Source of the DNA: an uncultured Brevundimonas sp.
GTDB taxonomy: Bacteria; Pseudomonadota; Alphaproteobacteria; Caulobacterales; Caulobacteraceae
Reading direction: 5' to 3'
Assembly: GCF_937870815.1 (NCBI RefSeq)
Contig: NZ_CALMZS010000116.1
Location: forward strand, 3,416 to 67,415
Length of the DNA stretch: 64,000 bases
Shown: piece by piece, positions 1 to 64,000 of the stretch
How positions within the stretch are numbered: position 1 is the first letter of the stretch
Layout: each line of letters begins with the position of its first letter
Notes under the pieces: generated by a model
The model's database searches: none
Told to the model about the DNA's origin: nothing
Seen by the model: the letters and a program-made list of their open reading frames with translations, nothing else
Made by a program: the position numbers and the translations under genes

Positions 1-937
1 CCTCGTCGGCGGTGAAGCCGGGATCGCGCACGCCCTCCGAGGTGCGATAGAAGCCGCCGACGCCGAAGCGCCAGTCGCCGATCGGGCCGCCGACCCAGGC
101 GTCGGTGCGATAATAGCCGTAATCGCCGACCTGGGCCTTGACCAGGCCTTCGAAGCGGTCGCCGCCCTTGCGGGTGATGAAGTTGATCGTGCCGCCCGGC
201 GCATAGGAGGCGAAGATCGACGACGGACCGCCGCGAACCACCTCCATGCGATCGATCGTCTCGTCGAGGCGGAAGGACTGGTCGGCGTTCAGATAGCCGA
301 GGCCGGCGTCATGCTGGACCGGCAGGCCGTCTTCCTGCAGGGCCACGGCCGAGAAGCCTTCCTGGGGAATGCCGCGCGCGCGGATGTTGGCGCTGGCCTC
401 GCCGCCCGAGGCCTCGACCCAGAAGCCCGGGACCGACTTCAGCGCGTCGGCGACGCCGGTGGGATTGCGCATGCGCAACGCCTCCTCGCCGACCGAGGTC
501 ACGGCATAGCTGGTGTCGAGACGCGAGCGGCCGTTGACGCCGGCGCGCGCCGTGACGACGACGTCATCGACCGTGGAGGCGGCGATCTCCTCCAGCATCG
601 CCGTCGCCGCCTCATCGCTCCGGACCGGCTGCAGGGCGACGACGCGGCCGTCGTCGCGGCTGATCCGCAGGCCGCTGTCGGCGATCAGGCGCAGCAGGGC
701 CTGGCGCGACTCCATCCGTCCCTGCACCGCCGGCGCGGTCCGGCCGGCGGCCGCCGTCGACGGATAGAGGATCTGCACATCGGCCTGTTCCGACCAGGCG
801 TTCAGCGCCGCGCCGAGGCCCTGGGCCGGGATGTCGAAGGCGCGGACCCGGTCCTGGGCCTGGGCCGGAGCGGCCGCAACAATGACGGCCGCGGTCAGAC
901 CCGCGAACAGCGCGTAAGGAGATACAGTCGACTTCAT
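1..937 (-). CDS. FecA-type TonB-dependent transducer/receptor, N-terminal part (gene runs off the left edge)
   Basis: My own reverse-strand translation from the ATG at 937 gives MKSTVSPYALFAGLTAAVIVAAAPAQAQDRVRAFDIPAQGLGAALNAWSEQADVQILY. That is a signal peptide plus an STN signalling domain. Plug-like sequence follows (VVVTARAG...GVADALKSVPGFW...GGPSSIFASYAPGGTINFITRKG). It is absent from the ORF track because it has no stop inside the window. It lies directly downstream of fecI/fecR-like genes. Confidence 0.8.
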   Translation of the reverse strand, partial: MKSTVSPYALFAGLTAAVIVAAAPAQAQDRVRAFDIPAQGLGAALNAWSEQADVQILYPSTAAAGRTAPAVQGRMESRQALLRLIADSGLRISRDDGRVVALQPVRSDEAATAMLEEIAASTVDDVVVTARAGVNGRSRLDTSYAVTSVGEEALRMRNPTGVADALKSVPGFWVEASGGEASANIRARGIPQEGFSAVALQEDGLPVQHDAGLGYLNADQSFRLDETIDRMEVVRGGPSSIFASYAPGGTINFITRKGGDRFEGLVKAQVGDYGYYRTDAWVGGPIGDWRFGVGGFYRTSEGVRDPGFTADE

Positions 938-1026
938 GGCCCCACCTCAGGTTCGGACGCCGCGACGGCGGCGCCTTCACCGGGGAGGACGGTCGGCCCC
1001 GGGGAAACCGCCAAGTCGCCGCGAAA

Positions 1027-2004
1027 TTATCTCGCCCGGGTCAGAACCACGCCGGCGCCCGACGACTCCGCCCGGACCGGCAGCACGGCCTGAAGCGCGG
1101 CGAGGAAGTCCGACGGGTCGCTGGAGGTGAAGCGGCCGCCGATGCGCAGGCGGGCGATCGCCGGATCCGCGATCGTCAGCTTTCGCTCCAGATAGCGATT
1201 GTATTCCGCCACGGCCTCTTCCAGGGGCGCGTCCTCGAAGACGATCTCGCCCTGCGGCCAGGCGGTCGCCCTGGCCAGGGCGGATCCCGGGGCCTCGCCG
1301 GTCGAGACGACGCCATCGCGCAGGATCAGCCGCTCACCGCGCGTCAGGCGGACCGGTCGGGGCTTGCGGCTCTCCGCCACGCCGTCGAGGGTCGTCAGCT
1401 CCAGCCGGCCGTCATCGAGCCGGGCGTTGTAGCGCCCGGGCGCGAGCCGCCATTCGACGCCCTCGCCGCGGACATGGACGGCGCCGGCGCCGGCCGCGGC
1501 GCTGACGGCGATCTCGCCGCGCTCCAGCCACAGGGTCACGCCATCGGGCCCCACGCGCCAGAACACATGGCTGTCGGTGTTGAGGTCGAGCCGGGCCCCG
1601 GGCGCCAGACGGATGGTGCGGCGTTCGCCGATTCCCGTCCGGGCCTGCTCCCGCGCCAGCACCTTGCCGGACACCCCGACGCCGGCGACCGCCAGCGCCA
1701 GACCGCCGAACGACATCAGGGCCGCGCGCCGCGACAGCCCCGTCCGCGCCGGCGCGGCGAGGACCGGCGGCGTATCGTCGAGGGCGCTCCAGGCCGCCGC
1801 GACCCGCGCATAGGCGATCGCATGGGCGGGGTCGGCCGCGCGCCACCGCTCAAAGGCCTCGGGGTCGGCCGTGCCGGAATCCAGCCGGGTCAGCCACAGG
1901 CCGGCCTCGTCCATGGCCGCCGCGACCCGTCGGGCCGCGCCCGCGGGCAGGTCGGCGGCGGAGCCGGGATCGGATTGGGGCGGCGCTTTCATCATATTGT
2001 TCAT
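1027..2004 (-). CDS. FecR-family anti-sigma factor / transmembrane sensor
   Basis: The ORF 1027..2034 has the N-terminal anti-sigma region (AAMDEAGLWLTRLDSG...EAFERWRAADPAHAIAYARV), a TM segment (LMSFGGLALAVAGVGV) and a FecR-like periplasmic domain. I chose the start at MNNMMK (2004). The ORF-track start at 2034 is also possible. Confidence 0.8.
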   Translation of the reverse strand: MNNMMKAPPQSDPGSAADLPAGAARRVAAAMDEAGLWLTRLDSGTADPEAFERWRAADPAHAIAYARVAAAWSALDDTPPVLAAPARTGLSRRAALMSFGGLALAVAGVGVSGKVLAREQARTGIGERRTIRLAPGARLDLNTDSHVFWRVGPDGVTLWLERGEIAVSAAAGAGAVHVRGEGVEWRLAPGRYNARLDDGRLELTTLDGVAESRKPRPVRLTRGERLILRDGVVSTGEAPGSALARATAWPQGEIVFEDAPLEEAVAEYNRYLERKLTIADPAIARLRIGGRFTSSDPSDFLAALQAVLPVRAESSGAGVVLTRAR

Positions 2005-2044
2005 AGAGACGCACGACGGGGCGCGCACCACCAAGCAGGCGGCG

Positions 2045-2650
2045 CTATTTTTTCACCCGGCGGCGCCCGATGTCGCCCGAACCCGGCCGAACGGCGGGAC
2101 GGCCGACCGGCGCGATCCGCGTGTCCGCCCGGGTCATCGCTTCGGCCATCAGCACCATGCCCCGCGCCAGCCGCTTCTCGACCGTCGACAGGCTGAGGCC
2201 CAGCCGCCGGGCGATGTTGCGCGACGGCAGATCATGCAGTCGCCGCAGTTCGACGACCTCGCGGAAGCGCGGCGGCAGCGCCCGCAGGGCGTCGAGGGCC
2301 AGCCGCAATCTCTGCCGGCCCGAGACCTCATCGAAGGCGTCCGGGGTTCCGCCGTCGCCCGGGGCCCCTTCTGCGCCGGCGAGGGTCTCCATGACGACGA
2401 TGCGCGCGCGACGGATCTTCTGGATGCCGAGGTTGCGGATCATGGTCAGCACATAGGCGCGCGGATCGTCGATGAAGCGCCAGCCTTCCGACGCCAGAAC
2501 CCGCGCATAGACGTCATGGACGAGGTCGGCGGCCTCGTCCCCGCCGGCGGCGCCGCGCGCGCTGAAGCGGCGGGCCACGGCGAGGTAGCGCGCCTCGAAC
2601 GGCAGCACCTCGTCGATGAACCAGCGGTCGACCTCTCTCAGACCGGGCAC
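2045..2650 (-). CDS. ECF (FecI-type) RNA polymerase sigma-70 factor
   Basis: Sigma region 2 (DLVHDVYARVL...YVLTMIRNLGIQKIRR) and region 4 helix-turn-helix (LPPRFREVVELRRLHDLPSRNIARRLGLSLSTVEKRLARG). It lies immediately upstream of the fecR/fecA-like genes. Confidence 0.85.
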   Translation of the reverse strand: MPGLREVDRWFIDEVLPFEARYLAVARRFSARGAAGGDEAADLVHDVYARVLASEGWRFIDDPRAYVLTMIRNLGIQKIRRARIVVMETLAGAEGAPGDGGTPDAFDEVSGRQRLRLALDALRALPPRFREVVELRRLHDLPSRNIARRLGLSLSTVEKRLARGMVLMAEAMTRADTRIAPVGRPAVRPGSGDIGRRRVKK

Positions 2651-2966
2651 CCGCGCCTCCCGTCCGGCGCAATGCCGACCCCCGCGGATGAAGCGCGGTT
2701 CGATAATGTTCAGGCGACGTTGGTGCGAAATTTTACCGACGGTCCGGCGGAACGGCTAAAGTTCCTGCACCTGACCGACCCTGTGGCGCTCAACCGCGGT
2801 TTGGTGTTTCGAGGGACCCCCGCCTGGGGGTCAGACCGGCCTACCCATAGCGGACCCTTCCAACCGCCGCTTTGAGACTCATAGCGGACGATGAGAAAGT
2901 CTGCTCCCAGGGATCGGCAGGACAACGGAGGTCTTGGGTCCTGACGAGCCCTCGACGCCTACACGC

Positions 2967-4199
2967 TCAGGTCAGACGTCTGAGCGGCGCGAGGACGGCG
3001 GCGGCGATCAGGGCGGCGACGGACGCCGCCAGGAAGACGGCGGTCAGCGGCAGACCGAGTCCCAGAAGGACGGCGGCGGAGGCCGGGGCCAGGCTCTGCG
3101 GCAGGGCGATGGCCATGTTCATCACCCCCAGATCGCGCCCGGCCGTGGCGCGATCAGGCAGGATTTCCGCCGTCATGGCCGCGACGGTGGTGGCGTGCAG
3201 GCCATGGGCGGCGCCGAACAGCAGCTGGCCCGCCAGCGGGCCGGGCCAGGCCGGCCAGACCACCATCAGGGCCAGCGCCGCGGCCATGCCGACGCCGCCG
3301 GCGATGACGAAAATCCGGCGTCTTCGCAGCCGGTCCGAGCCCACGCCGCCGACAAAGCCGCCGAGCGACGCCGCCACGGTGGAGGCGATCAGCAACGCGC
3401 CGAACAGCTCGAGGGCGGACCACCCTCTTGGCCTCGCGCCGGGCAGGTCCTGCAGCAGGAACAGCAGGTAGAGGGTGTTGATGGCCACGGCGCTCTCGAC
3501 CAGCAGGCGCGAGACGAAAGTCCAGAAGAACCGCCGGTCCTTCAGGGCATCGAAGGACAGCCGCGGGGGCGCCGCCGCAGGGCGCCGCGAGCGCGGCTCA
3601 CGCACGGTCAGGGCGAAGGGCAGGATCATCATCGCGGCCACGGCGATGACGACCGCGAACTGCACGGGAGGCGAGCCTGCCAGACGGGTGACGACCACCG
3701 CCGTGAACAGGTTGGCGATGGGCAGGGCGGCGCCCGCCCAGGCGGAGACCAGCCCCTTCTGGGCGTCGGCCACCATGTCCGGGACCAGGGCGGTCAGCGG
3801 CGCGTAGAGGGCGTTGACCGCCAGCTGGAAAGCCACCACGCCCAAGGCCAACTGCAACGGACCGCTCGCCGCGCCGATCAGGGCCAGCGCCACGGCGACC
3901 AGCGCCAGCCCGGCGAGGATCCACGGGCGCCGTCGGCCGAGCGGGCCCCGGGTTCGGTCGCTCAGACTCCCGAACAGAAGGTTGGCGGCCGCGGCGCTCA
4001 GCCCGCCCAGAATGGCCATCTGGCTGAGCAGCAGGGCCTTGTCCGCGCCGCCGATCAGCTCGGCCTTGGCCGGCAGCAGCAGGGTCAGCAGCGGAATGAA
4101 GCAAATGAAGGCCCCGGCCTGGGCCGCGCCGTAGCCGAGGATGAACCAGCGGGATCGATGAGACGGCGTCGACTCGGCGGGGGGGGCGATCATGGCCAC
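2967..4199 (-). CDS. MFS-type sugar/glycoside transporter
   Basis: 410 aa, about 12 hydrophobic segments, and an MFS loop motif (GSLSDRTRGPLGRRRPW). It is divergent from the LacI gene. The 423-aa ORF on the opposite strand is low-complexity Arg/Gly/Asp/Gln. Confidence 0.8.
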   Translation of the reverse strand: MAMIAPPAESTPSHRSRWFILGYGAAQAGAFICFIPLLTLLLPAKAELIGGADKALLLSQMAILGGLSAAAANLLFGSLSDRTRGPLGRRRPWILAGLALVAVALALIGAASGPLQLALGVVAFQLAVNALYAPLTALVPDMVADAQKGLVSAWAGAALPIANLFTAVVVTRLAGSPPVQFAVVIAVAAMMILPFALTVREPRSRRPAAAPPRLSFDALKDRRFFWTFVSRLLVESAVAINTLYLLFLLQDLPGARPRGWSALELFGALLIASTVAASLGGFVGGVGSDRLRRRRIFVIAGGVGMAAALALMVVWPAWPGPLAGQLLFGAAHGLHATTVAAMTAEILPDRATAGRDLGVMNMAIALPQSLAPASAAVLLGLGLPLTAVFLAASVAALIAAAVLAPLRRLT

Positions 4200-4287
4200 A
4201 TATGAGGTCGCCCTGCGCGCCGCGTCGACCTATTGTGGAGCCGGGGCCGACGCGGGAGCATGCGGGCCTTATCCGCGGGGAGCGATC

Positions 4288-5355
4288 TTGAGCGCCAGAA
4301 AACCGACCATAGACGATGTGGCGCGCCAGTCAGGCGTCGGGCGGACCACCGTTTCGCGCGTGCTCAACGGCGGGCCCAACGTCCGCCCCGAGGTGCGCGA
4401 CCGGGTGCTGGCGGCGGTCGCGGCGCTGAACTACCGCGTCAACCCGCAGGCGCGCTCGCTGGCCGGCGGCGGCAGCCGCATGCTGGCCCTGATCCTGGCC
4501 TCCGATCTCGAGGCGGAGCCGAACTCCTTCTACGCCTCGGCCCTGGAGCTCGGCGCGCTGCGCGAGTGTCTGTCGCTGGGCTACCAGCTGATGACCCGCC
4601 ACGTGCCGCAACAGAGCCCCGACCGGCGCGAGCAGGTGCTGGAGCTGATGACCACCCAGCGCTGCCAGGGCCTGATCCTGACCCCGCCGTTCGCCGACGA
4701 CGCCACCCTGATCGAGGAAATCCGGCGGCAGGGCTGCCAGGTCGCCACCATTTCGCCCGGCGGGCCGGGGCGTCTGGTCGCCGACGGAGTCGGCATCGAC
4801 GACGAGGCGGGGGGCTATGATATCGCCTGTCATCTGCTGGATCTCGGACACCGGCGGTTCGCCTTCATCAGCGGAATCCAGGGACACCTGTCGGCCGAGC
4901 AGCGGTTCGACGGCCTGAAGCGGGCCCTGCGCGAGCGGAATCTGGATTCCAGCCGGGTGACCGTGCTGCGGGGCGACTTCACCTTCCGGTCCGGAAGCAT
5001 ACTGGCCGCCCGTCTGTTCGATGAGCCGGACCCGCCCACGGCCCTCGTCTGCGCCAACGACGACATGGCCGCCGGGGCCCTGTCCGCCGCGCACGGCCGG
5101 GGCCTGGACGTGCCGGGGCATCTGTCGATCACCGGCTTCGACGACACCCCCGTGTCGGAGATCGTCTGGCCGCCGCTCGCCACCGTCCATCAGCCCCTCA
5201 AGGACATGGGCGGCGAGGCGGTCCGGATGATCGCCGGACGGCTCGCGGGCACGCGGCGGGATGTCGACTGGCGTTTCGCCATCCTGCCTCACGCGGTGGT
5301 CGCCCGGGCCTCCGCCGGCCGCGCCACGCCGAGACTCGCGACTGCCAGCGCTTGA
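4288..5355 (+). CDS. LacI-family transcriptional regulator
   Basis: N-terminal HTH (KPTIDDVARQSGVGRTTVSRVLNGGPNVRPEVRDRVLAAVAALNYRVNPQARSLAGG) plus a periplasmic-binding-fold effector domain. I propose the start at TTG 4288, preceded by GGGGAG. The ORF-track ATG at 4192 would add 32 non-conserved residues. Confidence 0.8.
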   Translation: MSARKPTIDDVARQSGVGRTTVSRVLNGGPNVRPEVRDRVLAAVAALNYRVNPQARSLAGGGSRMLALILASDLEAEPNSFYASALELGALRECLSLGYQLMTRHVPQQSPDRREQVLELMTTQRCQGLILTPPFADDATLIEEIRRQGCQVATISPGGPGRLVADGVGIDDEAGGYDIACHLLDLGHRRFAFISGIQGHLSAEQRFDGLKRALRERNLDSSRVTVLRGDFTFRSGSILAARLFDEPDPPTALVCANDDMAAGALSAAHGRGLDVPGHLSITGFDDTPVSEIVWPPLATVHQPLKDMGGEAVRMIAGRLAGTRRDVDWRFAILPHAVVARASAGRATPRLATASA

Positions 5356-5379
5356 CGTCGAGCTCCGGCCGCCTCCTAC

Positions 5380-5393
5380 TGGAAGCGCTTCCA
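5380..5393. promoter_or_regulatory. Candidate LacI-family operator, perfect 14-bp palindrome TGGAAGCGCTTCCA
   Basis: Read directly from the sequence. It lies 71-84 nt upstream of the GH30 ATG. The same 14-mer recurs at 7004-7017. It fits the generic LacI/CcpA-type TGnAAnCGnTTnCA architecture. Confidence 0.55.
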
Positions 5394-5463
5394 AGGCGAA
5401 GCTTGAGATCAACGGGCGCCGGCCGGAGGGCGTGAGCGCCCGACCAGTGGGAGGAGAACCACC

Positions 5464-6900
5464 ATGACAGGGCGAATCACAACGCTCGGGCGCCGGGCGC
5501 TGGTAATCGGCGCGGCCCTGGCGACGTTGGGCGCGGCCGCCTGCGCCGGCGCTCCGGTCGAACCGTCGGCGCGGGTCTGGATGACCTCCGGCGATCGCAG
5601 CCGGCTGCTGTCGGAACAGCCCCCCCTCCGGTTTCAACCATCACCCGCCGTGACCGGCCCGGCCGTCGAAGTCGACCCGCGCCGGTCGTTCCAGGAGATG
5701 GTCGGCTTCGGCGCGGCGATCACCGATGCCTCGGCCTTCCTGATACAGACCAAACTGGCCGACGACCAGCGCGACGCCTTGCTGCGCGAGCTGTTCGGGC
5801 GGGAGAACGGCGGCCTCGGCTTCAGCTTCACCCGCGTGACCATCGGCGCGTCGGACTTCTCACTGGACCACTACAGCCTCGCCGACACGGCGGACCGGAC
5901 CCTGACGAGCTTTTCGACGGCGCGGATGGAGGAGCACGTCTTTCCCACCGTCCGCCAGGCGGTGGCGATCAATCCCGACCTCAAGGTCATGGCCTCGCCC
6001 TGGAGCGCGCCGGGCTGGATGAAGACCTCCGGTTCGATGATCCAGGGCCAGCTGAAGCCGGAGTTCTATCCGGTCTACGCCGAATATTTTCGGCGCTACA
6101 TCGAGTCGGCGGCGGCCCATGCCGTGCCGACGGACTATGTGAGCATCCAGAACGAGCCGGACTTCGAGCCGGACAGCTACCCCGGCATGCTTTGGGGACC
6201 AGAAGGTCGGGCGACCTTCGTCGGCCAGCATCTGGGCCCGCTGCTCCGCGACGCCGGCGTCGGGGCCAAAATCCTCGATTGGGACCACAACTGGGACCAA
6301 CCTCAACAGCCGCTGACGGTGTTGGCCGATGAACGGGCCCGCCCCTTCGTCGCGGGCGTGGCCTGGCATTGCTACGGCGGCGATGTCTCGGCCCAGAGCC
6401 AGGTTCGCGACGTCTGGCCCGACAAGGACGTCTTCTTCACCGAGTGCTCGGGCGGCGAATGGGCTCCCGGCTTCGCGGAGAGCTTCATCTGGACGATGAA
6501 GACCCTGATCATCGGCTCGGTCGAACATTGGGCGCGTGGCGTCCTGATGTGGAATCTGGCGCTGGATGAAAACTACGGCCCGCACGCGGGCGGCTGCGGC
6601 AATTGCCGCGGCGTGGTGAAGATCGACAGCCGGACCGGTGCGATCGAGCGGAACCAGGAATACTACGCCTTCGCACACGCCAGCCGCTTCGTCCGGCCCG
6701 GCGCCCGGCGCGTCGCCACCGCCGCGCCTGAGGGGCTGCAGGCGGTCGCCTTCATCAATCCCGACGGCGAGCGGGTGCTGATCGTCCTCAACGAGGGCGC
6801 CGCTCCGGTCGCCTTCGAAATCCGCGAGGGCAGGCGAAGCGCCGCCACCGAACTGCCGCCACAGACGGCCGCCACCTACGTCTGGGGGGCATCTGACTGA
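5464..6900 (+). CDS. Glycoside hydrolase family 30 (glucosylceramidase / beta-1,6-glucanase type), exported
   Basis: SD GGAGGA before the ATG. Tat/lipoprotein-like leader (GRRALVIGAALATLGAAAC). GH30 blocks are present: SFQEMVGFGAAITDASAFL and VSIQNEPDFEP (acid/base Glu). Confidence 0.85.
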   Translation: MTGRITTLGRRALVIGAALATLGAAACAGAPVEPSARVWMTSGDRSRLLSEQPPLRFQPSPAVTGPAVEVDPRRSFQEMVGFGAAITDASAFLIQTKLADDQRDALLRELFGRENGGLGFSFTRVTIGASDFSLDHYSLADTADRTLTSFSTARMEEHVFPTVRQAVAINPDLKVMASPWSAPGWMKTSGSMIQGQLKPEFYPVYAEYFRRYIESAAAHAVPTDYVSIQNEPDFEPDSYPGMLWGPEGRATFVGQHLGPLLRDAGVGAKILDWDHNWDQPQQPLTVLADERARPFVAGVAWHCYGGDVSAQSQVRDVWPDKDVFFTECSGGEWAPGFAESFIWTMKTLIIGSVEHWARGVLMWNLALDENYGPHAGGCGNCRGVVKIDSRTGAIERNQEYYAFAHASRFVRPGARRVATAAPEGLQAVAFINPDGERVLIVLNEGAAPVAFEIREGRRSAATELPPQTAATYVWGASD

Positions 6901-7002
6901 AGACGACGCGGCGGAGCCGCGGCAATTTCCGGCCTCGGTAGCGAGGCGTGATCCGCGCCGGCCGGAAATCGGATTGCGCGGGAAGATCATTTCGGATAGT
7001 CA

Positions 7003-7018
7003 TTGGAAGCGCTTCCAA
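7003..7018. promoter_or_regulatory. Candidate LacI-family operator, perfect 16-bp palindrome TTGGAAGCGCTTCCAA
   Basis: Read directly. It lies 83-98 nt upstream of the TBDR ATG at 7101. Its core is identical to the site at 5380-5393. Confidence 0.55.
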
Positions 7019-7100
7019 CCCCCTCGTCACGTGGGATGGCGGCGAAACAAAAATGGACGTGCGGCTCAAGGCCCGCGCCGGGGAACAACAGGGGGTATCC

Positions 7101-9932
7101 ATGCGCAGCCAGTTCGCAGGCGTTCGCAAGACGGGCTCAGTCTCGTCGTCACAGCTTTGCCTGACCGTGTCGGCGCTGGCGCTGGCCGTGGGCGCGCCCG
7201 GCGTCGTCATGGCCCAGGACGCGCCGCCGCAGGACGAGCAGGCGGTCGAGGTCGAGGAGGTCGTCGTCACGGGCCTGCGTCGCGGCCTCGCCGATTCGAT
7301 CAGCATCAAGCGCAACGAGACCTCGATCGTCGAGGCGGTCTCGGCCGAGGACATCGGCAAGCTCCCGGACGTGTCGATCGCCGAATCGATCGCCCGCCTG
7401 CCCGGTCTGGCCGCCCAGCGCGTCAACGGCCGCGCCCAGGTGATCTCGATCCGCGGCCTGGCTCCCGACTTCACCACCACCTTGCTCAACGGCCGCCAGC
7501 AGGCCAGCTCCGGCGACAACCGCGCCGTCGAATTCGACCAGTACCCGTCCGAGCTGCTCTCCGGCGTGGTCATCTACAAGACGCCCGACGCCGAGATTTC
7601 CGGCATGGGCCTTTCAGGCACGGCCGACCTGCGCACCGTCCGGCCGCTGGAGTTCGGCAGCCGCGCCATCGCTGTGAACCTGCGCGGCGAGACGATCGAG
7701 GGCGGCAGCCTGAATGACGATGTCCGCAACTACGGCGGCCGCTTCTCTCTCAGCTACATCGACCAGTTCGCGGATGACACCATCGGTGTGGCTCTCGGCT
7801 ACGCCCACCTGGATTCGCCGTCTCAGAACCGCCACTACAAGGCCTATGGCTACGAGGCCTTCGGCTTCGCCGTCACGCCGGACAGCGCCGACGACGCCCT
7901 GATCCTGAACGGCCAGGAGATTTTCGCGACCTCGCGCCTCAACCAGCGGGATGCGGTCATCGGCATTGTCGAATGGACCCCGAACGACAGGCTGCACTCG
8001 ACGCTCGACCTCTACTATTCGAAATTCGATCAGGAAGAGACCACGCGCGGGGCGCAGTGGTTCTCGAACGGCTGGGCCGACGGCGCGACCTTCACCGACG
8101 TCCAGACCGAAACCCGTGGAGGATCCCTTTTCGCCACCAGCGGCACGCTGAACGGCGGCGTCCCGATCATCCGCAACGACTTCAACACCCGCGAGGACGA
8201 GCTGTTCTCGGTGGGGCTGAACAACGAATTCGAAATCGACGAGCGCACCCGCGTCGTGGCCGACCTGTCGTACTCGACCAACGAGCGGCGCGAACAGATT
8301 CTCGAGACCTACGCCGGCTATGGCATCGGCCCTCAAGGCGGTGGGCGGACCCTCGACACCATCACCTTCGAGGTCAACGACGACGGCTATCCGACCTATT
8401 CCGAAGGCCTCAACTACGCCGATGCGTCACAGGTGTCGCTGGGCGACCGGGCGCCCTGGGGCGGCTGGGGCCATGACGGGGCCATCCGTTTCCCGGACGT
8501 TGAGGAACGCATCTACGCCGCCGACCTCAGGTTCGAGCGCGACCTCGAAGGCATCATCCATACCGTCAGCGCCGGGGTGAACCTGGCCAACCGCAACAAG
8601 ACCAAGCGCGTCGACGACTTCGACCTGTTCCTCAAGAACGGCCGCCAGCAGGTGTATGTCGATCCGCAGTATCTGGTGGAGGCGACCTCGCTGGACTATG
8701 CCGGCTTCGGCGAGGTGCTCAGCGTCGACCTGACCCGCGCGCTCGACGTCTACTACGACCGGGCGCCGATCCTCGACGCCAACTATTTCGACAAGAACTG
8801 GGACATCGAGGAAGAGGTCCTCACCTGGTTCGCGCGGGCGGAGTTCGAGAAGGGCCAGGTCCGCGGCAACGTCGGCGTCCAGGTCGTCCAGCAATCCCAG
8901 GAATCCACCGGCGTCGTCATCAACGGCCTCGAGCCAGGCCAGCCGATCACGCCGATGTCGATAACGGAGGGAGCGGACTACACCGACGTCCTGCCCAGCC
9001 TGAACATGATCTACGATTTGGGCGGCGGTCACCGAATCCGTTTTGCGGCGGCCAAGACCATGGCGCGGCCGCGCATGGACGAGATGCGCGCCAATGTCAC
9101 CCCGGGCTTCAACGCGATGGTTTGCAGCGGCCAGCCGTGTCCGCCGGGAACGACGGTCAACCCGTGGTCGGCCTCGGGCGGCAACCCGCATCTCGAGCCG
9201 TGGCGGGCCATCGCCCTCGACCTGGCCTACGAATGGTATGTGAACCCCACGACCTATCTGTCGATCGCCGGCTTCTACAAGAACCTCGACACCTACATCT
9301 ATCAGCAGACTACCGAGTTCGACTTTTCGGGCATTCCGCTGCCCAGCACGGCTTCCTCCATTCCGGCCGGCGTGACGATCAGTCCGATCGGCCAGATCAC
9401 CCTGCCGGCCAACGGCAAGGGGGGCGTAGTCGAGGGCGTGGAGATCAGCGGCGCCCTGAACTTCGGCACGCTCTGGGAGCCGCTGGACGGTCTCGGCGTG
9501 CTGGGCAGCGTCTCGTTCACCGAGTCCGATCTGAACCCCAGTGCATCCGGCGCACCGACCCGTATCCCCGGGCTCTCTGGCATGGTCTACAACATGACCG
9601 CCTATTACGAACGCGGCGGCTTCCAGGCGCGCATCAGCAAGCGCTTCCGCGAGGCCTTCAAGGGCGAGGTGGTCCAGCTGTTCGCGACCCGCGGCCAGAC
9701 CGAGATCATGGACGACGAGCAGGTCGACGCCCAGATCGGCTACACCTTCGAAAGCGGACCGATGGAAGGTCTTGGCCTGCTGTTCCAGGTGAACAATCTG
9801 ACCAATTCGCCGTACCGGACCCGGCTCGGGATCGACGCCGGCGGGACCACGACAGCGGACGGAGGCTACCTGCCGGAAACCTACGAGGAGTACGGCCGGC
9901 AGTACCTGTTCGGCATCAACTACCGCTTCTGA
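7101..9932 (+). CDS. TonB-dependent outer-membrane receptor (carbohydrate-type)
   Basis: Long signal peptide ending VVMAQD. TonB box/plug sequence (VEEVVVTGLRRGLADSISIKRNETSIVEAVSAEDIGKLPDVSIAESIARLPGL). The C-terminus ends ...LFGINYRF with a terminal aromatic residue. Start chosen at MRSQF (7101); the ORF track starts at 6948. Confidence 0.9.
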   Translation: MRSQFAGVRKTGSVSSSQLCLTVSALALAVGAPGVVMAQDAPPQDEQAVEVEEVVVTGLRRGLADSISIKRNETSIVEAVSAEDIGKLPDVSIAESIARLPGLAAQRVNGRAQVISIRGLAPDFTTTLLNGRQQASSGDNRAVEFDQYPSELLSGVVIYKTPDAEISGMGLSGTADLRTVRPLEFGSRAIAVNLRGETIEGGSLNDDVRNYGGRFSLSYIDQFADDTIGVALGYAHLDSPSQNRHYKAYGYEAFGFAVTPDSADDALILNGQEIFATSRLNQRDAVIGIVEWTPNDRLHSTLDLYYSKFDQEETTRGAQWFSNGWADGATFTDVQTETRGGSLFATSGTLNGGVPIIRNDFNTREDELFSVGLNNEFEIDERTRVVADLSYSTNERREQILETYAGYGIGPQGGGRTLDTITFEVNDDGYPTYSEGLNYADASQVSLGDRAPWGGWGHDGAIRFPDVEERIYAADLRFERDLEGIIHTVSAGVNLANRNKTKRVDDFDLFLKNGRQQVYVDPQYLVEATSLDYAGFGEVLSVDLTRALDVYYDRAPILDANYFDKNWDIEEEVLTWFARAEFEKGQVRGNVGVQVVQQSQESTGVVINGLEPGQPITPMSITEGADYTDVLPSLNMIYDLGGGHRIRFAAAKTMARPRMDEMRANVTPGFNAMVCSGQPCPPGTTVNPWSASGGNPHLEPWRAIALDLAYEWYVNPTTYLSIAGFYKNLDTYIYQQTTEFDFSGIPLPSTASSIPAGVTISPIGQITLPANGKGGVVEGVEISGALNFGTLWEPLDGLGVLGSVSFTESDLNPSASGAPTRIPGLSGMVYNMTAYYERGGFQARISKRFREAFKGEVVQLFATRGQTEIMDDEQVDAQIGYTFESGPMEGLGLLFQVNNLTNSPYRTRLGIDAGGTTTADGGYLPETYEEYGRQYLFGINYRF

Positions 9933-10032
9933 TCGCAGGCGCGCCCAACGCGCCGGGTTCAGAAACGCCGGGATCGGACCTTTCCGGCTGATCCCGGCGG
10001 CTGCCCTTTCCTGTAAGTCGTCGAGTACACGT

Positions 10033-11967
10033 ATGAAGCGCCCCGCCCTGAAGCTCTCGCTCTCGCTCCTGCTGCTCGCGGGTTGCGCACCTACGGCGAT
10101 CCTGCCGCCGCAGGCGGTCGAGGCGTCCGCGGGCCGTTCGGCCGCCCTCGATCCGGCCATGGAGGCCCGCATCGCCGGCATCGTCGCTGGCATGACGCTC
10201 GAGCAGAAGGTCGGCCAGATCACCCAGCCGGACGTGCGCAACATCACCCCGGACGAGGTCCGCAGGTACTATATCGGCACGGTGCTGAACGGTGGCGGCG
10301 CCTGGCCTGACAATGACAAGCGCTCCACGGTCGCCGAATGGGCCGCCTGGGCCGATGCCTACGCCGACGCCGCCATGGCCACGGACATGGCCGTGAGAAT
10401 CCCCCTGCTGTGGGGCACCGACGCCGTGCACGGGCACAACAACGTCTCGGGCGCGACGATCTTTCCGCACAACATCGGCCTCGGCGCGGCCAACGATCCG
10501 GCGCTGATCGAGCGGATCGGCCGGGCCACGGCCCGGCAGGTCCGCGCCACCGGCATCACCTGGGCCTTCGCTCCCACGGTCGCCGTGGGTCAGAACCGGC
10601 GCTGGGGCCGCACCTACGAGAGCTGGTCCAGTGATCCGGCGCTGGTGCGGCGCTACGGCGAGGCCATGGTGCGCGGCCTGCAGGGCGGCCTGACCGGCGA
10701 CGCCGACGTGCTGGCCACGGCCAAGCACTATCTGGGCGACGGCGGCACCTTCGACGGCGTCGACCAGGGCCAGACCCGCACGTCCCGCGAGGATCTCCTG
10801 TCGACCCACGGCGCCGGCTATCTCGGCGCCCTCGACGCCGATGTGCAGACGGTGATGATCTCGTACAGCAGCTGGTACGACACGGCATCCGGACAGGACC
10901 ACGGCAAGATGCACGGCAACCGCGACCTGATCGCCGGGGTGCTGAAGGGCGAGCTCGGCTTCGACGGCCTGATCGTGTCCGACTGGAACGGCATTGAACA
11001 GGTCGCGGGCTGCACCAAGGACCACTGCCCACAGGCGGTCAACGCCGGCATCGACGTGTTCATGGTGCCCGAGGACTGGCGCGCCTTCATCGCCAACACC
11101 GTCGCCGATGTGCGCGAGGGACGGGTTCCGGAGTCGCGGATCGACGACGCCGTGACCCGCGTCCTGCGTGTCAAAATGCGTTCCGGTCTGTTCGATCGCC
11201 CGGCCGACGCCAGCGCCCTGACCGGCCGCGCCGACGCGCTGGACGCCAGCGCCCTGGCCCGCGAGGCGGTGCGCAAATCCGTTGTACTGCTCAAGAATGA
11301 CAACGCCGCCCTGCCCCTGCAGCGCGGCCGCAAGGTGCTGGTCGTCGGGGCCAGCGCCGACAGCCTCTCCAACCAGACCGGCGGCTGGTCGCTGACCTGG
11401 CAGGGAACGGAGAACAGCAACGCGGACTTCGCCACGGGCCAGACCCTGCTGGCGGCGCTGCGGGAGGCGCTGGGCGCGGAGAATGTCACCTGGTCCGCCG
11501 ATGGCGCGGGGGTCGACGTGTCGCGGTACGACGCCGTCGTCGCCGTCCTGGGCGAGCCGCCCTATGCCGAGTACAATGGCGACGTCCGCTTTCCGGCGCC
11601 CGTCCAGCACAGCCTGCAGAATCCCGCCGACCTGGCGGTCCTTCGGGCGGTGTCGGGCAAGGGCGTGCCGGTCGTGACGGTGCTCTATTCGGGCCGTCCG
11701 GCCTACGCCAACGACCTGATCAACCTCTCCGACGCCTTTGTGGCCGCCTTCCTGCCGGGCACCGAGGGGCGCGGCCTGGCCGACGTTCTGGTCGACGGCG
11801 CGCATGACTTCAGCGGCCGGCTGTCCTTCGCCTGGCCCGGGTCGGCGTGCAGCACCGGCGAGGGCGACCTCGTCCAGTTCGCCCGAGGTTATGGTCTGAG
11901 TTACGCCCGTCCGGCCCCGGTCGGGCGCCTGCCCTTGCCGCAAACCCCGCAGACCTGCGAAGGCTAG
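10033..11967 (+). CDS. Glycoside hydrolase family 3 exo-beta-glucosidase / glucan glucohydrolase, lipoprotein
   Basis: Lipobox LLLLAGC. GH3 blocks are present: KVGQITQPD, WGTDAVHGHNNV, KHYLGDGGT and GLIVSDWNGI (nucleophile Asp). Confidence 0.9.
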   Translation: MKRPALKLSLSLLLLAGCAPTAILPPQAVEASAGRSAALDPAMEARIAGIVAGMTLEQKVGQITQPDVRNITPDEVRRYYIGTVLNGGGAWPDNDKRSTVAEWAAWADAYADAAMATDMAVRIPLLWGTDAVHGHNNVSGATIFPHNIGLGAANDPALIERIGRATARQVRATGITWAFAPTVAVGQNRRWGRTYESWSSDPALVRRYGEAMVRGLQGGLTGDADVLATAKHYLGDGGTFDGVDQGQTRTSREDLLSTHGAGYLGALDADVQTVMISYSSWYDTASGQDHGKMHGNRDLIAGVLKGELGFDGLIVSDWNGIEQVAGCTKDHCPQAVNAGIDVFMVPEDWRAFIANTVADVREGRVPESRIDDAVTRVLRVKMRSGLFDRPADASALTGRADALDASALAREAVRKSVVLLKNDNAALPLQRGRKVLVVGASADSLSNQTGGWSLTWQGTENSNADFATGQTLLAALREALGAENVTWSADGAGVDVSRYDAVVAVLGEPPYAEYNGDVRFPAPVQHSLQNPADLAVLRAVSGKGVPVVTVLYSGRPAYANDLINLSDAFVAAFLPGTEGRGLADVLVDGAHDFSGRLSFAWPGSACSTGEGDLVQFARGYGLSYARPAPVGRLPLPQTPQTCEG

Positions 11968-11990
11968 GCCACTCAAGCCGGGCGAACGTC

Positions 11991-13496
11991 ATGCAGCATA
12001 TCAGGAAGATTCTGATCGTCGGCGGCGGTACGGCCGGCTGGATGACGGCGGCGCTTTTCTCGAAGCTGTTCAAGGGCCGCTACGAGATCACCCTGATCGA
12101 GTCGGAGGCCATCGGGATCATCGGCGTCGGCGAGGCGACAATTCCGGCGATCAAGAAATACAACGAGCTGCTCGGCCTCGACGAGACCGAGTTCATGCAG
12201 CGGACCAACGGCAGCTTCAAGCTGGGGGTCCAGTTCGTCGACTGGTGGAAGAAGGGGCACAGCTACATCCACGGCTTCGGACTGATCGGGCGCGATCTGG
12301 GATGGCTGCGCTGCCATCAGTACTGGCTGAAGATGCACGGCCTGGGCCGCGCCTCGGACTTCGCCAATTTCTCGATCAACACCGCCGCCGCGCTCGAGAA
12401 CAAATTCATGCGGGCCGACCCGAAGATGGTCGACTCGCCGATCGGTCAGATCGCCCACGCCTTCCAGTTCGACGCCAGCCTCTATGGCCGGTACCTGCGC
12501 GGCCTCGCCGAGGCCAAGGGGGTACGGCGGCGCGAGGGCAAGGTCGCGGACGTCACCCTTCGGCCGGAGGACGGCTTCGTCCGGTCGGTGACCATGGAGG
12601 ACGGCGAGGTCATCGAGGCCGACCTGTTCATCGACTGTTCTGGCTTCCGCGGCCTGATCATCGAACAGGCCATGAAGACCGGTTACGAGGACTGGAGCCG
12701 CTGGCTGATCTGCGACCGGGCTATGGCGGTACCCTGTACGCGGACCGAGCCCTTCACCCCCTATACCCGCGCCACCGCCCGCTCGGCGGGCTGGCAATGG
12801 CGCATACCGCTGCAGCACCGCACCGGCAACGGCCACGTCTACTCAAGCGCGCACATCGACGACGACGAGGCCGAGCGGGTCTTGCTCGCCAACCTCGACG
12901 GCGAGCAGCTCGCCGAGTCGAACCGGCTCCGCTTCCTGCCCGGCAAGCGCAAGCAGGCGTGGAACAGGAACTGCCTGGCCATCGGCCTCGCCGGCGGCTT
13001 CCTCGAACCGATCGAGTCGACCAGCATCCACCTTATCCAGTCGGCCATCATCCGCATGGTCCGCCTGATGCCCGACGCCGGTTTCGACCCGGCCACCATC
13101 GCCGAGTTCAACCGCCAGACTGACTTCGAGTACGAGCGCGTCCGCGACTTCATCATACTTCACTACAAGGCCACAGCGCGGGACGACTCGGCCTTCTGGC
13201 GCTACTGCCGCGACATGGAGGTTCCCGACACCCTCCAGCGGAAGATCGACCTGTTCGCCGTCAACGGCCGCATTTTTCGCGAGGACGAGGAACTGTTCGC
13301 CGAGGAAAGCTGGATTCAGGTCTTCCTCGGCCAGGGCGTCATTCCGCGCGGATATGATCCGCTGGTCGATGTCAGGAGCGAGGCCGAGGTGGCGGCGTTT
13401 TTGGAAAATGTCGAAGGCGTCATCCGCAAATGTGTCGCCGTCATGCCTGGGCACGGCGACTATGTCGCGCGGACCTGCCCGGCCGTGCCGGTCTAA
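11991..13496 (+). CDS. Flavin-dependent tryptophan-halogenase-family protein (TBDR-associated type)
   Basis: MQHIRKILIVGGGTAGWMTA (GxGxxG), GVGEATIP, NGSFKLGVQF (Lys-containing segment) and GWQWRIPL (WxWxIP). The start is taken at 11991, since the upstream 48 codons of the ORF overlap GH3 and are Arg/Pro junk. Confidence 0.85.
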   Translation: MQHIRKILIVGGGTAGWMTAALFSKLFKGRYEITLIESEAIGIIGVGEATIPAIKKYNELLGLDETEFMQRTNGSFKLGVQFVDWWKKGHSYIHGFGLIGRDLGWLRCHQYWLKMHGLGRASDFANFSINTAAALENKFMRADPKMVDSPIGQIAHAFQFDASLYGRYLRGLAEAKGVRRREGKVADVTLRPEDGFVRSVTMEDGEVIEADLFIDCSGFRGLIIEQAMKTGYEDWSRWLICDRAMAVPCTRTEPFTPYTRATARSAGWQWRIPLQHRTGNGHVYSSAHIDDDEAERVLLANLDGEQLAESNRLRFLPGKRKQAWNRNCLAIGLAGGFLEPIESTSIHLIQSAIIRMVRLMPDAGFDPATIAEFNRQTDFEYERVRDFIILHYKATARDDSAFWRYCRDMEVPDTLQRKIDLFAVNGRIFREDEELFAEESWIQVFLGQGVIPRGYDPLVDVRSEAEVAAFLENVEGVIRKCVAVMPGHGDYVARTCPAVPV

Positions 13497-14146
13497 CGGC
13501 CGACCTGTCGTCCTACCGCTCTATGCTCCTCGGGCAGGCCACAGCATATGCGCTCTTGCGCTGCCGGCGATGGCGGGATTCAACAGCCTGTCCGGATGAG
13601 GCGCCGCCGGGCCGGGGCGGTCGTCGCCCAAGGCGTTGGATGGAAGCGGTGCTCTCGCTTCGCAGACACTCAAACTGGATAACCGCAGAGGCCGTAGCGG
13701 CGTTGGATGTAAGCTTCGAAAGGTCTGCTTGCAGGCTGGGAGCCTGAGTCCGGAATTGGCGCTGAAGAGCCCCCCAGAGATGGGGCGGCGGGACGGAGTG
13801 GCGACCTCATGGGAGGTTATCGTGGCAGACAACGCCGCGTGCTATTCTGATTCGCCGATATGATCGAAGTTTACCTCGCGAACCAGACTCGCGACGTTGT
13901 CAATACATCTCGAAAGATGTCGCGATCACGGGTTTTTTATTGCTTAGAGTTTCTTCAATATTTTCAAAAGCGTTACGGCATACTCGGTATGCGGATCGGT
14001 GTGTGAAGCGACCGGCAAAAATAGATTAATAAAACCAACCGCTTATAAAACTTATGGCAATCGAGTGGGAATAGTCCTGGCCTTTCGGGACCATTCGAGA
14101 TCGCTTGCGGATATTCCGATAAGTAACTGATAAAAAGTGAATTCTC

Positions 14147-14191
14147 TCGAGACCCTTTCGGAGCCTTTCGGAGCCTTTCGGAGGGTCTCGA
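14147..14191. repeat. Hairpin whose loop is a 3x tandem 10-nt repeat (CCTTTCGGAG)
   Basis: TCGAGACCCT (14147-14156) is the exact reverse complement of AGGGTCTCGA (14182-14191). The unit CCTTTCGGAG occurs at 14154, 14164 and 14174, and the third copy runs into the stem. Confidence 0.6.
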
Positions 14192-14214
14192 AACCATGAT
14201 GCCGTCACATCTGA

Positions 14215-14493
14215 CGGTATCGCCCTCGTTGCCCATCCCAGTTCGACACCATCGTCGCCATGGTCTCGGGCGGCACGCCCGAGACCGGATTCAGCACCGG
14301 CGCCCATTTCACCATGGCGCGGCGGGGTCTGGTCGATCTCGAGGATTTCCGCATTATCTGGACCGCGGGGCCGATCCCCAATTCACCGGTGGTGGTCGCC
14401 GAAGGCGAGGTTGGTCGTGACGATGACCGTTGCGAAGCGCGCGCGGCCCCCGCGCCAAGCCGGCTGAGATCTCTTGACAGGAGCTCGGCGTGA
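14215..14493 (+). pseudogene. Degenerate 3' relic of a PhnD/phosphonate-type periplasmic binding protein gene (tentative)
   Basis: The open frame reads ...GGTPETGFSTGAHFTMARRGLVDLEDFRIIWTAGPIPNSPVVVAEG. The segment RIIWTAGPIPNSPVVV resembles, from memory, the conserved PhnD-family motif (I/V)RV(I/L)W.S.PIPNDP. There is no N-terminal part and stops lie immediately upstream (14197, 14212). An internal segment expected between the two motifs is missing. Confidence 0.3.
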
Positions 14494-14503
14494 CTACTAA
14501 ATA
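14474..14503 (+). promoter_or_regulatory. Candidate sigma-70-type promoter for the riboswitch-nrdDG transcript
   Basis: TTGACA at 14474-14479, a 17-nt spacer, then CTAAAT (or TAAATA with an 18-nt spacer), directly before the riboswitch. Sequence match only. Confidence 0.3.
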
Positions 14504-14700
14504 TAGGGGTCACGGTCCCTCGAATCGCAAGATAGAGGGCTAAGAGGGAAGCCGGTGCGGCGCAAGCCAAGGCCGGAGCTGCCCCCGCAACTGTAAGCGG
14601 CGAGCCGAAGTCCATCGGATGTCACTGGAGCCGCAAGGTCCTGGGAAGGCTGGACAGAAGCTGCGACCCGCGAGCCAGGAGACCTGCCGCGACAACCGAA
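14500..14700 (+). promoter_or_regulatory. Cobalamin (B12) riboswitch
   Basis: The conserved core is read directly: AGAGGGAAGCCGGTGCGGCGCAAGCC, GCTGCCCCCGCAACTGTAAGCGG, CACTGG...GGGAAGGC and the B12 box GAGCCAGGAGACCTGCC (14672-14688). It is followed by a possible hairpin TCGGCCG-GCC-CGGCCGA plus GCGGTTTG (14741-14765). The ATG at 14814 follows. Confidence 0.8.
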
Positions 14701-14813
14701 ATGTCCCCGGGCGGGGTGTCCCGGCGGTCGTCTGCGGCAATCGGCCGGCCCGGCCGAGCGGTTTGCCTGCATGCGTCTGCCCCGGCCTCGCCCCAACCCA
14801 AACGGGGTGCCCG

Positions 14814-16859
14814 ATGTCCACGTTGTCCGGAATGCTTCGAGACAATCCACCGCAGGCTTCACCGCCTCCGGTGATCGTCAAGCGCAGCGGCGAGACGGTC
14901 GCCTTCGACGTCGGCAAGATCCGCTCTGCGATCGCGCGTGCTGGCCAGGCGACCGGCGAATTCGGCGGTGATGAGATCGACCGGATCGCCAGCCAGGCGA
15001 TCAAGGTCATCGCTCACCGTCTGGCCGGCAGGACGCCGGATATCGAGGCGGTGCAGGACGTCGTCGAGCATGTGCTGATGGCGGCCGACCATTTTGCCAC
15101 CGCGCGCGCTTATATCGTCTATCGCGAGAAGCGCGGACTGGCACGGGCCGACCGCAAGACGGTCGTGGAGGTCGCCGTCTCCATCAACGAGTATCTCGAC
15201 CGCACCGACTGGCGGGTGAACGCCAACGCCAACCAGGGCTATTCCCTGGGCGGCCTCATCCTCAACCTGTCCGGCAAGGTCGTCGCCAACTACTGGCTAT
15301 CGCACATCTATCCGCCGGAGATCGGCCTTGCGCACCGCGAAGGCGACATCCATATCCACGATCTTGACATGCTCGCCGGCTACTGCGCCGGATGGTCGCT
15401 GCGTACGCTGCTGACCGAAGGCCTGAACGGCGTGCCTGGAAAGGTCGAGGCGGGGCCGCCGAAACACCTCACCAGCGCAGTCGGGCAGATCGTCAACTTC
15501 CTCGGCACGCTGCAGAACGAATGGGCCGGTGCGCAGGCCTTCAGCTCATTCGACACCTACATGGCCCCATTCATCCGCAAGGACCGGCTCAGCTACGGCG
15601 AGGTGCGGCAGTCCATCCAGGAGCTCATCTACAACCTCAATGTTCCCTCGCGCTGGGGCACGCAGACGCCGTTCACCAACCTCACGTTCGACTGGACCTG
15701 TCCGGAGGATCTGCGCGACCAGACGCCGGTGATCGGGGGCGAGGAGATGGACTTCACCTACGGCGAGCTCCAGCCGGAAATGGACATGATCAACCGCGCG
15801 TACATCGAGGTGATGACGCGCGGCGACGCCAAGGGCCGGGTCTTCACCTTCCCGATTCCGACCTACAACATCGCCCCGGACTTTCCCTGGGACAGTGAGA
15901 ACGCCGACCGGTTGTTCGAGATGACGGCCCGGTACGGCCTTCCCTACTTCCAGAATTTCATCAATTCCGAGCTGAAGCCGCACATGATCCGCTCCATGTG
16001 CTGCCGGCTGCAGCTCGACCTCACCGAGCTGCTGAAACGCGGCAACGGTCTGTTCGGCAGCGCCGAGCAGACCGGCTCGATCGGAGTCGTCACCCTCAAC
16101 TGCGCGCGCCTCGGCTACCTCCATCGGGGTGACGAGGCGGGCCTCTTCCGCCGCCTAGACGCCCTGCTGGAGATGGGCCGCAACAGCCTGGAGATCAAGC
16201 GCAAGGTGGTGCAGCGCTACATGGACGACGGCCTGTTCCCCTACAGCAAGCGGTACCTCGGCACGTTGCGAAACCACTTCTCGACGCTCGGCGTCAACGG
16301 CGTCAACGAGATGATCCGCAACTTCACCGCTGACTGCGAGGACATCACGACGTCCTGGGGCCACGCCTTCGCGGTGCGGCTGCTCGACCATGTGCGCGAG
16401 CGGATCACAGGGTTCCAGGCGGAGACAGGGGCAATGTTCAATCTTGAGGCGACTCCCGCCGAGGGCGCCACCTACCGCTTCGCCAAGGAAGATCGTAAGC
16501 GCTGGCCCGGCATCCTGCAGGCCGGCTCGAAGGAGAATCCCTACTACACCAACTCGAGCCAGCTTCCGGTGGACTTCACCGACGACCCGTTCGAGGCGCT
16601 GGAACGCCAGGACGAGCTGCAGCGCAAATATACCGGCGGCACGGTGCTGCACCTCTACATGGGCTCGCGCCTGTCCTCGGGCGAGGCGTGCAAGAAGCTC
16701 GTGCGCCGCGCGCTCACCCGCTTCCATCTGCCCTACATTACCGTCACGCCGACATTCTCGATCTGTCCGACGCACGGCTATCTCGAAGGCGAGCACGCCT
16801 TCTGTCCGAAATGCGACGCCGAACGGCTCGCGACCAAGCGGCAGGCTGCCGCGCACTGA
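14814..16859 (+). CDS. nrdD: Anaerobic (class III) ribonucleoside-triphosphate reductase, large polypeptide lacking the glycyl-radical segment
   Basis: N-terminal ATP-cone (VIVKRSGETVAFDVGKIRSAIARAG...ARAYIVYREKR) and a class III RNR core. The C-terminal Zn ribbon is CPTHG-x9-CPKC. The frame stops (TGA 16857-16859) before any RVxGY glycyl-radical motif. The start is taken at 14814, downstream of the riboswitch, because the ORF-track start at 14619 lies inside the riboswitch. Confidence 0.9.
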   Translation: MSTLSGMLRDNPPQASPPPVIVKRSGETVAFDVGKIRSAIARAGQATGEFGGDEIDRIASQAIKVIAHRLAGRTPDIEAVQDVVEHVLMAADHFATARAYIVYREKRGLARADRKTVVEVAVSINEYLDRTDWRVNANANQGYSLGGLILNLSGKVVANYWLSHIYPPEIGLAHREGDIHIHDLDMLAGYCAGWSLRTLLTEGLNGVPGKVEAGPPKHLTSAVGQIVNFLGTLQNEWAGAQAFSSFDTYMAPFIRKDRLSYGEVRQSIQELIYNLNVPSRWGTQTPFTNLTFDWTCPEDLRDQTPVIGGEEMDFTYGELQPEMDMINRAYIEVMTRGDAKGRVFTFPIPTYNIAPDFPWDSENADRLFEMTARYGLPYFQNFINSELKPHMIRSMCCRLQLDLTELLKRGNGLFGSAEQTGSIGVVTLNCARLGYLHRGDEAGLFRRLDALLEMGRNSLEIKRKVVQRYMDDGLFPYSKRYLGTLRNHFSTLGVNGVNEMIRNFTADCEDITTSWGHAFAVRLLDHVRERITGFQAETGAMFNLEATPAEGATYRFAKEDRKRWPGILQAGSKENPYYTNSSQLPVDFTDDPFEALERQDELQRKYTGGTVLHLYMGSRLSSGEACKKLVRRALTRFHLPYITVTPTFSICPTHGYLEGEHAFCPKCDAERLATKRQAAAH

Positions 16860-16872
16860 AGAGGAGGCTCAC

Positions 16873-17049
16873 ATGACCGAACACATCGCCACCGACGAGA
16901 TCACGCTCCGCGACGACGAGCGCCAGCCCTGCGAGGTCTGGACGCGCGTGATGGGCTATCATCGGCCGGTGTCCTCCTTCAATCTCGGCAAGAAGGGCGA
17001 GCACAATGAACGACGGTTCTTCAGTGAAGCGCGCGCCGCGCTCAGCTGA
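16873..17049 (+). CDS. 58-aa stand-alone NrdD C-terminal glycyl-radical domain
   Basis: Strong SD GAGGAGG (16861-16867), then the ATG at 16873. The product is MTEHIATDEITLRDDERQPCEVWTRVMGYHRPVSSFNLGKKGEHNERRFF. It matches the NrdD C-terminal glycyl-radical signature (RV.GY.RPV..(W/F)N.GK..E...R). It is hidden in the track inside a longer out-of-frame ORF (16390..17049). Confidence 0.7.
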   Translation: MTEHIATDEITLRDDERQPCEVWTRVMGYHRPVSSFNLGKKGEHNERRFFSEARAALS

Positions 17050-17656
17050 GCTGCGTGTCGGCGGGCTGGCGCGGCTGTCCACTTGCGACTGGCCGGGCGA
17101 GCTGGTGGCCACGGTGTTCTGCCAGGGTTGCCCGTGGTCGTGCGGCTATTGCCATAACCCGGACCTGATCCCGCCGGACGCCGAGCGGCGGATCGGGTGG
17201 CCCGATGTCCTGTCCTTCCTCGACAGCCGCCGGGGCCTGCTCGACGGCGTCGTGTTCTCGGGCGGCGAACCGACCTTGCAGGCGGCGCTGCCGGAGGCGA
17301 TGCGCGCGGTGCGTGCGCTCGGCTTCCGCGTCGGGCTGCATACCGCTGGGCCGTATCCCGCGCGGCTCGCTGAGGTGCTGACGCTGGTCGATTGGATCGG
17401 CTTCGACGTCAAGGCCGCATTCGACGACTACGAGCGCATCACCAGTGTCGCCGGCAGCGGCGCCAAGGCCAGGGCGGGCCTCGTGCAGGTTCTTGCAAGC
17501 GGCGTCGCCTGCGATATCCGCACGACGGTTCATGACGTCTTGCTCGACCGCGCCGCCCTGGCCCGGCTGGCGTCGGACCTCGCCGCGCTCGGCGTCCGCG
17601 ACCATCGCCTCCAGCCGTTCCGCGAGGTCGGGCGCGCAATGGCCGCAGAGCCATAA
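17006..17656 (+). CDS. nrdG: Anaerobic RNR activating enzyme (radical SAM)
   Basis: LSTCDWPGELVATVFCQGCPWSCGYCHNPDL carries the CxxxCxxC cluster, followed by VVFSGGEPTLQ. The start is uncertain (ATG 17006 or GTG 17024). Either one overlaps the 58-aa ORF. Confidence 0.85.
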   Translation: MNDGSSVKRAPRSAELRVGGLARLSTCDWPGELVATVFCQGCPWSCGYCHNPDLIPPDAERRIGWPDVLSFLDSRRGLLDGVVFSGGEPTLQAALPEAMRAVRALGFRVGLHTAGPYPARLAEVLTLVDWIGFDVKAAFDDYERITSVAGSGAKARAGLVQVLASGVACDIRTTVHDVLLDRAALARLASDLAALGVRDHRLQPFREVGRAMAAEP

Positions 17657-17928
17657 CGTCTCAGTCGAGTGGCGGCTGAGATGTGCTGCGCTGGCCGAGC
17701 CTCGCGCGAAGCCGCTGAAGACGCCCCCTGCCGCTAACGACCGGGAGAACGACGGTTGTCAATCGGCGTCTAAAAAGGGGCTCTGATGCAAATTTGGTGG
17801 TGGGATCATGGTGTTGAGCCGATCAGCTTGGCCTGGACCAGGTCGAGTTTGCCGCGGCCGGCCGCCAAGCGTGGGGCAGGCTACAGGAGCTTGGGTTACA
17901 CGGTGGCGGTGGGCCGCGCAGCGGGCAA

Positions 17929-20805
17929 TCAGCCTGTCAAAGCCGCCAGCGCAACAGCAGGTTCTGGCGCCTGAACCACCGCCAGGGCGGTGACCAGGCG
18001 GGCGGTTGACCGGGCGAGTTCGGCGGCTTCCGAGGGCGTTGGCGTCGTGGCGCCCGGCCGCAATGCCGCCAGGACCCGCTCGGCCTCCTCGGACAATCCG
18101 CTCTGTTTCAAGAGGTCGAGCGTCTGCTCGGCGTTCGCCGTCGAAGGGTCGGCCGCCGCCTCTCCCGCCGCCCGCAGACGCGCAGCGACGGCGTAGCGCA
18201 GCGCCTTGGCGAACAAGGGCGGCGCCTCCTCCGGAAAGCCGCCGTCGGCGAGCACGCAGGCCATCCTGATCGCTCGCTCCGCCTCGTCGCGCCAGGCATC
18301 GTCCGGCGCCAGCGGGCTGCTCGCGGCATCGGGCTCGGCGAACTCGGGCGAGACATGCAGTATCCGCCGTGGTCCGCTGGTCAGGTCGAGCACGCCCGAC
18401 CGCGCCAGTCGGCGGAGCGTCAGCCAGGTCGTCCGGTCAACGACCTCCACCGGCAGGCTCGATGCGTCCTGGCGCCGACTCAGGCGTTCGGCCTCGGCGG
18501 CGAGACCGTCGCTGTCGAGGTCCAGCACCGCCAGCATCCGCACCGCGCCGCCAGGGCCGGTCTGGACTTCGATCCGCAACGCCCTTTCGCCATGGCGACG
18601 GCGCAGGTCGGCCGCGACGGCGTCTTCAGGCGAGACGATTTTGGGCCCGAGGCCGTCGGCGGCTTCCAGCATGGAGCGCATGCGGTCCACGAGCGCGCCC
18701 CTGCCGGAGGGCATTTTCAGCTCGCCGATGTCGCCCTGGCCGTCCAGCAGGCCATCGGCCAGCACCTGCTTGACGTTCAGCAGGTGCAGGATGGCGTGCT
18801 CGATGCTGCCTTCGGTGACCAGGTTGATCACCGTCACCGACCGGGTCTGATATTTGCGCCAGGCCCTGGCGATGCGCTGCTCCAGCTTGGCCGGATTCCA
18901 GGGCAGGTCGATGTTGATCACCGCGCTGGCGGCCTGCAGGTTCAGGCCGACGCTGCCGCTGTCGGTGGACAGGAACAGCCGGCAATTGGGGTCGTTCTTG
19001 AAGCGGTTGATCTCCTCGCGGCGACGGACCTGCGGGACCGAGCCGGTATGCCAGGCCGCCTCGACTCCGAGCTGCCCGGCCAGTTCGCGCACCAGCCCTA
19101 GCATCCGCTCCCATTCGGAGAAGATGATGATCTTGCGGTCGGGCTCCTGCAGCAGGTCGCCGAGGATGCCCTCGAGCTCCTCCAGCTTGGGACAGACGCG
19201 GCAGTCGGGGTCGAGGATGGCGGGGGTGTCGCAGATCATCCGCATGCAGGCCATCAGCATCTGCATCTTGTCGAACTCGGCCGGGGTCAGCGGCCGGCGC
19301 TGGGCGGTGGCCGCCAGCCTGGCCATGGGGGCGCGATACTCTTCGTAGCGATCGGCCTGCTCGGGCGCCATCGGCACGAAGTAGGTGGTCACCGTGCGCC
19401 CAGGCAGCTCGGTTTCCACGTCCGACTTGCGGCGGCGCAGCAGCACCGGCTCGACCCGGCGGCGCAGTTCGGCGAGATTGCGGTACTCCACCGGCCGGCC
19501 GCGCTCGTCGAGTTCATAGAAGCTGCGGTTGAACTGGAACAGCGGCCCGACCAGCTCCGGATCGAGGTACTGGACGATGGAATAGAGCTCGTCGATGCGG
19601 TTCTCCACCGGGGTGCCGGTGAGCACGAAGGCGTAGGGCGAGCGCAGCGACTTGACCTTGCCGGCCGTCTTGGTGCGCCAGTTCTTGATCCGCTGGGCCT
19701 CGTCGAGGATAACGATGTCCGGCTTCAGCAGATCGTTGATCGCCTCGGCGTCGCTGACCACCTGCTCGTAGTTGACGATGGTGAAGAATGGCGGATCGCG
19801 GTAGGCGAAGAGCCGCGCCGGGCGAGGGCCGAACACCGATCGGGTCGGCCGCTCGGTGAAGCGGGCGATCTGTTCCTCCCACTCCGCCTTGAGGGACGCG
19901 GGGCAGACCACCAGCACCCGCTCCACGCCCTTGCGGCGGGCCAGCAGCTCGCAGGCGGCGATGGCCTGGACGGTCTTGCCCAGACCCATCTCGTCGGCCA
20001 GCAGGGCGCGCTCGCCGAAGGCCAGGTGCGCCATGCCCTCCCGCTGATAGGGCAGCAGGGGATGGCGCAGCATGTCCAGGACCCCCGGATCGTGTTCGAC
20101 CTCGGCGGCGAAATCTGCGCGCGCTTCCAACCGCGACCGTTCCCGCCTATGCCGCTCCAGCCACGGGCCAAAGTGGCGGGACAGGCGCAGGTGCTCCCGC
20201 ACCGGCGTCGGCGCGGTGGCGAAGGCGCCGATGAGGGCTTCGACATCGGCGGGCTCGGCGCCCAGGCGTCCCTCCGGATCGAGGTGGGGCGCCAGCCAGT
20301 CGCGAACGGCCGCGGTCCCCTCGCTCTCAACGCGCGGCCAGGACAGGACCGGCGTGGGCGTGCTGTCGCGACGAAGGAACACCTCGACGCGCTGGGAACC
20401 CTCGGCCGTGGCCTGGCGGAAGGCCCGGATACCTCGGCGACGCAGTCCCGCCAGGACGCCTTCGATGTGCTTGCACGTCCCCAGACCGTTCACCCGATGG
20501 TCGATACAGCCGCATGCATTCTCAAGGCCGTCCAGGGAGCGGATTTCGACCTCATAGACGGTCCCGCTCCCCGACCAGGTCCGAAACGTCCCGAAGATGG
20601 GATGCTCCATCTCCATGGCCTCGACGGTGGTGATCTCGGTGCGCCCGCGCCAGCGCCGGAGCTCGATCTCGTGCTCGTCGCTGGTGTCCCAGCCCAGGGG
20701 CGCGGCCGGCCGCTCAAGGACGGTTCGAGCCCGCCCGCCTTTCCGCGGGCTCTTGCCCGGAGAGCGCGTCGATGGGGAGGGTCTGGTCGCCCGATCTGCT
20801 TGCAT
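17929..20805 (-). CDS. SNF2-family helicase/ATPase with N-terminal SWIM zinc finger and a roughly 240-aa C-terminal extension
   Basis: SWIM motif CGCIDHRVNGLGTCKH. SNF2 motifs DEMGLGKTVQAIA (I), LDEAQRIKN (II), LTGTPVENR (III) and GSVGLNLQAASAVINIDLPWNPAKLEQRIARAWR (V/VI). The Ala/Leu-rich C-terminal tail has no motif I recognise. Confidence 0.85.
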   Translation of the reverse strand: MQADRATRPSPSTRSPGKSPRKGGRARTVLERPAAPLGWDTSDEHEIELRRWRGRTEITTVEAMEMEHPIFGTFRTWSGSGTVYEVEIRSLDGLENACGCIDHRVNGLGTCKHIEGVLAGLRRRGIRAFRQATAEGSQRVEVFLRRDSTPTPVLSWPRVESEGTAAVRDWLAPHLDPEGRLGAEPADVEALIGAFATAPTPVREHLRLSRHFGPWLERHRRERSRLEARADFAAEVEHDPGVLDMLRHPLLPYQREGMAHLAFGERALLADEMGLGKTVQAIAACELLARRKGVERVLVVCPASLKAEWEEQIARFTERPTRSVFGPRPARLFAYRDPPFFTIVNYEQVVSDAEAINDLLKPDIVILDEAQRIKNWRTKTAGKVKSLRSPYAFVLTGTPVENRIDELYSIVQYLDPELVGPLFQFNRSFYELDERGRPVEYRNLAELRRRVEPVLLRRRKSDVETELPGRTVTTYFVPMAPEQADRYEEYRAPMARLAATAQRRPLTPAEFDKMQMLMACMRMICDTPAILDPDCRVCPKLEELEGILGDLLQEPDRKIIIFSEWERMLGLVRELAGQLGVEAAWHTGSVPQVRRREEINRFKNDPNCRLFLSTDSGSVGLNLQAASAVINIDLPWNPAKLEQRIARAWRKYQTRSVTVINLVTEGSIEHAILHLLNVKQVLADGLLDGQGDIGELKMPSGRGALVDRMRSMLEAADGLGPKIVSPEDAVAADLRRRHGERALRIEVQTGPGGAVRMLAVLDLDSDGLAAEAERLSRRQDASSLPVEVVDRTTWLTLRRLARSGVLDLTSGPRRILHVSPEFAEPDAASSPLAPDDAWRDEAERAIRMACVLADGGFPEEAPPLFAKALRYAVAARLRAAGEAAADPSTANAEQTLDLLKQSGLSEEAERVLAALRPGATTPTPSEAAELARSTARLVTALAVVQAPEPAVALAALTG

Positions 20806-20912
20806 GACGGGATGCTAGCGGTGAGGGCCGAGTCCCTCAACGACCGTCTGGCGGTTGTGGGGCGCCGGGCGTCTTGTCATGTTGGGAAGGCGAATGAGAA
20901 GGAGACGCGAGC

Positions 20913-21158
20913 ATGGCCAAGGGCAAGCTGGTCCTCGACACGGACAGGATCGATGACGCCGTTCTGGCGCTGCTCCATCTCGGCCTTCACGACGGATTTC
21001 GAGCCTGGAAGGGCTTCGACTGGGAGGCGATGAACCGGCTCCACGAGAAGGGTATGATCAGCGATCCCGTCGGCAAGACGAAGTCCGTCGTCTTCACGGA
21101 GGAAGGCCGGCAACGATCAGAAGACCTGTTCAAGGGCATGTTCATCAAACAGCCGTGA
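20913..21158 (+). CDS. Small conserved hypothetical protein (resembles the family I remember as DUF6429)
   Basis: 81 aa: MAKGKLVLDTDRIDDAVLALLHLGLHDGFRAWKGFDWEAMNRLHEKGMISDPVGKTKSVVFTEEGRQRSEDLF. It is visibly lower in GC than its neighbours. It is divergent from the SNF2 gene with a 107-bp spacer. Confidence 0.6.
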   Translation: MAKGKLVLDTDRIDDAVLALLHLGLHDGFRAWKGFDWEAMNRLHEKGMISDPVGKTKSVVFTEEGRQRSEDLFKGMFIKQP

Positions 21159-21416
21159 TCACTCCTTGGAGCCTGGTGAGATGATCCAGCAACCTCCGTT
21201 CCGGATTCTGTCTTCAACAGGCGTGCGCTCCGAAATAGGTCTTGAAAGAGGGCGTCATCACGCAGAATTCTATACGAGCCATATTCATCAACTAAATCAA
21301 CGCCTCAATATTTGTCGGCCTGCGACTCTGGCGGTCGGGTTCGGACAGTGCGATCCTGTACCCTCGCGGTGGTGGATTTACGGGCGCCTGCGCCCCCGAA
21401 CGGTGACGTCTGCGCG

Positions 21417-22721
21417 CTATTGCGTTTCGGCTCTTGTCTCACGCGCCGAGCCATCCCCGCGGCCACGCAAGAACAGGACGGCCGCACCGGTCACCAGCAC
21501 GAGGCCGGCCAGGCTGGTGGCGTAGGCGGCTCCGACGAAGAAGGGCAGCCAGGCCAGATCGACGGCGGCGAAGTTGCGGACCAGCAGCAGGATGACGCTG
21601 CCCAGATATCCCGACGCGTCCGCGACATAGATCAGGAAACCGGCGGTCGCGACGGTGCCGGAATAGGCGATCATCCGGTCGAACAGCATGGCGTTGAAGG
21701 GCGTGTAGGCCAGGTAAAGGCCCGCGCCGCCGGCGATCATCCAGGCGATCGGCGACAGCAGGCCGTGCTGGAAGGCCAGGGTCGAGGCGCCCAGGATGGC
21801 GAAGCCGGCCAGGATCACCCCGTGCATCAGCAACAGGGCCCGGCCGTTGTTCTTCACCGCGATCAGCACGCCCATCGCCACCAGCGACAGCGCCGCCACC
21901 GGGCCTTCGCTGGCGGTGAACACCGATGCGGCGTCGCCGTAGCCGAGCGCCTGCCAGATCTCGGCGGCGAAATTGTCGCGCAGGTCGCGGAACGCCGTCA
22001 GCATCACATAGGCGGCGACCAGAAGCACCAGCACTGGCCAGTGCGCGGCCAGAAAGGCGGCGCGTTCCCTGGCCATCATCGGCCGGCGCGCCACGCGCTC
22101 GGCCTCGTCCGCGGCGCTGGGCGGGGGCAGGGCGGCGAGCGCCAGGACGGAGATGGCCAGCAGCGGCATGAAGATCAGGCCGACCGCCGCCGGCATCCAG
22201 AAGGCGCTGACGTCGAAGCCGTCCATCAACGTCTTGCCGACCGACTTCACCACGCCGGACGACAGGATGAAGCTGGCGCACAGGATCGAGCCCAGCACCT
22301 CGCTGGTGCGCCGTCCCTCCATGAAGCCGAACACCAGCCCCCAGATCAGACCCAGCGGCAGGCCGTTGAGGAACAGGGCCGCCACGTTCCAGGGCGCGGG
22401 GACGACCGCGAACAGGACCAGGGCGATCCATGAGGCGCCGATCAGCAGCACTATGGCGCCCGCCCGTCGCTCGGGCCGCATCTCCGCGATGATCTTGACG
22501 CCGATCAGCTTGGACAGGGCGTAGCCGGCGACCTGGGCGATCACGAGCGCGATCTTGTAGTCCAGCGCGAAGTCCCAGCCGGGAACCAGGTCGAAGGTCG
22601 CGGCGGTGAACGGCTTGCGGAAGGCGTACATCGAGAAGTACGCGCAAAACCCGGCGAGACCGGCGAAAAGGACGAAGACCACGGGGTTGGCCCGCGCCAG
22701 CCAGGGCCGCAGCCGGTTCAT
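21417..22721 (-). CDS. Polytopic membrane transporter-like protein (DUF5690-like, MFS-related)
   Basis: 434 aa with about 12 TM segments. The N-terminal block CAYFSMYAFRKPFTAATF...DYKIALVIAQVAGYALSKLIGVKIIAEM matches my memory of a family that recurs beside phosphonatase genes. Confidence 0.7.
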   Translation of the reverse strand: MNRLRPWLARANPVVFVLFAGLAGFCAYFSMYAFRKPFTAATFDLVPGWDFALDYKIALVIAQVAGYALSKLIGVKIIAEMRPERRAGAIVLLIGASWIALVLFAVVPAPWNVAALFLNGLPLGLIWGLVFGFMEGRRTSEVLGSILCASFILSSGVVKSVGKTLMDGFDVSAFWMPAAVGLIFMPLLAISVLALAALPPPSAADEAERVARRPMMARERAAFLAAHWPVLVLLVAAYVMLTAFRDLRDNFAAEIWQALGYGDAASVFTASEGPVAALSLVAMGVLIAVKNNGRALLLMHGVILAGFAILGASTLAFQHGLLSPIAWMIAGGAGLYLAYTPFNAMLFDRMIAYSGTVATAGFLIYVADASGYLGSVILLLVRNFAAVDLAWLPFFVGAAYATSLAGLVLVTGAAVLFLRGRGDGSARETRAETQ

Positions 22722-22749
22722 TGCTTGACATGGTCTCGTTGCATGGATG

Positions 22750-22761
22750 TGGTCTAGACCA
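22750..22761. promoter_or_regulatory. Candidate HutC/GntR operator, perfect palindrome TGGTCTAGACCA
   Basis: Read directly. It lies in the 56-bp divergent spacer between the transporter start (22721) and the PLC-like start (22778). It is identical to the core of DasR/NagR-type HutC-family operators (from memory). Confidence 0.55.
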
Positions 22762-22777
22762 ATGCTGCGACGGGTGA

Positions 22778-23974
22778 ATGACGGAGATGGGGCGCATGCG
22801 GTGGGCGGCGGCGATGCTGGGGATGACCAGCCTGGGCATGGCGCAGGCCCCGTGCGACCTCACAGCGGCTTCGCCGGACCGTGCGCGCGCGTCGTGCCAG
22901 CGGGCCTGGATGGACGCCAATCTGAAGCTGAACGACCTGCTCATGGTCGGCACGCACAACAGCTACAAGGAGGCGATGCCGGCATCGCTGATGGCCCTGC
23001 TGAGGCAGGCGGACCCGGGCCGGGCGGACGGCCTGGATTATAGCCATCAGCCGCTCAGCCGGCAGCTGGACGACGGCGCCCGCCAGCTGGAGATCGACGT
23101 CTATTATGATCCCGAGGGCGGGCGTTTTCTCAATCCGGCCGGTCTCGCCGTCGCGGGCCTGACGCTCGATCCGGTGCGACGAGCCGCGCTCGCTGAGCCG
23201 GGCTTCAAGGTGATGCACGTCCAGGACGTCGATGTGTTCAGCGTCTGCGTGCTGCTGGCCGATTGTCTGGGCGTCATCCGGCGCTGGTCCCTGGCCCACC
23301 CGGACCATGCGCCGCTGCTGCTGATGTTCAACGCCAAGACCGATGCCTCGCCGCTGCCGCGGGGAACGTCGGCCTTGCCGTTCGACGCCGCCGCCTGGGA
23401 CGCGCTGGATCGGGAGGTGCAAAACGTGTTTCCCGCCGACGCGCTCATTACGCCCGACGACGTGCAAGGGGACCATCCGACGTTGCGCGAGGCTGTCCTG
23501 GCCGGCGCCTGGCCGACGCTGGGTCAGGCCCGCGGGAAGGTGCTGTTCGCCCTCGATGAGGGCGAGGAGAAGGCCGCCGCCTATCGCGGCGCGCGGCGAT
23601 CGCTGGAAGGGAGAATCTTCTTCATCAATACCGACGAGGCCTCGCCGGCCGCCGCCTATCTCACGCTCAATGACCCCGTCTCCGACGGCTCGCGCATCCG
23701 GGCGGCGGTTCAGGCCGGCTTCATCGTCCGCACCCGAGCCGACGCGGACACGGCGGAGGCGCGCGCCAACGACGTCCGGCGCCGCGACGCGGCCCTGGCC
23801 TCCGGCGCGCAATATGTCTCGACCGACTATATGCGGCCGGACGCGCGGTTCGCCGGAGGATACCAGGCGCGGCTGCCGGGCCATGCGGCGGCGCTGTGCA
23901 ACCCGGTGCGCGCGGCAGGCCGGTGCGGCGAAGCCGAGATTGAGCGGATCGCATCGGCTCGACCTGTGAACTGA
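22778..23974 (+). CDS. Secreted PI-PLC-like (Ca-dependent phospholipase C / phosphodiesterase X-domain) protein
   Basis: Signal peptide (AAMLGMTSLGMAQAP). Catalytic-domain start LNDLLMVGTHNSYKEAM...DYSHQPLSRQLDDGARQLEIDVYYDPEGGRF. C-terminal SGAQYVSTDY. Confidence 0.75.
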   Translation: MTEMGRMRWAAAMLGMTSLGMAQAPCDLTAASPDRARASCQRAWMDANLKLNDLLMVGTHNSYKEAMPASLMALLRQADPGRADGLDYSHQPLSRQLDDGARQLEIDVYYDPEGGRFLNPAGLAVAGLTLDPVRRAALAEPGFKVMHVQDVDVFSVCVLLADCLGVIRRWSLAHPDHAPLLLMFNAKTDASPLPRGTSALPFDAAAWDALDREVQNVFPADALITPDDVQGDHPTLREAVLAGAWPTLGQARGKVLFALDEGEEKAAAYRGARRSLEGRIFFINTDEASPAAAYLTLNDPVSDGSRIRAAVQAGFIVRTRADADTAEARANDVRRRDAALASGAQYVSTDYMRPDARFAGGYQARLPGHAAALCNPVRAAGRCGEAEIERIASARPVN

Positions 23975-23977
23975 CGC

Positions 23978-25111
23978 ATGGGCATGCGCTACGACATCGC
24001 GGTGGTGGGGGCGGGCATCGTCGGCCTGGCCTGCGCCCTGGCCGCCGCCCGCCGGGGCCTGTCGGTCGTCGTGATCGACCGCGACGCCCAGGCGAACGGC
24101 GCCTCGATCCACAATTTCGGCTTCGTCACCGTCACCGGCCAGCCGCGCGGCCTGGTCTGGCGCCGGGCGTGCCGCAGCCGCGCCGTCTGGGATGAAATCG
24201 CCGCCGAGGCGGGCATCCCGATTCTGCAACGCGGCCTTTGGCTGCCGGTCCGGCGCCCCGAGGCCGTGGCGGTGCTGGACGCCTTCATGGCGACCGAAAT
24301 GGGCGAGGGGTGTCGCCTGTTGTCGGCGGACGAGGCGCGCGCACGGGCGCCGGAGGTGACCGGTCCCGAAACCGCCGCGACCCTCTGGAGCCCGCATGAC
24401 CTGCGCGTGGATTCGCGCACGGCGATCCCGCGCCTGGCGGCGTGGCTGGCCGATCGATTCGGCGTCGTCTTTCTGCGCCAGACCGCCGTCCATGCGGTCG
24501 AACCGCCGCGCATCGTCACCGCCCAGGGCGTGGTCGAGGCCGAGGCGGCGGTGGTCTGTCCCGGCGACGACTTCGTCAGCCTGTTCCCGGACCGGCTGGC
24601 CGAGGCCGGGCTGGTGCGCTGCAAGCTGCAGATGCTTCGGTTGGCTTCGCCCGGCTTCGTCCTGCCGGCGCCGCTGATGTCGGACCTGGGCCTCGTCCGT
24701 TACGGCGGTTACGCCGACCTGCCCGAAGCGGCCGCCCTGCGCGCGCGGCTGGAGGCGGAGCAGGGCGACGCCCTCGCCAACGGCGTCCATCTGATCGCCG
24801 TGCAGGACGCCGACGGCGCCCTGGTGGTGGGCGACAGCCATCACGATGCCGCCACACCGGACCAGTTCGCCAGCGAGGCGGTTGACCGGCTGATCCTGGA
24901 CGAGTGGCGCGCCGCCACCGGGCGTCCGGCGCCGCCGGTGCTGCAGCGCTGGACCGGAACCTATGCGCGCGGCCCCAACGCCGGTCTGATCGAGGCGCCG
25001 CATCCGCGCGTGCGTCTTGCGCTCGTCACCGCCGGCAACGGCGCCTCCACCGGCTTCGCCTTCGGCGAGGAGGTGATCGCACACCTGTTCGAGGAGATTT
25101 CCGAACCATGA
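23978..25111 (+). CDS. FAD-dependent amine oxidoreductase (TIGR03364-like clade linked to phosphonate catabolism)
   Basis: The dinucleotide fold YDIAVVGAGIVGLACALAAARRG..V.VIDR indicates a DAO-type family. The stop overlaps the phnX ATG (ATGA at 25108-25111). Confidence 0.8.
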   Translation: MGMRYDIAVVGAGIVGLACALAAARRGLSVVVIDRDAQANGASIHNFGFVTVTGQPRGLVWRRACRSRAVWDEIAAEAGIPILQRGLWLPVRRPEAVAVLDAFMATEMGEGCRLLSADEARARAPEVTGPETAATLWSPHDLRVDSRTAIPRLAAWLADRFGVVFLRQTAVHAVEPPRIVTAQGVVEAEAAVVCPGDDFVSLFPDRLAEAGLVRCKLQMLRLASPGFVLPAPLMSDLGLVRYGGYADLPEAAALRARLEAEQGDALANGVHLIAVQDADGALVVGDSHHDAATPDQFASEAVDRLILDEWRAATGRPAPPVLQRWTGTYARGPNAGLIEAPHPRVRLALVTAGNGASTGFAFGEEVIAHLFEEISEP

Positions 25112-25911
25112 CCTCCATCCGCGACTGCTTCGACATGGTCGTCTTCGACTGGGCCGGCACCACGGTGGATTTCGGCAGCCGCGCGCCGGTGCTGGCGCTG
25201 ATCGAGGCCTTCGCCGCCCTCGGCGTGACGGTCGCTGAAGAGGAGGCGCGCCGCGACATGGGGCGCGCCAAGGCCGACCATGTCCGCGCCATGTTCGAAC
25301 AGCCCCGGATCGCACGGGCCTGGCGGGGCGCGAACGGCGCTGCGGCGGATCAGGCGGCGGTCGGACGGGTGATGGCTGAGCTCCAGGCTCCGATGGTCCG
25401 GCTGGCCGGGGAGACCGCAGACCTGATCCCCGGCGCCGCCGCCGCCACGGCCCGCTTGCGCGAGCAGGGCCTGAAGATCGCCTCCTGCACCGGCTACACG
25501 CGCGAGATGATGCAGACGATCCTGCCGCGCGCCGCCGAACAGGGCTATGCGCCCGACCTGGTTGTCTGCGCGCACGAGACGCCGCAGGGACGGCCTTCGC
25601 CGCTGATGATCTACAAGGCCAGCGCCGAGCTCGGCGTCTGGCCGCTCACGCGCGTGGTCAAGGTCGACGACGCCGAGGTCGGGATCGCCGAGGGCCGCAA
25701 TGCGGGCTGTTTCACGGTGGGCGTGGCCGCGTCGGGCAATATGGCGGGCCTGACGGCGCCGGCGCTGGCCGACCTGAGCGCCGACGAACGCGCCGCCTTG
25801 CTGGACGCGGCCGCCGACCGGTTGCGCGCCGCCGGCGCCGACCTGGTCATCGACACGGTCGCCGATCTCGTTCCGGCGCTGGAAGCCGAGGCGGCCCGTC
25901 GTGGCGGATAG
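25108..25911 (+). CDS. phnX: Phosphonoacetaldehyde hydrolase (phosphonatase)
   Basis: VVFDWAGTTVDFG (HAD motif I), EEEARRDMGRAKADHVRAM (Schiff-base Lys context), PRIARAW, CTGYTREMM, GRPSPLMIYK and VDDAEVGIAEGRNAGCFTVGV. These are co-linear with canonical PhnX as I remember it. Confidence 0.85.
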   Translation: MTSIRDCFDMVVFDWAGTTVDFGSRAPVLALIEAFAALGVTVAEEEARRDMGRAKADHVRAMFEQPRIARAWRGANGAAADQAAVGRVMAELQAPMVRLAGETADLIPGAAAATARLREQGLKIASCTGYTREMMQTILPRAAEQGYAPDLVVCAHETPQGRPSPLMIYKASAELGVWPLTRVVKVDDAEVGIAEGRNAGCFTVGVAASGNMAGLTAPALADLSADERAALLDAAADRLRAAGADLVIDTVADLVPALEAEAARRGG

Positions 25912-25926
25912 GGTCGGGGCCGACCT

Positions 25927-26544
25927 CTAGGCGGTTGTCCGAGAGACCGGGGCCGCCGCCCGGCTTTGCGCGGCGAGCGCGATCAGCAGGTCGCGGTAGT
26001 CGGCCAGCGGCGCGATCGCGGCGCCCTCGACCTTCCCCAGTTCGTCGTAGCGGCGCAGCCTCACGGCGGCTTCGAAACCGGGCGACGCGCTGAAGGCGTC
26101 GGCCTCCGCCTCGCTCATCGGTCCGCCCTGCAGCTCAAGGCTCTGGCTGGAGGCGGAGCTCAGGGTTTCGAGATACCCCGGTTCACGCGTCGCCAGATAG
26201 CGCTTGGCTTGCACGTGCAGGCGAACCGGCTCTACGACCTGCGGGCCGAAGCCCTGCGCCAGCCAGGCCGCGCCGATCCGCTCGTGAAAGGCGTCGACGC
26301 CACGATCGGCCGCGTCCTCGCCCTGCTTTTGCAGCAGGTGGCCGATGTCGTGCAGCAGGGCCGCGGCCACCAGCGCGTCGGAATCTCCGGCGCAGCGCGC
26401 GTGGTGGGCGCATTGCAGCGCGTGCTCCAACTGCGTCACGGCCTCGCCATAGCGGGCGCCGCCGAGCTGATCGAAGAGGGCGAAGATCGAACAGACGAAG
26501 CCTTCGGCCGAGTGCGGTCGCGTCATAGAGAATCCAGGCGGCAA
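25927..26544 (-). CDS. HD-domain protein of the PhnZ-like (phosphonate-operon HD oxygenase) type
   Basis: TQLEHALQCAHHA...AALLHDIGHLL...HERIGAAWL...VRLHVQAKRYL supplies the His/Asp ligands typical of HD diiron oxygenases. The start is 26544 or 26526. Confidence 0.7.
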   Translation of the reverse strand: MPPGFSMTRPHSAEGFVCSIFALFDQLGGARYGEAVTQLEHALQCAHHARCAGDSDALVAAALLHDIGHLLQKQGEDAADRGVDAFHERIGAAWLAQGFGPQVVEPVRLHVQAKRYLATREPGYLETLSSASSQSLELQGGPMSEAEADAFSASPGFEAAVRLRRYDELGKVEGAAIAPLADYRDLLIALAAQSRAAAPVSRTTA

Positions 26545-26547
26545 AGA

Positions 26548-26559
26548 TGGACTATACCA
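26548..26559. promoter_or_regulatory. Candidate HutC/GntR operator TGGACTATACCA (10/12 match to the 22750 site)
   Basis: Read directly. It lies immediately upstream of the PhnZ-like gene start. Confidence 0.4.
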
Positions 26560-26629
26560 GATTCGCCGCGTGCCGTTAAAGGCCTGTTTGATCGTCGGAT
26601 CGCTGGGATCGACCCGCGGGGTTGGACGT

Positions 26630-28303
26630 CTAACGCGCGGTCAGCAGGTTGGGGTCGATGAACTGGCGCGGGATGCCTGGGCCTTCGAAATAGGCGCCCA
26701 GCCACGAGCCGCCGCCGCCATTGAAATATTCGACGCGGATGGCGTGCTTGCCGGGCTGCAGATCGATGCTGCCGGCGGCGGTGATCACCCCGTGGTCGCC
26801 GTCGTTGTCCACGACCGTCTTGCCGTCGATGTACAGAATGCTGCCGTCGTCAGAGGCCAGCGAGAAGCCGTACGAGCCGGCGGCGGCGATGGTGATGTAG
26901 CCCTCGAAGACCACGGCGACCGCGTCTTCGCGCGGCAGTGTCAGCCCGTCGATGCTCAGCTCATGCGCTCGTCCCGTCGCCGCCGGCGCCAGGCGCGAGA
27001 AGTCGGGAAGCCGCACCGGGCCTTCCGGCAGCAGATAGACGCTGTAGGTCACGCCGCGCGGGCCGGCGCTCTCGTCCAGAATGCGAAAATAGCCGGTGGC
27101 TGGAACGCTGGCGGCGAGGCCGTCCACGAACAGGCCGGCGCGCACGATGGTGCTGCGGCTGATCTGGACCGGGCCGGCGTACAGCGGCGACGCGGCGGTG
27201 GGGATGGAGTTGTCCAACGTGTAGCGGACCTCGCCGGCTGCGTTGGGATTGCGAATGGTCATCCGCGCCGGCTGGCCGAGGAACAGCCCGCCCGAAGGTG
27301 CATTGCCGTCGCCCACGGGTTCGATGACCGGCGAGGCGTAGAAGCTGCTGGTCCGGTAGGTCTGCACCGGCGCCGGCTCGCCTGCCAGGGCAGGCCGAAC
27401 CGGACGGCCCAGCCAGGCATAGGGGATGTCCGCGCCCAGCAGCCAGGCCACGGTCGCGGGGGTGTCGAAGGTGTTGATCGGCAGGTCGAGCTCCACGCCC
27501 CGGTTGACGCCGTCGCCATAGGCGATCCACGGGATCTCCAGTTCGGCCGGCGTCTCCCCGCCATGCCCCTTGCCCACGCCGCCATGGTCGGAGGTCACCA
27601 GGATCACCGTATCGTCGGCGATGCCGGCCTCGACGGTGGCCTGCCGGATGCGGGCGATCAGGGTGTCGGCCTTGGCCACCGCCTCGTAATACTGTGGCGT
27701 GCCATGCCCGTATTCGTGCCCGGCGTGGTCGACATGATCGAAATGGACGAACAGGAAGGCAGGCCGTTTGGCCTTGATATAGCTCTCCGCCAGGGCGGTG
27801 GTTTCGTCCTCGCTCTCGCCGTGGACGTCATAGTCCACGAACCGTTGGTCATAGAGGTTGCCGAACCCCTCCCAATGATAGACCGAACCCACTTCCCACT
27901 CCGGATGCTGGTCCGTCAGGATCTGGAAGATGGACGGGAAGAAGCCGCCGGAGCCGGTGACCGAGGTGGGGAAGTTGAACTCGCCCACCTGCCAGTCATT
28001 GCTGGTCACGCCGTGCTGTTCCGGTCCGGCGCCGTCCAGGATGGAGGCCCAGTTGGCGCCGCTGGTGGTCGGCATCACGGCCCGCGCGTGCAGGCTCCAG
28101 CTGCCGTTCGCCATCAAGTCGTCCAAGGTCGGCGTGGCGGCGCGCCTCACGCCGTCGGGGCTCAGGCCGTCGACGCCGATGACGATGACGTGGCCGGCCG
28201 TCTGGGCGGCGCTGGGGGACGAGACGCCCAGGCCCGCCATGGCGGCGAGGAAGGCCAAGAGCAGCGCGGCGCCCTTGATCGACTGGTTCATGACACGCTC
28301 CAC
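26630..28303 (-). CDS. Secreted nucleotide pyrophosphatase/phosphodiesterase (alkaline-phosphatase superfamily) fused to a C-terminal PA14-like domain
   Basis: Signal peptide (GAALLLAFLAAMAGLGVSSPSAAQ). NPP core VIVIGVDGLSPD...MPTTSGANWASI (nucleophile Thr context)...FVHFDHVDHAGHEYGHG...VTSDHGG. The C-terminal segment SDDGSILYIDGKTVVDNDGDHG...RVEYFNGGGGSWL is typical of PA14. Confidence 0.8.
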   Translation of the reverse strand: MERVMNQSIKGAALLLAFLAAMAGLGVSSPSAAQTAGHVIVIGVDGLSPDGVRRAATPTLDDLMANGSWSLHARAVMPTTSGANWASILDGAGPEQHGVTSNDWQVGEFNFPTSVTGSGGFFPSIFQILTDQHPEWEVGSVYHWEGFGNLYDQRFVDYDVHGESEDETTALAESYIKAKRPAFLFVHFDHVDHAGHEYGHGTPQYYEAVAKADTLIARIRQATVEAGIADDTVILVTSDHGGVGKGHGGETPAELEIPWIAYGDGVNRGVELDLPINTFDTPATVAWLLGADIPYAWLGRPVRPALAGEPAPVQTYRTSSFYASPVIEPVGDGNAPSGGLFLGQPARMTIRNPNAAGEVRYTLDNSIPTAASPLYAGPVQISRSTIVRAGLFVDGLAASVPATGYFRILDESAGPRGVTYSVYLLPEGPVRLPDFSRLAPAATGRAHELSIDGLTLPREDAVAVVFEGYITIAAAGSYGFSLASDDGSILYIDGKTVVDNDGDHGVITAAGSIDLQPGKHAIRVEYFNGGGGSWLGAYFEGPGIPRQFIDPNLLTAR

Positions 28304-28346
28304 GAGGAGAAAAGTTCGACCAGCCGCACGACACGGCCGGCAGTCC

Positions 28347-28358
28347 TGGTATGTACCA
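28347..28358. promoter_or_regulatory. Candidate HutC/GntR operator TGGTATGTACCA (inverted TGGTA/TACCA arms)
   Basis: Read directly. It lies in the divergent spacer between the NPP-PA14 gene (start 28303) and the GntR gene (start 28474). An extra TGGTA half-site lies at 28362-28366. Confidence 0.4.
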
Positions 28359-28473
28359 ATGTGGTAAGCCGCGGTTGGCGACGCTTTCGTGAAAAGCGGT
28401 TGGCGGTTGCGTGGCGCCTTGACGTCGAACTGTCGAGGCCGGATCGAAGACGTGGTTCAACCCCAGGATTCGA

Positions 28474-29211
28474 ATGGCGAACGCCGTCTCAGCCCCGAAG
28501 TCCGAAGGCCTGCACTATCTGGGCATGCGCGACGACATCGCGGCGCGCATCGCCGCGGGCGATCTGAAGCCTGGCGACAAGCTGCCGTCCGAGCGGCGCC
28601 TGCAGGACGAGGTCGGCGTCGCGCGCGGCACCGTTCGCGCGGGCCTGTTCCAGCTGGAGGCCGAGGGGGTGATCTATCGCCGCGACCGCAGCGGCTGGTA
28701 CGTCTCGCCTCCGCCCGTCATCTATGACCCGACCCGCTGGGAAGGCTTCATGTCCTATGTCGAGGCGCAGGGGCGCAATCCGACGACGGAGACGATTTCG
28801 GCCGAGCCCATTATCGCCGACCCGCTGCTGGCTCAGGTCTTCTCGCGGCCGCCGGGCGCGCCGCTCTTCATGATCCGCCGCCGCCGCTACGTGGACGGCC
28901 GGGCCGTGCTGGTCGAGCGGATCGTCGTCGACGCCGCCCTCACGCCTCACCTGTTGCGCTTTTCCTTCGACCAGTCGCTGACCGACATCCTGAAAAGCGA
29001 GTACGGCATTTCCGTCTCCCGCAACCAGGTCAGCATGCAGCCCTGCGCCCTGACCGGCCAGGAGGCCGAGGCGCTGCGGGTGAAATCCGGCCTGCCCGGC
29101 CTGGCCGTCCAGCGCATCAGCTACGACGCGCAAGGCCGCGTCGTGGAGTTCGACCACGAGTACTGGCGTCACGACGCGGTGCGGATCAGCGTCGACACGC
29201 GCGTCCGTTAG
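28474..29211 (+). CDS. GntR-family (HutC/PhnF subfamily, UTRA domain) transcriptional regulator
   Basis: The winged HTH is GDKLPSERRLQDEVGVARGTVRAGLFQLEAEGVIYRRDRSGWYV. It is followed by a UTRA-like C-terminal domain. Confidence 0.85.
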   Translation: MANAVSAPKSEGLHYLGMRDDIAARIAAGDLKPGDKLPSERRLQDEVGVARGTVRAGLFQLEAEGVIYRRDRSGWYVSPPPVIYDPTRWEGFMSYVEAQGRNPTTETISAEPIIADPLLAQVFSRPPGAPLFMIRRRRYVDGRAVLVERIVVDAALTPHLLRFSFDQSLTDILKSEYGISVSRNQVSMQPCALTGQEAEALRVKSGLPGLAVQRISYDAQGRVVEFDHEYWRHDAVRISVDTRVR

Positions 29212-29447
29212 GTCAGGCGAAGCGGCCCCGGGCCGCCGCCGGCGGGATCCGACCAGGATGTCCGGCCCATCTCGATGTGGCCCGCCGCGCGCCACGTCTG
29301 GCCGCCCGTCTCGAACTGTCGATCATACCAGCCGTGGCTGTCCGCCGGCTCCAGCGGCAGGACTATGGCAGGCGTGAAGACCGCGGCCGCGCCGACCGAG
29401 GCCATCATCGCGGTGATGAAGCCGCGGGGGTTCTGGATCGTCGCCAT
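29208..29447 (-). CDS. Hypothetical 79-aa protein with hydrophobic, Tat-like N-terminus
   Basis: Strong third-position GC bias in my hand translation. N-terminus MATIQNPRGFITAMMASVGAAAVFTPA. It lies downstream of and co-oriented with the DeoR gene. No family recognised. Confidence 0.4.
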   Translation of the reverse strand: MATIQNPRGFITAMMASVGAAAVFTPAIVLPLEPADSHGWYDRQFETGGQTWRAAGHIEMGRTSWSDPAGGGPGPLRLT

Positions 29448-29498
29448 GGCATGCTCCCCGCCGGGTCCCGACGGCGCGCCGTCAGGACCCTGTCTGGA

Positions 29499-30311
29499 CT
29501 AGACCACAGAGACATTGCTTCCATGAGGTTCGCCACCCGGCTCCGGAGCGATGTGAACGCGCGTGTTCCACTCCGCGGCGACGCGCTGGACATCCGCCGG
29601 CGGCTCCCGGTCCGTCACCAGTTCCTGGACGTCCGCGAACGCCGCGACCTGGATGAAGCCGGACCGGGCGAATTTCGAGTGGTCCGCGAGGACGACGATG
29701 TTGCGGGCCTGTTCCAACAGGGTCTGCTTGAAGGCCGCCTCGTCGGCGTCGAAGTCGAGAAAGCCCCGCTCCGCGTCCACGGCGCCCATCGACAGGATCG
29801 TCAGGTCCGGCGCGAAGCGGCGGCAGAAAGCTTTGGCCTCCGCGCCGAAGGCGGCGTGATAGTCCGCGTTGACCGGGCCGCCGGCCAGCAGCAGACGCTG
29901 TCCCGGATTGCCCAGAACTTCGTAGGCGATCTCGACGCTGTTGGTCACGATCGTCAGGTTCCGCACATGGGACAGGCTGCGGGCCAGCCAGTGGCAGGTC
30001 GTGCCCGCGTCCAGCAACAGCGTCATGCCCTCGCTGACCAGCGCGGCGGCCGTCTGGGCGATGCGCTGCTTGGCCTCGGCATTCTCGCGCAGGCGCAGCC
30101 GATAGGGCGCCTCGATCTTGTTGCTGGTGACCGAAAGACCGCCGTGCACCTTCTGGACGACGCCGCTCTGGCCCAGCTGCCTGGCGTCGCGGCGGATGGT
30201 CTCCTCGGACACCTCGAAGCGGTCCGCCAACTCCGACACGGTCCAGAAGGTCTTCTCTTCAAGGAGTTGGATGATCGCCGCCAAGCGTGCGCCCTGGGTC
30301 AACTGCTTCAT
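29499..30311 (-). CDS. DeoR-family transcriptional regulator
   Basis: HTH MKQLTQGARLAAIIQLLEEKTFWTVSELADRFEVSEETIRRDARQL plus a DeoR C-terminal sugar-phosphate sensor domain. Start at MKQL (30311); the ORF track gives 30344. Confidence 0.85.
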   Translation of the reverse strand: MKQLTQGARLAAIIQLLEEKTFWTVSELADRFEVSEETIRRDARQLGQSGVVQKVHGGLSVTSNKIEAPYRLRLRENAEAKQRIAQTAAALVSEGMTLLLDAGTTCHWLARSLSHVRNLTIVTNSVEIAYEVLGNPGQRLLLAGGPVNADYHAAFGAEAKAFCRRFAPDLTILSMGAVDAERGFLDFDADEAAFKQTLLEQARNIVVLADHSKFARSGFIQVAAFADVQELVTDREPPADVQRVAAEWNTRVHIAPEPGGEPHGSNVSVV

Positions 30312-30589
30312 GGGCGCGTGATTCACCCGATTCTGAACGTCCATCCGGCTTCAATCTCACACGATGCCACGCATTTCAACGCGGCTTGGACGCTAACCCC
30401 GGCGAAAATGCCCTCAAAGACAGGGAAACTCACAAAAACCCACACGTTTCAACATAAATCCCTCAAAACGTCACAGGGCTGCAATCCACCGAGCCTATTG
30501 GACCCCTGTCTCGGCTGTGCGGCCCCGGTCCCAAGCCGATGGTCCGCGCGAACGAGCGAATTGGTCCAGACCAGATGTGGGGCACACAC

Positions 30590-33376
30590 ATGTTCAAGCG
30601 CATTTCCGATCGGGCCGCGCGCCCGAGTCTCAAGACCGTGCTTTTGGCCACCGCATCCGCGGTCGTCATCAGCACCACGACGGCTCCCGCCTTCGCGCAG
30701 GACGCCGTCGACAGCGAACTCGACGAAGTCATTGTCACCGGCTTCCGCCGTTCGCTCGGCGACGCGCGCGACATCAAGCAGGACTCGGTCATCGCGGTGG
30801 ACGCCATCGTCGCCGAGGACATGGCCAAATTTCCGGACCTCAACCTGGCGGAATCGCTGCAGCGTCTGCCGGGCGTGCAGATCACCCGTGAGGCCGGCGA
30901 GGGCCGCCGCATTTCGCTGCGCGGCCTGGGCGCCGACTTCAGCCGCGTTCAGCTGAACGGGATGGAGGTTCTGGGCAATGTCGACTCCGCCCAGGACAGC
31001 CGCGGCCAGCGCTCGCGTGACCGCGCCTTCGACTTCAACATCTTCGCCTCTGAACTGTTCTCGCGCGTCGAGGTCGAAAAGACCTTCCAGGCGTCGCAGA
31101 AAGAAGGCGGCATGGCCGGCACGGTCGGCCTGTTCACCGGTCGCCCCTTCGACACCGGTCCCGGCTTCCGCGGCGCCATGACGGCCAAGGTCGGCACCAA
31201 CGAATACACCGACGACGCCCAGCCGCGCGTCGCCGCCCTGCTCAGCCAGAACTGGGACAATGTCTTCGGCGTCTCCTTCTCGGCCGCCTACAGCCGCCGC
31301 CGGACGACCGAGCAGGGCCACAACACCTATAATTACACGCAAGCCGGCGCGGATCGCCTGCAGAGGATGGTCGACGACGGCCTGGACATCTCGAACCTGA
31401 CCGCGGCCCAACAGGCGAAATTCCTGTCCGGCGACCTGTATTTCGCCGACGGCAACCGCATCTCGTCCTGGAACGCCGAGCAGGAGCGCCTGGGCCTGAC
31501 CGGTGCAATGCAATGGCGGCCGACCGCGAACATGGAGCTGACGCTCGACGTGCTGCACGGCGAGTTCACCACCGAGCGGGACGAGCTGCATCTGGCCACG
31601 CGCCCGCTGAACGCGGCCGGTTCGATCGCCTTCGACGCCGCCGCGGGCGCCCCTTGGCCGGCGATGTTCCGGACGGCGTCGGTCATCAATGACATCGCGT
31701 GGGACGCCAACGACTACGTCACCATGACGGACGTGACCGGCACGACCTTCGGCAGCGAAAACCGCCGGTCGCGCAACGAGAACGAATTCAACCAGATCGT
31801 GCTGACCGGCAAATGGGACCTGACCGATCGCCTGACGATCGACGGTCACATCGGTTACGAGAAGTCGACCTATGAGACCCCCTATGACGACAAGCTGTAC
31901 ATGCGCGCCAAGGGCAACCTGATCGCCAACTATGGCGCGGACGGCCGCTCGGCGACCTTCGAATACCCGGGCTTCGACGCCACCGACCCGGCCAACTACG
32001 CGATGGACTCGTTCTACTACCGCGGCTTCCACAATGAATCGGAACTGCACGAGGGCGAGTTGAACGCGCGGTTCGAACTGAACGACACCTGGACCCTCAG
32101 CGCCGGCCTCGCCTATCACAAGTTCCGTCAGGACGGCGTCGACACCTTCTACGACGACAACGTCAACGGCACGCGCAGCAAGACGCGCGGCACCTCGGTC
32201 GCCGACATCGCCGACGTCTTCACCAACGAGTTCGGCTCCTGGCTGATCGGCAACTACGACCGGGCCTTCGAGAAGTACGGCGAGTACCACCGCTTCGGCC
32301 CCAACGCCGACGGCACGGGCGGCGCGCTGCAGGACATCGAGAACGTCTTCGAGACCACCGAAGAGACGATCTCCGGCTTTGTCCAGGCGGACTGGGACAG
32401 CGAGCTGATGGGCCGCCGCTTCCGCGGCAACATCGGCCTGCGCGGCTACACGACCGATACCCGCAGCGTCGGCTGGATCCAGGGCGACAGCTATGCCTAC
32501 CTGGGCACGTCCGACGTCGAGGGCAGCTATGACGGCGTCCTCCCGGCGTTGAACACGGTGCTGGAAGTGGCCCCTGACATCCTGCTCCGTTTCTCGGCCA
32601 CGCAGAACCTGAACCGACCGGGTCTCGGCTCGATGGCGGCCGAAGGCAGCGCCTTCCAGAATGAGGACTCCGGCGAGATCACCGCCTCGCGCGGCAATCC
32701 GAATCTGGAGCCCTACAAGGTCAACGCCTATGATCTGGGTCTGGAATACTACTTCGGCGACGTCGGCCTGGTCGCGGTCAACCTCTTCCAGAAGGACATC
32801 ACCAACTACATCGGGTCGATCCTGCTGGAGAACGTGCCGTTCAGCGAGACAGGCGTTCCGTCCGGCGCCATCCCCGGGGCCACGGAAAGCACGATCGTCA
32901 GCGAGTTCACGATGCCCATCAACATCGAGGGCACGAACACGCTGACAGGCCTGGAGCTGACGGTTCAGGCGCAGCTGACCTTCCTGCCGGCGCCGTTCGA
33001 CGGCTTCGGCGTGACGGCCAACTACACCAAGGTGGACGCCGACCAGGACCTGACCGGCTTCTCGCCCGAGAGCTACAACGCCACCGTCTACTACGAGACG
33101 AGCCGGTGGGGCGCCCGCGCCTCCATGAGCCACCGCGACACCTGGTTCAGCGGCTACAGCGATAATCCGATGAGCGCCGGCACGCGGGGCTTCGAAGCCT
33201 CGACCTACGTCGACGCCGCCGCCTTCTTCAACATCACCGACGACCTCCAGCTCACCCTGGACGCCGTCAACCTGACCAACGAGAAGGACACTCAGTTCTG
33301 GGGTCGAAACCAGTATCTCTACAATCAGAACCAGAGCGGAACGACCTACATGGGCGGTGTCAGCTACAAGTTCTGA
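30590..33376 (+). CDS. TonB-dependent outer-membrane receptor
   Basis: Signal peptide ...TTAPAFAQD. TonB box/plug sequence LDEVIVTGFRRSLGDARDIKQDSVIAVDAIVAEDMAKFPDLNLAESLQRLPGVQI. The C-terminus ends ...YMGGVSYKF. Confidence 0.9.
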   Translation: MFKRISDRAARPSLKTVLLATASAVVISTTTAPAFAQDAVDSELDEVIVTGFRRSLGDARDIKQDSVIAVDAIVAEDMAKFPDLNLAESLQRLPGVQITREAGEGRRISLRGLGADFSRVQLNGMEVLGNVDSAQDSRGQRSRDRAFDFNIFASELFSRVEVEKTFQASQKEGGMAGTVGLFTGRPFDTGPGFRGAMTAKVGTNEYTDDAQPRVAALLSQNWDNVFGVSFSAAYSRRRTTEQGHNTYNYTQAGADRLQRMVDDGLDISNLTAAQQAKFLSGDLYFADGNRISSWNAEQERLGLTGAMQWRPTANMELTLDVLHGEFTTERDELHLATRPLNAAGSIAFDAAAGAPWPAMFRTASVINDIAWDANDYVTMTDVTGTTFGSENRRSRNENEFNQIVLTGKWDLTDRLTIDGHIGYEKSTYETPYDDKLYMRAKGNLIANYGADGRSATFEYPGFDATDPANYAMDSFYYRGFHNESELHEGELNARFELNDTWTLSAGLAYHKFRQDGVDTFYDDNVNGTRSKTRGTSVADIADVFTNEFGSWLIGNYDRAFEKYGEYHRFGPNADGTGGALQDIENVFETTEETISGFVQADWDSELMGRRFRGNIGLRGYTTDTRSVGWIQGDSYAYLGTSDVEGSYDGVLPALNTVLEVAPDILLRFSATQNLNRPGLGSMAAEGSAFQNEDSGEITASRGNPNLEPYKVNAYDLGLEYYFGDVGLVAVNLFQKDITNYIGSILLENVPFSETGVPSGAIPGATESTIVSEFTMPINIEGTNTLTGLELTVQAQLTFLPAPFDGFGVTANYTKVDADQDLTGFSPESYNATVYYETSRWGARASMSHRDTWFSGYSDNPMSAGTRGFEASTYVDAAAFFNITDDLQLTLDAVNLTNEKDTQFWGRNQYLYNQNQSGTTYMGGVSYKF

Positions 33377-33399
33377 CACGATCGCCGGCCTAGACTGGG

Positions 33400-33423
33400 C
33401 GCCCCTCCTCACCGGGAGGGGCG
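33400..33423 (+). terminator. Stem-loop after the TBDR gene (possible attenuating terminator)
   Basis: CGCCCCTCC-TCACCG-GGAGGGGCG gives a 9-bp GC stem, followed by TCTCGTT. The T tract is weak. Confidence 0.4.
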
Positions 33424-33445
33424 TCTCGTTCCCGTATTCAGAGCC

Positions 33446-34084
33446 ATGATCGTTTCCCACCGCCACCAGTTCATCTTCGCCGCCGTGCCCAAGACCGGCA
33501 CCCACGCCGTGCGACAGGCCCTGCGCGAGCAACTCGGGGACGAGGACGTCGAACAGGTGGGTCTGTTCGTCGACAAGCGTTTCCCGTGGCAGGACCTGGC
33601 CGCCATCCGGCACGGCCACCTGTCACTGAGGCAGGTGCGCCCGCACCTCGGCGAGGCGGCCTTCGGCGGCTATTTCAAGTTCGCGTTCGTGCGCAATCCG
33701 TTCGACCGCTTCGTCTCGTACTGCGCCTTCATGCTGCGTGGCGGCGACATGTTCGAGCGCCAGCCGCGCGAGGTGATGCGCAACTTCCTGTTTGAGCAGC
33801 CGCCCGAGCAGCACATCCTGTTCCAGCCGCAGGCGTCCCTTCTGGTGGACGGGGATGGCGAGACGCTGCTGACGGATGTCGTGGGCCGCGTCGAGGACAT
33901 GCAGGGCTCGTACGACGCGATCTGCGCGCGCATCGGCATTCCCTCCCGGCCGCTGGACCGGGTCAACGGCACCAGGCGCGGCGATTATCGCCGCTACTAC
34001 GACCCGGCCCTGGTCGATGCCGTCGCCGCGCGCTACGCTCAGGATCTGATCCTGTTCGGCTACAGCTTCGAAGGCTCGCGATGA
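33446..34084 (+). CDS. Sulfotransferase (Sulfotransfer_2-like, carbohydrate-type)
   Basis: 5'-PSB loop FAAVPKTGTHAV and 3'-PB motif FVRNPFDRFVSY. C-terminal YDPALVDAVAARYAQDLILFGYSF. No signal peptide. Confidence 0.8.
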   Translation: MIVSHRHQFIFAAVPKTGTHAVRQALREQLGDEDVEQVGLFVDKRFPWQDLAAIRHGHLSLRQVRPHLGEAAFGGYFKFAFVRNPFDRFVSYCAFMLRGGDMFERQPREVMRNFLFEQPPEQHILFQPQASLLVDGDGETLLTDVVGRVEDMQGSYDAICARIGIPSRPLDRVNGTRRGDYRRYYDPALVDAVAARYAQDLILFGYSFEGSR

Positions 34085-34704
34085 GCGACGTCGAGCTGAC
34101 CCCCAATCCGCGCAAGACCACCCGCGTCCGCGCCCTGGGGCCAGTCGATATCGGCGCCTTGCAAGCGGCCGTGCGGGCGATCCCGGAGGCCGTCTGGGAC
34201 GCTGAAAACGCCGGCAAACCCAACAAGCTCGACGTGCTGGACGCCACGCGCCACATCGTCTTGCGTTTCATAGACAGCGGCCGTGACTGGCGCGCATCGC
34301 ACGACCGCCCGGCCTGGCCGGAATGGCGCGCCCTGCTGGAGCCGGTGATGGCCCAGGCCGTGGTTGGTTACGACTACGCACGCGGCGTGTTCCCCCGGGT
34401 GATGTTCGCCAGGATGCGGCCGGGCGGCGTGATCCATCCGCACATCGACGCCAATCCAGCGGCGAAGTGGCCGCACAAGATCCACGTGCCGCTGTCGACC
34501 AACCCCGGCGTGGTGTCCTTCTTCGGGGGCGCGGAGCATCATTTCCCGCCAGGCGAGGCGGTCGAGGTCAACAACCTGGGCCCGCACTGGGTGCGTAACC
34601 ATGGCGACACCGACCGCATCCACCTGATCTTCGAATATTACGACGCCGACCAGCCCGACCCGGCCTGGCTGGCGCCCTTCCTGCTGACGGGCGCCGCGCG
34701 GTGA
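34081..34704 (+). CDS. Aspartyl/asparaginyl beta-hydroxylase-family 2OG/Fe(II) oxygenase
   Basis: GGVIHPHIDANPAAKWPHKIHVPLSTNPGV...GEAVEVNNLGPHWVRNHGDTDRIHLIFEY. The ATG overlaps the upstream stop (ATGA). Confidence 0.8.
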   Translation: MSDVELTPNPRKTTRVRALGPVDIGALQAAVRAIPEAVWDAENAGKPNKLDVLDATRHIVLRFIDSGRDWRASHDRPAWPEWRALLEPVMAQAVVGYDYARGVFPRVMFARMRPGGVIHPHIDANPAAKWPHKIHVPLSTNPGVVSFFGGAEHHFPPGEAVEVNNLGPHWVRNHGDTDRIHLIFEYYDADQPDPAWLAPFLLTGAAR

Positions 34705-35813
34705 ACGCTCCGGTTGACGTCGGCGGTCGCGACGCCTTGCTGCAACGCGCCCGTGACCTGCGCGCCGAACACTGCATCCCGGAAGCCCTGGCCGTCCTCG
34801 CGCGCCTGGAGCAACGGCACCCGCGGTTCAGCCGCCTGCATCACGAGCGTGGCCACTGCCATGTGCTCCAGCGGAATGCGGCGGCGGCGGTGGAGGCCTT
34901 GCGCGAGGCGGTGCGCCTCAATCCCACGCTGCCGGCCAGCTGGGACATGCTGGAGCAGCTCCATCGCCTGCGCGGCGAGACCGCGCAGGCGGCCTTCGCG
35001 GCGGAGCGCCTGGCCGTCCTGAGACAATTGCCTCCAGAGGTGGTCGCGGCCGACAGCCTGTTGGCCGACGGCGACCTTGAGCCGGCCGAAGCCATTCTTC
35101 GGGACTATCTGCGCCGGGCCGGCGACAATGTGGGCGCCCTGCGGCTGTTGGCGCGCATCCGCCAGGCGCAAGAGGCGCCGGAGGAGGCCGCGTCGCTGCT
35201 GGAAGCGGCGCTCGAACGCGCGCCGGACTATCACGCCGCGCGGCTCGACTACGCCATGCTGCTCCTCACCCGGCAGCGGCCCCTCCTGGCGCGGCGAGAG
35301 GCCGAACACCTGCTCGGCCACGACCCTGACAATCGCGACTACCGCAAACTGTACGGGGCGGCCTGCGTCGCCCTGGGCGACCATGAGCCGGTCATCGACC
35401 TGTACGAAAGGCTGCTGGCCGACCGACCCGCGTCGGGCGCCGAGGTCGCCGACCTGCGTCTGTGGCGGGCGAACGCCCTCAAGGTCGTTGGCCGACAATC
35501 GGAAGCCATCACCGACTATCGCGCCTCCCTTGCGGCGCGGCCCGACAATGGCGTCGCCTGGTTCAGTCTGGCCAACCTCAAGACCCATCGCTTCACCGAC
35601 GACGACATCGCCCGCATGCGCGCCGCGGAGGCGCGCCACGACCTGCAGGACATGGATCGGGTCTATCTGTGCTTCGCCCTTGGCAAGGCGCTGGAAGACG
35701 AGAACGACCATGCCGCCTCGTGGCGGTACTATGAGCGCGGCAACGCCCTGCGCCGCGCCGCGCCGCCGGCCGCTGGCGCTCCGAGGTCGCGGAGGCCTGC
35801 GCCCTGCGGCTGA
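34701..35813 (+). CDS. TPR-repeat N-terminal part of a TPR-sulfotransferase (frame interrupted near 35750-35775)
   Basis: Multiple TPR-like repeats. The GTG start overlaps the upstream stop (GTGA). The last roughly 20 residues (AAPPAAGAPRSRRPAPCG) look out of frame. See the frameshift finding. Confidence 0.65.
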   Translation: MNAPVDVGGRDALLQRARDLRAEHCIPEALAVLARLEQRHPRFSRLHHERGHCHVLQRNAAAAVEALREAVRLNPTLPASWDMLEQLHRLRGETAQAAFAAERLAVLRQLPPEVVAADSLLADGDLEPAEAILRDYLRRAGDNVGALRLLARIRQAQEAPEEAASLLEAALERAPDYHAARLDYAMLLLTRQRPLLARREAEHLLGHDPDNRDYRKLYGAACVALGDHEPVIDLYERLLADRPASGAEVADLRLWRANALKVVGRQSEAITDYRASLAARPDNGVAWFSLANLKTHRFTDDDIARMRAAEARHDLQDMDRVYLCFALGKALEDENDHAASWRYYERGNALRRAAPPAAGAPRSRRPAPCG

Positions 35814-35818
35814 AGCCG

Positions 35819-36625
35819 GTGTTCACGGCCGAGTTCTTCGCCGCGCGGGCCGGCTGGGGCGTCGCCGACGCGGCGCCGATCTTCATCGTCGGCCTGCCGC
35901 GCTCGGGCTCGACATTGATCGAACAGATTTTGGCCTCGCATTCGCGGGTCGAGGGCGCCCAGGAACTGACCGAGATCGACCGATACGCCGGCGAACTGTG
36001 CGGTCGCGATCCCGATTGCGGCCTGCCGCTGCGTCCCGAAGCCCTGGCGCGTCTCGCGGACAAGCAGGCCCGCGCGCTGGGCGAACGTTTCCTTGCCGAC
36101 ACGGCCGTCCATCGCCGGCTGGGCAGGCCGTTCTTCATCGACAAGATGCCGAACAACTTCTGGCACATCGGCCTGATCCATCTGATCCTGCCCCGATCCA
36201 TCATCATCGACGTGCGGCGCGAGCCGATGGCCTGCGGCTTCAGCAACCTCAAACAGCTGTTCGGCACGACCAACCAGGCCTTCACCTACGGCGCGGAAGA
36301 CATCGCCCGCTACTATCGGACCTACCTCGACCTGATGCGGCACTGGGACGAGGCGCTGCCGGGACGCGTGCTGAGGGTGCAGTACGAGGACGTGGTCGAT
36401 GACCTGGAAGGCGGCGTGCGGCGCATGCTGGCGCATTGCGGCCTGCCGTTCGAACCGGCCTGCCTGAACTTCCACGAGACCCGGCGCAGCATCCGCACGC
36501 CCAGCTCCGAACAGGTGCGCCGGCCCATCGGCCGGGAGGGGCTCGACCAATGGCGGAACTACACGCCGTGGCTGGCGCCGCTTCGGGATGCGCTGGGCGA
36601 TGCCGCGACCGGCTACAGGGGCTGA
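35819..36625 (+). CDS. Sulfotransferase catalytic part of the same TPR-sulfotransferase
   Basis: PIFIVGLPRSGSTLIEQILASHS (PAPS 5'-PSB), IIIDVRREPMACGFS (3'-PB region). This frame is open and protein-like back to about 35770 (GRWRSEVAEACALRLKPVFTAEFF). Confidence 0.7.
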   Translation: MFTAEFFAARAGWGVADAAPIFIVGLPRSGSTLIEQILASHSRVEGAQELTEIDRYAGELCGRDPDCGLPLRPEALARLADKQARALGERFLADTAVHRRLGRPFFIDKMPNNFWHIGLIHLILPRSIIIDVRREPMACGFSNLKQLFGTTNQAFTYGAEDIARYYRTYLDLMRHWDEALPGRVLRVQYEDVVDDLEGGVRRMLAHCGLPFEPACLNFHETRRSIRTPSSEQVRRPIGREGLDQWRNYTPWLAPLRDALGDAATGYRG

Positions 36626-36628
36626 TCG

Positions 36629-37582
36629 ATGCGTCTCGCCAAACCCTTCTTCCAGCTCCCCGTGCTGTTCGAGGTCGAGCGGCTCCAGGCCGAGGTCGCG
36701 GCCCTGCCGCCCGAGGCCTGGGTCCCGCACCCCGACAGAGTGCCGGGCAACAGCGCGGCGCGCCTGATCAGCGCCGGCGGGGCCGAGACGGATTCCGTTC
36801 ACGGCCAGATGCTCCCGACGCCCTGGCTCGCGGCCATGCCTTACGCGCGTCAGGTGCTGGCGGGCTTCGGCGTGGTGTGGAGCCGCTCGCGCCTGATGCG
36901 CCTGGCGCCCGGTGCGGTCGTGCCCGAGCACGCCGACATCAACTACCACTGGCACACCCGCGTGCGCCTCCACATACCGATCACGACGCGACCGCAGGTG
37001 AGCTTCCACTGCGACGGCGAGACCGTGCACATGGCCGCCGGGGAAGCCTGGATCTTCGACAACTGGCGCAGGCACCATGTTGAGAACAGGGCAGAGGCAG
37101 ATCGCATTCACCTGGTCGCGGACACCACCGGCACGGCCGCCTTCTGGCGTTTCGCCTGCGGCCCGACCCCGCCGCGCGCGCAATGGCGGACCATGCCCTG
37201 GAACCCGGACATCACCCCGCGCCTGCTCACCGAGAGCGACCATCACTCACCGATCATGCCCGCCGCCGAGGTGCAGCTGTTGGTCGACGACCTCCGCGCC
37301 GAACTGACCATCACCGCTGAAAGCCCCGACGCCAGGGCCAGGGCCGTGCGGTTCGGCCTGCTGCTGGAGAGCTTCGTCCAGGACTGGCGCCAGCTGTGCG
37401 CCCTTCACGGCGTCAGCGGTCGCGCCCGCCCGGAGTTCGAACGCCTGGTCGCCGCCGCCCATCAGGCGGCCAGACCGCTCGCCGACGGTCTCGTCATGCG
37501 CACGAACCACGCCGGCGCCCTGCTGGTGCTCGAAAAGCGCGTGCTGCAGCATCTGGTCGCGGACGACGGAGCCGAGACGTGA
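36629..37582 (+). CDS. Aspartyl/asparaginyl beta-hydroxylase-family 2OG/Fe(II) oxygenase (second copy, longer)
   Basis: GAVVPEHADINYHWHTRVRLHIPITTRPQV...GEAWIFDNWRRHHVENRAEADRIHLVADT, plus a C-terminal extension of about 130 aa. Confidence 0.8.
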   Translation: MRLAKPFFQLPVLFEVERLQAEVAALPPEAWVPHPDRVPGNSAARLISAGGAETDSVHGQMLPTPWLAAMPYARQVLAGFGVVWSRSRLMRLAPGAVVPEHADINYHWHTRVRLHIPITTRPQVSFHCDGETVHMAAGEAWIFDNWRRHHVENRAEADRIHLVADTTGTAAFWRFACGPTPPRAQWRTMPWNPDITPRLLTESDHHSPIMPAAEVQLLVDDLRAELTITAESPDARARAVRFGLLLESFVQDWRQLCALHGVSGRARPEFERLVAAAHQAARPLADGLVMRTNHAGALLVLEKRVLQHLVADDGAET

Positions 37583-37723
37583 TCCGATCACCAGACGGCC
37601 GGCGCGGGGCGGCCGCCCAAACTGTCACGCTCGGGATGTAGTCCGCACATCGACGACGCGACCTCGCCCCGGCGCAAGGTCGTGGTCGGCGCCCGACACC
37701 CTTCAGGCCTGGAGCCGCACACC

Positions 37724-38878
37724 ATGAAACGCGTCCGCTATCCGACCTTCCTGGCCGTCGCCGCCCTGCTTGCCCTGACCGCCGCGCCCGTGCTGGCCCA
37801 GGACAATCCGGCGCCCGCTTCGGAGGCGACGCATCCGGCCAGGGCCAGGAACGTCATTCTCTTCCTCGCCGATGCGGGCGGTGTGTCGACGATCTCGGCG
37901 GCCAGCCTTCTGGGCTATGGCGAGCCCCTGCGCCTGCATGTTCAGCAATGGCCGTATCTGGGACTGAGCGAGACTTCGCCCGTCGATGAGTTCGTCTCGG
38001 ATTCGGCGAACGGCATGTCGTCGATCGTGACCGGCGTGAAGACCCGCAACGGCGTCATCAGCCAGGGCCCTGACGCGGTGAGGGGGCAGAGCGACGGGGC
38101 GCCGGCCAAGACCCTGCTGGAGTATGCGGAGGAGCAAGGCCTGTGGACCGGCGTCATCACGACCCAGTCCATCGCCGACGCCACGCCGGCGGCCAGCTAC
38201 GCCCATTCGAACGATCGGGGAGACTGGGGCCGGATCTTCGCCCAGGTCTTCACCCCGCGGTTCGGCGACGGCGTCGATGTGATGTTCGGCGCGGGCCGTC
38301 AGGCAGTCGGCGATCAGCTGAACGCCCTGGGCACGGGCTTCGACGCGCTCGGCCAGACCCGCGCCCGACCGATCTATGCGACGCTCGGGGACGCGCCGGC
38401 CGAGAACATGCGGCCGGTGGTGGTCAGCGACGCGATGGACGTTCACGCCGCCACGCTCCGCGCCCTGGACATCCTGCAACAATCGCCCCGCGGCTATTTC
38501 CTCATGGTCGAATGGGACGCCCACACCGACGATCCGCGTGCGGGTCTGCAGAATGTGGTCGATTTCGACAGGCTGATCGCCCAGGTGCAGAGCCGGGTCG
38601 ATCTAGACGACACCCTGCTGGTGTTCACCGCGGACCACGCCTTCGGCCTGCAGGTCGACGGCGGCCGTCGCGGCGAACCTCTGCTCGAAGGCTACGATGC
38701 CTGGAAGGCCTCGGGCGACGAGGCCGACCTCGTTCGCCTCGAGAACGTGCTGGTCAACCGCACGCACACGGCCGAGGAGGTTCCGGTTCTGGCGATCGGG
38801 GTCGGCGCCGAGCGCGTCCGAGGGTATTTCCCCAACACCTACCTGTTCCGGGTGATGATGGACGCCTGGGGCTGGTGA
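37724..38878 (+). CDS. Secreted alkaline phosphatase (PhoA-type fold)
   Basis: Signal peptide MKRVRYPTFLAVAALLALTAAPVLAQ. VILFLADAGG, DSANGMSSIVTG (nucleophile Ser context), ADATPAASYAHS and EWDAHTDD. Confidence 0.85.
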   Translation: MKRVRYPTFLAVAALLALTAAPVLAQDNPAPASEATHPARARNVILFLADAGGVSTISAASLLGYGEPLRLHVQQWPYLGLSETSPVDEFVSDSANGMSSIVTGVKTRNGVISQGPDAVRGQSDGAPAKTLLEYAEEQGLWTGVITTQSIADATPAASYAHSNDRGDWGRIFAQVFTPRFGDGVDVMFGAGRQAVGDQLNALGTGFDALGQTRARPIYATLGDAPAENMRPVVVSDAMDVHAATLRALDILQQSPRGYFLMVEWDAHTDDPRAGLQNVVDFDRLIAQVQSRVDLDDTLLVFTADHAFGLQVDGGRRGEPLLEGYDAWKASGDEADLVRLENVLVNRTHTAEEVPVLAIGVGAERVRGYFPNTYLFRVMMDAWGW

Positions 38879-39076
38879 CCGAATGCGATTGACCGCCGTC
38901 TGCCCGCGGTCCGCACGGGTCTGGTCGATCCGGCCTGAAGCGGGGGAGGGGGCGGGCCCGCTGGTGGCGATCTCGGGAAGCGGGGTGATCACGCCGAGCA
39001 GCAGCATGCGACCCGGTCCGCTCAGGCCGGCCCGTATGACGGCGGGCGGGACCTGCGAGAGGGCGCCGCGCCGGCC

Positions 39077-39448
39077 TCAGACCTCGGTCACCCGTTCGAC
39101 GGCATAGGTGTGGACGGTCCCGTCGCCGTCGATGATCGACACATATTCTCCGGGGACGAAACGCTCCTCGCCCAGCCGGAAGCCGGTGGCGTCCTCGCGC
39201 TCGCCGCCCGGGAAATCCAGCAGCCAGCGGTCGCCGGTGGTGTGCCGCAGGCGGCCGGTGGCGACGGTGACGTCGCGGTCGAAGCGCCGCACCCGGCAAC
39301 GGGCCGCCTGGTCGCGGCAGGCCTCGAGATCAAGCCGGCCGTCGTCGTCGAGGAAGGCGACGATGTCGTAGCCGGCGCGGGCGTCGCCGTGGGGGTGACC
39401 CGGCTCGCGGGCCAGTTCGAGACGGATGTGACGGGCACTGGGGGGCAT
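39077..39448 (-). CDS. Hypothetical 123-aa protein
   Basis: Good SD (AGGAAGGA) before the ATG at 39448. The longer 260-aa ORF upstream is Ala/Arg/Pro junk. No family recognised. Confidence 0.5.
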   Translation of the reverse strand: MPPSARHIRLELAREPGHPHGDARAGYDIVAFLDDDGRLDLEACRDQAARCRVRRFDRDVTVATGRLRHTTGDRWLLDFPGGEREDATGFRLGEERFVPGEYVSIIDGDGTVHTYAVERVTEV

Positions 39449-39536
39449 CGGGTCCTTCCTGGGGCGGGGGCGACCGGCGGCGGGGCGGCCCGGCGCGGTC
39501 ATGGCGTCACCAGAACCCGTGGGGACGGCGGCCGCC

Positions 39537-39550
39537 TTGATCAGGATCAA
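39537..39550. promoter_or_regulatory. FixK/FNR box TTGATCAGGATCAA
   Basis: Perfect TTGAT-N4-ATCAA in the divergent spacer, 80.5 nt (box centre) from the cytochrome c ATG. Confidence 0.55.
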
Positions 39551-39623
39551 CGCCGCCGATCCGGACCCGGGCCAGGGTGGGACCCGGAGAGGCGTCATGA
39601 TAGGGTGGGGCCGGAGACGCATC

Positions 39624-40022
39624 ATGAACCTGCCCCGCCTCGCCGCCGCCGTCGTCCTCGTCTTCGCCGCCGCCGCCTGCGCCGGCGAACGGTCGCCGCC
39701 CGCGTCCCCGGCCGCCCCGACCGCCCTGACCGCCCCCCCGACCGCCTTGGGCGGGGCCACGGCCCAGGCCGCCGCCCGGGGCCAGCAGCTCGCGGCCGGG
39801 GTCTGCGCCCGCTGCCACGCGGTGGCGGGCGCGGGACCCAGCCCGATGGCCGAGGCCACGCCGTTCCGCGAGATCGTCCACCGCTATCCCCTCGACCACC
39901 TCGAGGAGGCCTTCGCCGAGGGTCTGGTGACCGGCCACCCGGCCATGCCGGCCTTCGTGTTCCGGGCCGGCGAGATCGACGACCTGATCGCCTATCTCGA
40001 GACCGTGAAGGCCGGGCCATGA
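39624..40022 (+). CDS. Exported mono-haem c-type cytochrome
   Basis: Signal/lipobox-like MNLPRLAAAVVLVFAAAAC. Haem motif CARCH. Downstream Met (GHPAMPAF). Confidence 0.8.
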   Translation: MNLPRLAAAVVLVFAAAACAGERSPPASPAAPTALTAPPTALGGATAQAAARGQQLAAGVCARCHAVAGAGPSPMAEATPFREIVHRYPLDHLEEAFAEGLVTGHPAMPAFVFRAGEIDDLIAYLETVKAGP

Positions 40023-40519
40023 GCGCCGCGGTCCCGACCCCCATTCACGGCCGCGCGGTCGCCGCCATCGTCGACCTGCTCGAGCGCGAGCGGCTGATGA
40101 CCCTGGCCTGCAACCGGCCGGACGGCTGGCCGCAGGCGACCACGGTCGGCTATCTGAACGAAGGCCTGAACCTCTATTTCATCGTCGCCCGCGACAGCCA
40201 GAAATTCGCCAACCTCCAGGCCGATCCGCGCGCCTCGGCGGCCATCCGTTCGCAGGCCCCGAGCGGCGGCGGCGTCGGCCTGTCCATGGCCGGCCGGGTC
40301 GTCGAGGTGATCGAGCCGGAGGCGGTCGAACAGCTCAACCGCCGGGTCGTCGAGCGCTACCCGGACGTCCACGTCTATTCGCCCTCGGGCAGCTCGGTCG
40401 CGGTGCTGCATTTCGCGCCGGCCATCATCTCCGCCGTCGGCGTGACCGGCGGACGCAGCGACGCCGAGACCTTCTCGGTCGGACCGGACCCGGAGGGCGA
40501 CGTCTCCCGGCTGTTCTGA
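40019..40519 (+). CDS. Pyridoxamine 5'-phosphate oxidase-family (FMN-binding split-barrel) protein
   Basis: The ATG overlaps the cytochrome stop (ATGA). LMTLACNRPDGWPQATTVGYLNEGLNLYFIVARDSQKFANLQADPRASAAI. It corresponds to only the last 166 codons of ORF 39110..40519. Confidence 0.7.
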   Translation: MSAAVPTPIHGRAVAAIVDLLERERLMTLACNRPDGWPQATTVGYLNEGLNLYFIVARDSQKFANLQADPRASAAIRSQAPSGGGVGLSMAGRVVEVIEPEAVEQLNRRVVERYPDVHVYSPSGSSVAVLHFAPAIISAVGVTGGRSDAETFSVGPDPEGDVSRLF

Positions 40520-40525
40520 CGCGCC

Positions 40526-40539
40526 TTGACTCCGGTCAA
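40526..40539. promoter_or_regulatory. FixK/FNR box TTGACTCCGGTCAA
   Basis: TTGA-N6-TCAA with CC/GG flanks. Box centre is 55.5 nt from the ATG at 40588. Confidence 0.55.
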
Positions 40540-40587
40540 GGCGTCCGCGGCGCACGCGGTCGAAGGTGGGTTTCACGGAGAATCGCC

Positions 40588-41448
40588 ATGAGCCTGAAAC
40601 GCATCCTCACCCTGGCCTCCGGCGGCGCGGGCGACCCGTCGGCCCTGGCCTTCGCCGCCTGGCTGGCGGGCCAGCACGATAGCGTCGTGGAGGTCATTCC
40701 GGTCTACCCCGACTCGGTCGCCGACATGATCGCCCTGGGCATGACCCTCGGCGCCGCCCTGTCCCGGGACGCGGTCGAGGCCCTGGCGGCCGCCGAACGC
40801 GAACTGCAGGATCGCATCGAAACCGCCGGCCGGCGCGCCGCGAAGGGGGCGGACGTGGTGTTCGGGGCCGGGGAGGGCGCGCCCCGGTTGTCGGTCCACA
40901 CCCGGGGGCTCCGGCCGGCGCTCACCCTGACCCGCCATGCGGCCCTCGCCGACCTGGTCGTGGTCGCCCAGGAAGACGTGCTGACCGGGCCGGGCAAGGA
41001 TCTGCTGGGCCAGGCCTTGCTGGCCGACCGCGCGCCCGTGCTGGTCGCTCGCGGCGACCCCGATCGGCTGGCCGGTCCGGCCGCCGTCGCCTGGGACGGC
41101 AGCCCGCAGGCCGGGCGGGCCGTGCGCGCGGCCCTGCCCCTGCTGGCGATGGCCAGCGCCGTCCATGTGCTCCAGTGCGTGACCTCCCTCGATCGACAGG
41201 CGGCCGATCCTGACATCGACCTGCTCAACGCCTACCTCAGGCTCCACGGCGTCGGCGCCGGGGTGGCGACGCTGGTCGAGGGGCCGGACGAGGGCGCGGC
41301 GCTGGTCGCGGCGGCGGAAGCCGGGCGGGCGGGCCTGCTGGTGGCCGGCGCCTGGGGTCATTCGCGTCTGCGCGAGACCGTCTTCGGCGGGGCGACGCGA
41401 AGCTTTCTCGGCCGCAAGGACGGCCCCGCGCTGCTGCTGGCCCATTGA
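40588..41448 (+). CDS. Tandem-domain universal stress protein (UspA family)
   Basis: The C-terminal ATP-binding-type motif is LLVAGAWGHSRLRETVFGGATRSFL. Two USP-like halves are present. Confidence 0.85.
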   Translation: MSLKRILTLASGGAGDPSALAFAAWLAGQHDSVVEVIPVYPDSVADMIALGMTLGAALSRDAVEALAAAERELQDRIETAGRRAAKGADVVFGAGEGAPRLSVHTRGLRPALTLTRHAALADLVVVAQEDVLTGPGKDLLGQALLADRAPVLVARGDPDRLAGPAAVAWDGSPQAGRAVRAALPLLAMASAVHVLQCVTSLDRQAADPDIDLLNAYLRLHGVGAGVATLVEGPDEGAALVAAAEAGRAGLLVAGAWGHSRLRETVFGGATRSFLGRKDGPALLLAH

Positions 41449-41509
41449 CCTTGGCCCGTGGCCAGCCGGTCCGTGCGCGCGTCCCGTCGAGGCGGGGCCG
41501 TCGCGGCTG

Positions 41510-42196
41510 TCAGGTCCGCGACGGGCGGCTCGGCGGCCGCCGCGCGGCCGGCGGCGAAGGCGGAGGCGGCGAGGCGCTCCAGACGCCGGGGAAGGTCAGC
41601 TCGAAACGCGATCCCGTCGCCCCGACCGAGCGGTGCAGGTCCGCGCCGAGCTGGCCGGCGAGGCGGGACACCAACGACAGGCCGAAGCCGGTTGTCCAGT
41701 CGCCCCGCGACGCCCCCACCCCGGTGTCCGTGACCGTGAGCCGGGCGCCGGCGTCGGTGCGCTCCAGCGTCACCTCGACAAGCCCCGGCTGTTCGGCGAG
41801 CCCGTGTTCGAGGGCGTTGCCGACCCATTCGGCGGCGATCATCGCCAGGGCCGAGGCGGTTCTGGCGTCGGCGTAGAGCGGCTCGATGTCGACCCGCATG
41901 GCGGCCACGCGGTCGAGCGGATCCAGTTCGGCCACGTCGCGGCAGATGTCGCCCAGCAGCTCGTCCAGCCTGACCGCGTCGCCCCCGCCTTGCTGCAGGC
42001 GCTGGTGCAGGTGCATGACGGCCCGGACCCGCCGGCCGGCTTCGCTGAGGATGGCCGCGGCCCCGGGCGGCGCGGCGCGGCTCTCGAGCCTCAGCAGGCT
42101 GGCGACCGACTGGAGGCTGTTGCCGATCTGATGGTGGGCCGCCCGGACCACGTCCGCGGCGTCGGCGTGCCGGTGGCTGAAGCGGCTGGAGGTCAT
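41510..42196 (-). CDS. Sensor-less HisKA_2/HWE-type histidine kinase
   Basis: H box AAHHQIGNSLQSVASLL starts at about residue 20. N box EWVGNALEHG, G1 TVTDTGVG, G2 GFGLSLV. SD GGGAGAAGG before the ATG at 42196. The ORF-track N-terminal extension overlaps the SDR gene. Confidence 0.7.
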   Translation of the reverse strand: MTSSRFSHRHADAADVVRAAHHQIGNSLQSVASLLRLESRAAPPGAAAILSEAGRRVRAVMHLHQRLQQGGGDAVRLDELLGDICRDVAELDPLDRVAAMRVDIEPLYADARTASALAMIAAEWVGNALEHGLAEQPGLVEVTLERTDAGARLTVTDTGVGASRGDWTTGFGLSLVSRLAGQLGADLHRSVGATGSRFELTFPGVWSASPPPPSPPAARRPPSRPSRT

Positions 42197-42245
42197 CGCC
42201 TTCTCCCTCGATCGGCGACCCTGGATCGGACCGGGCCGCCGCGCC

Positions 42246-42259
42246 TTGAGACAGATCAA
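42246..42259. promoter_or_regulatory. FixK/FNR box TTGAGACAGATCAA
   Basis: TTGA-N6-TCAA. Box centre is 56.5 nt from the kinase ATG (42196). Confidence 0.55.
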
Positions 42260-42311
42260 GAGAACCTCTCCCGGCCCCTCCGGATCGCGGACGTCCGTCG
42301 CGCGACGGGAC

Positions 42312-43079
42312 TCAGCGGGCCGTGTAGCCGCCGTCGATGACGAGTTCGGCGCCGGTGACGAATTTCGCCTCGTCGGACGCCAGATAGACGGCTCCCCACG
42401 CGATATCGTCCGGCTCGCCGACATGGCCGAGCGGATGCAGCGCATCGACCGCCTTGCGGCCCGCCTCCGGGTCGCCTCGCGCCGACAGGTGGCTCTCCAC
42501 CATCGGCGTCCAGATGAAGCCCGGGTGGATCGAGTTCACGCGAATTCTGTCCGGCGCATAAATCAGGGCGTCGGTCTTGGTCATCAGCCGCACGGCGCCC
42601 TTGGACGCATGATAGGGCGGGACGTCGGCGCCCCCCACCAGGCCATAGATCGACGACAGGTTGATGATCGCGCCGCCCCCGGCGAGCCTCATCGGCGCGA
42701 TGACGTGCTTGGTGCAGAAGAAGACGCCCTTGACGTTGATCGCCTGGACCCAGTCCCACTCGGCCTCGCTGATCTCATGGGTGGGCTTGTCGACTCCGGC
42801 CACGCCGGCGTTGTTCACGAGGATGTCTATGCGGCCGAAATGCAGCGCGGCCTCGCGCATGACTGATTGCACCTCGCTCTCGCTGGCCACGTCGCAGCGC
42901 CAGTAGGCGGCGGGCAGCCCCCGCGTCTCCAGTTCGGCGACCAATGCGCGGCCCTCGGCGTCGCGAATGTCGAGAACGGCGACGGACGCGCCCTCCTCGG
43001 CCATGCGGATGGCCGTCGCCCGGCCGAGACCCACGGCGGCCCCGGTGATCACGGCGACCTTTCCCGACAGACGGTTCAT
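42312..43079 (-). CDS. SDR-family oxidoreductase
   Basis: GKVAVITGAAVGLGRA (TGxxxGxG), NNAGV and YHASKGAV (YxxxK). SD GGAGAA before the ATG at 43079. Confidence 0.85.
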   Translation of the reverse strand: MNRLSGKVAVITGAAVGLGRATAIRMAEEGASVAVLDIRDAEGRALVAELETRGLPAAYWRCDVASESEVQSVMREAALHFGRIDILVNNAGVAGVDKPTHEISEAEWDWVQAINVKGVFFCTKHVIAPMRLAGGGAIINLSSIYGLVGGADVPPYHASKGAVRLMTKTDALIYAPDRIRVNSIHPGFIWTPMVESHLSARGDPEAGRKAVDALHPLGHVGEPDDIAWGAVYLASDEAKFVTGAELVIDGGYTAR

Positions 43080-43128
43080 GCGAGTTCTCCGGTTCGCCTC
43101 CATCTCGCCTGAAGCGGCGGGGACCGCC

Positions 43129-43142
43129 TTGACCGATGTCAA
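43129..43142. promoter_or_regulatory. FixK/FNR box TTGACCGATGTCAA
   Basis: TTGAC-N4-GTCAA. Box centre is 56.5 nt from the SDR ATG (43079). Confidence 0.55.
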
Positions 43143-43196
43143 CCGGCCGTCCGGCCGCCGACGGTTTTTCCGGCTTCCGGGAAAATCGTCTCACCG

Positions 43197-44546
43197 TCAG
43201 GGTCCCGGATCAGGCGCCATCGGCAGCGTGACGATCACTGTCAATCCTCCGCCCGGCGTCTTCTCCAGCGAAATCTCTCCGCCCATCTGCCGGACCAGCG
43301 AACGGGCGATCGACAGGCCGAGGCCGGCGCCGCCGGTTTCCCGGCTTCGCGACGCCTCGCCCCGGGCGAAAGGTTCAAAGGCGTCTCGCTCAAAGGCGTC
43401 CTCGAGGCCCGGCCCATGGTCGACGATCGCGATGGACCAGGCGGTTCCGGCGTCATGCAGCTCCAGATCCGCGCCTCCGCCATACAACAGCGCATTCTCG
43501 AGGAGATTCTCGAGAGCTCTCCGCAAGCCGGCGGGATCAGCCAGCACCAAGGCGGAGTCCGGCATGGCGCCAAGCGTCACCGCCTGTCCGAGGGTGCGCC
43601 GTTCCCGCGCCATGTCCGTGAGGAAGGGCGCAATATCCATCGAGCCGACGGCGGCCGGTCTTTCCTCGCCCTTGGCCGCCAGCAGCACATCGTCCACCAG
43701 CGTCGCCATCAGGGCGATGTCGTGATCGGCGCGGGCCCGCTGCTCGTCATCGGCGATCAGGGCGACGCGCAGCCTCAGGCGGGTGAGAAGGGTCTTCACG
43801 TCGTGGGCGGCGGCGGCCAGCATCCGCATCCGTTCGGCCATCAGCCGGCGGATTTCGGCGCGCATCCGGTTGAAGGCCAGCGCCACCTGCCGGGCCTCGT
43901 CGGGGCCGGTCTCATTCATCGGCGGGGCGTTCAGGTCCGCGGCGAAGCCGTCCGCCGCGTCGGCGATGATCTGCAGCGGCCGGGTCGCCCGGCGTATGGT
44001 GCGCCAGACCAGAAGGGCGGCGATCAGACCCACGATGAAATTCAGGGCCAGCAGGACCGCGATCCGGCCACGCTGTCGCTGTTGCGATCCCGGCGCCACG
44101 ATCAGCCGTTGCCCGTCGGCCAGTTGAACCGAAAAGGCGAAGGCGGGCGCGCGTGGATCCCCGGGCGGTCGCCAGCGGTCCTGTCCGTTTTCGGGAACGA
44201 GGAGCTGGACCGTGCGTCCCTGGAGCGCGGCGCCATAGGCGGAATAGATGGCCGGTCGGACGCCCCGTCGTTCCGCATACCCGGAGGGGGCGCTGGAACT
44301 CAGGAAGAACCGGGTCTGGTCGCCGTTCATGGCGATCAGCAGCAGATCGCGGTCGCGGGCCGGAGTGCGGTCGAGAAGATCGGCCGCCGCGGCGACACGG
44401 GAGGGCAACGGCAACCGCCAGCCGCCGCTGTTCTCGCGCTGGAGATTCATCACACCGACCAGGCCCAGGACCTGGACCAGGGCCAGGATGATCACGACGG
44501 CGAGGGTCAGGCGGGTCGAAAGCGGGAGGCCGGGGCGCCGCGTCAC
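43197..44546 (-). CDS. Sensor histidine kinase (EnvZ/PhoQ-like: 2 TM, HAMP, HisKA, HATPase_c)
   Basis: GTG 44546 overlaps the regulator stop (GTGA). TM1 LTLAVVIILALVQVLGLVGV. HAMP region. H box AAAAHDVKTLLTRL. N/G boxes ENALLYG, DHGPGL and GGAGLGLSIA. Confidence 0.85.
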   Translation of the reverse strand: MTRRPGLPLSTRLTLAVVIILALVQVLGLVGVMNLQRENSGGWRLPLPSRVAAAADLLDRTPARDRDLLLIAMNGDQTRFFLSSSAPSGYAERRGVRPAIYSAYGAALQGRTVQLLVPENGQDRWRPPGDPRAPAFAFSVQLADGQRLIVAPGSQQRQRGRIAVLLALNFIVGLIAALLVWRTIRRATRPLQIIADAADGFAADLNAPPMNETGPDEARQVALAFNRMRAEIRRLMAERMRMLAAAAHDVKTLLTRLRLRVALIADDEQRARADHDIALMATLVDDVLLAAKGEERPAAVGSMDIAPFLTDMARERRTLGQAVTLGAMPDSALVLADPAGLRRALENLLENALLYGGGADLELHDAGTAWSIAIVDHGPGLEDAFERDAFEPFARGEASRSRETGGAGLGLSIARSLVRQMGGEISLEKTPGGGLTVIVTLPMAPDPGP

Positions 44547-45256
44547 GGGAGCGCCTCCACCTCGGGGGTGAACAGATAGCCGGCGTTCCGGACCGTCCGG
44601 ATCAGGCGCGGCTCCCGGGGATCGTCGCCGAGCTTGCGGCGCAGGCGGGAGACCTGGATGTCGATGGACCGGTCGAACACCTCGGCGGCGCGGCCCTTCA
44701 GCATGTCCATCAGGTCGTCCCGGGAGAGGATGGTCCGGGACCGGGCGAGAAAGGCCGCCAGAAGGTCGAACTCCCCGGCGGTCAGCTCGACCGGTTCGCC
44801 GGCCGGATCGGTCAGCGCCCGGGTCGCCAGATCGAGACGCCAGCCAGCGAAGGCCAGCACGCGCGGCGCCTCTCCCGGCCCCGTCCGCTCGCGGCGACGC
44901 AACAGCGCCCGGACCCGCGCGACCAGTTCCCGCGGCTCGAAGGGCTTGCTGAGATAGTCGTCGGCGCCCACTTCCAGCCCCACCACGCGATCCAGCGCCT
45001 CGCCCCGCGCCGAGGCGATCAGGACCGGGACGTGGCTTCGGCTCTGCAATCGCCGGCAGATCGACAGCCCGTCCTCGCCCGGCATCATGATGTCGAGAAT
45101 GACCAGGTCCGGCGCCTGACGTTCGAACAGGGTCCAGAAGGCGGCGGCGTCGGCAGCCGCCTCGCAGCGGAAATCCTCCCGCGCCAGCAGGTCGCAGACC
45201 AGCCTCCGGATCTCCGGATCGTCCTCGACGAGATAGATGAGCGCGCCCTGGGCCAT
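44543..45256 (-). CDS. OmpR-family response regulator
   Basis: Receiver domain (LIYLVEDDPEI...PDLVILDIMMPGEDG...KPF) plus a winged-helix output domain (LTAGEFDLLAAFL...VSRLRRKL...IRTVRNAGYLF). Start at MAQGAL (45256). Confidence 0.9.
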   Translation of the reverse strand: MAQGALIYLVEDDPEIRRLVCDLLAREDFRCEAAADAAAFWTLFERQAPDLVILDIMMPGEDGLSICRRLQSRSHVPVLIASARGEALDRVVGLEVGADDYLSKPFEPRELVARVRALLRRRERTGPGEAPRVLAFAGWRLDLATRALTDPAGEPVELTAGEFDLLAAFLARSRTILSRDDLMDMLKGRAAEVFDRSIDIQVSRLRRKLGDDPREPRLIRTVRNAGYLFTPEVEALP

Positions 45257-45403
45257 GCGCCAGCATTGGCGCAGGACGGGAACGGCGACCAGTGCCGGAT
45301 ACATGCTGTTACGCACTGGCGCCGGGCTGAAAAACCCGTGGCGGGCGGCGGGTGCATGGTGAGGGCGTCCGGTTCAGGCCGGTCCCAACCGAAAGGACAT
45401 CCC

Positions 45404-45931
45404 ATGACCTCCCCCGAAAGAACCTCGAACAGCCTGTCCCGCCGCGCGACCATCGGCGCGGCGGCAGCCGTCCTCGCCCTCGCCGGCGTCGCCGTCACCG
45501 CCGACAGCGCCGACGCCCAGTCCCGCTCCCGGTCGCGCTCGGCCACCTTCAGCGGCCCCAACCACAGCGGCAGCACCAACAGCAGCATCTATCGCAGCCG
45601 CGGCTCGGCCTCGGCGTCCCGCTCGGCGACGATCGACGGCCAGACCTATACCGGCTCGCGCTCGCGCTCGACCGTGGCCACCGACAACGGCTACGCCACC
45701 ACCGCGACCCATACCGGTCCGGCCGGCAACACCCAGACCCGTTCGGGCTCCCTGATCTATGACGAGAACGGTTACAGCCGATCCTCGGGCGTCCAGACCT
45801 CGAACGGCTACGGCTATCAGAGCAATGTCGATGTCGAGCGCGACGAGAATGGCGCCGTGATCACCCGCGGCGTCACGACCAACAGCGGCGCCTCCTCGTC
45901 CTCGACGGTGGTGCGCACCCGTCCCGACTGA
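45404..45931 (+). CDS. Secreted Ser/Thr/Arg-rich hypothetical protein (Tat-like signal)
   Basis: The signal reads SRRATIGAAAAVLALAGVAVTADSADAQ, followed by SRSRSRSATFSGPNHSGSTNSS. The remainder is low-complexity with strong GC3 bias. Confidence 0.5.
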   Translation: MTSPERTSNSLSRRATIGAAAAVLALAGVAVTADSADAQSRSRSRSATFSGPNHSGSTNSSIYRSRGSASASRSATIDGQTYTGSRSRSTVATDNGYATTATHTGPAGNTQTRSGSLIYDENGYSRSSGVQTSNGYGYQSNVDVERDENGAVITRGVTTNSGASSSSTVVRTRPD

Positions 45932-45978
45932 CCCCTTTCGGGCGGCGGCGCGCCCCCCGCTACTGACCGCCCGAAAAA

Positions 45979-46006
45979 GCCCCGGTCGTCCCCCGGCGAC
46001 CGGGGC
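45979..46006 (+). terminator. GC-rich hairpin after the Ser-rich gene
   Basis: GCCCCGGTCG-TCCCCCGG-CGACCGGGGC gives a 10-bp stem, followed by CCCTTTC. A second 10-bp inverted repeat (TTTCGGGCGG / CCGCCCGAAA) spans 45936-45976. Confidence 0.45.
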
Positions 46007-46027
46007 CCCTTTCAAGAGAGAGAATCC

Positions 46028-46462
46028 ATGAAGACACTTTTCACCCTCGCCGCGCTCGGCCTGGCCCTGACCGCGTCGGCGGCCGCCGCCCAGTCCGGGC
46101 CGTCCCTGGTCGAGGCTGCCTTCCAGCGGGCCGACCTCAACAATGACTCGGCCCTGTCCCCTGCGGAGTTCGGCGCCGCCCGCGAAGCCCTGTTCGCCCG
46201 CGCCGACGCCAACGGCGACGGCCGGCTGACGCTGTCGGAAGCGCGCGCGCTGCGATCCGGAGGCGGATCTCTCCGGCGCCCGACCCGCGAGGCGATCCAG
46301 TCCCTCCGCCGCATCGACCGCAACAACGACCGGGCGATCGACATCGGCGAATTCCGCGCCCTGGGCGCCCAGCGCTTCGCCGCCGCCGATCTTGACCGCG
46401 ACGGCTATATCGCGCGCGGAGAGATCGCCGCCTTTGGGCGCTCCATGGGCATGGGCGACTGA
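46028..46462 (+). CDS. Periplasmic EF-hand calcium-binding protein
   Basis: Signal peptide, then four DxDxDG-like loops: DLNNDSALSPAEF, DANGDGRLTLSE, DRNNDRAIDIGEF and DLDRDGYIARGE. Confidence 0.75.
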   Translation: MKTLFTLAALGLALTASAAAAQSGPSLVEAAFQRADLNNDSALSPAEFGAAREALFARADANGDGRLTLSEARALRSGGGSLRRPTREAIQSLRRIDRNNDRAIDIGEFRALGAQRFAAADLDRDGYIARGEIAAFGRSMGMGD

Positions 46463-46464
46463 CG

Positions 46465-47340
46465 ATGCGCGAAGAGCGCGCCCTGCTGTTCCTCGGCGTC
46501 GCGCTGGCGTTCGCCGCCCTTGAGGTCTGGCTGCGTATCCGGTCGGGCCGCGGCTATGATCGGTCGGCCGCGTTGGGAACCCTCGGCGTCGCCGGGGGCC
46601 AGATCGTGACCAACGGGCTGGCGGGCCTCGGGATCGGCGCGATCTATATGGCGGTCTGGTCGGCCACGCCGCTTCGCCAGCCTCTGGACGCAGTCTGGTC
46701 GTGGGGTCTGCTCTTCCTGCTCTCCGAGTTCCTCTACTACTGGCAGCACCGCATGAGCCACGAGGTGCGCTGGCTGTGGGCCAGCCACAGCGTGCACCAT
46801 TCGGCCGAGGAATTGACCCTGCCGGCCGCCTTCCGTCTCGGATGGACCGGATCCATCTCCGGCCTGTGGCTGTTCTTCCTGCCCCTGCCGGCGCTCGGCT
46901 GGCACCCGGCCGCCGTCGCCGCCGTCCTGGCCTTCAACCTGCGCTTCCAGTTCTTTCTCCACAGCGAACTGCCGCCGCGCCTGGGACCGCTGGAATGGAT
47001 CTTCAACACGCCGTCGGCGCACCGCGTCCATCACGCCTCCAACGCCAGCTATCTGGACCGGAACTACGGCGGGGTCCTGATCGTGTTCGATCGCCTGTTC
47101 GGCACCTATGCGCGGGAACGGCCGGAGGAACCCTGCCGCTACGGACTGACAGAGCCGGTCGGCAGCAACAATCCGATCCGGATCGCCTTCCATGAGTGGG
47201 GACGGCTGGTGAGAGATATGGCGAAGGCGGGCGGGTTCGTGCCGGCGATCCGGGTGGCGCTGGGTTATCCGGGGCTTCGCGTGAACCGGCGGCGCGGAGC
47301 GGCGGTCTTCGGCGAGGAACCGTCGCCCCCGGCCGCGTGA
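46465..47340 (+). CDS. Fatty acid hydroxylase / sterol desaturase-family membrane oxygenase
   Basis: The His boxes are YYWQHRMSHE, SHSVHHS and HRVHHAS. Several TM segments are present. Confidence 0.85.
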   Translation: MREERALLFLGVALAFAALEVWLRIRSGRGYDRSAALGTLGVAGGQIVTNGLAGLGIGAIYMAVWSATPLRQPLDAVWSWGLLFLLSEFLYYWQHRMSHEVRWLWASHSVHHSAEELTLPAAFRLGWTGSISGLWLFFLPLPALGWHPAAVAAVLAFNLRFQFFLHSELPPRLGPLEWIFNTPSAHRVHHASNASYLDRNYGGVLIVFDRLFGTYARERPEEPCRYGLTEPVGSNNPIRIAFHEWGRLVRDMAKAGGFVPAIRVALGYPGLRVNRRRGAAVFGEEPSPPAA

Positions 47341-47353
47341 CCATGGCGGCCGG

Positions 47354-47992
47354 TCAGGCGGCGGCCATGTCCGACAGGGCGCTGAAGCGGCGGATGCGGT
47401 ATCTGCGGGCGCCGAGGAATTCGACGAGGCCGGCGGCCTGGAGCCGGCCCAGCATGCGCGAGATGGTCTCGATGGTGAGCCCCAGATAGTCGGCCATGTC
47501 CTGCCGGCTCATCGGCAGGGCGACGATCTCGCCCCGGAAGCGGGCGGCGATGTCGAGCAGGAAGCGGGCGACCCTTTCGCACGCCGTGGCCCGGCCGAGC
47601 AGCAGCATGTGCGACTGGGCGCGCCCCAGTTCGGCGGTGGTGGCCTGCCAGATCACCCGCTCGAGGCGGCCGGTCTCGCAGGCTGTGGAACCGGACCGGC
47701 GGATGGCGAGGACCTCGCAGTCGCCGAGGGCTTCGGCCGAGAAGCGGTGCGTGGCGCCGGTCTCGACCCCGATCACGTCGTTCTCATAGTAGAAGTCGCC
47801 GATCTGGCGCCGTCCGTCGGCGAGCAGATGGCTGGTCCGGACCGCCCCGCGCACGAGGCGGTAGATCAGGTCGGCGGTCTCGTCCTGGGCGTAGATCTCC
47901 TCGCCCTGGCGGAAGCACAGCCGCGCCGCCCCGGCCCATTCCCCGGCCCCCTGAGGGGCGGCGAAGCTCTGTTGCGACAGCAGGGACGTCAT
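47354..47992 (-). CDS. Crp/Fnr-family regulator, FixK-type (no N-terminal Cys cluster)
   Basis: cNMP-like beta-roll and C-terminal HTH MSRQDMADYLGLTIETISRMLGRLQ (E--SR recognition helix). No FNR-type CxxCxxC appears near the N-terminus. Confidence 0.85.
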   Translation of the reverse strand: MTSLLSQQSFAAPQGAGEWAGAARLCFRQGEEIYAQDETADLIYRLVRGAVRTSHLLADGRRQIGDFYYENDVIGVETGATHRFSAEALGDCEVLAIRRSGSTACETGRLERVIWQATTAELGRAQSHMLLLGRATACERVARFLLDIAARFRGEIVALPMSRQDMADYLGLTIETISRMLGRLQAAGLVEFLGARRYRIRRFSALSDMAAA

Positions 47993-48101
47993 GCTGGTCT
48001 CTCCTTGCCTTACCCGACCCGAATAGCCTCGCCTCGGTCCACCCGCAATAGGCGAATCCCCCGCCCGTTGTTATTCGGGAGCACTCCCTAGGCGGCTCTC
48101 C

Positions 48102-50615
48102 CTAAGGGGCCCTACGGAGGCCGCGCGCCGCCGTCGCTCGCGGCGTCCACGACGCGACGGCGGCACCGGCTGACCAGCGCCGAACCACGCCCGTCAAGCC
48201 GCCGGCCAGGACGCCGGCGCCGACCGCAAGCGCCAGCAACGACAAGGCCGGAGCTTCGAATCGGAAGACCCTGGCTACAGCCGGCAGGTACAGGCCCATG
48301 GCGAGAACCGCGCCGAGTCCGGCCGCGATGCCCCAGAACAGGCGGCGCTGCGGGTCGAACAGCCCGATCCCCGCCGAGGCCCCTACGGCCATGGCCAGGG
48401 TCAGGTTGGCGACCGCCAGCGCGACATAGGCGGCGGCGCGCGCGGCGGCCTCCCCGACGCCGGGCAGGAGGCCCAGATAGAGGGCGAGGATTGCGGCGAG
48501 TATGACCAGCCCCGCCGCCAGGCCCGTGACCACTTCCCGCGGGCCGAAAGGCCCCGCCTGGCGGGGTCGCGGGGGTCGCCGCATGGCGTCCGGCTCGCTC
48601 GGTTCGGCCTCGAAGACCAGGGAGCAGACCGGGTCGATGACCAGTTCCAGCAGCACGATGTGAACCGGAAACAGAAGGGGCGGCGCGCCCAAGATGATCG
48701 GCAGCAGGGCCAGGCCGGCGATCGGCACATGGATGGCGGTGATGTACATCAGCGCCCGGCGCAGGTTGGTGAAGATGCGGCGGCCGAGCTTGATCGCGCC
48801 GAGGATCGAGCCGAACCGGTCGTCGAGCAGCACCAGGTCGGCCGCCTCGCGGGCGACGTCGGTTCCACGCCCGCCCATGGCGACGCCGATGTCCGCGGCC
48901 TCCAGCGCGGGAGCGTCGTTGACGCCGTCGCCCGTCATGGCGACGACTTCGCCGTTGGCCTGGAAGGCCCGCACCAGCGCCAGCTTCTGACCGGGCCGCA
49001 CCCGGGCGAAGACCCTGACGGTGCGTAACCGCTCCGCCAGGGTGTCCGCGTGCAGGGTCCCGATCTCGGCCCCGGTCAGCAGCCCGGCCGTCACGTCGAT
49101 GCCGGCGTCGGCGGCGATCCTCAGCGCCGTCTCCGGATAGTCGCCAGTGATCATGGCCACCTTGATGCCCGCTGTTCGCGCCGTCTCCAGGGCCGCAGGC
49201 ACATCGGCTGCCACGGGGTCCAGGAAGCCAACCAAGCCCTTGAAAACGAAGGCGAGCCTCTCCGGCTCATCCGCCGGCGCCGAGTGGACGGCCTCGGCGA
49301 CGGCCAGGACCCTCAGCCCGCCCGTCGCCAGGCGGTCCAGGGCCATGCGCGCGGATCGGGTCTCCGAGGGAGTCATTCGGCAAAGGGCGAACACCGCTTC
49401 GGGCGAGCCCTTGGTCGCGGTGCGGCGGCGATCGCCCGTTCGCCACGTCTGCACGACCGCGAGCCGTTGCGGCGCGAGCGGCCAGACCCGTTCCGGTCGA
49501 TCCCGCGGCGGCGGCTGGAGCGCCGCCAGGGCGACGTCCATGGGATCGGACGGCTGCGGGTTGCTGGCGCGGACGGCGGTCTCGAGCACGGCCCGCACCG
49601 GGGGAGCCAGATCACCGTCGCCGGGCGATGCTTCCCCCTGCGGGGACCAGAGCGTCGCGACGGTCATGCGGTTCTCCGTCAGGGTGCCGGTCTTGTCGAC
49701 GCAGAGCAGGGTGGCGCCGCCGAGCGCCTCGATCGCGGCGGGACGGCGCACCAGGACCCGGCGCCGGGCCAGGCGCCAGGCGCCCAGGGCGAAGAAGACC
49801 GAGAGGACGACCGGGAATTCCTCCGGGATCAGGGCGATGGCGATGGTGATTCCGGCCAGGGCGCCTTCAATCCACAGGCCCCTCAGAACCCCGTAGGCGA
49901 GGGCGAGGACGACCGCGAAGGCCAGCGCCGAGGCCCCGATCCAGGCGACGATCCGGCCCGTGAAATTCTGGAGCGGCGTCCGACCGGGCTCGATCGACGA
50001 CAACGAGCCCCCGATGCGGCCGAGGGCCGTCCTGGGCCCTGTCGCGCTGACCCGCAGGACTCCCTGACCCGCGACCGCGAGGGTTCCGGCCAGGACCCGG
50101 CCGGACACGGCCGACGCCCCCGCCGCGCCGCTGCGGATCACAGGCACGGACTCCCCGGTCAAGGCCGACTCGTCGATCTGCAGCACTTCCGGCCCGATCA
50201 GGATTCCGTCGGCCGGGACGCGTTGCCCCTCGGCCAGGAGAACGATGTCCCCGCGCACCACCCCGCGGGCCGGGATCACCTGCGCCCGGCCGTCGCGGAC
50301 CACCTGAACCGTGGGATCCGCGAGGCGCCGAAGCGCCCTCAGCGCGGCCTCGCTCCGCGCCTCCTGGGCCACCACCAGGCCGATGGTGGCGAGACCGGCC
50401 GCGGCGAGAAGCAGGCCTTCAGCGCGGTCTCCCAAGGCCAGATACAGGCCCGAGGCGGCCGCGAGCAGCAGGAACATCGGTTCCCGCAGGGCCGCAAGGG
50501 CGATGGTCGTCACGGGGCGGGTCGAATCGGAGGACAGCAGATTCGGACCTTCCGCCGCCAGCCGTCGCGCCGCCTCGGCCGCTTCGAGCCCCTGGAACGA
50601 GGAATCCGGATGCAT
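48102..50615 (-). CDS. Cation-transporting P-type ATPase (P2/P3-like)
   Basis: CVDKTGTLTEN (phosphorylation site), MITGDYPETA and GDGVNDAPAL. SD GGAGGGG before the ATG at 50615. The ORF-track N-terminal extension is Arg/Pro junk. Confidence 0.9.
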   Translation of the reverse strand: MHPDSSFQGLEAAEAARRLAAEGPNLLSSDSTRPVTTIALAALREPMFLLLAAASGLYLALGDRAEGLLLAAAGLATIGLVVAQEARSEAALRALRRLADPTVQVVRDGRAQVIPARGVVRGDIVLLAEGQRVPADGILIGPEVLQIDESALTGESVPVIRSGAAGASAVSGRVLAGTLAVAGQGVLRVSATGPRTALGRIGGSLSSIEPGRTPLQNFTGRIVAWIGASALAFAVVLALAYGVLRGLWIEGALAGITIAIALIPEEFPVVLSVFFALGAWRLARRRVLVRRPAAIEALGGATLLCVDKTGTLTENRMTVATLWSPQGEASPGDGDLAPPVRAVLETAVRASNPQPSDPMDVALAALQPPPRDRPERVWPLAPQRLAVVQTWRTGDRRRTATKGSPEAVFALCRMTPSETRSARMALDRLATGGLRVLAVAEAVHSAPADEPERLAFVFKGLVGFLDPVAADVPAALETARTAGIKVAMITGDYPETALRIAADAGIDVTAGLLTGAEIGTLHADTLAERLRTVRVFARVRPGQKLALVRAFQANGEVVAMTGDGVNDAPALEAADIGVAMGGRGTDVAREAADLVLLDDRFGSILGAIKLGRRIFTNLRRALMYITAIHVPIAGLALLPIILGAPPLLFPVHIVLLELVIDPVCSLVFEAEPSEPDAMRRPPRPRQAGPFGPREVVTGLAAGLVILAAILALYLGLLPGVGEAAARAAAYVALAVANLTLAMAVGASAGIGLFDPQRRLFWGIAAGLGAVLAMGLYLPAVARVFRFEAPALSLLALAVGAGVLAGGLTGVVRRWSAGAAVASWTPRATAARGLRRAP

Positions 50616-50687
50616 GGCCCCTCCGCTTGCACCCGGCTGGCGCGGGGGCGACCTCTTGAAGCTTGGGTCCGCCGGGCGGCGGAGGCC

Positions 50688-50701
50688 TTGACGGGGGCCA
50701 A
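50688..50701. promoter_or_regulatory. Imperfect FixK/FNR box TTGACGGGGGCCAA
   Basis: One mismatch in the right arm (CCAA versus TCAA), with the same CC/GG flanks as the other boxes. Box centre is 79.5 nt from the ATPase ATG. Confidence 0.35.
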
Positions 50702-50819
50702 GGCGGCCGCATGACGGGCCCGCAGTGGCTGCAGAACGTACACGCATAAATCGGCGTTGCGGCGCCGTTCCGAGTCGACCGGCGCCGGCGACCAGACGGC
50801 GAAGGGGCTGTGACTTCGA

Positions 50820-51386
50820 TCACCGAGGGGCGGACTCCGGCGCGGCTGTTCGGCTGAACATCACGAGCGCCAGGCCGCTGCTGATCAGGGCCAGCCCCAC
50901 CAGAGGCCCCCACCCGGGCGCCGTGTCGTCCAGGGCTCCGCCGGAAACAGCGATCACCGCCACGGCCGAGGCCAGGGCGGACGCGAACAGCCACCTCCAG
51001 GCCCCTGCCGGCCGGAGGTCCAGGGCCAGCGCCAGCTGGATGCCGCCGTCCATCACCAGGGTCGAGATCGCCAGAATGGTGATGGCCGCCGTTCCGGTCC
51101 GGGGGCTGTAGAAGAGGAAGGCGCCCGAGGCCGCCGCGACCGCGCCGGCGATCAACAACCCCCTGAGCGGACGCCCGGCCAGCAGCAAGAGCAGCCAGGC
51201 GGACAGGATGGTCATGCCGGCGAACCAGAGCAGCCAGCCCGACGTCCCGCCGAGCGTGGGGCCGGCCGGCTCCGGCGCCGCGACCACGACGGCGCCGGCC
51301 AGTATGAGGGCCAGCGCCGCCAGGACGACGGGCCGGGGGTGCACGCGCAGGTCGCTGGACCATCGCGGCAGGGCACGTGTCGTCAT
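50820..51386 (-). CDS. DUF308/HdeD-like integral membrane protein
   Basis: About 6 TM segments rich in G/A/L. A strong SD (GAGGAGG) precedes the ATG at 51386 (MTTRALPRW). The ORF-track start at 51422 lacks one. Confidence 0.6.
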   Translation of the reverse strand: MTTRALPRWSSDLRVHPRPVVLAALALILAGAVVVAAPEPAGPTLGGTSGWLLWFAGMTILSAWLLLLLAGRPLRGLLIAGAVAAASGAFLFYSPRTGTAAITILAISTLVMDGGIQLALALDLRPAGAWRWLFASALASAVAVIAVSGGALDDTAPGWGPLVGLALISSGLALVMFSRTAAPESAPR

Positions 51387-51442
51387 CCTCGCCTCCTCGA
51401 CAGAATTCAATTCACTGATCACTCTCTGGGCGAAGGCCCGCC

Positions 51443-51456
51443 TTGACGTCGATCAA
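51443..51456. promoter_or_regulatory. FixK/FNR box TTGACGTCGATCAA
   Basis: TTGA-N6-TCAA with CC/GG flanks. Box centre is 63.5 nt from the DUF308 ATG (51386). Confidence 0.55.
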
Positions 51457-51542
51457 GGCGGGAAGCGGATCTTCTGAGTTTCTGGCCGGGCGCCGTTTCA
51501 CGGCGCGCAACCTTGGCAGGAGTGAAAGTTCGCGCGGCGGCC

Positions 51543-51556
51543 TTGATCCGCATCAA
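51543..51556. promoter_or_regulatory. FixK/FNR box TTGATCCGCATCAA
   Basis: Perfect TTGAT-N4-ATCAA with CC/GG flanks. It is exactly 100 bp from the previous box. Box centre is 56.5 nt from the USP ATG (51606). Confidence 0.55.
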
Positions 51557-51605
51557 GGCGCGCCGCGCGGGCGGAGCCTTTCCTGAGTCCGCACAGGAGG
51601 ACGCC

Positions 51606-52457
51606 ATGACGCGCCCAAACCCACTCAGCAGCATGGTCACCGTGGCCGACGGGAGCGAGGCCGCCGTCCGGCGCAACCGGATCGCGGCCGAGCTGGCGGC
51701 CAGGTTCGACGCCCGTCTCACCGGAGCGTTTCCTCGTCCCCCGCTTCCCGTCTCGGTCTGGGACGAGCCGGTCTATTGGGGCCTGCCCCCGACGCTGCCG
51801 CCGGCCGTGCCGCCGGAAATCATGGCCGATCACGAGCGCCGCACGGACGCCCGGGCCGAGGAGGCGCGCCTGGCCTTCGAGGCGGCGGCCGCGGCGGCCG
51901 GATGCCGCTCGGACTGGCTGGTGCTGCCGGCTGACGGCGGGGCCGGCTTCATCGATCTGGCCAGACGCACGGACCTGACCGTGCTGCCGTCCGGCCGTCT
52001 GCCGACCGTCGGCCCGGACGCGGTCGACATCGCCCTCGCCGCCGGCGGTCCGGCCCTCATCCTGCCCGGGCAGGACGGGGCGTCCGCGCCCGGCCGCCGG
52101 ATCATCGTGGCCTGGAACGGCGGCCGGGAGGCGGCGCGGGCGGTGCGCGACGCATGGCCGCTGCTGTCGGCGGCCGAGGCCGTTCATGTGGTCATCGTCA
52201 CGCCCGCGCCCGTGGACGGGCCCGACAGCCGGCTGCAACGCTATTTCGAGGAGCATGGCTGCACCGCCCGGGTGGTGGTGGTCCGCGAGGCCGATGCGGG
52301 GGCGGCGGAGGTCCTGCGCGACCAGGTCGGCGCGCTCGAGGCCGACCTTGTGGTGATGGGGCTGTACGGCCGTTCGCGGCTACGCGAGACGGTCATGGGC
52401 GGCGTCAGCCGCGACCTGCTCCGCGATCCGCCGGTCCCGTTGCTGGTGTCGCACTGA
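51606..52457 (+). CDS. Tandem-domain universal stress protein (UspA family)
   Basis: SD AGGAGGA before the ATG. The C-terminal motif is LVVMGLYGRSRLRETVMGGVSRDLL. Confidence 0.8.
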   Translation: MTRPNPLSSMVTVADGSEAAVRRNRIAAELAARFDARLTGAFPRPPLPVSVWDEPVYWGLPPTLPPAVPPEIMADHERRTDARAEEARLAFEAAAAAAGCRSDWLVLPADGGAGFIDLARRTDLTVLPSGRLPTVGPDAVDIALAAGGPALILPGQDGASAPGRRIIVAWNGGREAARAVRDAWPLLSAAEAVHVVIVTPAPVDGPDSRLQRYFEEHGCTARVVVVREADAGAAEVLRDQVGALEADLVVMGLYGRSRLRETVMGGVSRDLLRDPPVPLLVSH

Positions 52458-53049
52458 GGCGCGGCCCGGCGGCCCCCTGGTCGCGCCCGAACACCCCGCA
52501 GGCGATGCGGTCGCCGCTGTCGCCGGCCGGGTCGGTCCTCTGGTCGTCGGCCAGGGCGTGGACGACGAGGGCGGAGCCGTCCGCGTCGAGCAGGCCGGCC
52601 AGGTCGCCGCCGGCCAGCCGGTATTCAAGGCTTCCGCGTCCGTCCTGGCCGACGGTCAGGTTCGGCATGTCGCCGGCGTGGGGGCCCTGCGGATTCTCCA
52701 GCCCGTGCCGGGCGTCGGCCGGATTCCAGTGGCCGCCGGCGCTCCCGAAGCCCGGGGCGTCGCAGCGCCCGGTCATATGCACATGAACGCCGTGGTCCCC
52801 CGGCGGGAGGCCCTCGGCCTGGACGGAGATCATCAGCCGGTCGCCGGCCGCCACGGCGGTGGCGCGGCCCGCCGCCGTCCCATCGGCCGTCCGCAGCGTG
52901 GCCGCGGCCCCGCCGGGGGCGGCGGCGGGCGCGGCGGCTTCGGGCGGGGCCGCGGCCGGGGCTTCGCCGGCCGGAGCCGTCGGTTCGGGCGAGCCGCAGC
53001 CCGCCACGGCGATCGTCAGGGCCGTCGCGGCCCGGGCCAGCCGGTTCAT
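52405..53049 (-). CDS. sodC: Periplasmic Cu,Zn superoxide dismutase, lipoprotein
   Basis: Lipobox IAVAGCG. Metal ligands GDHGVHVHMTGRC, GGHWNP, HAGDMPNL, LVVHALADD and DRIACGV. The C-terminal tail overlaps the convergent USP gene by 53 nt. Confidence 0.85.
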   Translation of the reverse strand: MNRLARAATALTIAVAGCGSPEPTAPAGEAPAAAPPEAAAPAAAPGGAAATLRTADGTAAGRATAVAAGDRLMISVQAEGLPPGDHGVHVHMTGRCDAPGFGSAGGHWNPADARHGLENPQGPHAGDMPNLTVGQDGRGSLEYRLAGGDLAGLLDADGSALVVHALADDQRTDPAGDSGDRIACGVFGRDQGAAGPRLSATPATGPADRGAGRG

Positions 53050-53134
53050 CAGGACCTCCACCTCATCGCTCGATCTCTCAAGGCGCGGGAAGCCGATCCG
53101 TTCCCGGGCCCGGACGGCGCCGCCGCCGCTCGAG

Positions 53135-53239
53135 CGCCGGGCCCTGACCAATTTCATCGGCAACGCCGTGGCCACCATCGTCGTGGCCGGGTGGGAGACG
53201 CGCCTTGCCCGCCGGCCGCGGAGCGGGCAGACAGCCGCC
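53135..53239 (+). pseudogene. Relic of the 3' end of a DctA-type dicarboxylate/amino-acid:cation symporter gene
   Basis: The frame reads RRALTNFIGNAVATIVVAGWETRLARRP. This matches the highly conserved DctA C-terminal block ([21 protein letters not shown]). Nothing DctA-like lies upstream. Confidence 0.45.
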
Positions 53240-53593
53240 ATGGCCTGCACCCTCTACGGCATCCCCAACTGCGACACGGTCCGGAAGGCGCGGACGTGGC
53301 TGGACCGGCGCGGCGTCGCCCATGGCTTCCACGACTACAGGAAGGCCGGGATCGACCGCGCGCGGCTGGAAGGCTGGGTGGCCGAGCACGGCTGGGAGAC
53401 GGTGCTGAACCGGGCCGGCACGACCTTCAGGAAGCTGTCCGACGGCGACAAGGCCGGTCTCGACGCAGCCAAGGCGATCGACCTGATGCTGGCGCAGCCG
53501 TCGATGATCAAACGGCCGGTGCTGGACCTCGGCGACCGGACGCTGGTGGGCTTCAAGCCCGAGCTTTACGAAGCGGCCTTCGGCCCGGTTTGA
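53240..53593 (+). CDS. ArsC/Spx-family (YffB-like) reductase
   Basis: The N-terminus is MACTLYGIPNCDTVRKARTWLDRRGVAHGFHDYRK. The conserved C-terminal block SMIKRPVL is present. Confidence 0.85.
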   Translation: MACTLYGIPNCDTVRKARTWLDRRGVAHGFHDYRKAGIDRARLEGWVAEHGWETVLNRAGTTFRKLSDGDKAGLDAAKAIDLMLAQPSMIKRPVLDLGDRTLVGFKPELYEAAFGPV

Positions 53594-53641
53594 GCCGGCG
53601 TCCACGGCGGCCATGGACCCTCTCCCGCCGGGAGGGGGCCG

Positions 53642-55921
53642 CTATCGGGTCAGGGTGAACTGCGCCGCCTCGCCCGCCTGGGCGTTCGGGGCCAGCCAGA
53701 CGTCGAACAGGCCGGGCTCCACGGTCGGCGTCAGGTCCGGCCCGAGGAACTGCAGATCGGCGAAGGTCAGCGGCAGGCTGACCTCGACCGAACCTCCGGC
53801 CGGCACGGTGACGCGCTGGAACCCCTTCAGCAGCCGCGCCGGCTGGGTGATCGAGGCGGCGCGGTCGCGGATGTAGAGCTGCACCACTTCCGACGCCTCG
53901 CGCGAGCCGCCGTTGGTCAGGGTCACCGAGACGGTGATCCCGCCGTCCCAGGCCATGGTCGGCGCCGACAGCCGCACCGCCGAATACGCCACCGGCGCAT
54001 AGGTCAGGCCGTGGCCGAACGGATAGAGGGCGGCGTTCGCGGTCTCCCTGAACTGGGCCTTGAATTCGTCGCCGCGGGACGCGGCCGGCCGGCCGGTGGT
54101 CTTGCGCGCATAGTAGTAGGGCGACTGGCCCGAGAAATGCGGGAAGCTGACCGGCAGCCGCCCGGTCGGGGCATGGTCGCCGAACAGCACGTCGGCGACG
54201 GCGTTCCCCGTCTCCGAGCCCAGGAACCAGGTCGCCAGTATGGCCGGCGCGTCCTTGACCGCGCCCGCCAGAGCCAGCGCCCGGCCGTTGCGCAGGATGA
54301 CCACGACCGGCTTGCCCGTCGCCGCCACCGCTTCGGCCAGGGCCAGCTGCGGTCCGGGAATGACGATATCGACGCGGGACTGGGCCTCGGCCGACATCGC
54401 GCCCGACTCGCCGACGGCCAGCAGGACGACATCGGCCTGGGCCGCCGCCAGCACGGCCGCCTCGATCCCGCCGGCGATCGGCGCCTCGACGTCCGAGCCC
54501 TTGACCACGGTCAGGCTGGAGCCGTCGCCCAGCGCCGCGCGCAGGCCCTGTTCCAGAGACACCGCCAGCTTCTCGTCCTTGAAGATCGACCACGGGCCGA
54601 ACAGGTCGCTCCTGTCCGCCCCGAACGGCCCGATCAGGGCGTAGCGTTTGCCCGTTTTCGACAGCGGCAGCAGGCCGCCCTCGTTCTTCAGCATCACGAT
54701 CGACCTGCGCCCGGCCTCGCGCGCCAGGGCCAGATGCTCGCGGCTGCCGCTGACCCGCCGTTCGGTCCGCACGTCCGAGCCGCGATACGGATTGTCGAAC
54801 AGGCCCAGCGCCGCCTTGGTCATCAACACCCGCCGCACCGCCTCGTCCACGCGCGCCAGCGGCACATCGCCGGACTGCACCAGTTCGGGGATGTGTTTGA
54901 TGTAGAGGCCGCTCCGCATCGACATGTCGACGCCGGCCATCAGCGCCAGCCGCGCCGCGTCGCGGCCGTCGGCGGCGTAGCCGTGGGCGATCAGCTCCTC
55001 CTCCGAGGTATAGTCCGAGACCACGAAGCCGGCGAAACCCCACTCGCCGCGCAACAGTTCGGTCAGCAGCCATCCATTGCCGCTGGCCGGCACGCCGTTC
55101 AGGTCGTTGAAGGCGCTCATCGTCGACAGGGCGCCGGCGTCGAACGCCGCCTTGTACGGCGGCAGATAGACCGAGCGCAGCTCCAGCTCGCTCATGTCGG
55201 TGGAATTATAGTCCAGGCCGGCCTCGGCCGCGCCATAGGCGGCGAAATGCTTGGGCGTGGCCAGCAGCGAGGACCAGTGCTTCAGGTCGTCGCCCTGGAA
55301 GCCGCGGGTCCGCGCGGCCGCGAACAGCCGGCCCAGCAGCACGTCCTCGCCGGCGCCCTCGACCACCCGGCCCCAGCGCTGGTCGCGGCCGATGTCCACC
55401 ATCGGCGCATAGGTCTGGTGCACGCCCGAGGCCCCGCCCTCGACGGCGGCTGCCCGCGCCGTGCGCCGCGCCAGCTCCGGGTCCCAGCTGGCCGCCTCGC
55501 CCAGCGGTACGGGAAAGGTGGTGCGCAGGCCGTGGATGATGTCGGCGGCGAACAGCAGCGGGATGCCCATCCGGCTCTCCGCGACCGCCATCTGCTGCAT
55601 CAGCCGGGCGCCGCCCGCGCCCACGCCGTTGAACAGGGCGCCGATCCGCCCGGCCCGGATGTCGGCGGCGGCGGCGCTCTGATCGGGGCTGAAGTCGTCG
55701 GGGTTCACCCCTTCGGGCCGCCAGCGGAAGGGATCGTTCTGCAGGTTCAGCTGGCCGGCCTTCTCCTCGATCGTCATGCGCGCGATCAGGGCGTCGACCC
55801 GCTCAAGGTCGGCCCGGGCCTGCGCCGCCGCGATCCGCGGCGCCATTATCAGGCCGGCGGCCAGAGCGCCCCCGGCCAGAAGGCTGCGGCGGGTCGGAGC
55901 GGGGAAGGGCGGAGGGCGCAT
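53642..55921 (-). CDS. Periplasmic GH3 beta-glucosidase (BglX-like)
   Basis: Tat signal TRRSLLAGGALAAGLIMAPRIAAAQA. GH3 blocks KAGQLN, DIIHG, KHFAAYGA and GFVVSDY. C-terminal FnIII-like domain. Confidence 0.9.
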   Translation of the reverse strand: MRPPPFPAPTRRSLLAGGALAAGLIMAPRIAAAQARADLERVDALIARMTIEEKAGQLNLQNDPFRWRPEGVNPDDFSPDQSAAAADIRAGRIGALFNGVGAGGARLMQQMAVAESRMGIPLLFAADIIHGLRTTFPVPLGEAASWDPELARRTARAAAVEGGASGVHQTYAPMVDIGRDQRWGRVVEGAGEDVLLGRLFAAARTRGFQGDDLKHWSSLLATPKHFAAYGAAEAGLDYNSTDMSELELRSVYLPPYKAAFDAGALSTMSAFNDLNGVPASGNGWLLTELLRGEWGFAGFVVSDYTSEEELIAHGYAADGRDAARLALMAGVDMSMRSGLYIKHIPELVQSGDVPLARVDEAVRRVLMTKAALGLFDNPYRGSDVRTERRVSGSREHLALAREAGRRSIVMLKNEGGLLPLSKTGKRYALIGPFGADRSDLFGPWSIFKDEKLAVSLEQGLRAALGDGSSLTVVKGSDVEAPIAGGIEAAVLAAAQADVVLLAVGESGAMSAEAQSRVDIVIPGPQLALAEAVAATGKPVVVILRNGRALALAGAVKDAPAILATWFLGSETGNAVADVLFGDHAPTGRLPVSFPHFSGQSPYYYARKTTGRPAASRGDEFKAQFRETANAALYPFGHGLTYAPVAYSAVRLSAPTMAWDGGITVSVTLTNGGSREASEVVQLYIRDRAASITQPARLLKGFQRVTVPAGGSVEVSLPLTFADLQFLGPDLTPTVEPGLFDVWLAPNAQAGEAAQFTLTR

Positions 55922-56044
55922 GTAACCGGTTCCAGTTGAGGGACTGTGCAGGACTAAACGGCGCGGCGTCCCGCGCCTACCCTTAATCGATCACAAAGCG
56001 TTGCGCTGTCGGGCGCCCGACGCGGGAGCGCGGTCGCGGCGGAG

Positions 56045-56284
56045 TCAGCCCTCGACGTCGGTCTCCGGCCGATCGTGGCCGTCGGCGCGCTCGGTGATCC
56101 AGCGCCCCGAGGCGTCGGCGTATTCGATCAGGGAATCCTCGTCCGGCACCTTCTGCTCGCGCGCGGCGGCGGCGGCGGCGGCCCGCGCCGAGTCGTGATC
56201 CGGATAGGTCTCGGAGAAGGTGTCGCCCAGCCGGTAGGCCCAGCCTCCGTCGTGCTCGACGATGCGATAGGTGACCTGGACCAT
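56045..56284 (-). CDS. Small DUF2188-like protein
   Basis: MVQVTYRIVEHDGGWAYRLGDTFSETYPDHDSA. SD GGAGAG before the ATG at 56284. Confidence 0.55.
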   Translation of the reverse strand: MVQVTYRIVEHDGGWAYRLGDTFSETYPDHDSARAAAAAAAREQKVPDEDSLIEYADASGRWITERADGHDRPETDVEG

Positions 56285-56469
56285 GGGCGCTCTCCGGCGG
56301 GACATTCGGACCTCGACAGGGGAGCGAACGCGGCGCAGGCGGTGCAGTTGCAGGCCGCGGCCCGCGGTTTCGCCCGCCTTGCGAAGGTTTCGCCCGTCGC
56401 CGCGGCCGGATCGAGGGATGACGCTCCGGCCGCGCGCGCCTATCTAGGGCCGGAACAGGAGGCCCGTCC

Positions 56470-57306
56470 ATGTCCAGCCACACGCCGGAAACCGTCCGCC
56501 GCCTCGCCGCCCCGGACATCCGCGCCCGCAAGGGCACAAACCCGATCGTCTGCCTGACCGCCTATGACGCCCCGACCGCCGCCCTGCTGGACGAGCACTG
56601 CGACCTGCTGCTGGTCGGCGACAGCGTCGGCATGGTGGTCCATGGCCTGCCCAACACCGTCGGCGTGACGCTGGAGATGATGATCCTGCACGGCCAGGCG
56701 GTGATGCGCGGCTCGAAACGGGCCATGGTCGTCATCGACATGCCGTTCGGCTCCTACGAGGCCGGCAAGGAGCAGGCCTACGAGAACTGCGCCCGGGTCA
56801 TGAAGGAGACCGGCGCCCAGGGGGTCAAGCTGGAGAGCGGCCCGACCGTGGCCGAGACCATCGCCTATCTGGTCCAGCGCGGCATTCCGGTCATGGGACA
56901 CGTCGGCCTGCGCCCCCAGGCGGTGCTGACCGACGGCGGCTTCAAGGCCAGGGGGCGCACCGACGAGGAGCGGCTGCGGGTGATGTCCGAGGCCGAGGCC
57001 ACCGCCGACGCCGGGGCCTTCGCCATCGTCATCGAGGGGGTCGCCGAAGGCCTGGCCCGCGACATCACCGCGGCGGTCGACAAGCCGACCATCGGCATCG
57101 GGGCCTCGGCCGCCTGCGACGGCCAGATCCTCGTCACTCCCGACATGCTCGGCCTGTTCGACTGGACGCCCCGGTTCGTGCGCCGCTACGCCGACCTGCG
57201 CGCCGAGATCGGCCGGGCCGTCGGCGCCTACGCCGAGGACGTCAAGGCCCGCCGTTTTCCTGCCGAAGTCGAGACCTACTTCTCGAAAAAGCCGGTTTCA
57301 CCGTAA
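56470..57306 (+). CDS. panB: 3-methyl-2-oxobutanoate hydroxymethyltransferase
   Basis: Conserved PanB blocks are present: [53 protein letters not shown] and [11 protein letters not shown]. Confidence 0.9.
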
Positions 57307-57385
57307 AGGCCGCGTTGCGGCGCGGGAAACGAGTCTCTAGGGTCCGGCCGGTTGGATTTTCTGCGACTTTTGGGGCGACGCTACC

Positions 57386-58144
57386 GTGGTTGATGTCTTC
57401 GATCAGGTCGAGGAGGAGCTTCGCTCCGATCGATACAAGCGGCTGGCCCGCACCTGGCTGCCGGTCATCGGCGGCATCCTTCTCGTCGCCCTGATCTCCG
57501 CCCTGGCGTGGTGGGGCTGGCAGAAGATGGAGACCTCGAAGGCCGACAAGGCCTCGATCGCCTATCAGCGCGGCCTCGAATCGCTGGAGGCGGACAATCT
57601 GGTCGGGGCCGACGCGGCCTTCGCCCAGGCGGCCGGGGAGGGCAATGCGGCCTACCGGTCGATGGCCCTGCAGCATCGCGCCGGCATCGCCGTGCGGCAG
57701 AACCGCATCCCCGCCGCCGTGGAGCTGTTCGACGAGGCGGCCGGGGCCGCGCGCGATCCCCTGCTGCGCGACGTGGCGGCCTTCAAGGCGGCCCTGCACC
57801 TGATGGACACCGCCAGCCTCGAGGACGTCCAGGCCCGGCTCGAGCCGCTGACCGAAGAGGGCCGGCCGTTCCGCGCCTTCGCGCGCGAGGCCCTCGCCAT
57901 GGCCCAGCTGCAGCACGGCAGGACGGCCGAGGCCCGCTCGACCCTGGTGGTCCTCAAGAACAGTCTGGACACCCCGCGGGAGATCGGCCAGCGCGCCGAC
58001 CTGACCCTGTCCTCGATCGAGGACGGCACGGCGTCCAACCTCGCGGCCATCACCGCGGCCATGGCCGAACTGGAGGCGTCGGTCGCCCGCGCCGCCGCCG
58101 CGCCGCGGCCCCAGACCGCGCCCGCCGCCCCGGCCCGCCCGTGA
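57386..58144 (+). CDS. YfgM-like TPR/membrane-anchored protein
   Basis: The N-terminal EEELRSDRYKRLARTW is followed by a TM segment (LPVIGGILLVALISALAWWGW). TPR-like helices follow. It sits in the conserved position before bamB-der. Confidence 0.7.
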   Translation: MVDVFDQVEEELRSDRYKRLARTWLPVIGGILLVALISALAWWGWQKMETSKADKASIAYQRGLESLEADNLVGADAAFAQAAGEGNAAYRSMALQHRAGIAVRQNRIPAAVELFDEAAGAARDPLLRDVAAFKAALHLMDTASLEDVQARLEPLTEEGRPFRAFAREALAMAQLQHGRTAEARSTLVVLKNSLDTPREIGQRADLTLSSIEDGTASNLAAITAAMAELEASVARAAAAPRPQTAPAAPARP

Positions 58145-58167
58145 ACCCCGCTTTCAGGACATCCTCC

Positions 58168-59589
58168 ATGAATCGCGTGCTCAAAGTCGCCCTGCTGTGC
58201 GGTCTCGCCGTCACCGTCGCCTCGTGCGGCACGGTCCGGCGGGCCCTGCCCTTCGGCCTCGGCGGCCAGGATGCGCCCCAGGTCACGGCGACCGAGGGCC
58301 AGCGCGTCTCGGTGCTGGAGTTCGAGCAGCAGCTGACCCCGTCGGCGGCCCTGTCGGGCCGGGAATTCTTCCTGCCCGGCCCGCAACCGGCCACCGCCTG
58401 GACCCAGCCCGGCGGCAACGCCGAGAACGCGGTCGAGCATGTCGCCGCCGCCGAAGGCTTCACCGTGGCCTGGCGCCGGGACATCGGGGCCGGATCGTCC
58501 GACACCCGCCAGGTGATGGCGCCGGTGGTGGCCGACGGCGGCCGCGTCTTCGTCCTCGACGGCGAAGCCACCGTCACGGCCGTCGACTCGGCCAGCGGCT
58601 CGGTCGCCTGGAAGGTCAACGTCAAGCCGGACGAACCGGAGTTCCGGCGGGGGCTGCTCGACTTCGGCTTCGGCGGCGGCTCGACCGGCGGCGGCTTCGG
58701 CGGCGGCGTCGCCGCCGGCGGCGGCAAGGTCTTCATCGCCTCGGGCTACCGCACCGTCAGCGCCGTCGACCAGACCAGCGGCGCCCTGCTGTGGACCACC
58801 CCCGTCGACGTGCCGGTCCACGGCGCCCCGACGGTGGCCGGCTCGCGGGTCTATGTCGTCGACGTCGAGAACCAGCTGTACGCCTTCGACGCGGACACCG
58901 GCCGGCAGGTCTGGACCTACCGCGGCATTCCCGAGCCGGCCCGCATCATGCGCGCCTCCAGCCCGGCGGTGACCGGCGACACGGTGATCGCGCCATTCTC
59001 GTCCGGCGAGCTGATCGCCCTGCGCGCCTCGACGGGCCAGCCGGTGTGGCAGCAGGTGTTGTCGCGCACCAGCCGGACCAGCGCCCTGTCCGAGATCCGC
59101 GACATCGCCGGGCGGCCGGTGGTCAGCCGCGGCGTTGTCTACGGCGTCGGCCATTCGGGCCTGATGTCGGCCATCGACGTCCGCACCGGCCAGCCGAAAT
59201 GGCAACTGCCCGTGTCCGGCGTCAACGCGCCGCTGCCGGCCGGGGACGTGGTCTATGTCGTGTCCAAGAGCGGCGAACTGACCGTGATCAACCGCGAGTC
59301 GGGGCAGGTCTACTGGACCCGCGACCTCAACGAGGGCCGGACCCGTCAGGAAGGCGGCTTCTTCGGCTTCTTCGACCGCACCGTGCGCCCGGTGTGGGCC
59401 GGGCCGCTGCTGGCCTCGAACCGGCTGGTGCTGGCCAATTCCGACGGCGAGCTGGTGGCCTTCGACCCGCGGACGGGGGTGCAGACCGCCTCCCTGCGCC
59501 TGGGCGGCCCGGCCTTCATCGCCCCGGCCGCCTACAACGGCGCCCTCTACGTCCTCACCGACCGGGGCCAGCTGGTCAGCATTCGCTGA
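58168..59589 (+). CDS. bamB: Outer-membrane assembly lipoprotein BamB (PQQ-like beta-propeller)
   Basis: Lipobox LAVTVASCG. Repeated propeller blades (GRVFVLDGEATVTAVDSASGSVAWK, GSRVYVVDVENQLYAFDADTGRQVW, and so on). Confidence 0.8.
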   Translation: MNRVLKVALLCGLAVTVASCGTVRRALPFGLGGQDAPQVTATEGQRVSVLEFEQQLTPSAALSGREFFLPGPQPATAWTQPGGNAENAVEHVAAAEGFTVAWRRDIGAGSSDTRQVMAPVVADGGRVFVLDGEATVTAVDSASGSVAWKVNVKPDEPEFRRGLLDFGFGGGSTGGGFGGGVAAGGGKVFIASGYRTVSAVDQTSGALLWTTPVDVPVHGAPTVAGSRVYVVDVENQLYAFDADTGRQVWTYRGIPEPARIMRASSPAVTGDTVIAPFSSGELIALRASTGQPVWQQVLSRTSRTSALSEIRDIAGRPVVSRGVVYGVGHSGLMSAIDVRTGQPKWQLPVSGVNAPLPAGDVVYVVSKSGELTVINRESGQVYWTRDLNEGRTRQEGGFFGFFDRTVRPVWAGPLLASNRLVLANSDGELVAFDPRTGVQTASLRLGGPAFIAPAAYNGALYVLTDRGQLVSIR

Positions 59590-59621
59590 CCGATCGCCCC
59601 AATCTGCGTTAGAAGGCCGAC

Positions 59622-61244
59622 ATGGCTCTCAAGGTCGCCATCGTCGGTCGCCCCAATGTGGGCAAGTCGACCCTGTTCAACCGCCTCGTCGGCAAGCGCC
59701 TGGCGCTGGTCGACGACCGGCCGGGCGTGACCCGCGACCGTCGCTACGCCGACGGCGCCATCGGCGACATGGACCTGACGCTGATCGACACCGCCGGCTA
59801 TGAGGACGTCACCGACGAGAGCCTCGAATCGCGGATGCGCGAACAGACCGAGGCGGCGCTGGAAGACGCCGACCTGATCCTGTTCATGATGGACGCCCGC
59901 GAGGGGGTCACGGCGCTGGATCGCATCTTCGCCGACCGTCTGAGGCGCCAGCACAAGCCGGTCATCCTGCTGGCCAACAAGTCCGAGAGCCGCGAGTCGG
60001 GCGGCGGCATCGGCGAGGCCTACGGCCTGGGCTTCGGCGAACCCGTGGCCATCTCGGCCGAGCACGGCGAGGGCATGGCCGATCTCTACGCCGCTGTCGT
60101 CACGGCCAGCGCCGACATCTTCATCGAGGAGGTCGACGAGCCCGACAAGCCGATCCGCATCGCCATCATCGGCCGGCCCAACGCCGGCAAGTCGACCCTG
60201 ATCAACCGCCTGATCGGCGAAGACCGCATGCTGACCGGCCCCGAGGCCGGCATCACCCGCGACTCCATCTCGGTCGACTGGGAATACGAAGGCCACAACA
60301 TCCGCCTGGTCGACACCGCCGGCATGCGCCGCAAGGCCCGGGTCCAGGAAAAGCTGGAGAAGCTGTCGGTCGCCGACACCATCCGCGCCATCACCTTCGC
60401 CGAGGTGGTGGTTCTGGTCATGGACAAGGACGACGCCTTCGACACCCAGGACCTGCAGCTGGCCGACCTGGTCGAGCGCGAGGGCCGGGCCCTGGTCTAT
60501 GTCGCCGCCAAATGGGACCTCGAGACCGAGCCGCAGGCGCGCCTCGCCAAACTCCAGCAGATGGCCGGGGACAAGCTGCCCCAGCTGAAGGGCTCGCCCT
60601 TCGTCGCCCTGTCGGCGCACAGCGGCCGCGGCGTCGAGCGGCTGATGCCCGCCGTGCTCCAGGCCCACGCCACCTGGTCGGTCAAGGTCAAGACCAAGGA
60701 TCTGAACACCTGGCTGGCCCTGGCCACCCAGAGGCATCCGCCCCCCGCCGTCGACGGCAAGCGGATCAAGCCCAAATACATGGCCCAGACCAAGGCCCGG
60801 CCGCCGACCTTCGTTCTGATGGCCAGCCGCGCCGAGGCCATGCCCGAGCAGTACAAACGCTATCTGGTCAACAGCCTGCGCGAATCCTTCGACTTGCCGG
60901 GCACGCCGATCCGCCTGCTGGTCAAGTCGGGCAGCGAAAACCCCTATGCGCCCGGCGGCGCCAAGTCCGGCCCCGAACGCTACAAGGGTGATGCGAAAAC
61001 CGCGCCGCGCCGCGTCATCAAGAAGGCCGAGCGCGAGGACCGCCTGTCCAGCCTGCCCGGCAAGGCGCTGGAGCAGAAGAAGGCCGGCAAGGGCAGGATC
61101 AAACCCTTGGCTGGCCTCAAGTCGAGCGCCAACAAGAAGGCGGGCTCGTCCGTCGCCGTCCAGAAGGGCGCCCGCGGCGGGGCGAGGCAGGTGTCGCGCT
61201 CAGGCCGGGTGCGGACGGGGCAGAAGCACGCGCCGAAGAAGTAG
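59622..61244 (+). CDS. der: Ribosome-biogenesis GTPase Der (EngA) with a basic C-terminal tail
   Basis: Two GTPase domains (GRPNVGKSTLFN and GRPNAGKSTLIN; DTAG twice; NKSE / AKWD), a KH-like domain, then a roughly 90-aa Lys/Arg/Gly/Ala tail. Confidence 0.9.
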   Translation: MALKVAIVGRPNVGKSTLFNRLVGKRLALVDDRPGVTRDRRYADGAIGDMDLTLIDTAGYEDVTDESLESRMREQTEAALEDADLILFMMDAREGVTALDRIFADRLRRQHKPVILLANKSESRESGGGIGEAYGLGFGEPVAISAEHGEGMADLYAAVVTASADIFIEEVDEPDKPIRIAIIGRPNAGKSTLINRLIGEDRMLTGPEAGITRDSISVDWEYEGHNIRLVDTAGMRRKARVQEKLEKLSVADTIRAITFAEVVVLVMDKDDAFDTQDLQLADLVEREGRALVYVAAKWDLETEPQARLAKLQQMAGDKLPQLKGSPFVALSAHSGRGVERLMPAVLQAHATWSVKVKTKDLNTWLALATQRHPPPAVDGKRIKPKYMAQTKARPPTFVLMASRAEAMPEQYKRYLVNSLRESFDLPGTPIRLLVKSGSENPYAPGGAKSGPERYKGDAKTAPRRVIKKAEREDRLSSLPGKALEQKKAGKGRIKPLAGLKSSANKKAGSSVAVQKGARGGARQVSRSGRVRTGQKHAPKK

Positions 61245-61262
61245 GCGGGCAGGCGATTACGC

Positions 61263-62033
61263 TCAGACCAGGGCCGCCCCGCCCGGCCCCGCGCTCCAGT
61301 CCCTGAACTTCACCTCCAGCGGGGGCTCCATGTCCCCGCGCGCCAGCTCGACCACCAGCGGGCCGATGGCCGAGGGATGCGTCACCGTCTCCGGGGCCTC
61401 GCCCGGATAGGCCTGGGCCCGCAGCCGGGTGCGCATCCGGCCCGGGTCGACGATCGAGACGCGGATCGGCGTCGACTCGATCTCGTCGGCCCAGCATTTC
61501 ATCAGCGTCTCGGCCCCGGCCTTGGTCGCGGCGTATGCGCCCCAGAAGGCTTTCGGCGCGTGCGCCACGCTGGTCGTCACATGGATCACCCGCCCGGCGT
61601 TCGAGGCCTTCAGCAGCGGCTCCAGCGAGCGGATCAGGCGGTAGACGGCGGTGAAATTGGTCTTCTCGACCTTGGCGAAGCCGCGCGGATCGGCGTGGCT
61701 GACCGGCGTCAGCCCCTCGGCGCCCATGGTCGCCGCCGCCTGCACCCAGATGTCCAGCCGCCCGAAGCGCTCGAAGATGGCCCCGCCCAGCCGGTCGATG
61801 GCCCCGCCGTCGACCAGATCGAACGGGATCAGGGTCGCGTGCGCGCCGGTGGCGGCGAAGACGGCGTCGTCCAGATCCTCCAGCCCGCCCTGGGTTCGGG
61901 CCGTGGCGATCACATGCGCCCCGGCCCTGGCCAGCGCCAGGGCGCTCTCGTAGCCGATGCCGCGCGAGGCCCCGACGACGAGGGCGATGCGGTCCTTGAG
62001 GGGGAGGTCGGTCATGGCGCGGTTGGTAGGCAT
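61263..62033 (-). CDS. SDR-family oxidoreductase
   Basis: LVVGASRGIGYESALALARAGAHV carries the Rossmann motif, and YAATKAG carries YxxxK. The start is uncertain (62033, 62015 or 62108). Confidence 0.75.
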   Translation of the reverse strand: MPTNRAMTDLPLKDRIALVVGASRGIGYESALALARAGAHVIATARTQGGLEDLDDAVFAATGAHATLIPFDLVDGGAIDRLGGAIFERFGRLDIWVQAAATMGAEGLTPVSHADPRGFAKVEKTNFTAVYRLIRSLEPLLKASNAGRVIHVTTSVAHAPKAFWGAYAATKAGAETLMKCWADEIESTPIRVSIVDPGRMRTRLRAQAYPGEAPETVTHPSAIGPLVVELARGDMEPPLEVKFRDWSAGPGGAALV

Positions 62034-62091
62034 GGCGCCGCGCGGGGTCAATGTGTTACATTGCGATACGAGACCGCATGGGAGATGGACG

Positions 62092-62352
62092 ATGTCGAAA
62101 TCCGCCACGATGAGCCTGCGATTGACTCACGAGCTGAAGGAGAAGCTCGGACAGCTCGCCAGGGAAACGGATCGGACTCCTTCCGCGATCGCTCAGCAGG
62201 GCCTGTCGGAGTATGTCGATCAGCGTCTGTGGATGCTGTCGGAAATCGACAAGAGTATCGAGGATTTCAAGGAAGGCCGGACCGTTCCTCACACTGAGGC
62301 CGTCGCGCGGATTCACGCGACCATCGCACGGTACGAGAAGGTCGATCCTTGA
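62092..62352 (+). CDS. Ribbon-helix-helix (CopG/ParD-type) antitoxin
   Basis: SD GGAGA before the ATG. MSLRLTHELKEKLGQLARETDRTPSAIAQQGLSEYV has the RHH pattern. Confidence 0.75.
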   Translation: MSKSATMSLRLTHELKEKLGQLARETDRTPSAIAQQGLSEYVDQRLWMLSEIDKSIEDFKEGRTVPHTEAVARIHATIARYEKVDP

Positions 62353-62663
62353 GAGAGATCGTCTGGTCCGACACTGCGATCGACCAGTTCGACAAGGCCA
62401 TCGCCTATCTGGCTGAGCGAAACCCGTCCGCTGCACTTCGCCTGTCGGATCGTGTTTTGACCACGATAGAGAGTCTCGCCGTCAGGCCGATCGGTCGTCC
62501 GGGCGAGCGCGTCAATACGTTTGAAAAGGGTGTGCTGAAGACCTCATACCTTCTCGTCTACGGCCTCGTCGGCGGGGCGCACGGAGAGCTGAAGATCCAC
62601 CGGCTGTTTCACATGGCGCAGAACTGGCGGGGCTGGATCCCTGAACCCGGCGAAGAAGTCTAA
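62349..62663 (+). CDS. ParE/RelE-family toxin
   Basis: The TTG start overlaps the antitoxin stop (TTGA). IVWSDTAIDQFDKAIAYLAERNPSAALRLSDRVLTTIESL...YLLVY...IHRLFHMAQNW. Confidence 0.75.
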   Translation: MREIVWSDTAIDQFDKAIAYLAERNPSAALRLSDRVLTTIESLAVRPIGRPGERVNTFEKGVLKTSYLLVYGLVGGAHGELKIHRLFHMAQNWRGWIPEPGEEV

Positions 62664-63004
62664 AACCCCGCCGCCGGCTGCCACAGGCTGAAACTGACCC
62701 CCTGGTCGTCGCTGACCACGACCGAGCGGCCCGTGGCGCTGTCCGAGGGGATCGCGGCCTTGCCGCCCAACTCTGTCACCCGCTTGCACAGGGCGTCGAC
62801 GTCCTCGACCTTGAAATACAGGTGCGCAAAGTCCCTGGCCCGCTCCACCTTGGTGAAGCCGAACGGCGGATCGCTCTCCGCCACATGCAGATAGGTCGGG
62901 TGCGACGACGCCTCGTCGAACCTCCAGCCGAACACGGCGCTGTAGAAGGCCCGGGCCTTGTCGATATCCGGCGTGTCGATGGTGAAGTAGCCGAGCTGGA
63001 TCAT
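62660..63004 (-). CDS. VOC/glyoxalase-family protein
   Basis: MIQLGYFTIDTPDIDKARAFYSAVFGW. It corresponds to only the last 114 codons of ORF 62660..63295. Confidence 0.75.
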   Translation of the reverse strand: MIQLGYFTIDTPDIDKARAFYSAVFGWRFDEASSHPTYLHVAESDPPFGFTKVERARDFAHLYFKVEDVDALCKRVTELGGKAAIPSDSATGRSVVVSDDQGVSFSLWQPAAGF

Positions 63005-63009
63005 GCGCC

Positions 63010-64000
63010 TTAAGCGCTGACCAGCAGCGAAAGTTGCCGGGCCGCCACCTCGCGGCCGCCTTCCTCGATCTCGCGGTCGAGCAGCCGGGTCGGGTATTCG
63101 CCGGTGAAATAGTGGTCGGTGAACTGGGGGTTGCGCGGGTCGCGCGGCCCGGCCTCCATGGCTTCGTAGAGCCCGTCCACCGACAGGAAGCCCAGCGAGT
63201 CGACCTCGAGCTGGGTCCGCATCTCCTCCAGCGTCTTGTTGGCGGCGATCAGCTGGTCGCGCTCGGGCATGTCGATGCCGTAGAAGTCGGGCCACAGGAT
63301 CGGCGGGCTGGCCGAGCGCAGGTGAACCTCGGCGGCGCCCGCGGCGCGCACGGCCCGGACCAGCTTGACCGAGGTGGTGCCGCGCACGATCGAGTCGTCG
63401 ATCAGCACCACCCGCCGGCCCTCGATCACCGAGCGGTTCGGGCTGTGCTTCATCCGCACCCCCTTCTGCCGCGCGCCTTGGCTGGGCTGGATGAAGGTGC
63501 GCCCCAGATAATGGCTGCGGATGATGCCCATCTCATAGGGGATGCCGCTTTCCTGGGCGTAGCCCAGCGCCGCCGGCACGCCCGAATCGGGCACCGGCAC
63601 GACCACGTCGGCCTCGACCGCATGCTCGCGCGCCAGGTGGCGGCCCATGCGCTTGCGCACCTCATAGACCGACTTGCCGTTCACCACGCTGTCGGGGCGG
63701 GAGAAATAGACGTATTCGAACAGGCAGGGCCGGGCCGCCCGGGTCGGGAAGGGCTTCAGCGACTGCAGGCCGTCCTTGTCGATGACCACGACCTCGCCAT
63801 GCTCGACATCGCGCTCGAGGGTGGCCCCGATGGTGTCCAGCGCGCAGGTCTCCGAGGCCAGCACCCAGGCCTCGCCCAGCCGGCCCAGCACCAGCGGCCG
63901 GATGCCCAGCGGATCCCGGGCCCCGATCATCTTGGAGCGGGTCTGGCAGACCAGGGCGTAGCCGCCCTCGATCCGGCCGACGGCGTCGATGAAGCGGTCG
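63010..64000 (-). CDS. purF: Amidophosphoribosyltransferase, C-terminal two-thirds (gene runs off the right edge)
   Basis: Conserved PurF blocks include ARDPLGIRPLVLG, WVLASETCALD, VVPVPDSG and the PRPP loop VVLIDDSIVRGTT. The frame stays open beyond 63930 to the window end. Confidence 0.9.
   Translation of the reverse strand, partial: DRFIDAVGRIEGGYALVCQTRSKMIGARDPLGIRPLVLGRLGEAWVLASETCALDTIGATLERDVEHGEVVVIDKDGLQSLKPFPTRAARPCLFEYVYFSRPDSVVNGKSVYEVRKRMGRHLAREHAVEADVVVPVPDSGVPAALGYAQESGIPYEMGIIRSHYLGRTFIQPSQGARQKGVRMKHSPNRSVIEGRRVVLIDDSIVRGTTSVKLVRAVRAAGAAEVHLRSASPPILWPDFYGIDMPERDQLIAANKTLEEMRTQLEVDSLGFLSVDGLYEAMEAGPRDPRNPQFTDHYFTGEYPTRLLDREIEEGGREVAARQLSLLVSA

Follow-up and report, generated by a model that had tools for sequence, protein, structure and literature searches.

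A candidate aminophosphonate utilisation island that joins secreted phosphodiesterases and a TonB-dependent receptor block to PbfD-PhnX in an uncultured Brevundimonas

TonB-receptor nutrient loci, among them the CUT loci of Xanthomonas and Caulobacter and PUL-like systems, combine one or more secreted hydrolases with a receptor in the outer membrane, a carrier in the inner membrane, cytoplasmic enzymes of catabolism and a local repressor. In the PhnR regulon of Salmonella (phnR, phnSTUV, phnWX), a HutC-type GntR regulator adjoins the genes for uptake of 2-aminoethylphosphonate (AEP) by the PhnSTUV ABC system and for its catabolism, which involves the transaminase PhnW. HD di-iron oxygenases acting on phosphonates are described as members of pairs, PhnY*/PhnZ and TmpA/TmpB. 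A PbfD-PhnX route that dispenses with PhnW has been demonstrated in vitro, the FAD oxidases of the TIGR03364 type being PbfD (Zangelmi 2023, PMC10590968). According to the same article, PbfD2 of Mariniblastus fucicola, an organism without PhnW, converts both AEP and N-methyl-AEP to phosphonoacetaldehyde; in the searched text of that article phospholipases and phosphodiesterases are not mentioned, and transporters are named only in a cited title.

Here we describe a gene island of about 17.5 kb, located at positions 21417-38878 of a 64,000-nucleotide stretch of DNA from an uncultured Brevundimonas sp. (hereafter the window), that joins secreted phosphodiesterases and known C-P bond-breaking enzymes with an import receptor in the outer membrane and an uncharacterised transporter in the inner membrane. 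Such a combination suggests that the route from outside to inside may be complete. A preliminary description of this DNA had recognised a cluster of seven genes at 21417-29211, encoding a DUF5690 protein, a PI-PLC-like enzyme (PLC), an oxidase, PhnX, an HD protein, an NPP-PA14 enzyme and a GntR regulator; all seven are present there, and each family was matched in Pfam/NCBIfam profile searches. As an outline of the functional unit, however, this cluster is only the left half of the island: beyond 29211 come a DeoR regulator, a TonB-dependent receptor, four cytoplasmic enzymes and a secreted PhoA-type phosphatase, and the receptor block was missing from the earlier gene list. What is new is that the cluster belongs to a larger island, which has a HutC-type palindrome before its units and in which no partner of the catabolic genes is as constant as the receptor block. 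The seven genes are not a single operon: with HD and NPP encoded on the minus strand, reading them takes at least four promoter regions (divergent DUF5690 and PLC-pbfD-phnX, HD, and divergent NPP and phnR). Only 3 bp separate the PLC stop codon from the start of pbfD, so that PLC-pbfD-phnX forms one operon, and the ATGA overlap of the pbfD stop with the phnX start, noticed earlier, is indeed present.

Profile scores place the PbfD-type FAD amine oxidase (23978-25111, plus strand; TIGR03364, 399.5 bits against a cut-off of 285) and the phosphonoacetaldehyde hydrolase PhnX (25108-25911, plus strand; TIGR01422, 324.4 bits against 220) at the equivalog level, and the chemistry predicted for the two is published; as in M. 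fucicola, whose genome likewise has a TIGR03364-type oxidase beside phnX, AEP and N-methyl-AEP are the expected substrates. A profile search of the 97%-complete genome detected no PhnW (best match 43.9 bits against a cut-off of 400.8), which agrees with the earlier proposal that the oxidase takes the place of PhnW, an arrangement that is already known (PMC10590968). Unlike the M. fucicola pair, this one stands behind a secreted PI-PLC-C1-like gene and shares a regulon with the TonB receptor block, the HD oxygenase, DUF5690 and NPP-PA14; the regulon differs from that of Salmonella in having PbfD instead of PhnW and in including secreted hydrolases.

The third catabolic enzyme is a PhnZ/TmpB-family di-iron HD oxygenase (25927-26544, minus strand, with the ATG at 26526 as the likely start; TIGR03276, 221.6 bits against a cut-off of 214.6). 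It aligns to PhnZ (4mlm, E 2e-30) and TmpB (6npa, E 1e-29), similarities of about 1e-30, with conservation of the His/Asp ligand motifs and the Y..GE (Tyr/Glu) substrate loop, but scores far under the TmpB and PhnZ1 equivalog cut-offs. In contrast to the PhnY*/PhnZ and TmpA/TmpB systems, no PhyH-type or TmpA-type partner is adjacent, and the genome-wide search proposed in the preliminary description recovered no PhyH-family (PhnY*-type) gene any more than it did PhnW. The negative result is meaningful, since 11 of 14 related genomes yield PhyH in this search. The suggestion that this lone PhnZ-like gene serves pre-hydroxylated phosphonates is therefore consistent with the genome as regards the missing PhyH-type partner; on the other side, many Alphaproteobacteria have a lone TIGR03276 gene (35 of the 200 genomes sampled from the class), often in an unrelated setting, and a hydroxylase of another type is possible, as two AspH-type 2OG oxygenases are encoded in the same regulon.

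The first gene of the PLC-pbfD-phnX operon (22778-23974, plus strand) encodes a secreted phosphodiesterase of the PI-PLC-C1 family with a full-length match to PF16670 (397 bits, E 6e-119) and a Sec-type signal peptide ending in AQA. The second phosphodiesterase, of the NPP type (26630-28303, minus strand; PF01663, PF13290, PF07691), also has a signal peptide and retains the metal-ligand motifs DGL, HxDxxGH and DHG when aligned to Xanthomonas NPP (2gsn, 7mw8). Both share their Pfam families with characterized enzymes, the Ca2+-dependent PI-PLC1 of Streptomyces antibioticus (3h4w/3h4x) and the Xanthomonas NPP, but the similarity is distant (E 4e-10 and 2e-11, respectively) and the NPP described here has additional CHB_HEX_C_1 and PA14 domains. 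A PhoA-type alkaline phosphatase with a signal peptide (37682-38878, plus strand; PF00245), downstream of the receptor operon, is a candidate regulon member. The PLC is without the PAP2 domain that many of its homologues carry: PAP2 is fused to, or encoded directly downstream of, the PI-PLC-C1 homologue in 25 of 80 homologue loci (the fusion was confirmed for locus L003), an association which implies that a phosphomonoester, rather than a phosphonate, would be a normal product of these enzymes. In view of these fusions and of the PhoA-type gene after the receptor operon, ordinary phosphate esters are likely to be substrates of the secreted enzymes as well.

For passage through the two membranes, the island offers a DUF5690 polytopic protein (21417-22721, minus strand; PF18943, E 7.5e-154), the proposed inner-membrane aminophosphonate importer, and the TonB-dependent receptor (about 30575-33376, plus strand, with the likely start codon at 30575 or 30590; Plug and TonB_dep_Rec_b-barrel domains), where Salmonella has PhnSTUV. 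An AlphaFold2 model of the DUF5690 protein (pLDDT 76, pTM 0.78) has its best PDB fold matches among MFS carriers, including the phosphate transporter PiPT, G6PT/SLC37A4 and GlpT, and its gene adjoins pbfD-phnX in most related loci. The receptor is always followed by four cytoplasmic enzymes (33446-37582, plus strand), none of which has a predicted signal peptide: Sulfotransfer_2 (33446-34084), an AspH-type 2OG oxygenase (34081-34704), a TPR plus Sulfotransfer_3 protein that is split across two frames here (34701-36625), and an AspH/cupin oxygenase (36629-37582). Hydrolases, receptor, carrier, catabolic enzymes and a local repressor follow the same logic as the CUT and PUL-like loci, except that the proposed target is an organophosphorus compound instead of a carbohydrate and that sulfotransferase-like and AspH-like enzymes come after the receptor.

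The proposed repressor of the island is a HutC-subfamily GntR regulator (28474-29211, plus strand; GntR and UTRA domains), previously labelled HutC/PhnF-like, for which the best NCBIfam model is PhnR (TIGR03337, 258.5 bits), although the score is under the equivalog cut-off of 296.75; a PhnR-like gene is found in 7 of 13 loci with this PLC clade and in several Caulobacteraceae loci. A DeoR-family regulator (29499-30344, minus strand; PF00455, PF08220), divergent from the receptor gene, is matched by an orthologue at the corresponding place in B. intermedia (L112) and in L009, and by weaker DeoR homologues (42-45%) in L119, L120, L122, L124 and L125. A 12-bp HutC-type palindrome resembling TGGTCTAGACCA precedes DUF5690, the PLC-pbfD-phnX operon, HD, NPP/phnR and the receptor operon. 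Predicted operator 1, the perfect palindrome TGGTCTAGACCA (22750-22761), is within the 56-bp divergent DUF5690/PLC region, and the same site also stands upstream of PLC or DUF5690 in L002-L005, L009, L010, L013, L014, L016, L112 and L114. Predicted operator 2, TGGACTATACCA (26548-26559), lies immediately upstream of the HD gene. L002 has the identical sequence in front of its HD gene, L003 has it between the divergent HD and PlcN genes, and L005 has it in front of PlcN. Predicted operator 3, TGGTATGTACCA (28347-28358), occupies the divergent NPP/phnR region and has an equivalent in B. intermedia L112. An operator-like site 4, TGGACTAGACCA (29495-29506), is at the 3' end of the DeoR gene, and predicted operator 5, TGGTCCAGACCA (30562-30573), directly precedes the likely receptor start codon; 12 of the 13 PLC-clade loci, all except L009, have an equivalent site before their receptor gene.

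A degenerate pattern derived from three island sites was scanned over the 3.04-Mb genome and gave eight matches: the three defining sites, two more in the island, and three inside unrelated coding regions. The five island matches are all at gene starts or ends. With up to two mismatches, the consensus matches nine times in the window against 0.74 expected, a number reached in none of 100 shuffles. Sites are kept before PLC, receptor, HD, DUF5690, NPP and PlcN-type genes in 13 loci (Brevundimonas, Sphingomonadales and one of Rhizobiales), and also in the B. intermedia and Caulobacter loci. All candidates from a search for a Pho box had three or more mismatches and matched the box no better than other parts of the window did. 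The PhnR-like repressor thus appears, from the distribution of these predicted sites, to control the island through TGGTCTAGACCA-type operators.

Co-occurrence of this PLC with phnX, a check proposed in the preliminary description, is evident across genomes. In each of the 13 other genomes with this PLC clade, pbfD-phnX is present (over the cut-off in 12, cut by a contig end in one), as is a single HD oxygenase gene; baselines for the class are 16 in 200 genomes for PhnX and 35 in 200 for HD, and PhnX occurs in 9 of 36 genomes (25%) with a more distant, paralogous PLC type (Fisher p = 8.7e-7). A receptor orthologue (57-90% identity) lies at most about 5 kb downstream of every PLC-clade gene with a long enough contig, and the receptor orthologues of the Caulobacteraceae phosphonate loci are at 69-76%. 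In the Caulobacteraceae sample, genomes with Sulfotransfer_2, a marker of the receptor block, have PhnX in 20 of 21 cases, versus 58 of 179 without the marker (p = 1.8e-8). Ten co-localised loci of this family all contain the receptor block and PbfD-PhnX. HD is present in nine, a contig end cutting the tenth, and seven have a secreted phosphodiesterase that belongs to one or another of three unrelated families; no secreted hydrolase was found within 20 kb in the other three. The PLC itself is absent from all 16 other PhnX-positive genomes of the class sample and from the otherwise identical island of B. intermedia, and is therefore dispensable; in Caulobacter sp. 602-1 a PlcN-type enzyme takes its place, and among the loci the phosphodiesterase is variously PI-PLC-C1-like, NPP-PA14, PlcN-type or Metallophos-LamG. 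The secreted hydrolase is thus the exchangeable part, and the receptor with its four enzymes, PbfD-PhnX, HD and DUF5690 are the conserved core.

We favour, with confidence that is about evenly balanced, the view that this is an aminophosphonate utilisation island under a PhnR-like repressor, leading from secreted release through receptor and carrier to C-P cleavage. The Sec-exported PI-PLC-C1-like and NPP-PA14 enzymes would cut phosphodiester-type bonds tying head groups to lipids or glycans, freeing aminophosphonates (AEP, N-methyl-AEP, 1-hydroxy-AEP) along with ordinary phosphomonoesters; the receptor would pass the freed compound or compounds across the outer membrane, and the DUF5690 protein, with its modelled MFS fold, across the inner one. 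PbfD would then oxidatively deaminate AEP and N-methyl-AEP to phosphonoacetaldehyde, PhnX would convert the latter to acetaldehyde and phosphate, and the HD oxygenase would cleave 1-hydroxy-aminophosphonates, either taken up as such or supplied by a hydroxylase of a type other than PhnY*. Against this pathway, a solute of 125 Da has no obvious need of a TonB receptor, and the two sulfotransferase-like and two AspH-like proteins have no explained role in it. The preliminary claim that two secreted phosphodiesterases feed such a route holds best for the coupling of outside hydrolysis with inside C-P cleavage, which the predicted shared operator, the common operon, the co-occurrence and the swapped phosphodiesterases support well; that the secreted enzymes cleave phosphonate esters is a proposal, which the PAP2 fusions, the PhoA-type gene and the PhnX-positive genomes without PLC speak against.

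These same observations would fit general organophosphate scavenging, a somewhat unlikely alternative, in which PLC, NPP-PA14 and PhoA have no substrates other than ordinary phosphate esters (such as phospholipids and nucleic acids), regulation is shared as phosphorus acquisition, and phosphonate enters as free dissolved AEP. The PLC-PAP2 fusions imply that phosphate is released from a phosphodiester in two steps, PhoA-type, PlcN-type and Metallophos-LamG phosphoesterases are in or beside the loci, members of the NPP, PI-PLC and PlcN families are known to act on phosphate esters, and most PhnX-positive genomes lack the PLC. This account is at odds, however, with apparent control through a predicted PhnR-like GntR operator instead of a Pho box, with the operon that pbfD-phnX share with PLC, with the loss of PAP2 from the window's PLC, and with the presence of PbfD-PhnX and HD in every PLC-clade genome when only a quarter of those with the paralogous type have PhnX.

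Uptake through a receptor would suit a larger or scarce substrate, and the island might serve a larger or modified phosphonate conjugate, such as a phosphonoglycan fragment or N,N,N-trimethyl-AEP, which the AspH-type oxygenases would hydroxylate or demethylate, feeding HD as new functional counterparts of PhnY* or TmpA and leaving the AEP and N-methyl-AEP fraction to PbfD-PhnX. The HD gene and two AspH-type genes are together in every locus examined, PhyH-type PhnY* is found neither in the genome nor near HD in relatives, trimethyl-AEP is not oxidised by PbfD enzymes (PMC10590968), and in Novosphingobium, too, pbfD-phnX-DUF5690 is flanked by paralogous genes for a receptor and a TPR-sulfotransferase. 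We nevertheless regard this conjugate scheme as improbable, given that PF05118 enzymes have no sequence tie to phosphonates, that it leaves no place for the sulfotransferase-like proteins, that lone TIGR03276 genes are widespread without AspH neighbours, and that HD scores so far under the TmpB and PhnZ1 cut-offs. Other Alphaproteobacteria employ enzymes of the phospholipase C type in lipid remodelling, and recycling of the cell's own lipids under phosphorus starvation, with the phosphonate genes as unrelated neighbours, could be imagined here too; the Sec signal peptides of PLC and NPP, the carbohydrate-binding-type PA14 domain, the import receptor and carrier among the loci's genes, and the predicted operator and co-occurrence statistics that link PLC and NPP to PbfD-PhnX make it very improbable. 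If the utilisation pathway that we favour is true, phosphonate-bearing lipids or glycans would be a food source for a Brevundimonas-like bacterium.

All seven genes that the preliminary description had grouped into an aminophosphonate cluster are present with the predicted families, as judged from gene calls and profile searches. They encode a DUF5690 protein (21417-22721, minus strand), a PI-PLC-C1 protein that carries a signal peptide of the Sec type (PLC; 22778-23974, plus), a TIGR03364 FAD oxidoreductase (23978-25111, plus), PhnX (25108-25911, plus, its start lying within the ATGA overlap), a TIGR03276 HD oxygenase (25927-26544, minus), a protein with a signal peptide and Phosphodiest, CHB_HEX_C_1 and PA14 domains (NPP; 26630-28303, minus) and a GntR/UTRA regulator whose top model is PhnR (28474-29211, plus). 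Since only 3 bp separate the PLC stop from the oxidase start, PLC, the oxidase gene pbfD and phnX are read as one operon. The functional unit is larger than this cluster: downstream of the GntR regulator it continues with a DeoR-family regulator, a receptor of the TonB-dependent type, four cytoplasmic enzymes and a secreted PhoA-type phosphatase. The host genome is 3.04 Mb in size and 97% complete, the G+C content of the window is about 70%, and the nearest public relatives of its proteins come from Brevundimonas. Two further loci of the window lie upstream of the island. One (6948-13496) is of the carbohydrate-utilisation type and comprises a GH3 glycosidase, a tryptophan-halogenase-like gene and a TonB receptor of its own; the other (14619-17656), situated between this receptor locus and that of the island, encodes a class III ribonucleotide reductase (NrdD with an ATP-cone) and a radical-SAM activase.

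The FAD oxidoreductase matches TIGR03364 along the entire profile (positions 1-365 of 365; 399.5 bits, cut-off 285.1), and its gene overlaps phnX by 4 bp, the pair being also present in 13 of 13 related genomes. TIGR03364 enzymes are PbfD oxidases, with the chemistry demonstrated for PbfD1 and PbfD2; PbfD2 of Mariniblastus fucicola converts 2-aminoethylphosphonate (AEP) and N-methyl-AEP to phosphonoacetaldehyde, and there takes over from PhnW, which the organism does not have (PMC10590968). By family membership, the PbfD of the window is predicted to be an AEP or N-methyl-AEP oxidase. PhnX scores 324.4 bits against the equivalog TIGR01422 (cut-off 220), and its translation reads FDWAGTTVD at HAD motif I and MGRAKADH around the Schiff-base lysine. 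No PhnW was found in the host genome, where the top match reaches 43.9 bits against a cut-off of 400.8. The proposal that an oxidase acts here instead of PhnW is thus correct, and it had already been published (PMC10590968); the locus is a variant of a known pathway.

The HD oxygenase passes the TIGR03276 cut-off by a narrow margin (221.6 against 214.6 bits) and stays below the 300-bit equivalog cut-off of TmpB and PhnZ1 (157.6 and 154.9 bits). It aligns with PhnZ and TmpB at E-values of about 1e-30, retaining the metal ligands and the Tyr/Glu loop responsible for amino-group binding in PhnZ, and in an alignment to 4mlm the LEH, HDxGH, HE, H and D motifs are kept. The preliminary description had remarked on the absence of PhnY from the cluster, and this extends to the genome: the PhyH family (PF05721), which includes PhnY*, has zero matches there. 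Since the identical search detects PhyH proteins in 11 of 14 related genomes, the negative result for the host is validated; in those relatives every PhyH gene that shares a contig with the HD gene is more than 100 kb away from it. TIGR03276 genes without a partner occur often in the class, where 35 of 200 genomes have one. Beside eight high-scoring HD genes of other Alphaproteobacteria, PhnY* was not seen among the identified neighbours, which are amidohydrolases, sarcosine-oxidase subunits, MFS carriers and other genes unrelated to phosphonates.

The regulator, a GntR+UTRA protein of the HutC subfamily, scores 258.5 bits against the PhnR model TIGR03337, under the equivalog cut-off of 296.75. 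Five sites in the island, 12-bp palindromes of HutC type that stand ahead of phosphonate uptake and catabolic genes and are kept in relatives, are putative operators. Four of these operator-like sites lie at 22750 (between DUF5690 and PLC), 26548 (ahead of the HD gene), 28347 (between NPP and phnR) and 30562 (just upstream of the likely receptor start). The remaining one, TGGACTAGACCA at 29495-29506, overlaps the DeoR stop codon at the gene's 3' end, between convergent genes, where a promoter is unexpected; in Brevundimonas sp. DC300-4 a PlcN-type gene fills the same position, so that this site may be a relic. A degenerate operator pattern built from three island sites has eight matches genome-wide, namely the three defining sites, two further ones in the island and three elsewhere, and because of the way the pattern was derived only the two extra island matches count as independent support. 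The three matches outside the island all fall within unrelated coding regions, one of them a rpoB-like gene, and are taken as chance. In a count independent of that pattern, the consensus at up to two mismatches has nine matches in the window against 0.74 expected, and nine was reached in 0 of 100 shuffles. Across 13 related loci from Brevundimonas, Sphingomonas, Sphingobium, Novosphingobium, Altererythrobacter and a member of the Rhizobiales, the motif stands ahead of PLC, receptor, HD, DUF5690, NPP and PlcN-type genes, with a background of 0.46 per 10 kb in 66 unrelated loci, and the matching promoters of B. intermedia and Caulobacter sp. 602-1 bear it as well. A scan of the window for Pho boxes (two 7-bp repeats, 11-bp period) gave only weak candidates, with at least 3 mismatches in 14 positions and no better than background; the consensus used was that of E. 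coli, which may not suit the genus. No description of a regulon of this kind was found in the non-subscription literature searched.

The association between these genes extends to other genomes. Among the best 80 PI-PLC-C1 homologue loci, those with more than 67% identity to the PLC of the window form a clade in which PLC lies at most about 5 kb upstream of a receptor-block orthologue on every contig of sufficient length. Within 10 kb of the 13 loci of this clade we found a PhnR-like regulator (7), HD (5), NPP (5), a PlcN-type gene (8) and pbfD-phnX-DUF5690 (3). At the level of the genome, pbfD-phnX is present in all 13, usually with DUF5690 following it, and each genome has exactly one full-length HD gene; an evenly drawn sample of the class gives a baseline of 16 of 200 genomes for PhnX, 35 of 200 for HD and 0 of 200 for PLC. 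Against all 13 of the clade, PhnX occurs in 9 of 36 genomes with a more distant PLC type (53-63% identity; Fisher p = 8.7e-7) and, within Caulobacteraceae, in 20 of the 21 genomes carrying Sulfotransfer_2, the marker used for the receptor block, versus 58 of 179 without it (p = 1.8e-8), counts that ignore shared ancestry, so that the p-values overstate independence. The marker and PhnX are less than 15 kb apart in ten Caulobacteraceae genomes. These co-localised loci contain the receptor block and PbfD-PhnX in 10 of 10 cases, HD in 9 (the other, L120, being cut by a contig end) and DUF5690 in 8, with a PhnR-like or DeoR-like regulator in each except L123, where neither was found. A secreted phosphodiesterase is encoded in seven of the ten (PlcN-type in three, NPP-PA14 in three, Metallophos-LamG in one). 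The island of B. intermedia equals that of the window gene for gene, minus PLC, and Caulobacter sp. 602-1 has a PlcN-type enzyme in place of PLC. In several Novosphingobium genomes pbfD-phnX-DUF5690 follows a second, paralogous receptor and TPR-sulfotransferase. Loci of Novosphingobium and Sphingomonas (L101:8110-12801, L102, L103, L095) have a second, paralogous TonB receptor, TPR-sulfotransferase or both immediately ahead of pbfD-phnX-DUF5690, standing apart from the PLC-receptor locus. The receptor block, PbfD-PhnX, the HD oxygenase, DUF5690 and a local repressor make up the conserved core; the secreted phosphodiesterase is an accessory that can be exchanged, its representatives coming from four or more unrelated families.

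Both secreted diesterases of the window are assignable to known families. PLC matches PF16670 over its full length (397 bits, profile 1-329 of 329) and is distantly related to the characterised Streptomyces PI-PLC (E 4e-10 over about 100 residues); NPP matches PF01663 with 110.6 bits and, aligned to 7mw8 and 2gsn, keeps the DGL, HFDHVDHAGH and SDHG motifs of the metal ligands and nucleophile region. In relatives, proteins combining a Metallophos (purple-acid-phosphatase-like) domain with Laminin_G_3 adjoin pbfD-phnX loci (L096:9289-11271, L099:1426-3579) with an operator-like site beside their genes, and constitute the fourth recruited family of secreted phosphoesterases. The PlcN-type phospholipase C gene of DC300-4 (L002:16548-18673), between phnR and the receptor gene, consists of two overlapping ORFs of 396 and 342 amino acids and is probably a frameshifted pseudogene.

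As to what these enzymes act on, a purely phosphonate role is opposed by two observations, the pairing of PI-PLC-C1 with PAP2 and the presence of the PhoA-type gene after the receptor operon. In 25 of 80 loci the PI-PLC-C1 homologue has PAP2 either fused to it, as confirmed for L003, or encoded immediately after it, an arrangement that implies release of a phosphomonoester. This class-A acid phosphatase domain partners PI-PLC-C1 in many Sphingomonadales, Caulobacter and Brevundimonas genomes (L003:9995-11884 and 24 further loci), and a description of such a diesterase-monoesterase fusion was not found in the literature searched. The PLC of the window has lost PAP2 and its gene stands directly ahead of pbfD, an arrangement that fits a shift toward phosphonate head groups and is no proof of one. 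That one regulon has recruited unrelated enzymes sharing a general activity is good evidence for extracellular diester cleavage as a step of the pathway, not for any particular bond being cut. We favour a mixed role, in which the secreted enzymes would free the head groups of phospho- and phosphono-lipids or glycans, with the phosphate esters handled by phosphatases and the aminophosphonates by the core. The outside-in coupling suggested in the preliminary description is strengthened and extended by the shared operators, the co-occurrence and the recruited diesterases, with phosphonate head groups as its putative substrate.

Uptake across the two membranes would involve the receptor and DUF5690. 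An AlphaFold2 model of the latter (pLDDT 76) has a twelve-helix MFS fold with a Foldseek probability of 1.00 to PiPT, G6PT, GlpT and GLUT1-5; since phosphate and organophosphate carriers score no better than sugar carriers, the fold is silent on substrate. AepP has been described as a GlpT-like MFS carrier (PMC8316502), and an identification of DUF5690 with it was rejected at the family level: the folds are related, and the sole Pfam match is DUF5690, not AepP or GlpT. The non-subscription literature searched contained no report of DUF5690 in phosphonate uptake. A signal peptide was found in none of the four receptor-linked enzymes (Sulfotransfer_2, AspH-type, TPR-Sulfotransfer_3 and AspH/cupin). 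Within this block, a strong G+C-rich hairpin, GCCCCTCC...GGAGGGGC (33385-33425), separates the receptor stop codon from the first sulfotransferase gene and may be a partial terminator setting the ratio of receptor to enzymes. The TPR-sulfotransferase (34701-36625) is split into two frames (34701-35813 and 35819-36625), due either to a frameshift or to an assembly error of the draft genome, and is a single protein of about 640 amino acids in all related loci.

It is an attractive idea that the HD oxygenase may be fed by the AspH-type oxygenases. In its full form, which we consider improbable as it stands, the receptor and the four cytoplasmic enzymes would be a new aminophosphonate acquisition module: the receptor would take in phosphonate conjugates freed by the interchangeable secreted phosphodiesterases, and one or both AspH-type 2OG oxygenases would hydroxylate or demethylate AEP derivatives to the 1-hydroxy substrate of the HD oxygenase. 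If true, this would give a route of C-P cleavage independent of PhnY* and TmpA, and a function for both the five-gene receptor set and DUF5690.

The distribution of the island suggests mobility. In 18 other sampled genomes of the same GTDB genus, PhnX is missing in 17 and the receptor-block marker in all 18; the flanks of the island are unlike those in DC300-4; and PLC is nearer to sphingomonad sequences (68-72% identity) than to those of other Caulobacterales (at most 63%). Taken together, they point to a horizontally mobile accessory island.

Lipids and glycans hold much of the biogenic phosphonate, and to our knowledge its freeing and uptake by bacteria are essentially undescribed. Full-text searches, with subscription literature outside their scope, found neither a paper connecting AEP catabolism with TonB receptors or secreted diesterases nor a report of a bacterial release step for lipid-bound phosphonates. 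The locus described here is compact and open to experiment, having a defined operator, candidate outer- and inner-membrane transporters, a candidate function for DUF5690 and a set of exchangeable secreted hydrolases, and it places the receptor/sulfotransferase/AspH gene set in a phosphonate context. If the release step is confirmed, it would supply the missing first step on the phosphonate side of phosphorus cycling by Alphaproteobacteria of soil and fresh water.

Follow-up and report, generated by a model that had tools for sequence, protein, structure and literature searches.

A Conserved Set of a TonB-Dependent Receptor, Two Sulfotransferases, and Two AspH-Type Oxygenases in a Phosphorus-Scavenging Neighborhood of Brevundimonas: A Tentative Role in Protein Hydroxylation and Sulfation

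Gene Content and Conservation of the Locus

Why the gene for an outer-membrane receptor should be followed by genes for two sulfotransferases (STs) and two AspH-type oxygenases, and what these enzymes might modify, is the question raised by a 64,000-nt stretch of DNA from an uncultured Brevundimonas sp. (the window), the open reading frames (ORFs) of which were compared with Pfam and NCBIfam profiles and their cut-offs. A preliminary description had presented six co-oriented genes behind a DeoR regulator as one operon. The ORFs of DeoR (29499–30344), the receptor, the small ST, both oxygenases, and the phosphatase were found where it had placed them, and its family assignments were confirmed, with all scores exceeding the cut-offs (DeoRC, TIGR01782, Sulfotransfer_2, Asp_Arg_Hydrox for two proteins, Sulfotransfer_3, and Alk_phosphatase). 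The order and orientation of the genes were reproduced as well; however, six genes are too wide a unit, given the hairpin behind the TonB-dependent receptor (TBDR) gene, the distance of 140 nt to the phosphatase gene and its restriction to a Brevundimonas sublineage, and the replacement of DeoR in the closest relatives.

The conserved unit consists, in this order, of the TBDR, a small ST, a small AspH-type oxygenase, a TPR-ST, and a larger AspH-type oxygenase. Their clustering is far above chance expectation, the same five-gene order recurring in 42 species-level loci of alphaproteobacteria; as a lower bound, the set occurs in at least 42 bacterial species. Genera featuring the colinear TBDR, two STs, and two oxygenases include Brevundimonas, Caulobacter, Phenylobacterium, Asticcacaulis, Sphingomonas, Sphingobium, and Novosphingobium, among others, with the small oxygenase missing from two Sphingobium loci. 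A rearranged version with the same components around a TBDR was detected in Steroidobacteraceae, the Steroidobacter (gammaproteobacterial) version adding a TPR-AspH protein that resembles human AspH in its architecture. Over the same species pairs, identities amounted to 73–88% for the ST, 65–83% for the oxygenases, and 60–90% for the TBDR, and the flanking phosphorus genes were less conserved than the enzymes (approximately 50–62% for these pairs in the Sphingomonadales loci).

The four enzyme genes are translationally coupled, with junctions as previously described: an ATGA overlap at 34081, a GTGA overlap at 34701, and, at 36625/36629, a gap of 3 nt. Inspection of the sequences revealed neither signal peptides nor membrane segments in the four enzymes, signal peptides being carried by the TBDR and the phosphatase only, in agreement with the preliminary description. 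Its proposal of a cytoplasmic sulfation-plus-hydroxylation module genetically tied to an outer-membrane TBDR gained support from the cross-genus colinearity, as the neighborhood comparison found the TBDR, two STs, and two hydroxylases kept as a unit in the 42 loci. No conserved small or precursor ORF was found in the spacers or upstream or downstream of the module, and no exporter among its conserved neighbors, which extends the absence of both noted earlier for the window; a RiPP or metallophore biosynthetic cluster was rejected on these grounds. The literature searched yielded no earlier characterization of the five-gene module, which is an uncharacterized set.

The TBDR (928 aa; 30590–33376, plus strand) carries a Sec signal peptide, MFKRISDRAARPSLKTVLLATASAVVISTTTAPAFAQ, followed by the TonB box DEVIVTG (both read by eye), and comprises a plug (58.6 bits in Pfam) and a barrel (121 bits). 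Its score of 616.2 bits for TIGR01782 (TonB-Xanth-Caul) lies above the curated cut-off of 310, which, together with a plug and a 22-strand barrel, defines membership in this family. Across 38 loci, the receptor is 60–90% identical. A GC-rich hairpin (33393–33430, plus strand) is located between its stop codon and the first enzyme gene, with a folding energy of −31.9 kcal/mol that was equaled by 9 of 200 shuffled sequences (z −1.66). Strong folds, with energies from −18 to −55 kcal/mol, were obtained for all 39 distinct orthologous TBDR–ST spacers; 27 of the 39 contain a stem of seven or more contiguous pairs, 18 of those 27 also have a T-rich tail, and the hairpin usually ends approximately 20 nt ahead of the ST start. 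Based on these foldings, the hairpin is read as a conserved leaky terminator or attenuator between the receptor and the enzymes.

Sulfotransferases and Oxygenases

The small ST (212 aa; 33446–34084, plus strand) is of the Sulfotransfer_2 type, with PKTGTH and RNPFDRFVS motifs whose columns are invariant in 14 homologs. Its match to PF03567 (49.5 bits, cut-off 22) is limited to the N-terminal residues 1–92. Homologs share 84–94% identity with it and, with few exceptions, have the same length of 212 aa. The sequence search returned no solved relative, and the AlphaFold2 model (pLDDT 41) was unusable because of the shallow alignment.

The second ST had been described as fused to a long TPR array, which does not apply to the window. 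Here, the TPR array ORF (370 aa; 34701–35813, plus strand; matching several TPR families), representing the N-terminal part of a normally fused TPR-ST, and the TPST-like Sulfotransfer_3 ORF (268 aa from a GTG; 35819–36625, plus strand), whose homology begins near 35750, lie in different frames. The split results from a third GCGCC copy in a tandem repeat at 35750–35764, causing a +5 nt frameshift: compared by tblastn with intact orthologs of 633 and 643 aa, the frame switches after ...YYERGN, and blastn placed a 5-nt gap at the repeat, the best 12 orthologous loci having two copies versus three in the window. All orthologs are intact single ORFs of 633–651 aa, among them those of loci L001, L002, L090, and L091, and the window copy falls outside this range. 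The function of the window TPR-ST may be reduced, or it may be maintained by two separate polypeptides.

The Sulfotransfer_3 ORF covers profile positions 1–216 of 216 of PF13469 (160.9 bits), and the PAPS-binding motifs previously noted are present in both STs. Its best solved relative is the protein-tyrosine sulfotransferase 8w5z (E 3e-7), with E-values near 2e-3 for TPST1/2 and near 1e-3 for the CurM/OLS sulfotransferases. In the alignment to 8w5z and TPST1, the PRSGST motif is shared, AQE corresponds to GEE, DKMP to NKDP, and SSEQV to STDQV, and the residues aligned with TPST's catalytic Arg, Glu, Lys, and Ser are unchanged. The TPR-ST is accordingly predicted, from the retained tyrosine-sulfotransferase residues, to be TPST-like.

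The small oxygenase (Fe(II)/2OG type, 207 aa; 34081–34704, plus strand) overlaps its neighbor on either side by 4 nt and scored 42 bits for PF05118; the larger one (317 aa; 36629–37582, plus strand) scored 55.9 bits (cut-off 22.6 for both) and combines a cupin core with a unique helical C-terminal domain. They are paralogs (29% identity, E 1e-12) in which the HxD...H triad aligns, so that the His motifs are intact in both, as reported before; H101, D103, and H161 are invariant in the oxygenase alignment (A1). The larger oxygenase, 77–91% identical across genera, was modeled by AlphaFold2 with a pLDDT of 93.4, and Foldseek related it to L-proline cis-4-hydroxylase (9e-12), a nucleoside-antibiotic hydroxylase (8e-9), and human AspH (1e-8). 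An assignment of the window oxygenases to the EGF-domain Asp/Asn hydroxylases, with their TPR-plus-oxygenase architecture, was rejected, as they lack TPRs and their closest solved relatives hydroxylate free proline. In distant relatives of the larger enzyme, the oxygenase is fused to Sulfotransfer_3; a large secreted beta-helix/PMP-repeat/Calx-beta protein is encoded divergently beside the oxygenase–ST–DUF4915 fusion in 6 of 6 contexts examined, and these secreted neighbors end in a C-terminal sorting signal.

Phosphorus Context and Regulation

Directly upstream of the module, an island for phosphonate and organophosphate scavenging (21417–28303, both strands) was recognized by Pfam, NCBIfam, and PDB matches. 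It comprises genes for a DUF5690 protein (21417–22721, minus strand; Pfam), a PI-PLC (22778–23974, plus; Pfam), a PbfD-type oxidase (23978–25111, plus; Pfam and NCBIfam; function taken from PMC10590968), the phosphonatase PhnX (25108–25911, plus; Pfam and NCBIfam), a PhnZ-family HD oxygenase (25927–26544, minus; Pfam, NCBIfam, and PDB), and a phosphodiesterase with PA14 (26630–28303, minus; Pfam). NCBIfam matches in the island include TIGR03364 (399 bits) and TIGR01422 (324 bits), and the PhnZ-family gene matched TIGR03276 (221.6 bits, cut-off 214.6) as well as PhnZ (2e-30) and TmpB (1e-29) in the PDB. Phosphorus or phosphonate genes were found within 10 kb in 39 of the 42 loci and PhnZ in 26 of 42; no PhyH-type partner hydroxylase for PhnZ was detected among the neighbor clusters of the module loci.

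A PhnR-like regulator of the GntR/HutC family (HTH and UTRA; 28474–29211, plus strand) is the proposed repressor of both the module and the phosphonate island. It scored 124 bits for UTRA and 61.5 bits for GntR in Pfam, and 258.5 bits for NCBIfam TIGR03337 (phnR), below the equivalog cut-off of 296.75; its gene lies within 10 kb in 30 of the 42 loci. Just upstream of the TBDR start, the palindrome TGGTNNANACCA was found in 32 of 38 orthologous loci (at the same position with 0–1 mismatch, 29 exact). The window copy, TGGTCCAGACCA (30562–30573), a putative operator of the HutC/DasR type, ends 16 nt ahead of the TBDR start codon. Searching the window with the operator pattern gave 22 matches versus 3.07 expected, a number reached by no shuffle, and five of the six both-strand matches fall in the 22.7–30.6 kb stretch. 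Further putative operators are located in the divergent DUF5690/PI-PLC promoter region (TGGTCTAGACCA, 22750–22761), upstream of PhnZ (26548–26559), in the divergent phosphodiesterase/GntR region (28347–28358), and at the DeoR 3' end (29495–29506). At the sequence level, palindromic sites at promoters with the regulator gene nearby, as in HutC-type regulons, are thus present. From motif class and proximity, the PhnR-like GntR repressor is predicted to be the conserved regulator of the module, whose expression seems to be induced jointly with that of the phosphorus-scavenging genes.

DeoR, previously taken for the module's regulator, could not be retained in this role. The DeoR/GlpR-family gene (29499–30344, minus strand, divergent from the TBDR; DeoRC 163.9 bits, HTH_DeoR 56 bits, best NCBIfam match GlpR with 167 bits, below the cut-off) accompanies the module in only 7 of 42 loci, a phospholipase C gene taking its place in the closest relatives, L090 and L091. 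The secreted PhoA-family alkaline phosphatase (384 aa; 37724–38878, plus strand; PF00245, 144.9 bits) follows the enzymes after a 140-nt gap without an operator and was counted in 1 of 42 loci; besides the window, it occurs only in L004, L090, and L091 of a Brevundimonas sublineage. Because of these frequencies, DeoR and PhoA are lineage-specific add-ons outside the module, although the layout of the window including both recurs in Brevundimonas albigilva (L004).

A Pho box was defined here as a pair of CTGTCAT-like repeats spaced by 11 bp and preceding the −10 element. About 30 loci without DeoR carry the similar CTGTCAC-N4-GTGTCGC at the promoter of the TBDR gene, and it was detected at none of the other phosphorus genes of those loci; aCGTCACagggCTGCAAT stands in its place in the window. 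Being confined to the TBDR promoter, the Pho-box-like repeat may simply be the −35 region.

Possible Function and Alternative Explanations

As a tentative best explanation, which we regard as possible rather than probable, the module is a system for hydroxylation and subsequent sulfation of a protein destined for export, perhaps the TBDR. The PhnR-like repressor would silence the operon as long as no phosphonate-type inducer, e.g., 2-aminoethylphosphonate, is sensed; the Pho-box-like repeat may contribute at the many loci carrying it, and DeoR would be a second input in the window lineage. If the hairpin is a leaky terminator, the cell would produce much receptor and little of the enzymes. The enzymes would form two hydroxylase/sulfotransferase pairs using 2-oxoglutarate/O2 and PAPS, converting C-H to C-OH and then to C-O-SO3, and probably also Tyr-OH to Tyr-O-SO3, on a protein modified in the cytoplasm prior to export. 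The receptor precursor would be the simplest candidate, as it is the sole exported protein always encoded with the enzymes; in that case, docking would fall to the TPR array.

The fusion and neighborhood evidence favors protein as the substrate class, given the oxygenase–ST fusions of distant relatives with their secreted beta-helix neighbors. The full-length alignment of the TPR-ST to protein-tyrosine sulfotransferases with catalytic residues kept, and the TPR-AspH of the gammaproteobacterial loci with the human AspH architecture, point in the same direction. Counted against a protein substrate were the family of the small ST, better known for glycan substrates, and the free-proline and nucleoside-antibiotic hydroxylases among the solved relatives of the larger oxygenase. 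To our knowledge, no modification of any TBDR is known, and at least three TBDR subfamilies were found paired with the module; both speak against the receptor as substrate, and with the latter, a cargo-related function fits as well as receptor modification. The phosphorus-linked part of the best explanation is weakened by the Steroidobacteraceae loci, which have no phosphorus context nearby. In its favor as a whole are the colinear block in 42 loci with enzymes more conserved than the flanks, the operator at the TBDR promoter (32/38) and four other island sites, the phosphorus genes near 39/42 loci, the hairpin in all 39 distinct spacers, the lack of a conserved precursor ORF in or beside the module, and the prediction by Iyer et al. 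(2010) for related neighborhoods (PMC2938197).

Somewhat less likely, the receptor imports a phosphonate or organophosphate compound and the four enzymes process this small molecule in the cytoplasm. Such cargo processing agrees with the putative operator shared with the pbfD–phnX, phnZ, DUF5690, phospholipase, and phosphodiesterase genes, with PhnZ, found in 26/42 loci, lacking a PhyH-type partner among the neighbor clusters, and with free-amino-acid hydroxylases among the oxygenase's solved relatives. In one version, an AspH-type oxygenase would stand in for the missing PhnY*-type hydroxylase and feed the PhnZ-family oxygenase of the same regulon. In a bolder version, by analogy with CurM sulfotransferase chemistry and 2-chloroethylphosphonate breakdown, hydroxylation beta to phosphorus and sulfation might create a leaving group and fragment the C-P bond, the Sulfotransfer_3 domain also resembling the CurM/OLS enzymes (~1e-3). 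However, the module has no inner-membrane transporter, its TPR domains and TPST-like residues suggest protein or peptide substrates, the Steroidobacteraceae set has no phosphonate genes nearby, and the distant fused relatives adjoin secreted proteins instead of catabolic genes. Moreover, we know of no role of sulfation in phosphonate catabolism. Sulfation is not mentioned in this connection in PMC10590968 either.

We consider it unlikely that the enzymes hydroxylate and sulfate a metabolite or peptide of the cell's own to give an extracellular scavenger or signal retrieved by the receptor, by analogy with siderophores or methanobactin. Precedents are the methanobactin operons joining the TonB-dependent transporter MbnT with the sulfotransferase MbnS (PMC3621798), the siderophore-like products proposed by Iyer et al. 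for TBDR-linked oxygenase clusters (PMC2938197), and a Pontixanthobacter lasso-peptide cluster with two STs and an Asp beta-hydroxylase (PMC10040529). Yet the conserved surroundings of the module include no precursor ORF, scaffold-building enzyme, exporter, or inner-membrane importer. The module appears self-contained over two orders, and a separate precursor would have to be conserved or co-transferred. Still more doubtful is a phosphorus-sparing envelope remodeling, in which a lipid or glycan would be hydroxylated and sulfated when phosphorus is short, sulfate replacing phosphate as the anionic group, with the receptor merely co-regulated. The phospholipases C in the phosphorus-scavenging context, the glycan sulfotransferases in the small ST's family, and the lipid acyl chain hydroxylation by LpxO of the AspH family (a weak NCBIfam match, 21.6 bits) would fit, but the enzymes have no membrane segments, the gammaproteobacterial loci no phosphorus context, and the invariable first position of the TBDR across three architectures would be left unexplained. 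A DeoR-governed six-gene operon functionally including PhoA, suggested by gene order and orientation in the window and by the same layout in L004, is highly improbable: the rarity of DeoR (7/42) and PhoA (1/42), the phospholipase C gene at the DeoR position in the closest relatives, the 140-nt gap, and the conserved hairpin behind the TBDR largely refute it as a general description.

Comparison with Known Systems

The closest known counterparts come from predictions that Iyer, Abhiman, de Souza, and Aravind published in 2010: neighborhoods combining beta-hydroxylase and sulfotransferase genes, or TBDR, SapC, halogenase, and JmjC genes, with co-encoded secreted proteins proposed to be hydroxylated first and then sulfated on the hydroxyl so formed (PMC2938197). 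As in the module, 2OG oxygenases are genomically linked there to P-loop sulfotransferases, and TonB-type receptors are tied to oxygenase clusters in alpha- and gammaproteobacteria. In contrast, the five-gene composition and the phosphonate regulatory link do not appear in that work, which proposes collagen-like/tail-collar substrates and, for the TBDR clusters, siderophore-like products, as predictions throughout (PMC2938197). Methanobactin operons likewise pair a PAPS-type sulfotransferase with a TonB-dependent transporter at a single locus (PMC3621798), but they also encode a precursor peptide, an exporter, and the core enzymes MbnBC, all absent from the module. The PhnR-controlled catabolism of 2-aminoethylphosphonate (PbfD/PhnW–PhnX; PhnY*–PhnZ; PMC10590968) shares with the window a related GntR/UTRA regulator and the PbfD-type oxidase, phosphonatase, and PhnZ-family genes, here in one operator-marked island, whereas known phosphonate regulons contain no TBDR–sulfotransferase–oxygenase operon and the window regulator scores below the PhnR equivalog cut-off.

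The CurM/OLS sulfotransferases show a distant Sulfotransfer_3 similarity (~1e-3 to the window ORF, ~1e-4 to the corresponding part of the fused relatives with the A1 profile) and, as proposed for the module, act after a hydroxyl group has been generated. However, these domains are parts of polyketide synthases, where the beta-hydroxyl they activate is lost by decarboxylative elimination, and the module features neither a thioesterase nor a carrier protein. TPST1/2 and RaxST share with the TPR-ST the Sulfotransfer_3 fold, a full-length alignment, the PRSG(S/T)T loop, and the aligned Glu, Lys, and Ser; the TPR-ST differs in being cytoplasmic and in its TPR array of approximately 350 aa, and the similarity is distant (E 3e-7 to 5e-3). 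RaxST loci encode a type I exporter along with the precursor raxX and are not known to include a TBDR. Human AspH and bacterial proline hydroxylases share the PF05118 cupin core with the module oxygenases (Foldseek 1e-8 to 9e-12 for the larger one). Unlike human AspH, which uses a two-His site, the alphaproteobacterial enzymes have no TPR domain and carry the HxD...H triad, as do the proline hydroxylases; sequence identity amounts to only 15–18%, and the larger enzyme is set apart by its unique helical C-terminal domain.

Conservation and Genomic Distribution of the Module

When one genome per species was scanned with a larger-oxygenase profile, 80 loci were retrieved, and mapping by tblastn placed the genes in the order TonB-dependent receptor (TBDR), small sulfotransferase (ST), small AspH-type oxygenase, TPR array fused to a Sulfotransfer_3 domain (TPR-ST), and larger AspH-type oxygenase. 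This order was strictly colinear in 42 alphaproteobacterial loci, which answers, in the affirmative, the earlier question whether a TBDR, two STs and two hydroxylases are conserved as one unit. The scan thereby places the module in at least 42 species, namely members of the Caulobacterales (Brevundimonas, Caulobacter, Phenylobacterium, and Asticcacaulis), Sphingomonas, Sphingobium, Novosphingobium and Caenibius, an Acetobacteraceae MAG, and a 'Rhizobiales' isolate; metagenomic homologs number in the thousands. A three-enzyme variant exists in two Sphingobium loci (L035 and L037), where the small oxygenase is missing and the TPR-ST directly follows the small ST.

When the same species pairs were compared, the enzymes were more conserved than their flanking genes. 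Within the Sphingomonadales loci, identities reached 73–86% for the small ST and 65–83% for the oxygenases, compared to about 50–62% for the flanking phosphorus genes. Among its best 120 database matches, spanning Caulobacterales, Sphingomonadales, and a Rhizomicrobium MAG, the small ST was 84–94% identical and nearly always exactly 212 aa long. The same components were found around a different TBDR in Steroidobacteraceae, represented by a TPR-ST, a TPR-AspH whose architecture is that of human AspH, the larger oxygenase fused to a Sulfotransfer_3 domain, and, on the opposite strand, a small ST-like protein and a small oxygenase.

In the window (G+C about 70%), all ORFs and domain families named in the preliminary description were recovered, each domain call exceeding its curated cut-off. 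The DeoR gene (29499–30344, minus strand) is followed on the plus strand by the TBDR (best start 30590, end 33376; TIGR01782 'TonB-Xanth-Caul' subfamily, 616 bits vs. a cut-off of 310), the small ST (33446–34084), the small oxygenase (34081–34704), the TPR ORF (34701–35813), the Sulfotransfer_3 ORF (35819–36625), the larger oxygenase (36629–37582), and the PhoA-type phosphatase (37724–38878). The ATGA overlap, the GTGA overlap, and the 3-nt gap between the enzyme genes are as described, and the four enzymes are translationally coupled. The description had placed a six-gene operon, including PhoA, behind DeoR. DeoR accompanies the module in only 7 of the 42 loci and PhoA in one, and a phospholipase C gene occupies the DeoR position in the closest relatives of the window, so that the six-gene operon is highly improbable as a functional unit.

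Interruption of the TPR-ST Gene

The TPR array and the sulfotransferase, previously taken as one fused protein, sit in different frames in the window. Searching with intact orthologs of 633 and 643 aa (tblastn) located the frame switch directly after ...YYERGN, and DNA alignment showed 5 additional nucleotides relative to the twelve best-matching orthologs, a tandem GCGCC at 35750–35764 being present in three copies in the window and in two in the other loci. The gene is intact (651 aa) in the closest relatives, Brevundimonas sp. DC300-4 and its sister strain, the small ST of which is 93% identical to that of the window. Since the TPR ORF stops at 35813 and a GTG lies at 35819, reinitiation there could yield a stand-alone sulfotransferase. 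A broken gene was also seen in Caulobacter sp. FWC2 (L001, 3905–6764), where the module TBDR is spread over three ORFs and escaped gene calling. This and the frameshifted TPR-ST suggest module decay in some strains or, alternatively, assembly errors in both sequences.

Phosphonate Gene Island and Predicted Operator

Directly before the module, upstream of DeoR, the window contains a compact phosphonate/organophosphate island (21417–29211). It comprises DUF5690 (21417–22721, minus strand; Pfam, 512.7 bits), a Ca-dependent PI-PLC (22778–23974, plus; Pfam, 397.3 bits), a PbfD-type FAD oxidase (23978–25111, plus; TIGR03364, 399 bits), the phosphonatase PhnX (25108–25911, plus; TIGR01422, 324 bits), a PhnZ-family HD oxygenase (25927–26544, minus; TIGR03276, 221.6 bits vs. 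a cut-off of 214.6; PDB PhnZ, 2e-30), a phosphodiesterase with a PA14 domain (26630–28303, minus; Pfam Phosphodiest 110.6 bits, PA14 54.8 bits), and a PhnR-like GntR/UTRA regulator (28474–29211, plus; TIGR03337, 258.5 bits, below the cut-off). PbfD and PhnX represent the published oxidative-deamination route for 2-aminoethylphosphonate (PMC10590968). Upstream of the island lie a paralogous TBDR (6948–9932), 26–30% identical to the module receptor, and a SNF2-family helicase (17929–20805; 958 aa, minus strand), both unrelated to the module.

The HutC/DasR-class palindrome TGGTNNANACCA matched the window 22 times compared to 3.07 expected matches, a number reached by none of the shuffles, and TGGTCCAGACCA is the predicted GntR operator sequence. 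Five of the six both-strand sites fall within the 22.7–30.6 kb stretch, and four copies of the palindromic operator mark the island. Sites were located at 22750 in the divergent DUF5690/PI-PLC promoter region, at 26548 upstream of PhnZ, at 28347 in the divergent phosphodiesterase/GntR region, and at 30562, with its end 16 nt upstream of the TBDR start codon. A further operator-like palindrome, TGGACTAGACCA (29495–29506), overlaps the 3' end of DeoR, a position at which a promoter would not be expected; possibly it is left over from the order GntR gene, operator, DUF5690 found elsewhere.

In 32 of 38 orthologous loci, an operator with at most one mismatch (exact in 29) preceded the TBDR, lying 22–66 nt before the aligned start, after a -10-like element and ahead of the ribosome-binding site. 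Asticcacaulis lacks the site, and some DeoR-type loci have an eroded version of it. Within 10 kb, one or more phosphorus or phosphonate genes accompany the module in 39 of the 42 loci, their order and orientation varying (GntR 30, PhnZ 26, PLC 24, PhnX 19, PbfD 17, and DUF5690 16). Judged by these sequences, the module would belong to a PhnR-type regulon. The operator and the phosphonate, phospholipase, and phosphatase genes provide a concrete inducing condition, and the function of the module is therefore testable.

Just upstream of the -10-like element, about 30 non-DeoR loci feature CTGTCAC-N4-GTGTCGC, which resembles a Pho box. A Pho-box position weight matrix matched only the TBDR promoter and no other phosphorus genes of the loci, leaving control by PhoB unproven. 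Scanning for sigma-70 promoters and terminators was uninformative in this high-GC DNA. The window (30400–30480) and the DeoR-type loci L002, L004, L007, L010, L014, and L045 have a different upstream element in common, consisting of repeated CCACA motifs and ...tttcaacataa.tccctcaaa.cGTCACa...CTGCAAT, which may represent the DeoR operator or promoter. The loci of the gamma lineage (Steroidobacteraceae) are flanked by housekeeping genes and showed neither phosphorus context nor the HutC/DasR-class palindrome. GTTG-N8-CAAC-type palindromes recur upstream of their TBDR genes (e.g., loci L054, L055, and L066), which hints at a different regulator.

Hairpin between the Receptor and Enzyme Genes

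All 39 distinct spacers between the TBDR stop and the small ST start fold into a GC-rich hairpin (-18 to -55 kcal/mol), with at least seven contiguous stem pairs in 27 of them and a T-rich tail in 18 of these 27. The window hairpin (33393–33430) reached -31.9 kcal/mol, and 9 of 200 shuffles folded just as stably. Spacers were folded individually because MAFFT mis-registers the variable inner stems, only four pairs being called in the consensus fold. About 20 nt usually lie between the end of the hairpin and the ST start codon, leaving no room for a separate promoter, and the structure is read as a leaky terminator giving much receptor and little enzyme. No riboswitch or other known RNA was matched by Rfam between 20 and 40 kb of the window, and the AspH-B/PhoA gap folded no better than shuffles (z +1.14).

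Enzyme Families and Relation to Described Systems

The small and the larger oxygenase are paralogous (29% identity, E 1e-12) and have an HxD...H triad in common. For the larger one (model pLDDT 93.4), the cupin core resembles L-proline cis-4-hydroxylase (9e-12) and human AspH (1e-8), and also a nucleoside-antibiotic hydroxylase and proline 3-hydroxylase; a helical C-terminal domain is unique to it. As modelled, the fold alone does not tell whether the substrate is a small molecule or a protein. Protein-tyrosine sulfotransferases (8w5z, E 3e-7; TPST1/2, about 2e-3) can be aligned along the entire Sulfotransfer_3 domain, which keeps the Arg loop, Glu, Lys, and Ser of TPST at aligned positions, the CurM/OLS sulfotransferases being more distant. 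The predicted structure of the small ST was too poor for use (pLDDT 41).

The oxygenase family comprises 2868 members (E < 1e-3, 50%-identity representatives). Most of its longer matches listed (about 600–1050 aa) are oxygenase–Sulfotransfer_3 fusions; by Pfam, 9 of 10 checked were fused to Sulfotransfer_3, and 4 of 10 also contained DUF4915 (TIGR03032). These fusions argue for hydroxylase and sulfotransferase acting in sequence on one substrate.

Caulobacterales, Sphingomonadales, and Xanthomonadales-like bacteria take up nutrients mainly through TBDRs, many of which adjoin enzymes of unknown role. The module studied here is rated as a TBDR-linked tailoring-enzyme locus built on the hydroxylase–sulfotransferase pairing. 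All of its parts belong to known protein families, and no characterised system is known to have such a composition. Full-text searches on Caulobacter, TonB-dependent, sulfotransferase, and aminoethylphosphonate topics found nothing on the module; its enzymes are mentioned neither in the supplements of the Caulobacter phosphate-starvation paper nor by Blanvillain (2007), and the exact-sequence database look-up gave no record for the oxygenase of the window. For Caulobacter crescentus, the species-level scan yielded no clear copy, its sole return being a 1-kb contig from a MAG labelled C. vibrioides (L044). The module is therefore probably not covered by published data on the Caulobacter model strain, a possible reason why the literature is silent on it. 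Among published ideas, the computational predictions of Iyer et al. 2010 (PMC2938197) come closest.

Candidate Substrates and Proposed Function

In all six contexts of the oxygenase–ST–DUF4915 fusion examined (Alcanivorax, Thermoanaerobaculia, and other metagenomic contigs), the divergent neighbour encodes a large secreted protein with beta-helix/PMP-type repeats (...ISGN.A...GGGI...), in some cases also with Calx-beta domains and an IPTL-CTERM-like sorting tail. The arrangement agrees with a prediction by Iyer et al. 2010 (PMC2938197), in which enzyme pairs of this kind first hydroxylate and then sulfate secreted proteins encoded together with them. Tri-fusions of about 1000 aa (AspH-type oxygenase, Sulfotransfer_3, and DUF4915/TIGR03032; loci L084–L089) are widespread and adjoin large secreted beta-helix/PMP-repeat proteins whose C-termini end in sorting tails; at least four such paralogs and a second DUF4915 gene occur in locus L087.

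For this widespread and strongly conserved module, we infer the function: tentatively, the enzymes may hydroxylate and sulfate a protein under PhnR-type control, the receptor being the prime candidate. The TBDR is the only exported protein always encoded with the module enzymes. Signal peptides are commonly fast-evolving; in that of the TBDR, the n-region is noticeably conserved across Caulobacterales and Sphingomonadales (..YPVRAMRPNLK..LLATV.., or M.K.YPVRA.RPNLK..LLATV), the window reading MFKRISDRAARPSLKTVLLATA at 30590–30700. In a narrower and rather unlikely proposal, the four enzymes form a dedicated post-translational modification system for the outer-membrane TBDR. The receptor precursor would be hydroxylated and sulfated in the cytoplasm and then exported by Sec, with the TPR array docking on the precursor, perhaps on this n-region. 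Through the leaky terminator, the substrate-to-enzyme ratio would be kept high, like in RiPP operons, and the whole system would be switched on together with phosphonate and phosphorus scavenging. If receptor modification holds true, the TBDR would be the first TonB-dependent transporter found to be modified, and tyrosine or hydroxyl sulfation would have a new use in bacteria; with an exported protein as substrate, bacterial envelope proteins would join the targets of tyrosine/hydroxyl sulfation and AspH-type hydroxylation.

The island also bears on a doubtful but conceivable alternative, in which the enzymes process an imported phosphonate or organophosphate small molecule; an AspH-type enzyme might here provide the hydroxylase missing for the orphan PhnZ. 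Phosphonates as substrate would add new chemistry to phosphorus scavenging. It is unlikely that the module makes a sulfated product that is secreted and then re-imported, as with methanobactin, for which MbnT/MbnS serve as comparison (PMC3621798). For a precursor peptide, all-against-all clustering of ORFs of at least 35 aa from 84 loci, together with ORFs of 18 aa or more located downstream of the last enzyme, returned only shadow ORFs and known neighbours, with no conserved small ORF in the module spacers, upstream or downstream. To keep functioning in two orders, a module has to bring its substrate along, import it, or act on a ubiquitous one. Phosphorus-sparing remodelling of the envelope is quite improbable.

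A small secreted protein of about 145 aa is encoded between the enzymes in about 13 Steroidobacteraceae loci (L053, 12092–12529, and homologs). As it has no homolog in the window or the alphaproteobacterial loci, it was rejected as a shared substrate. The protein features a signal peptide, a Pro/Ala-rich linker, and a conserved two-Cys C-terminal domain, has no Pfam match, and is a possible substrate or partner in that lineage.
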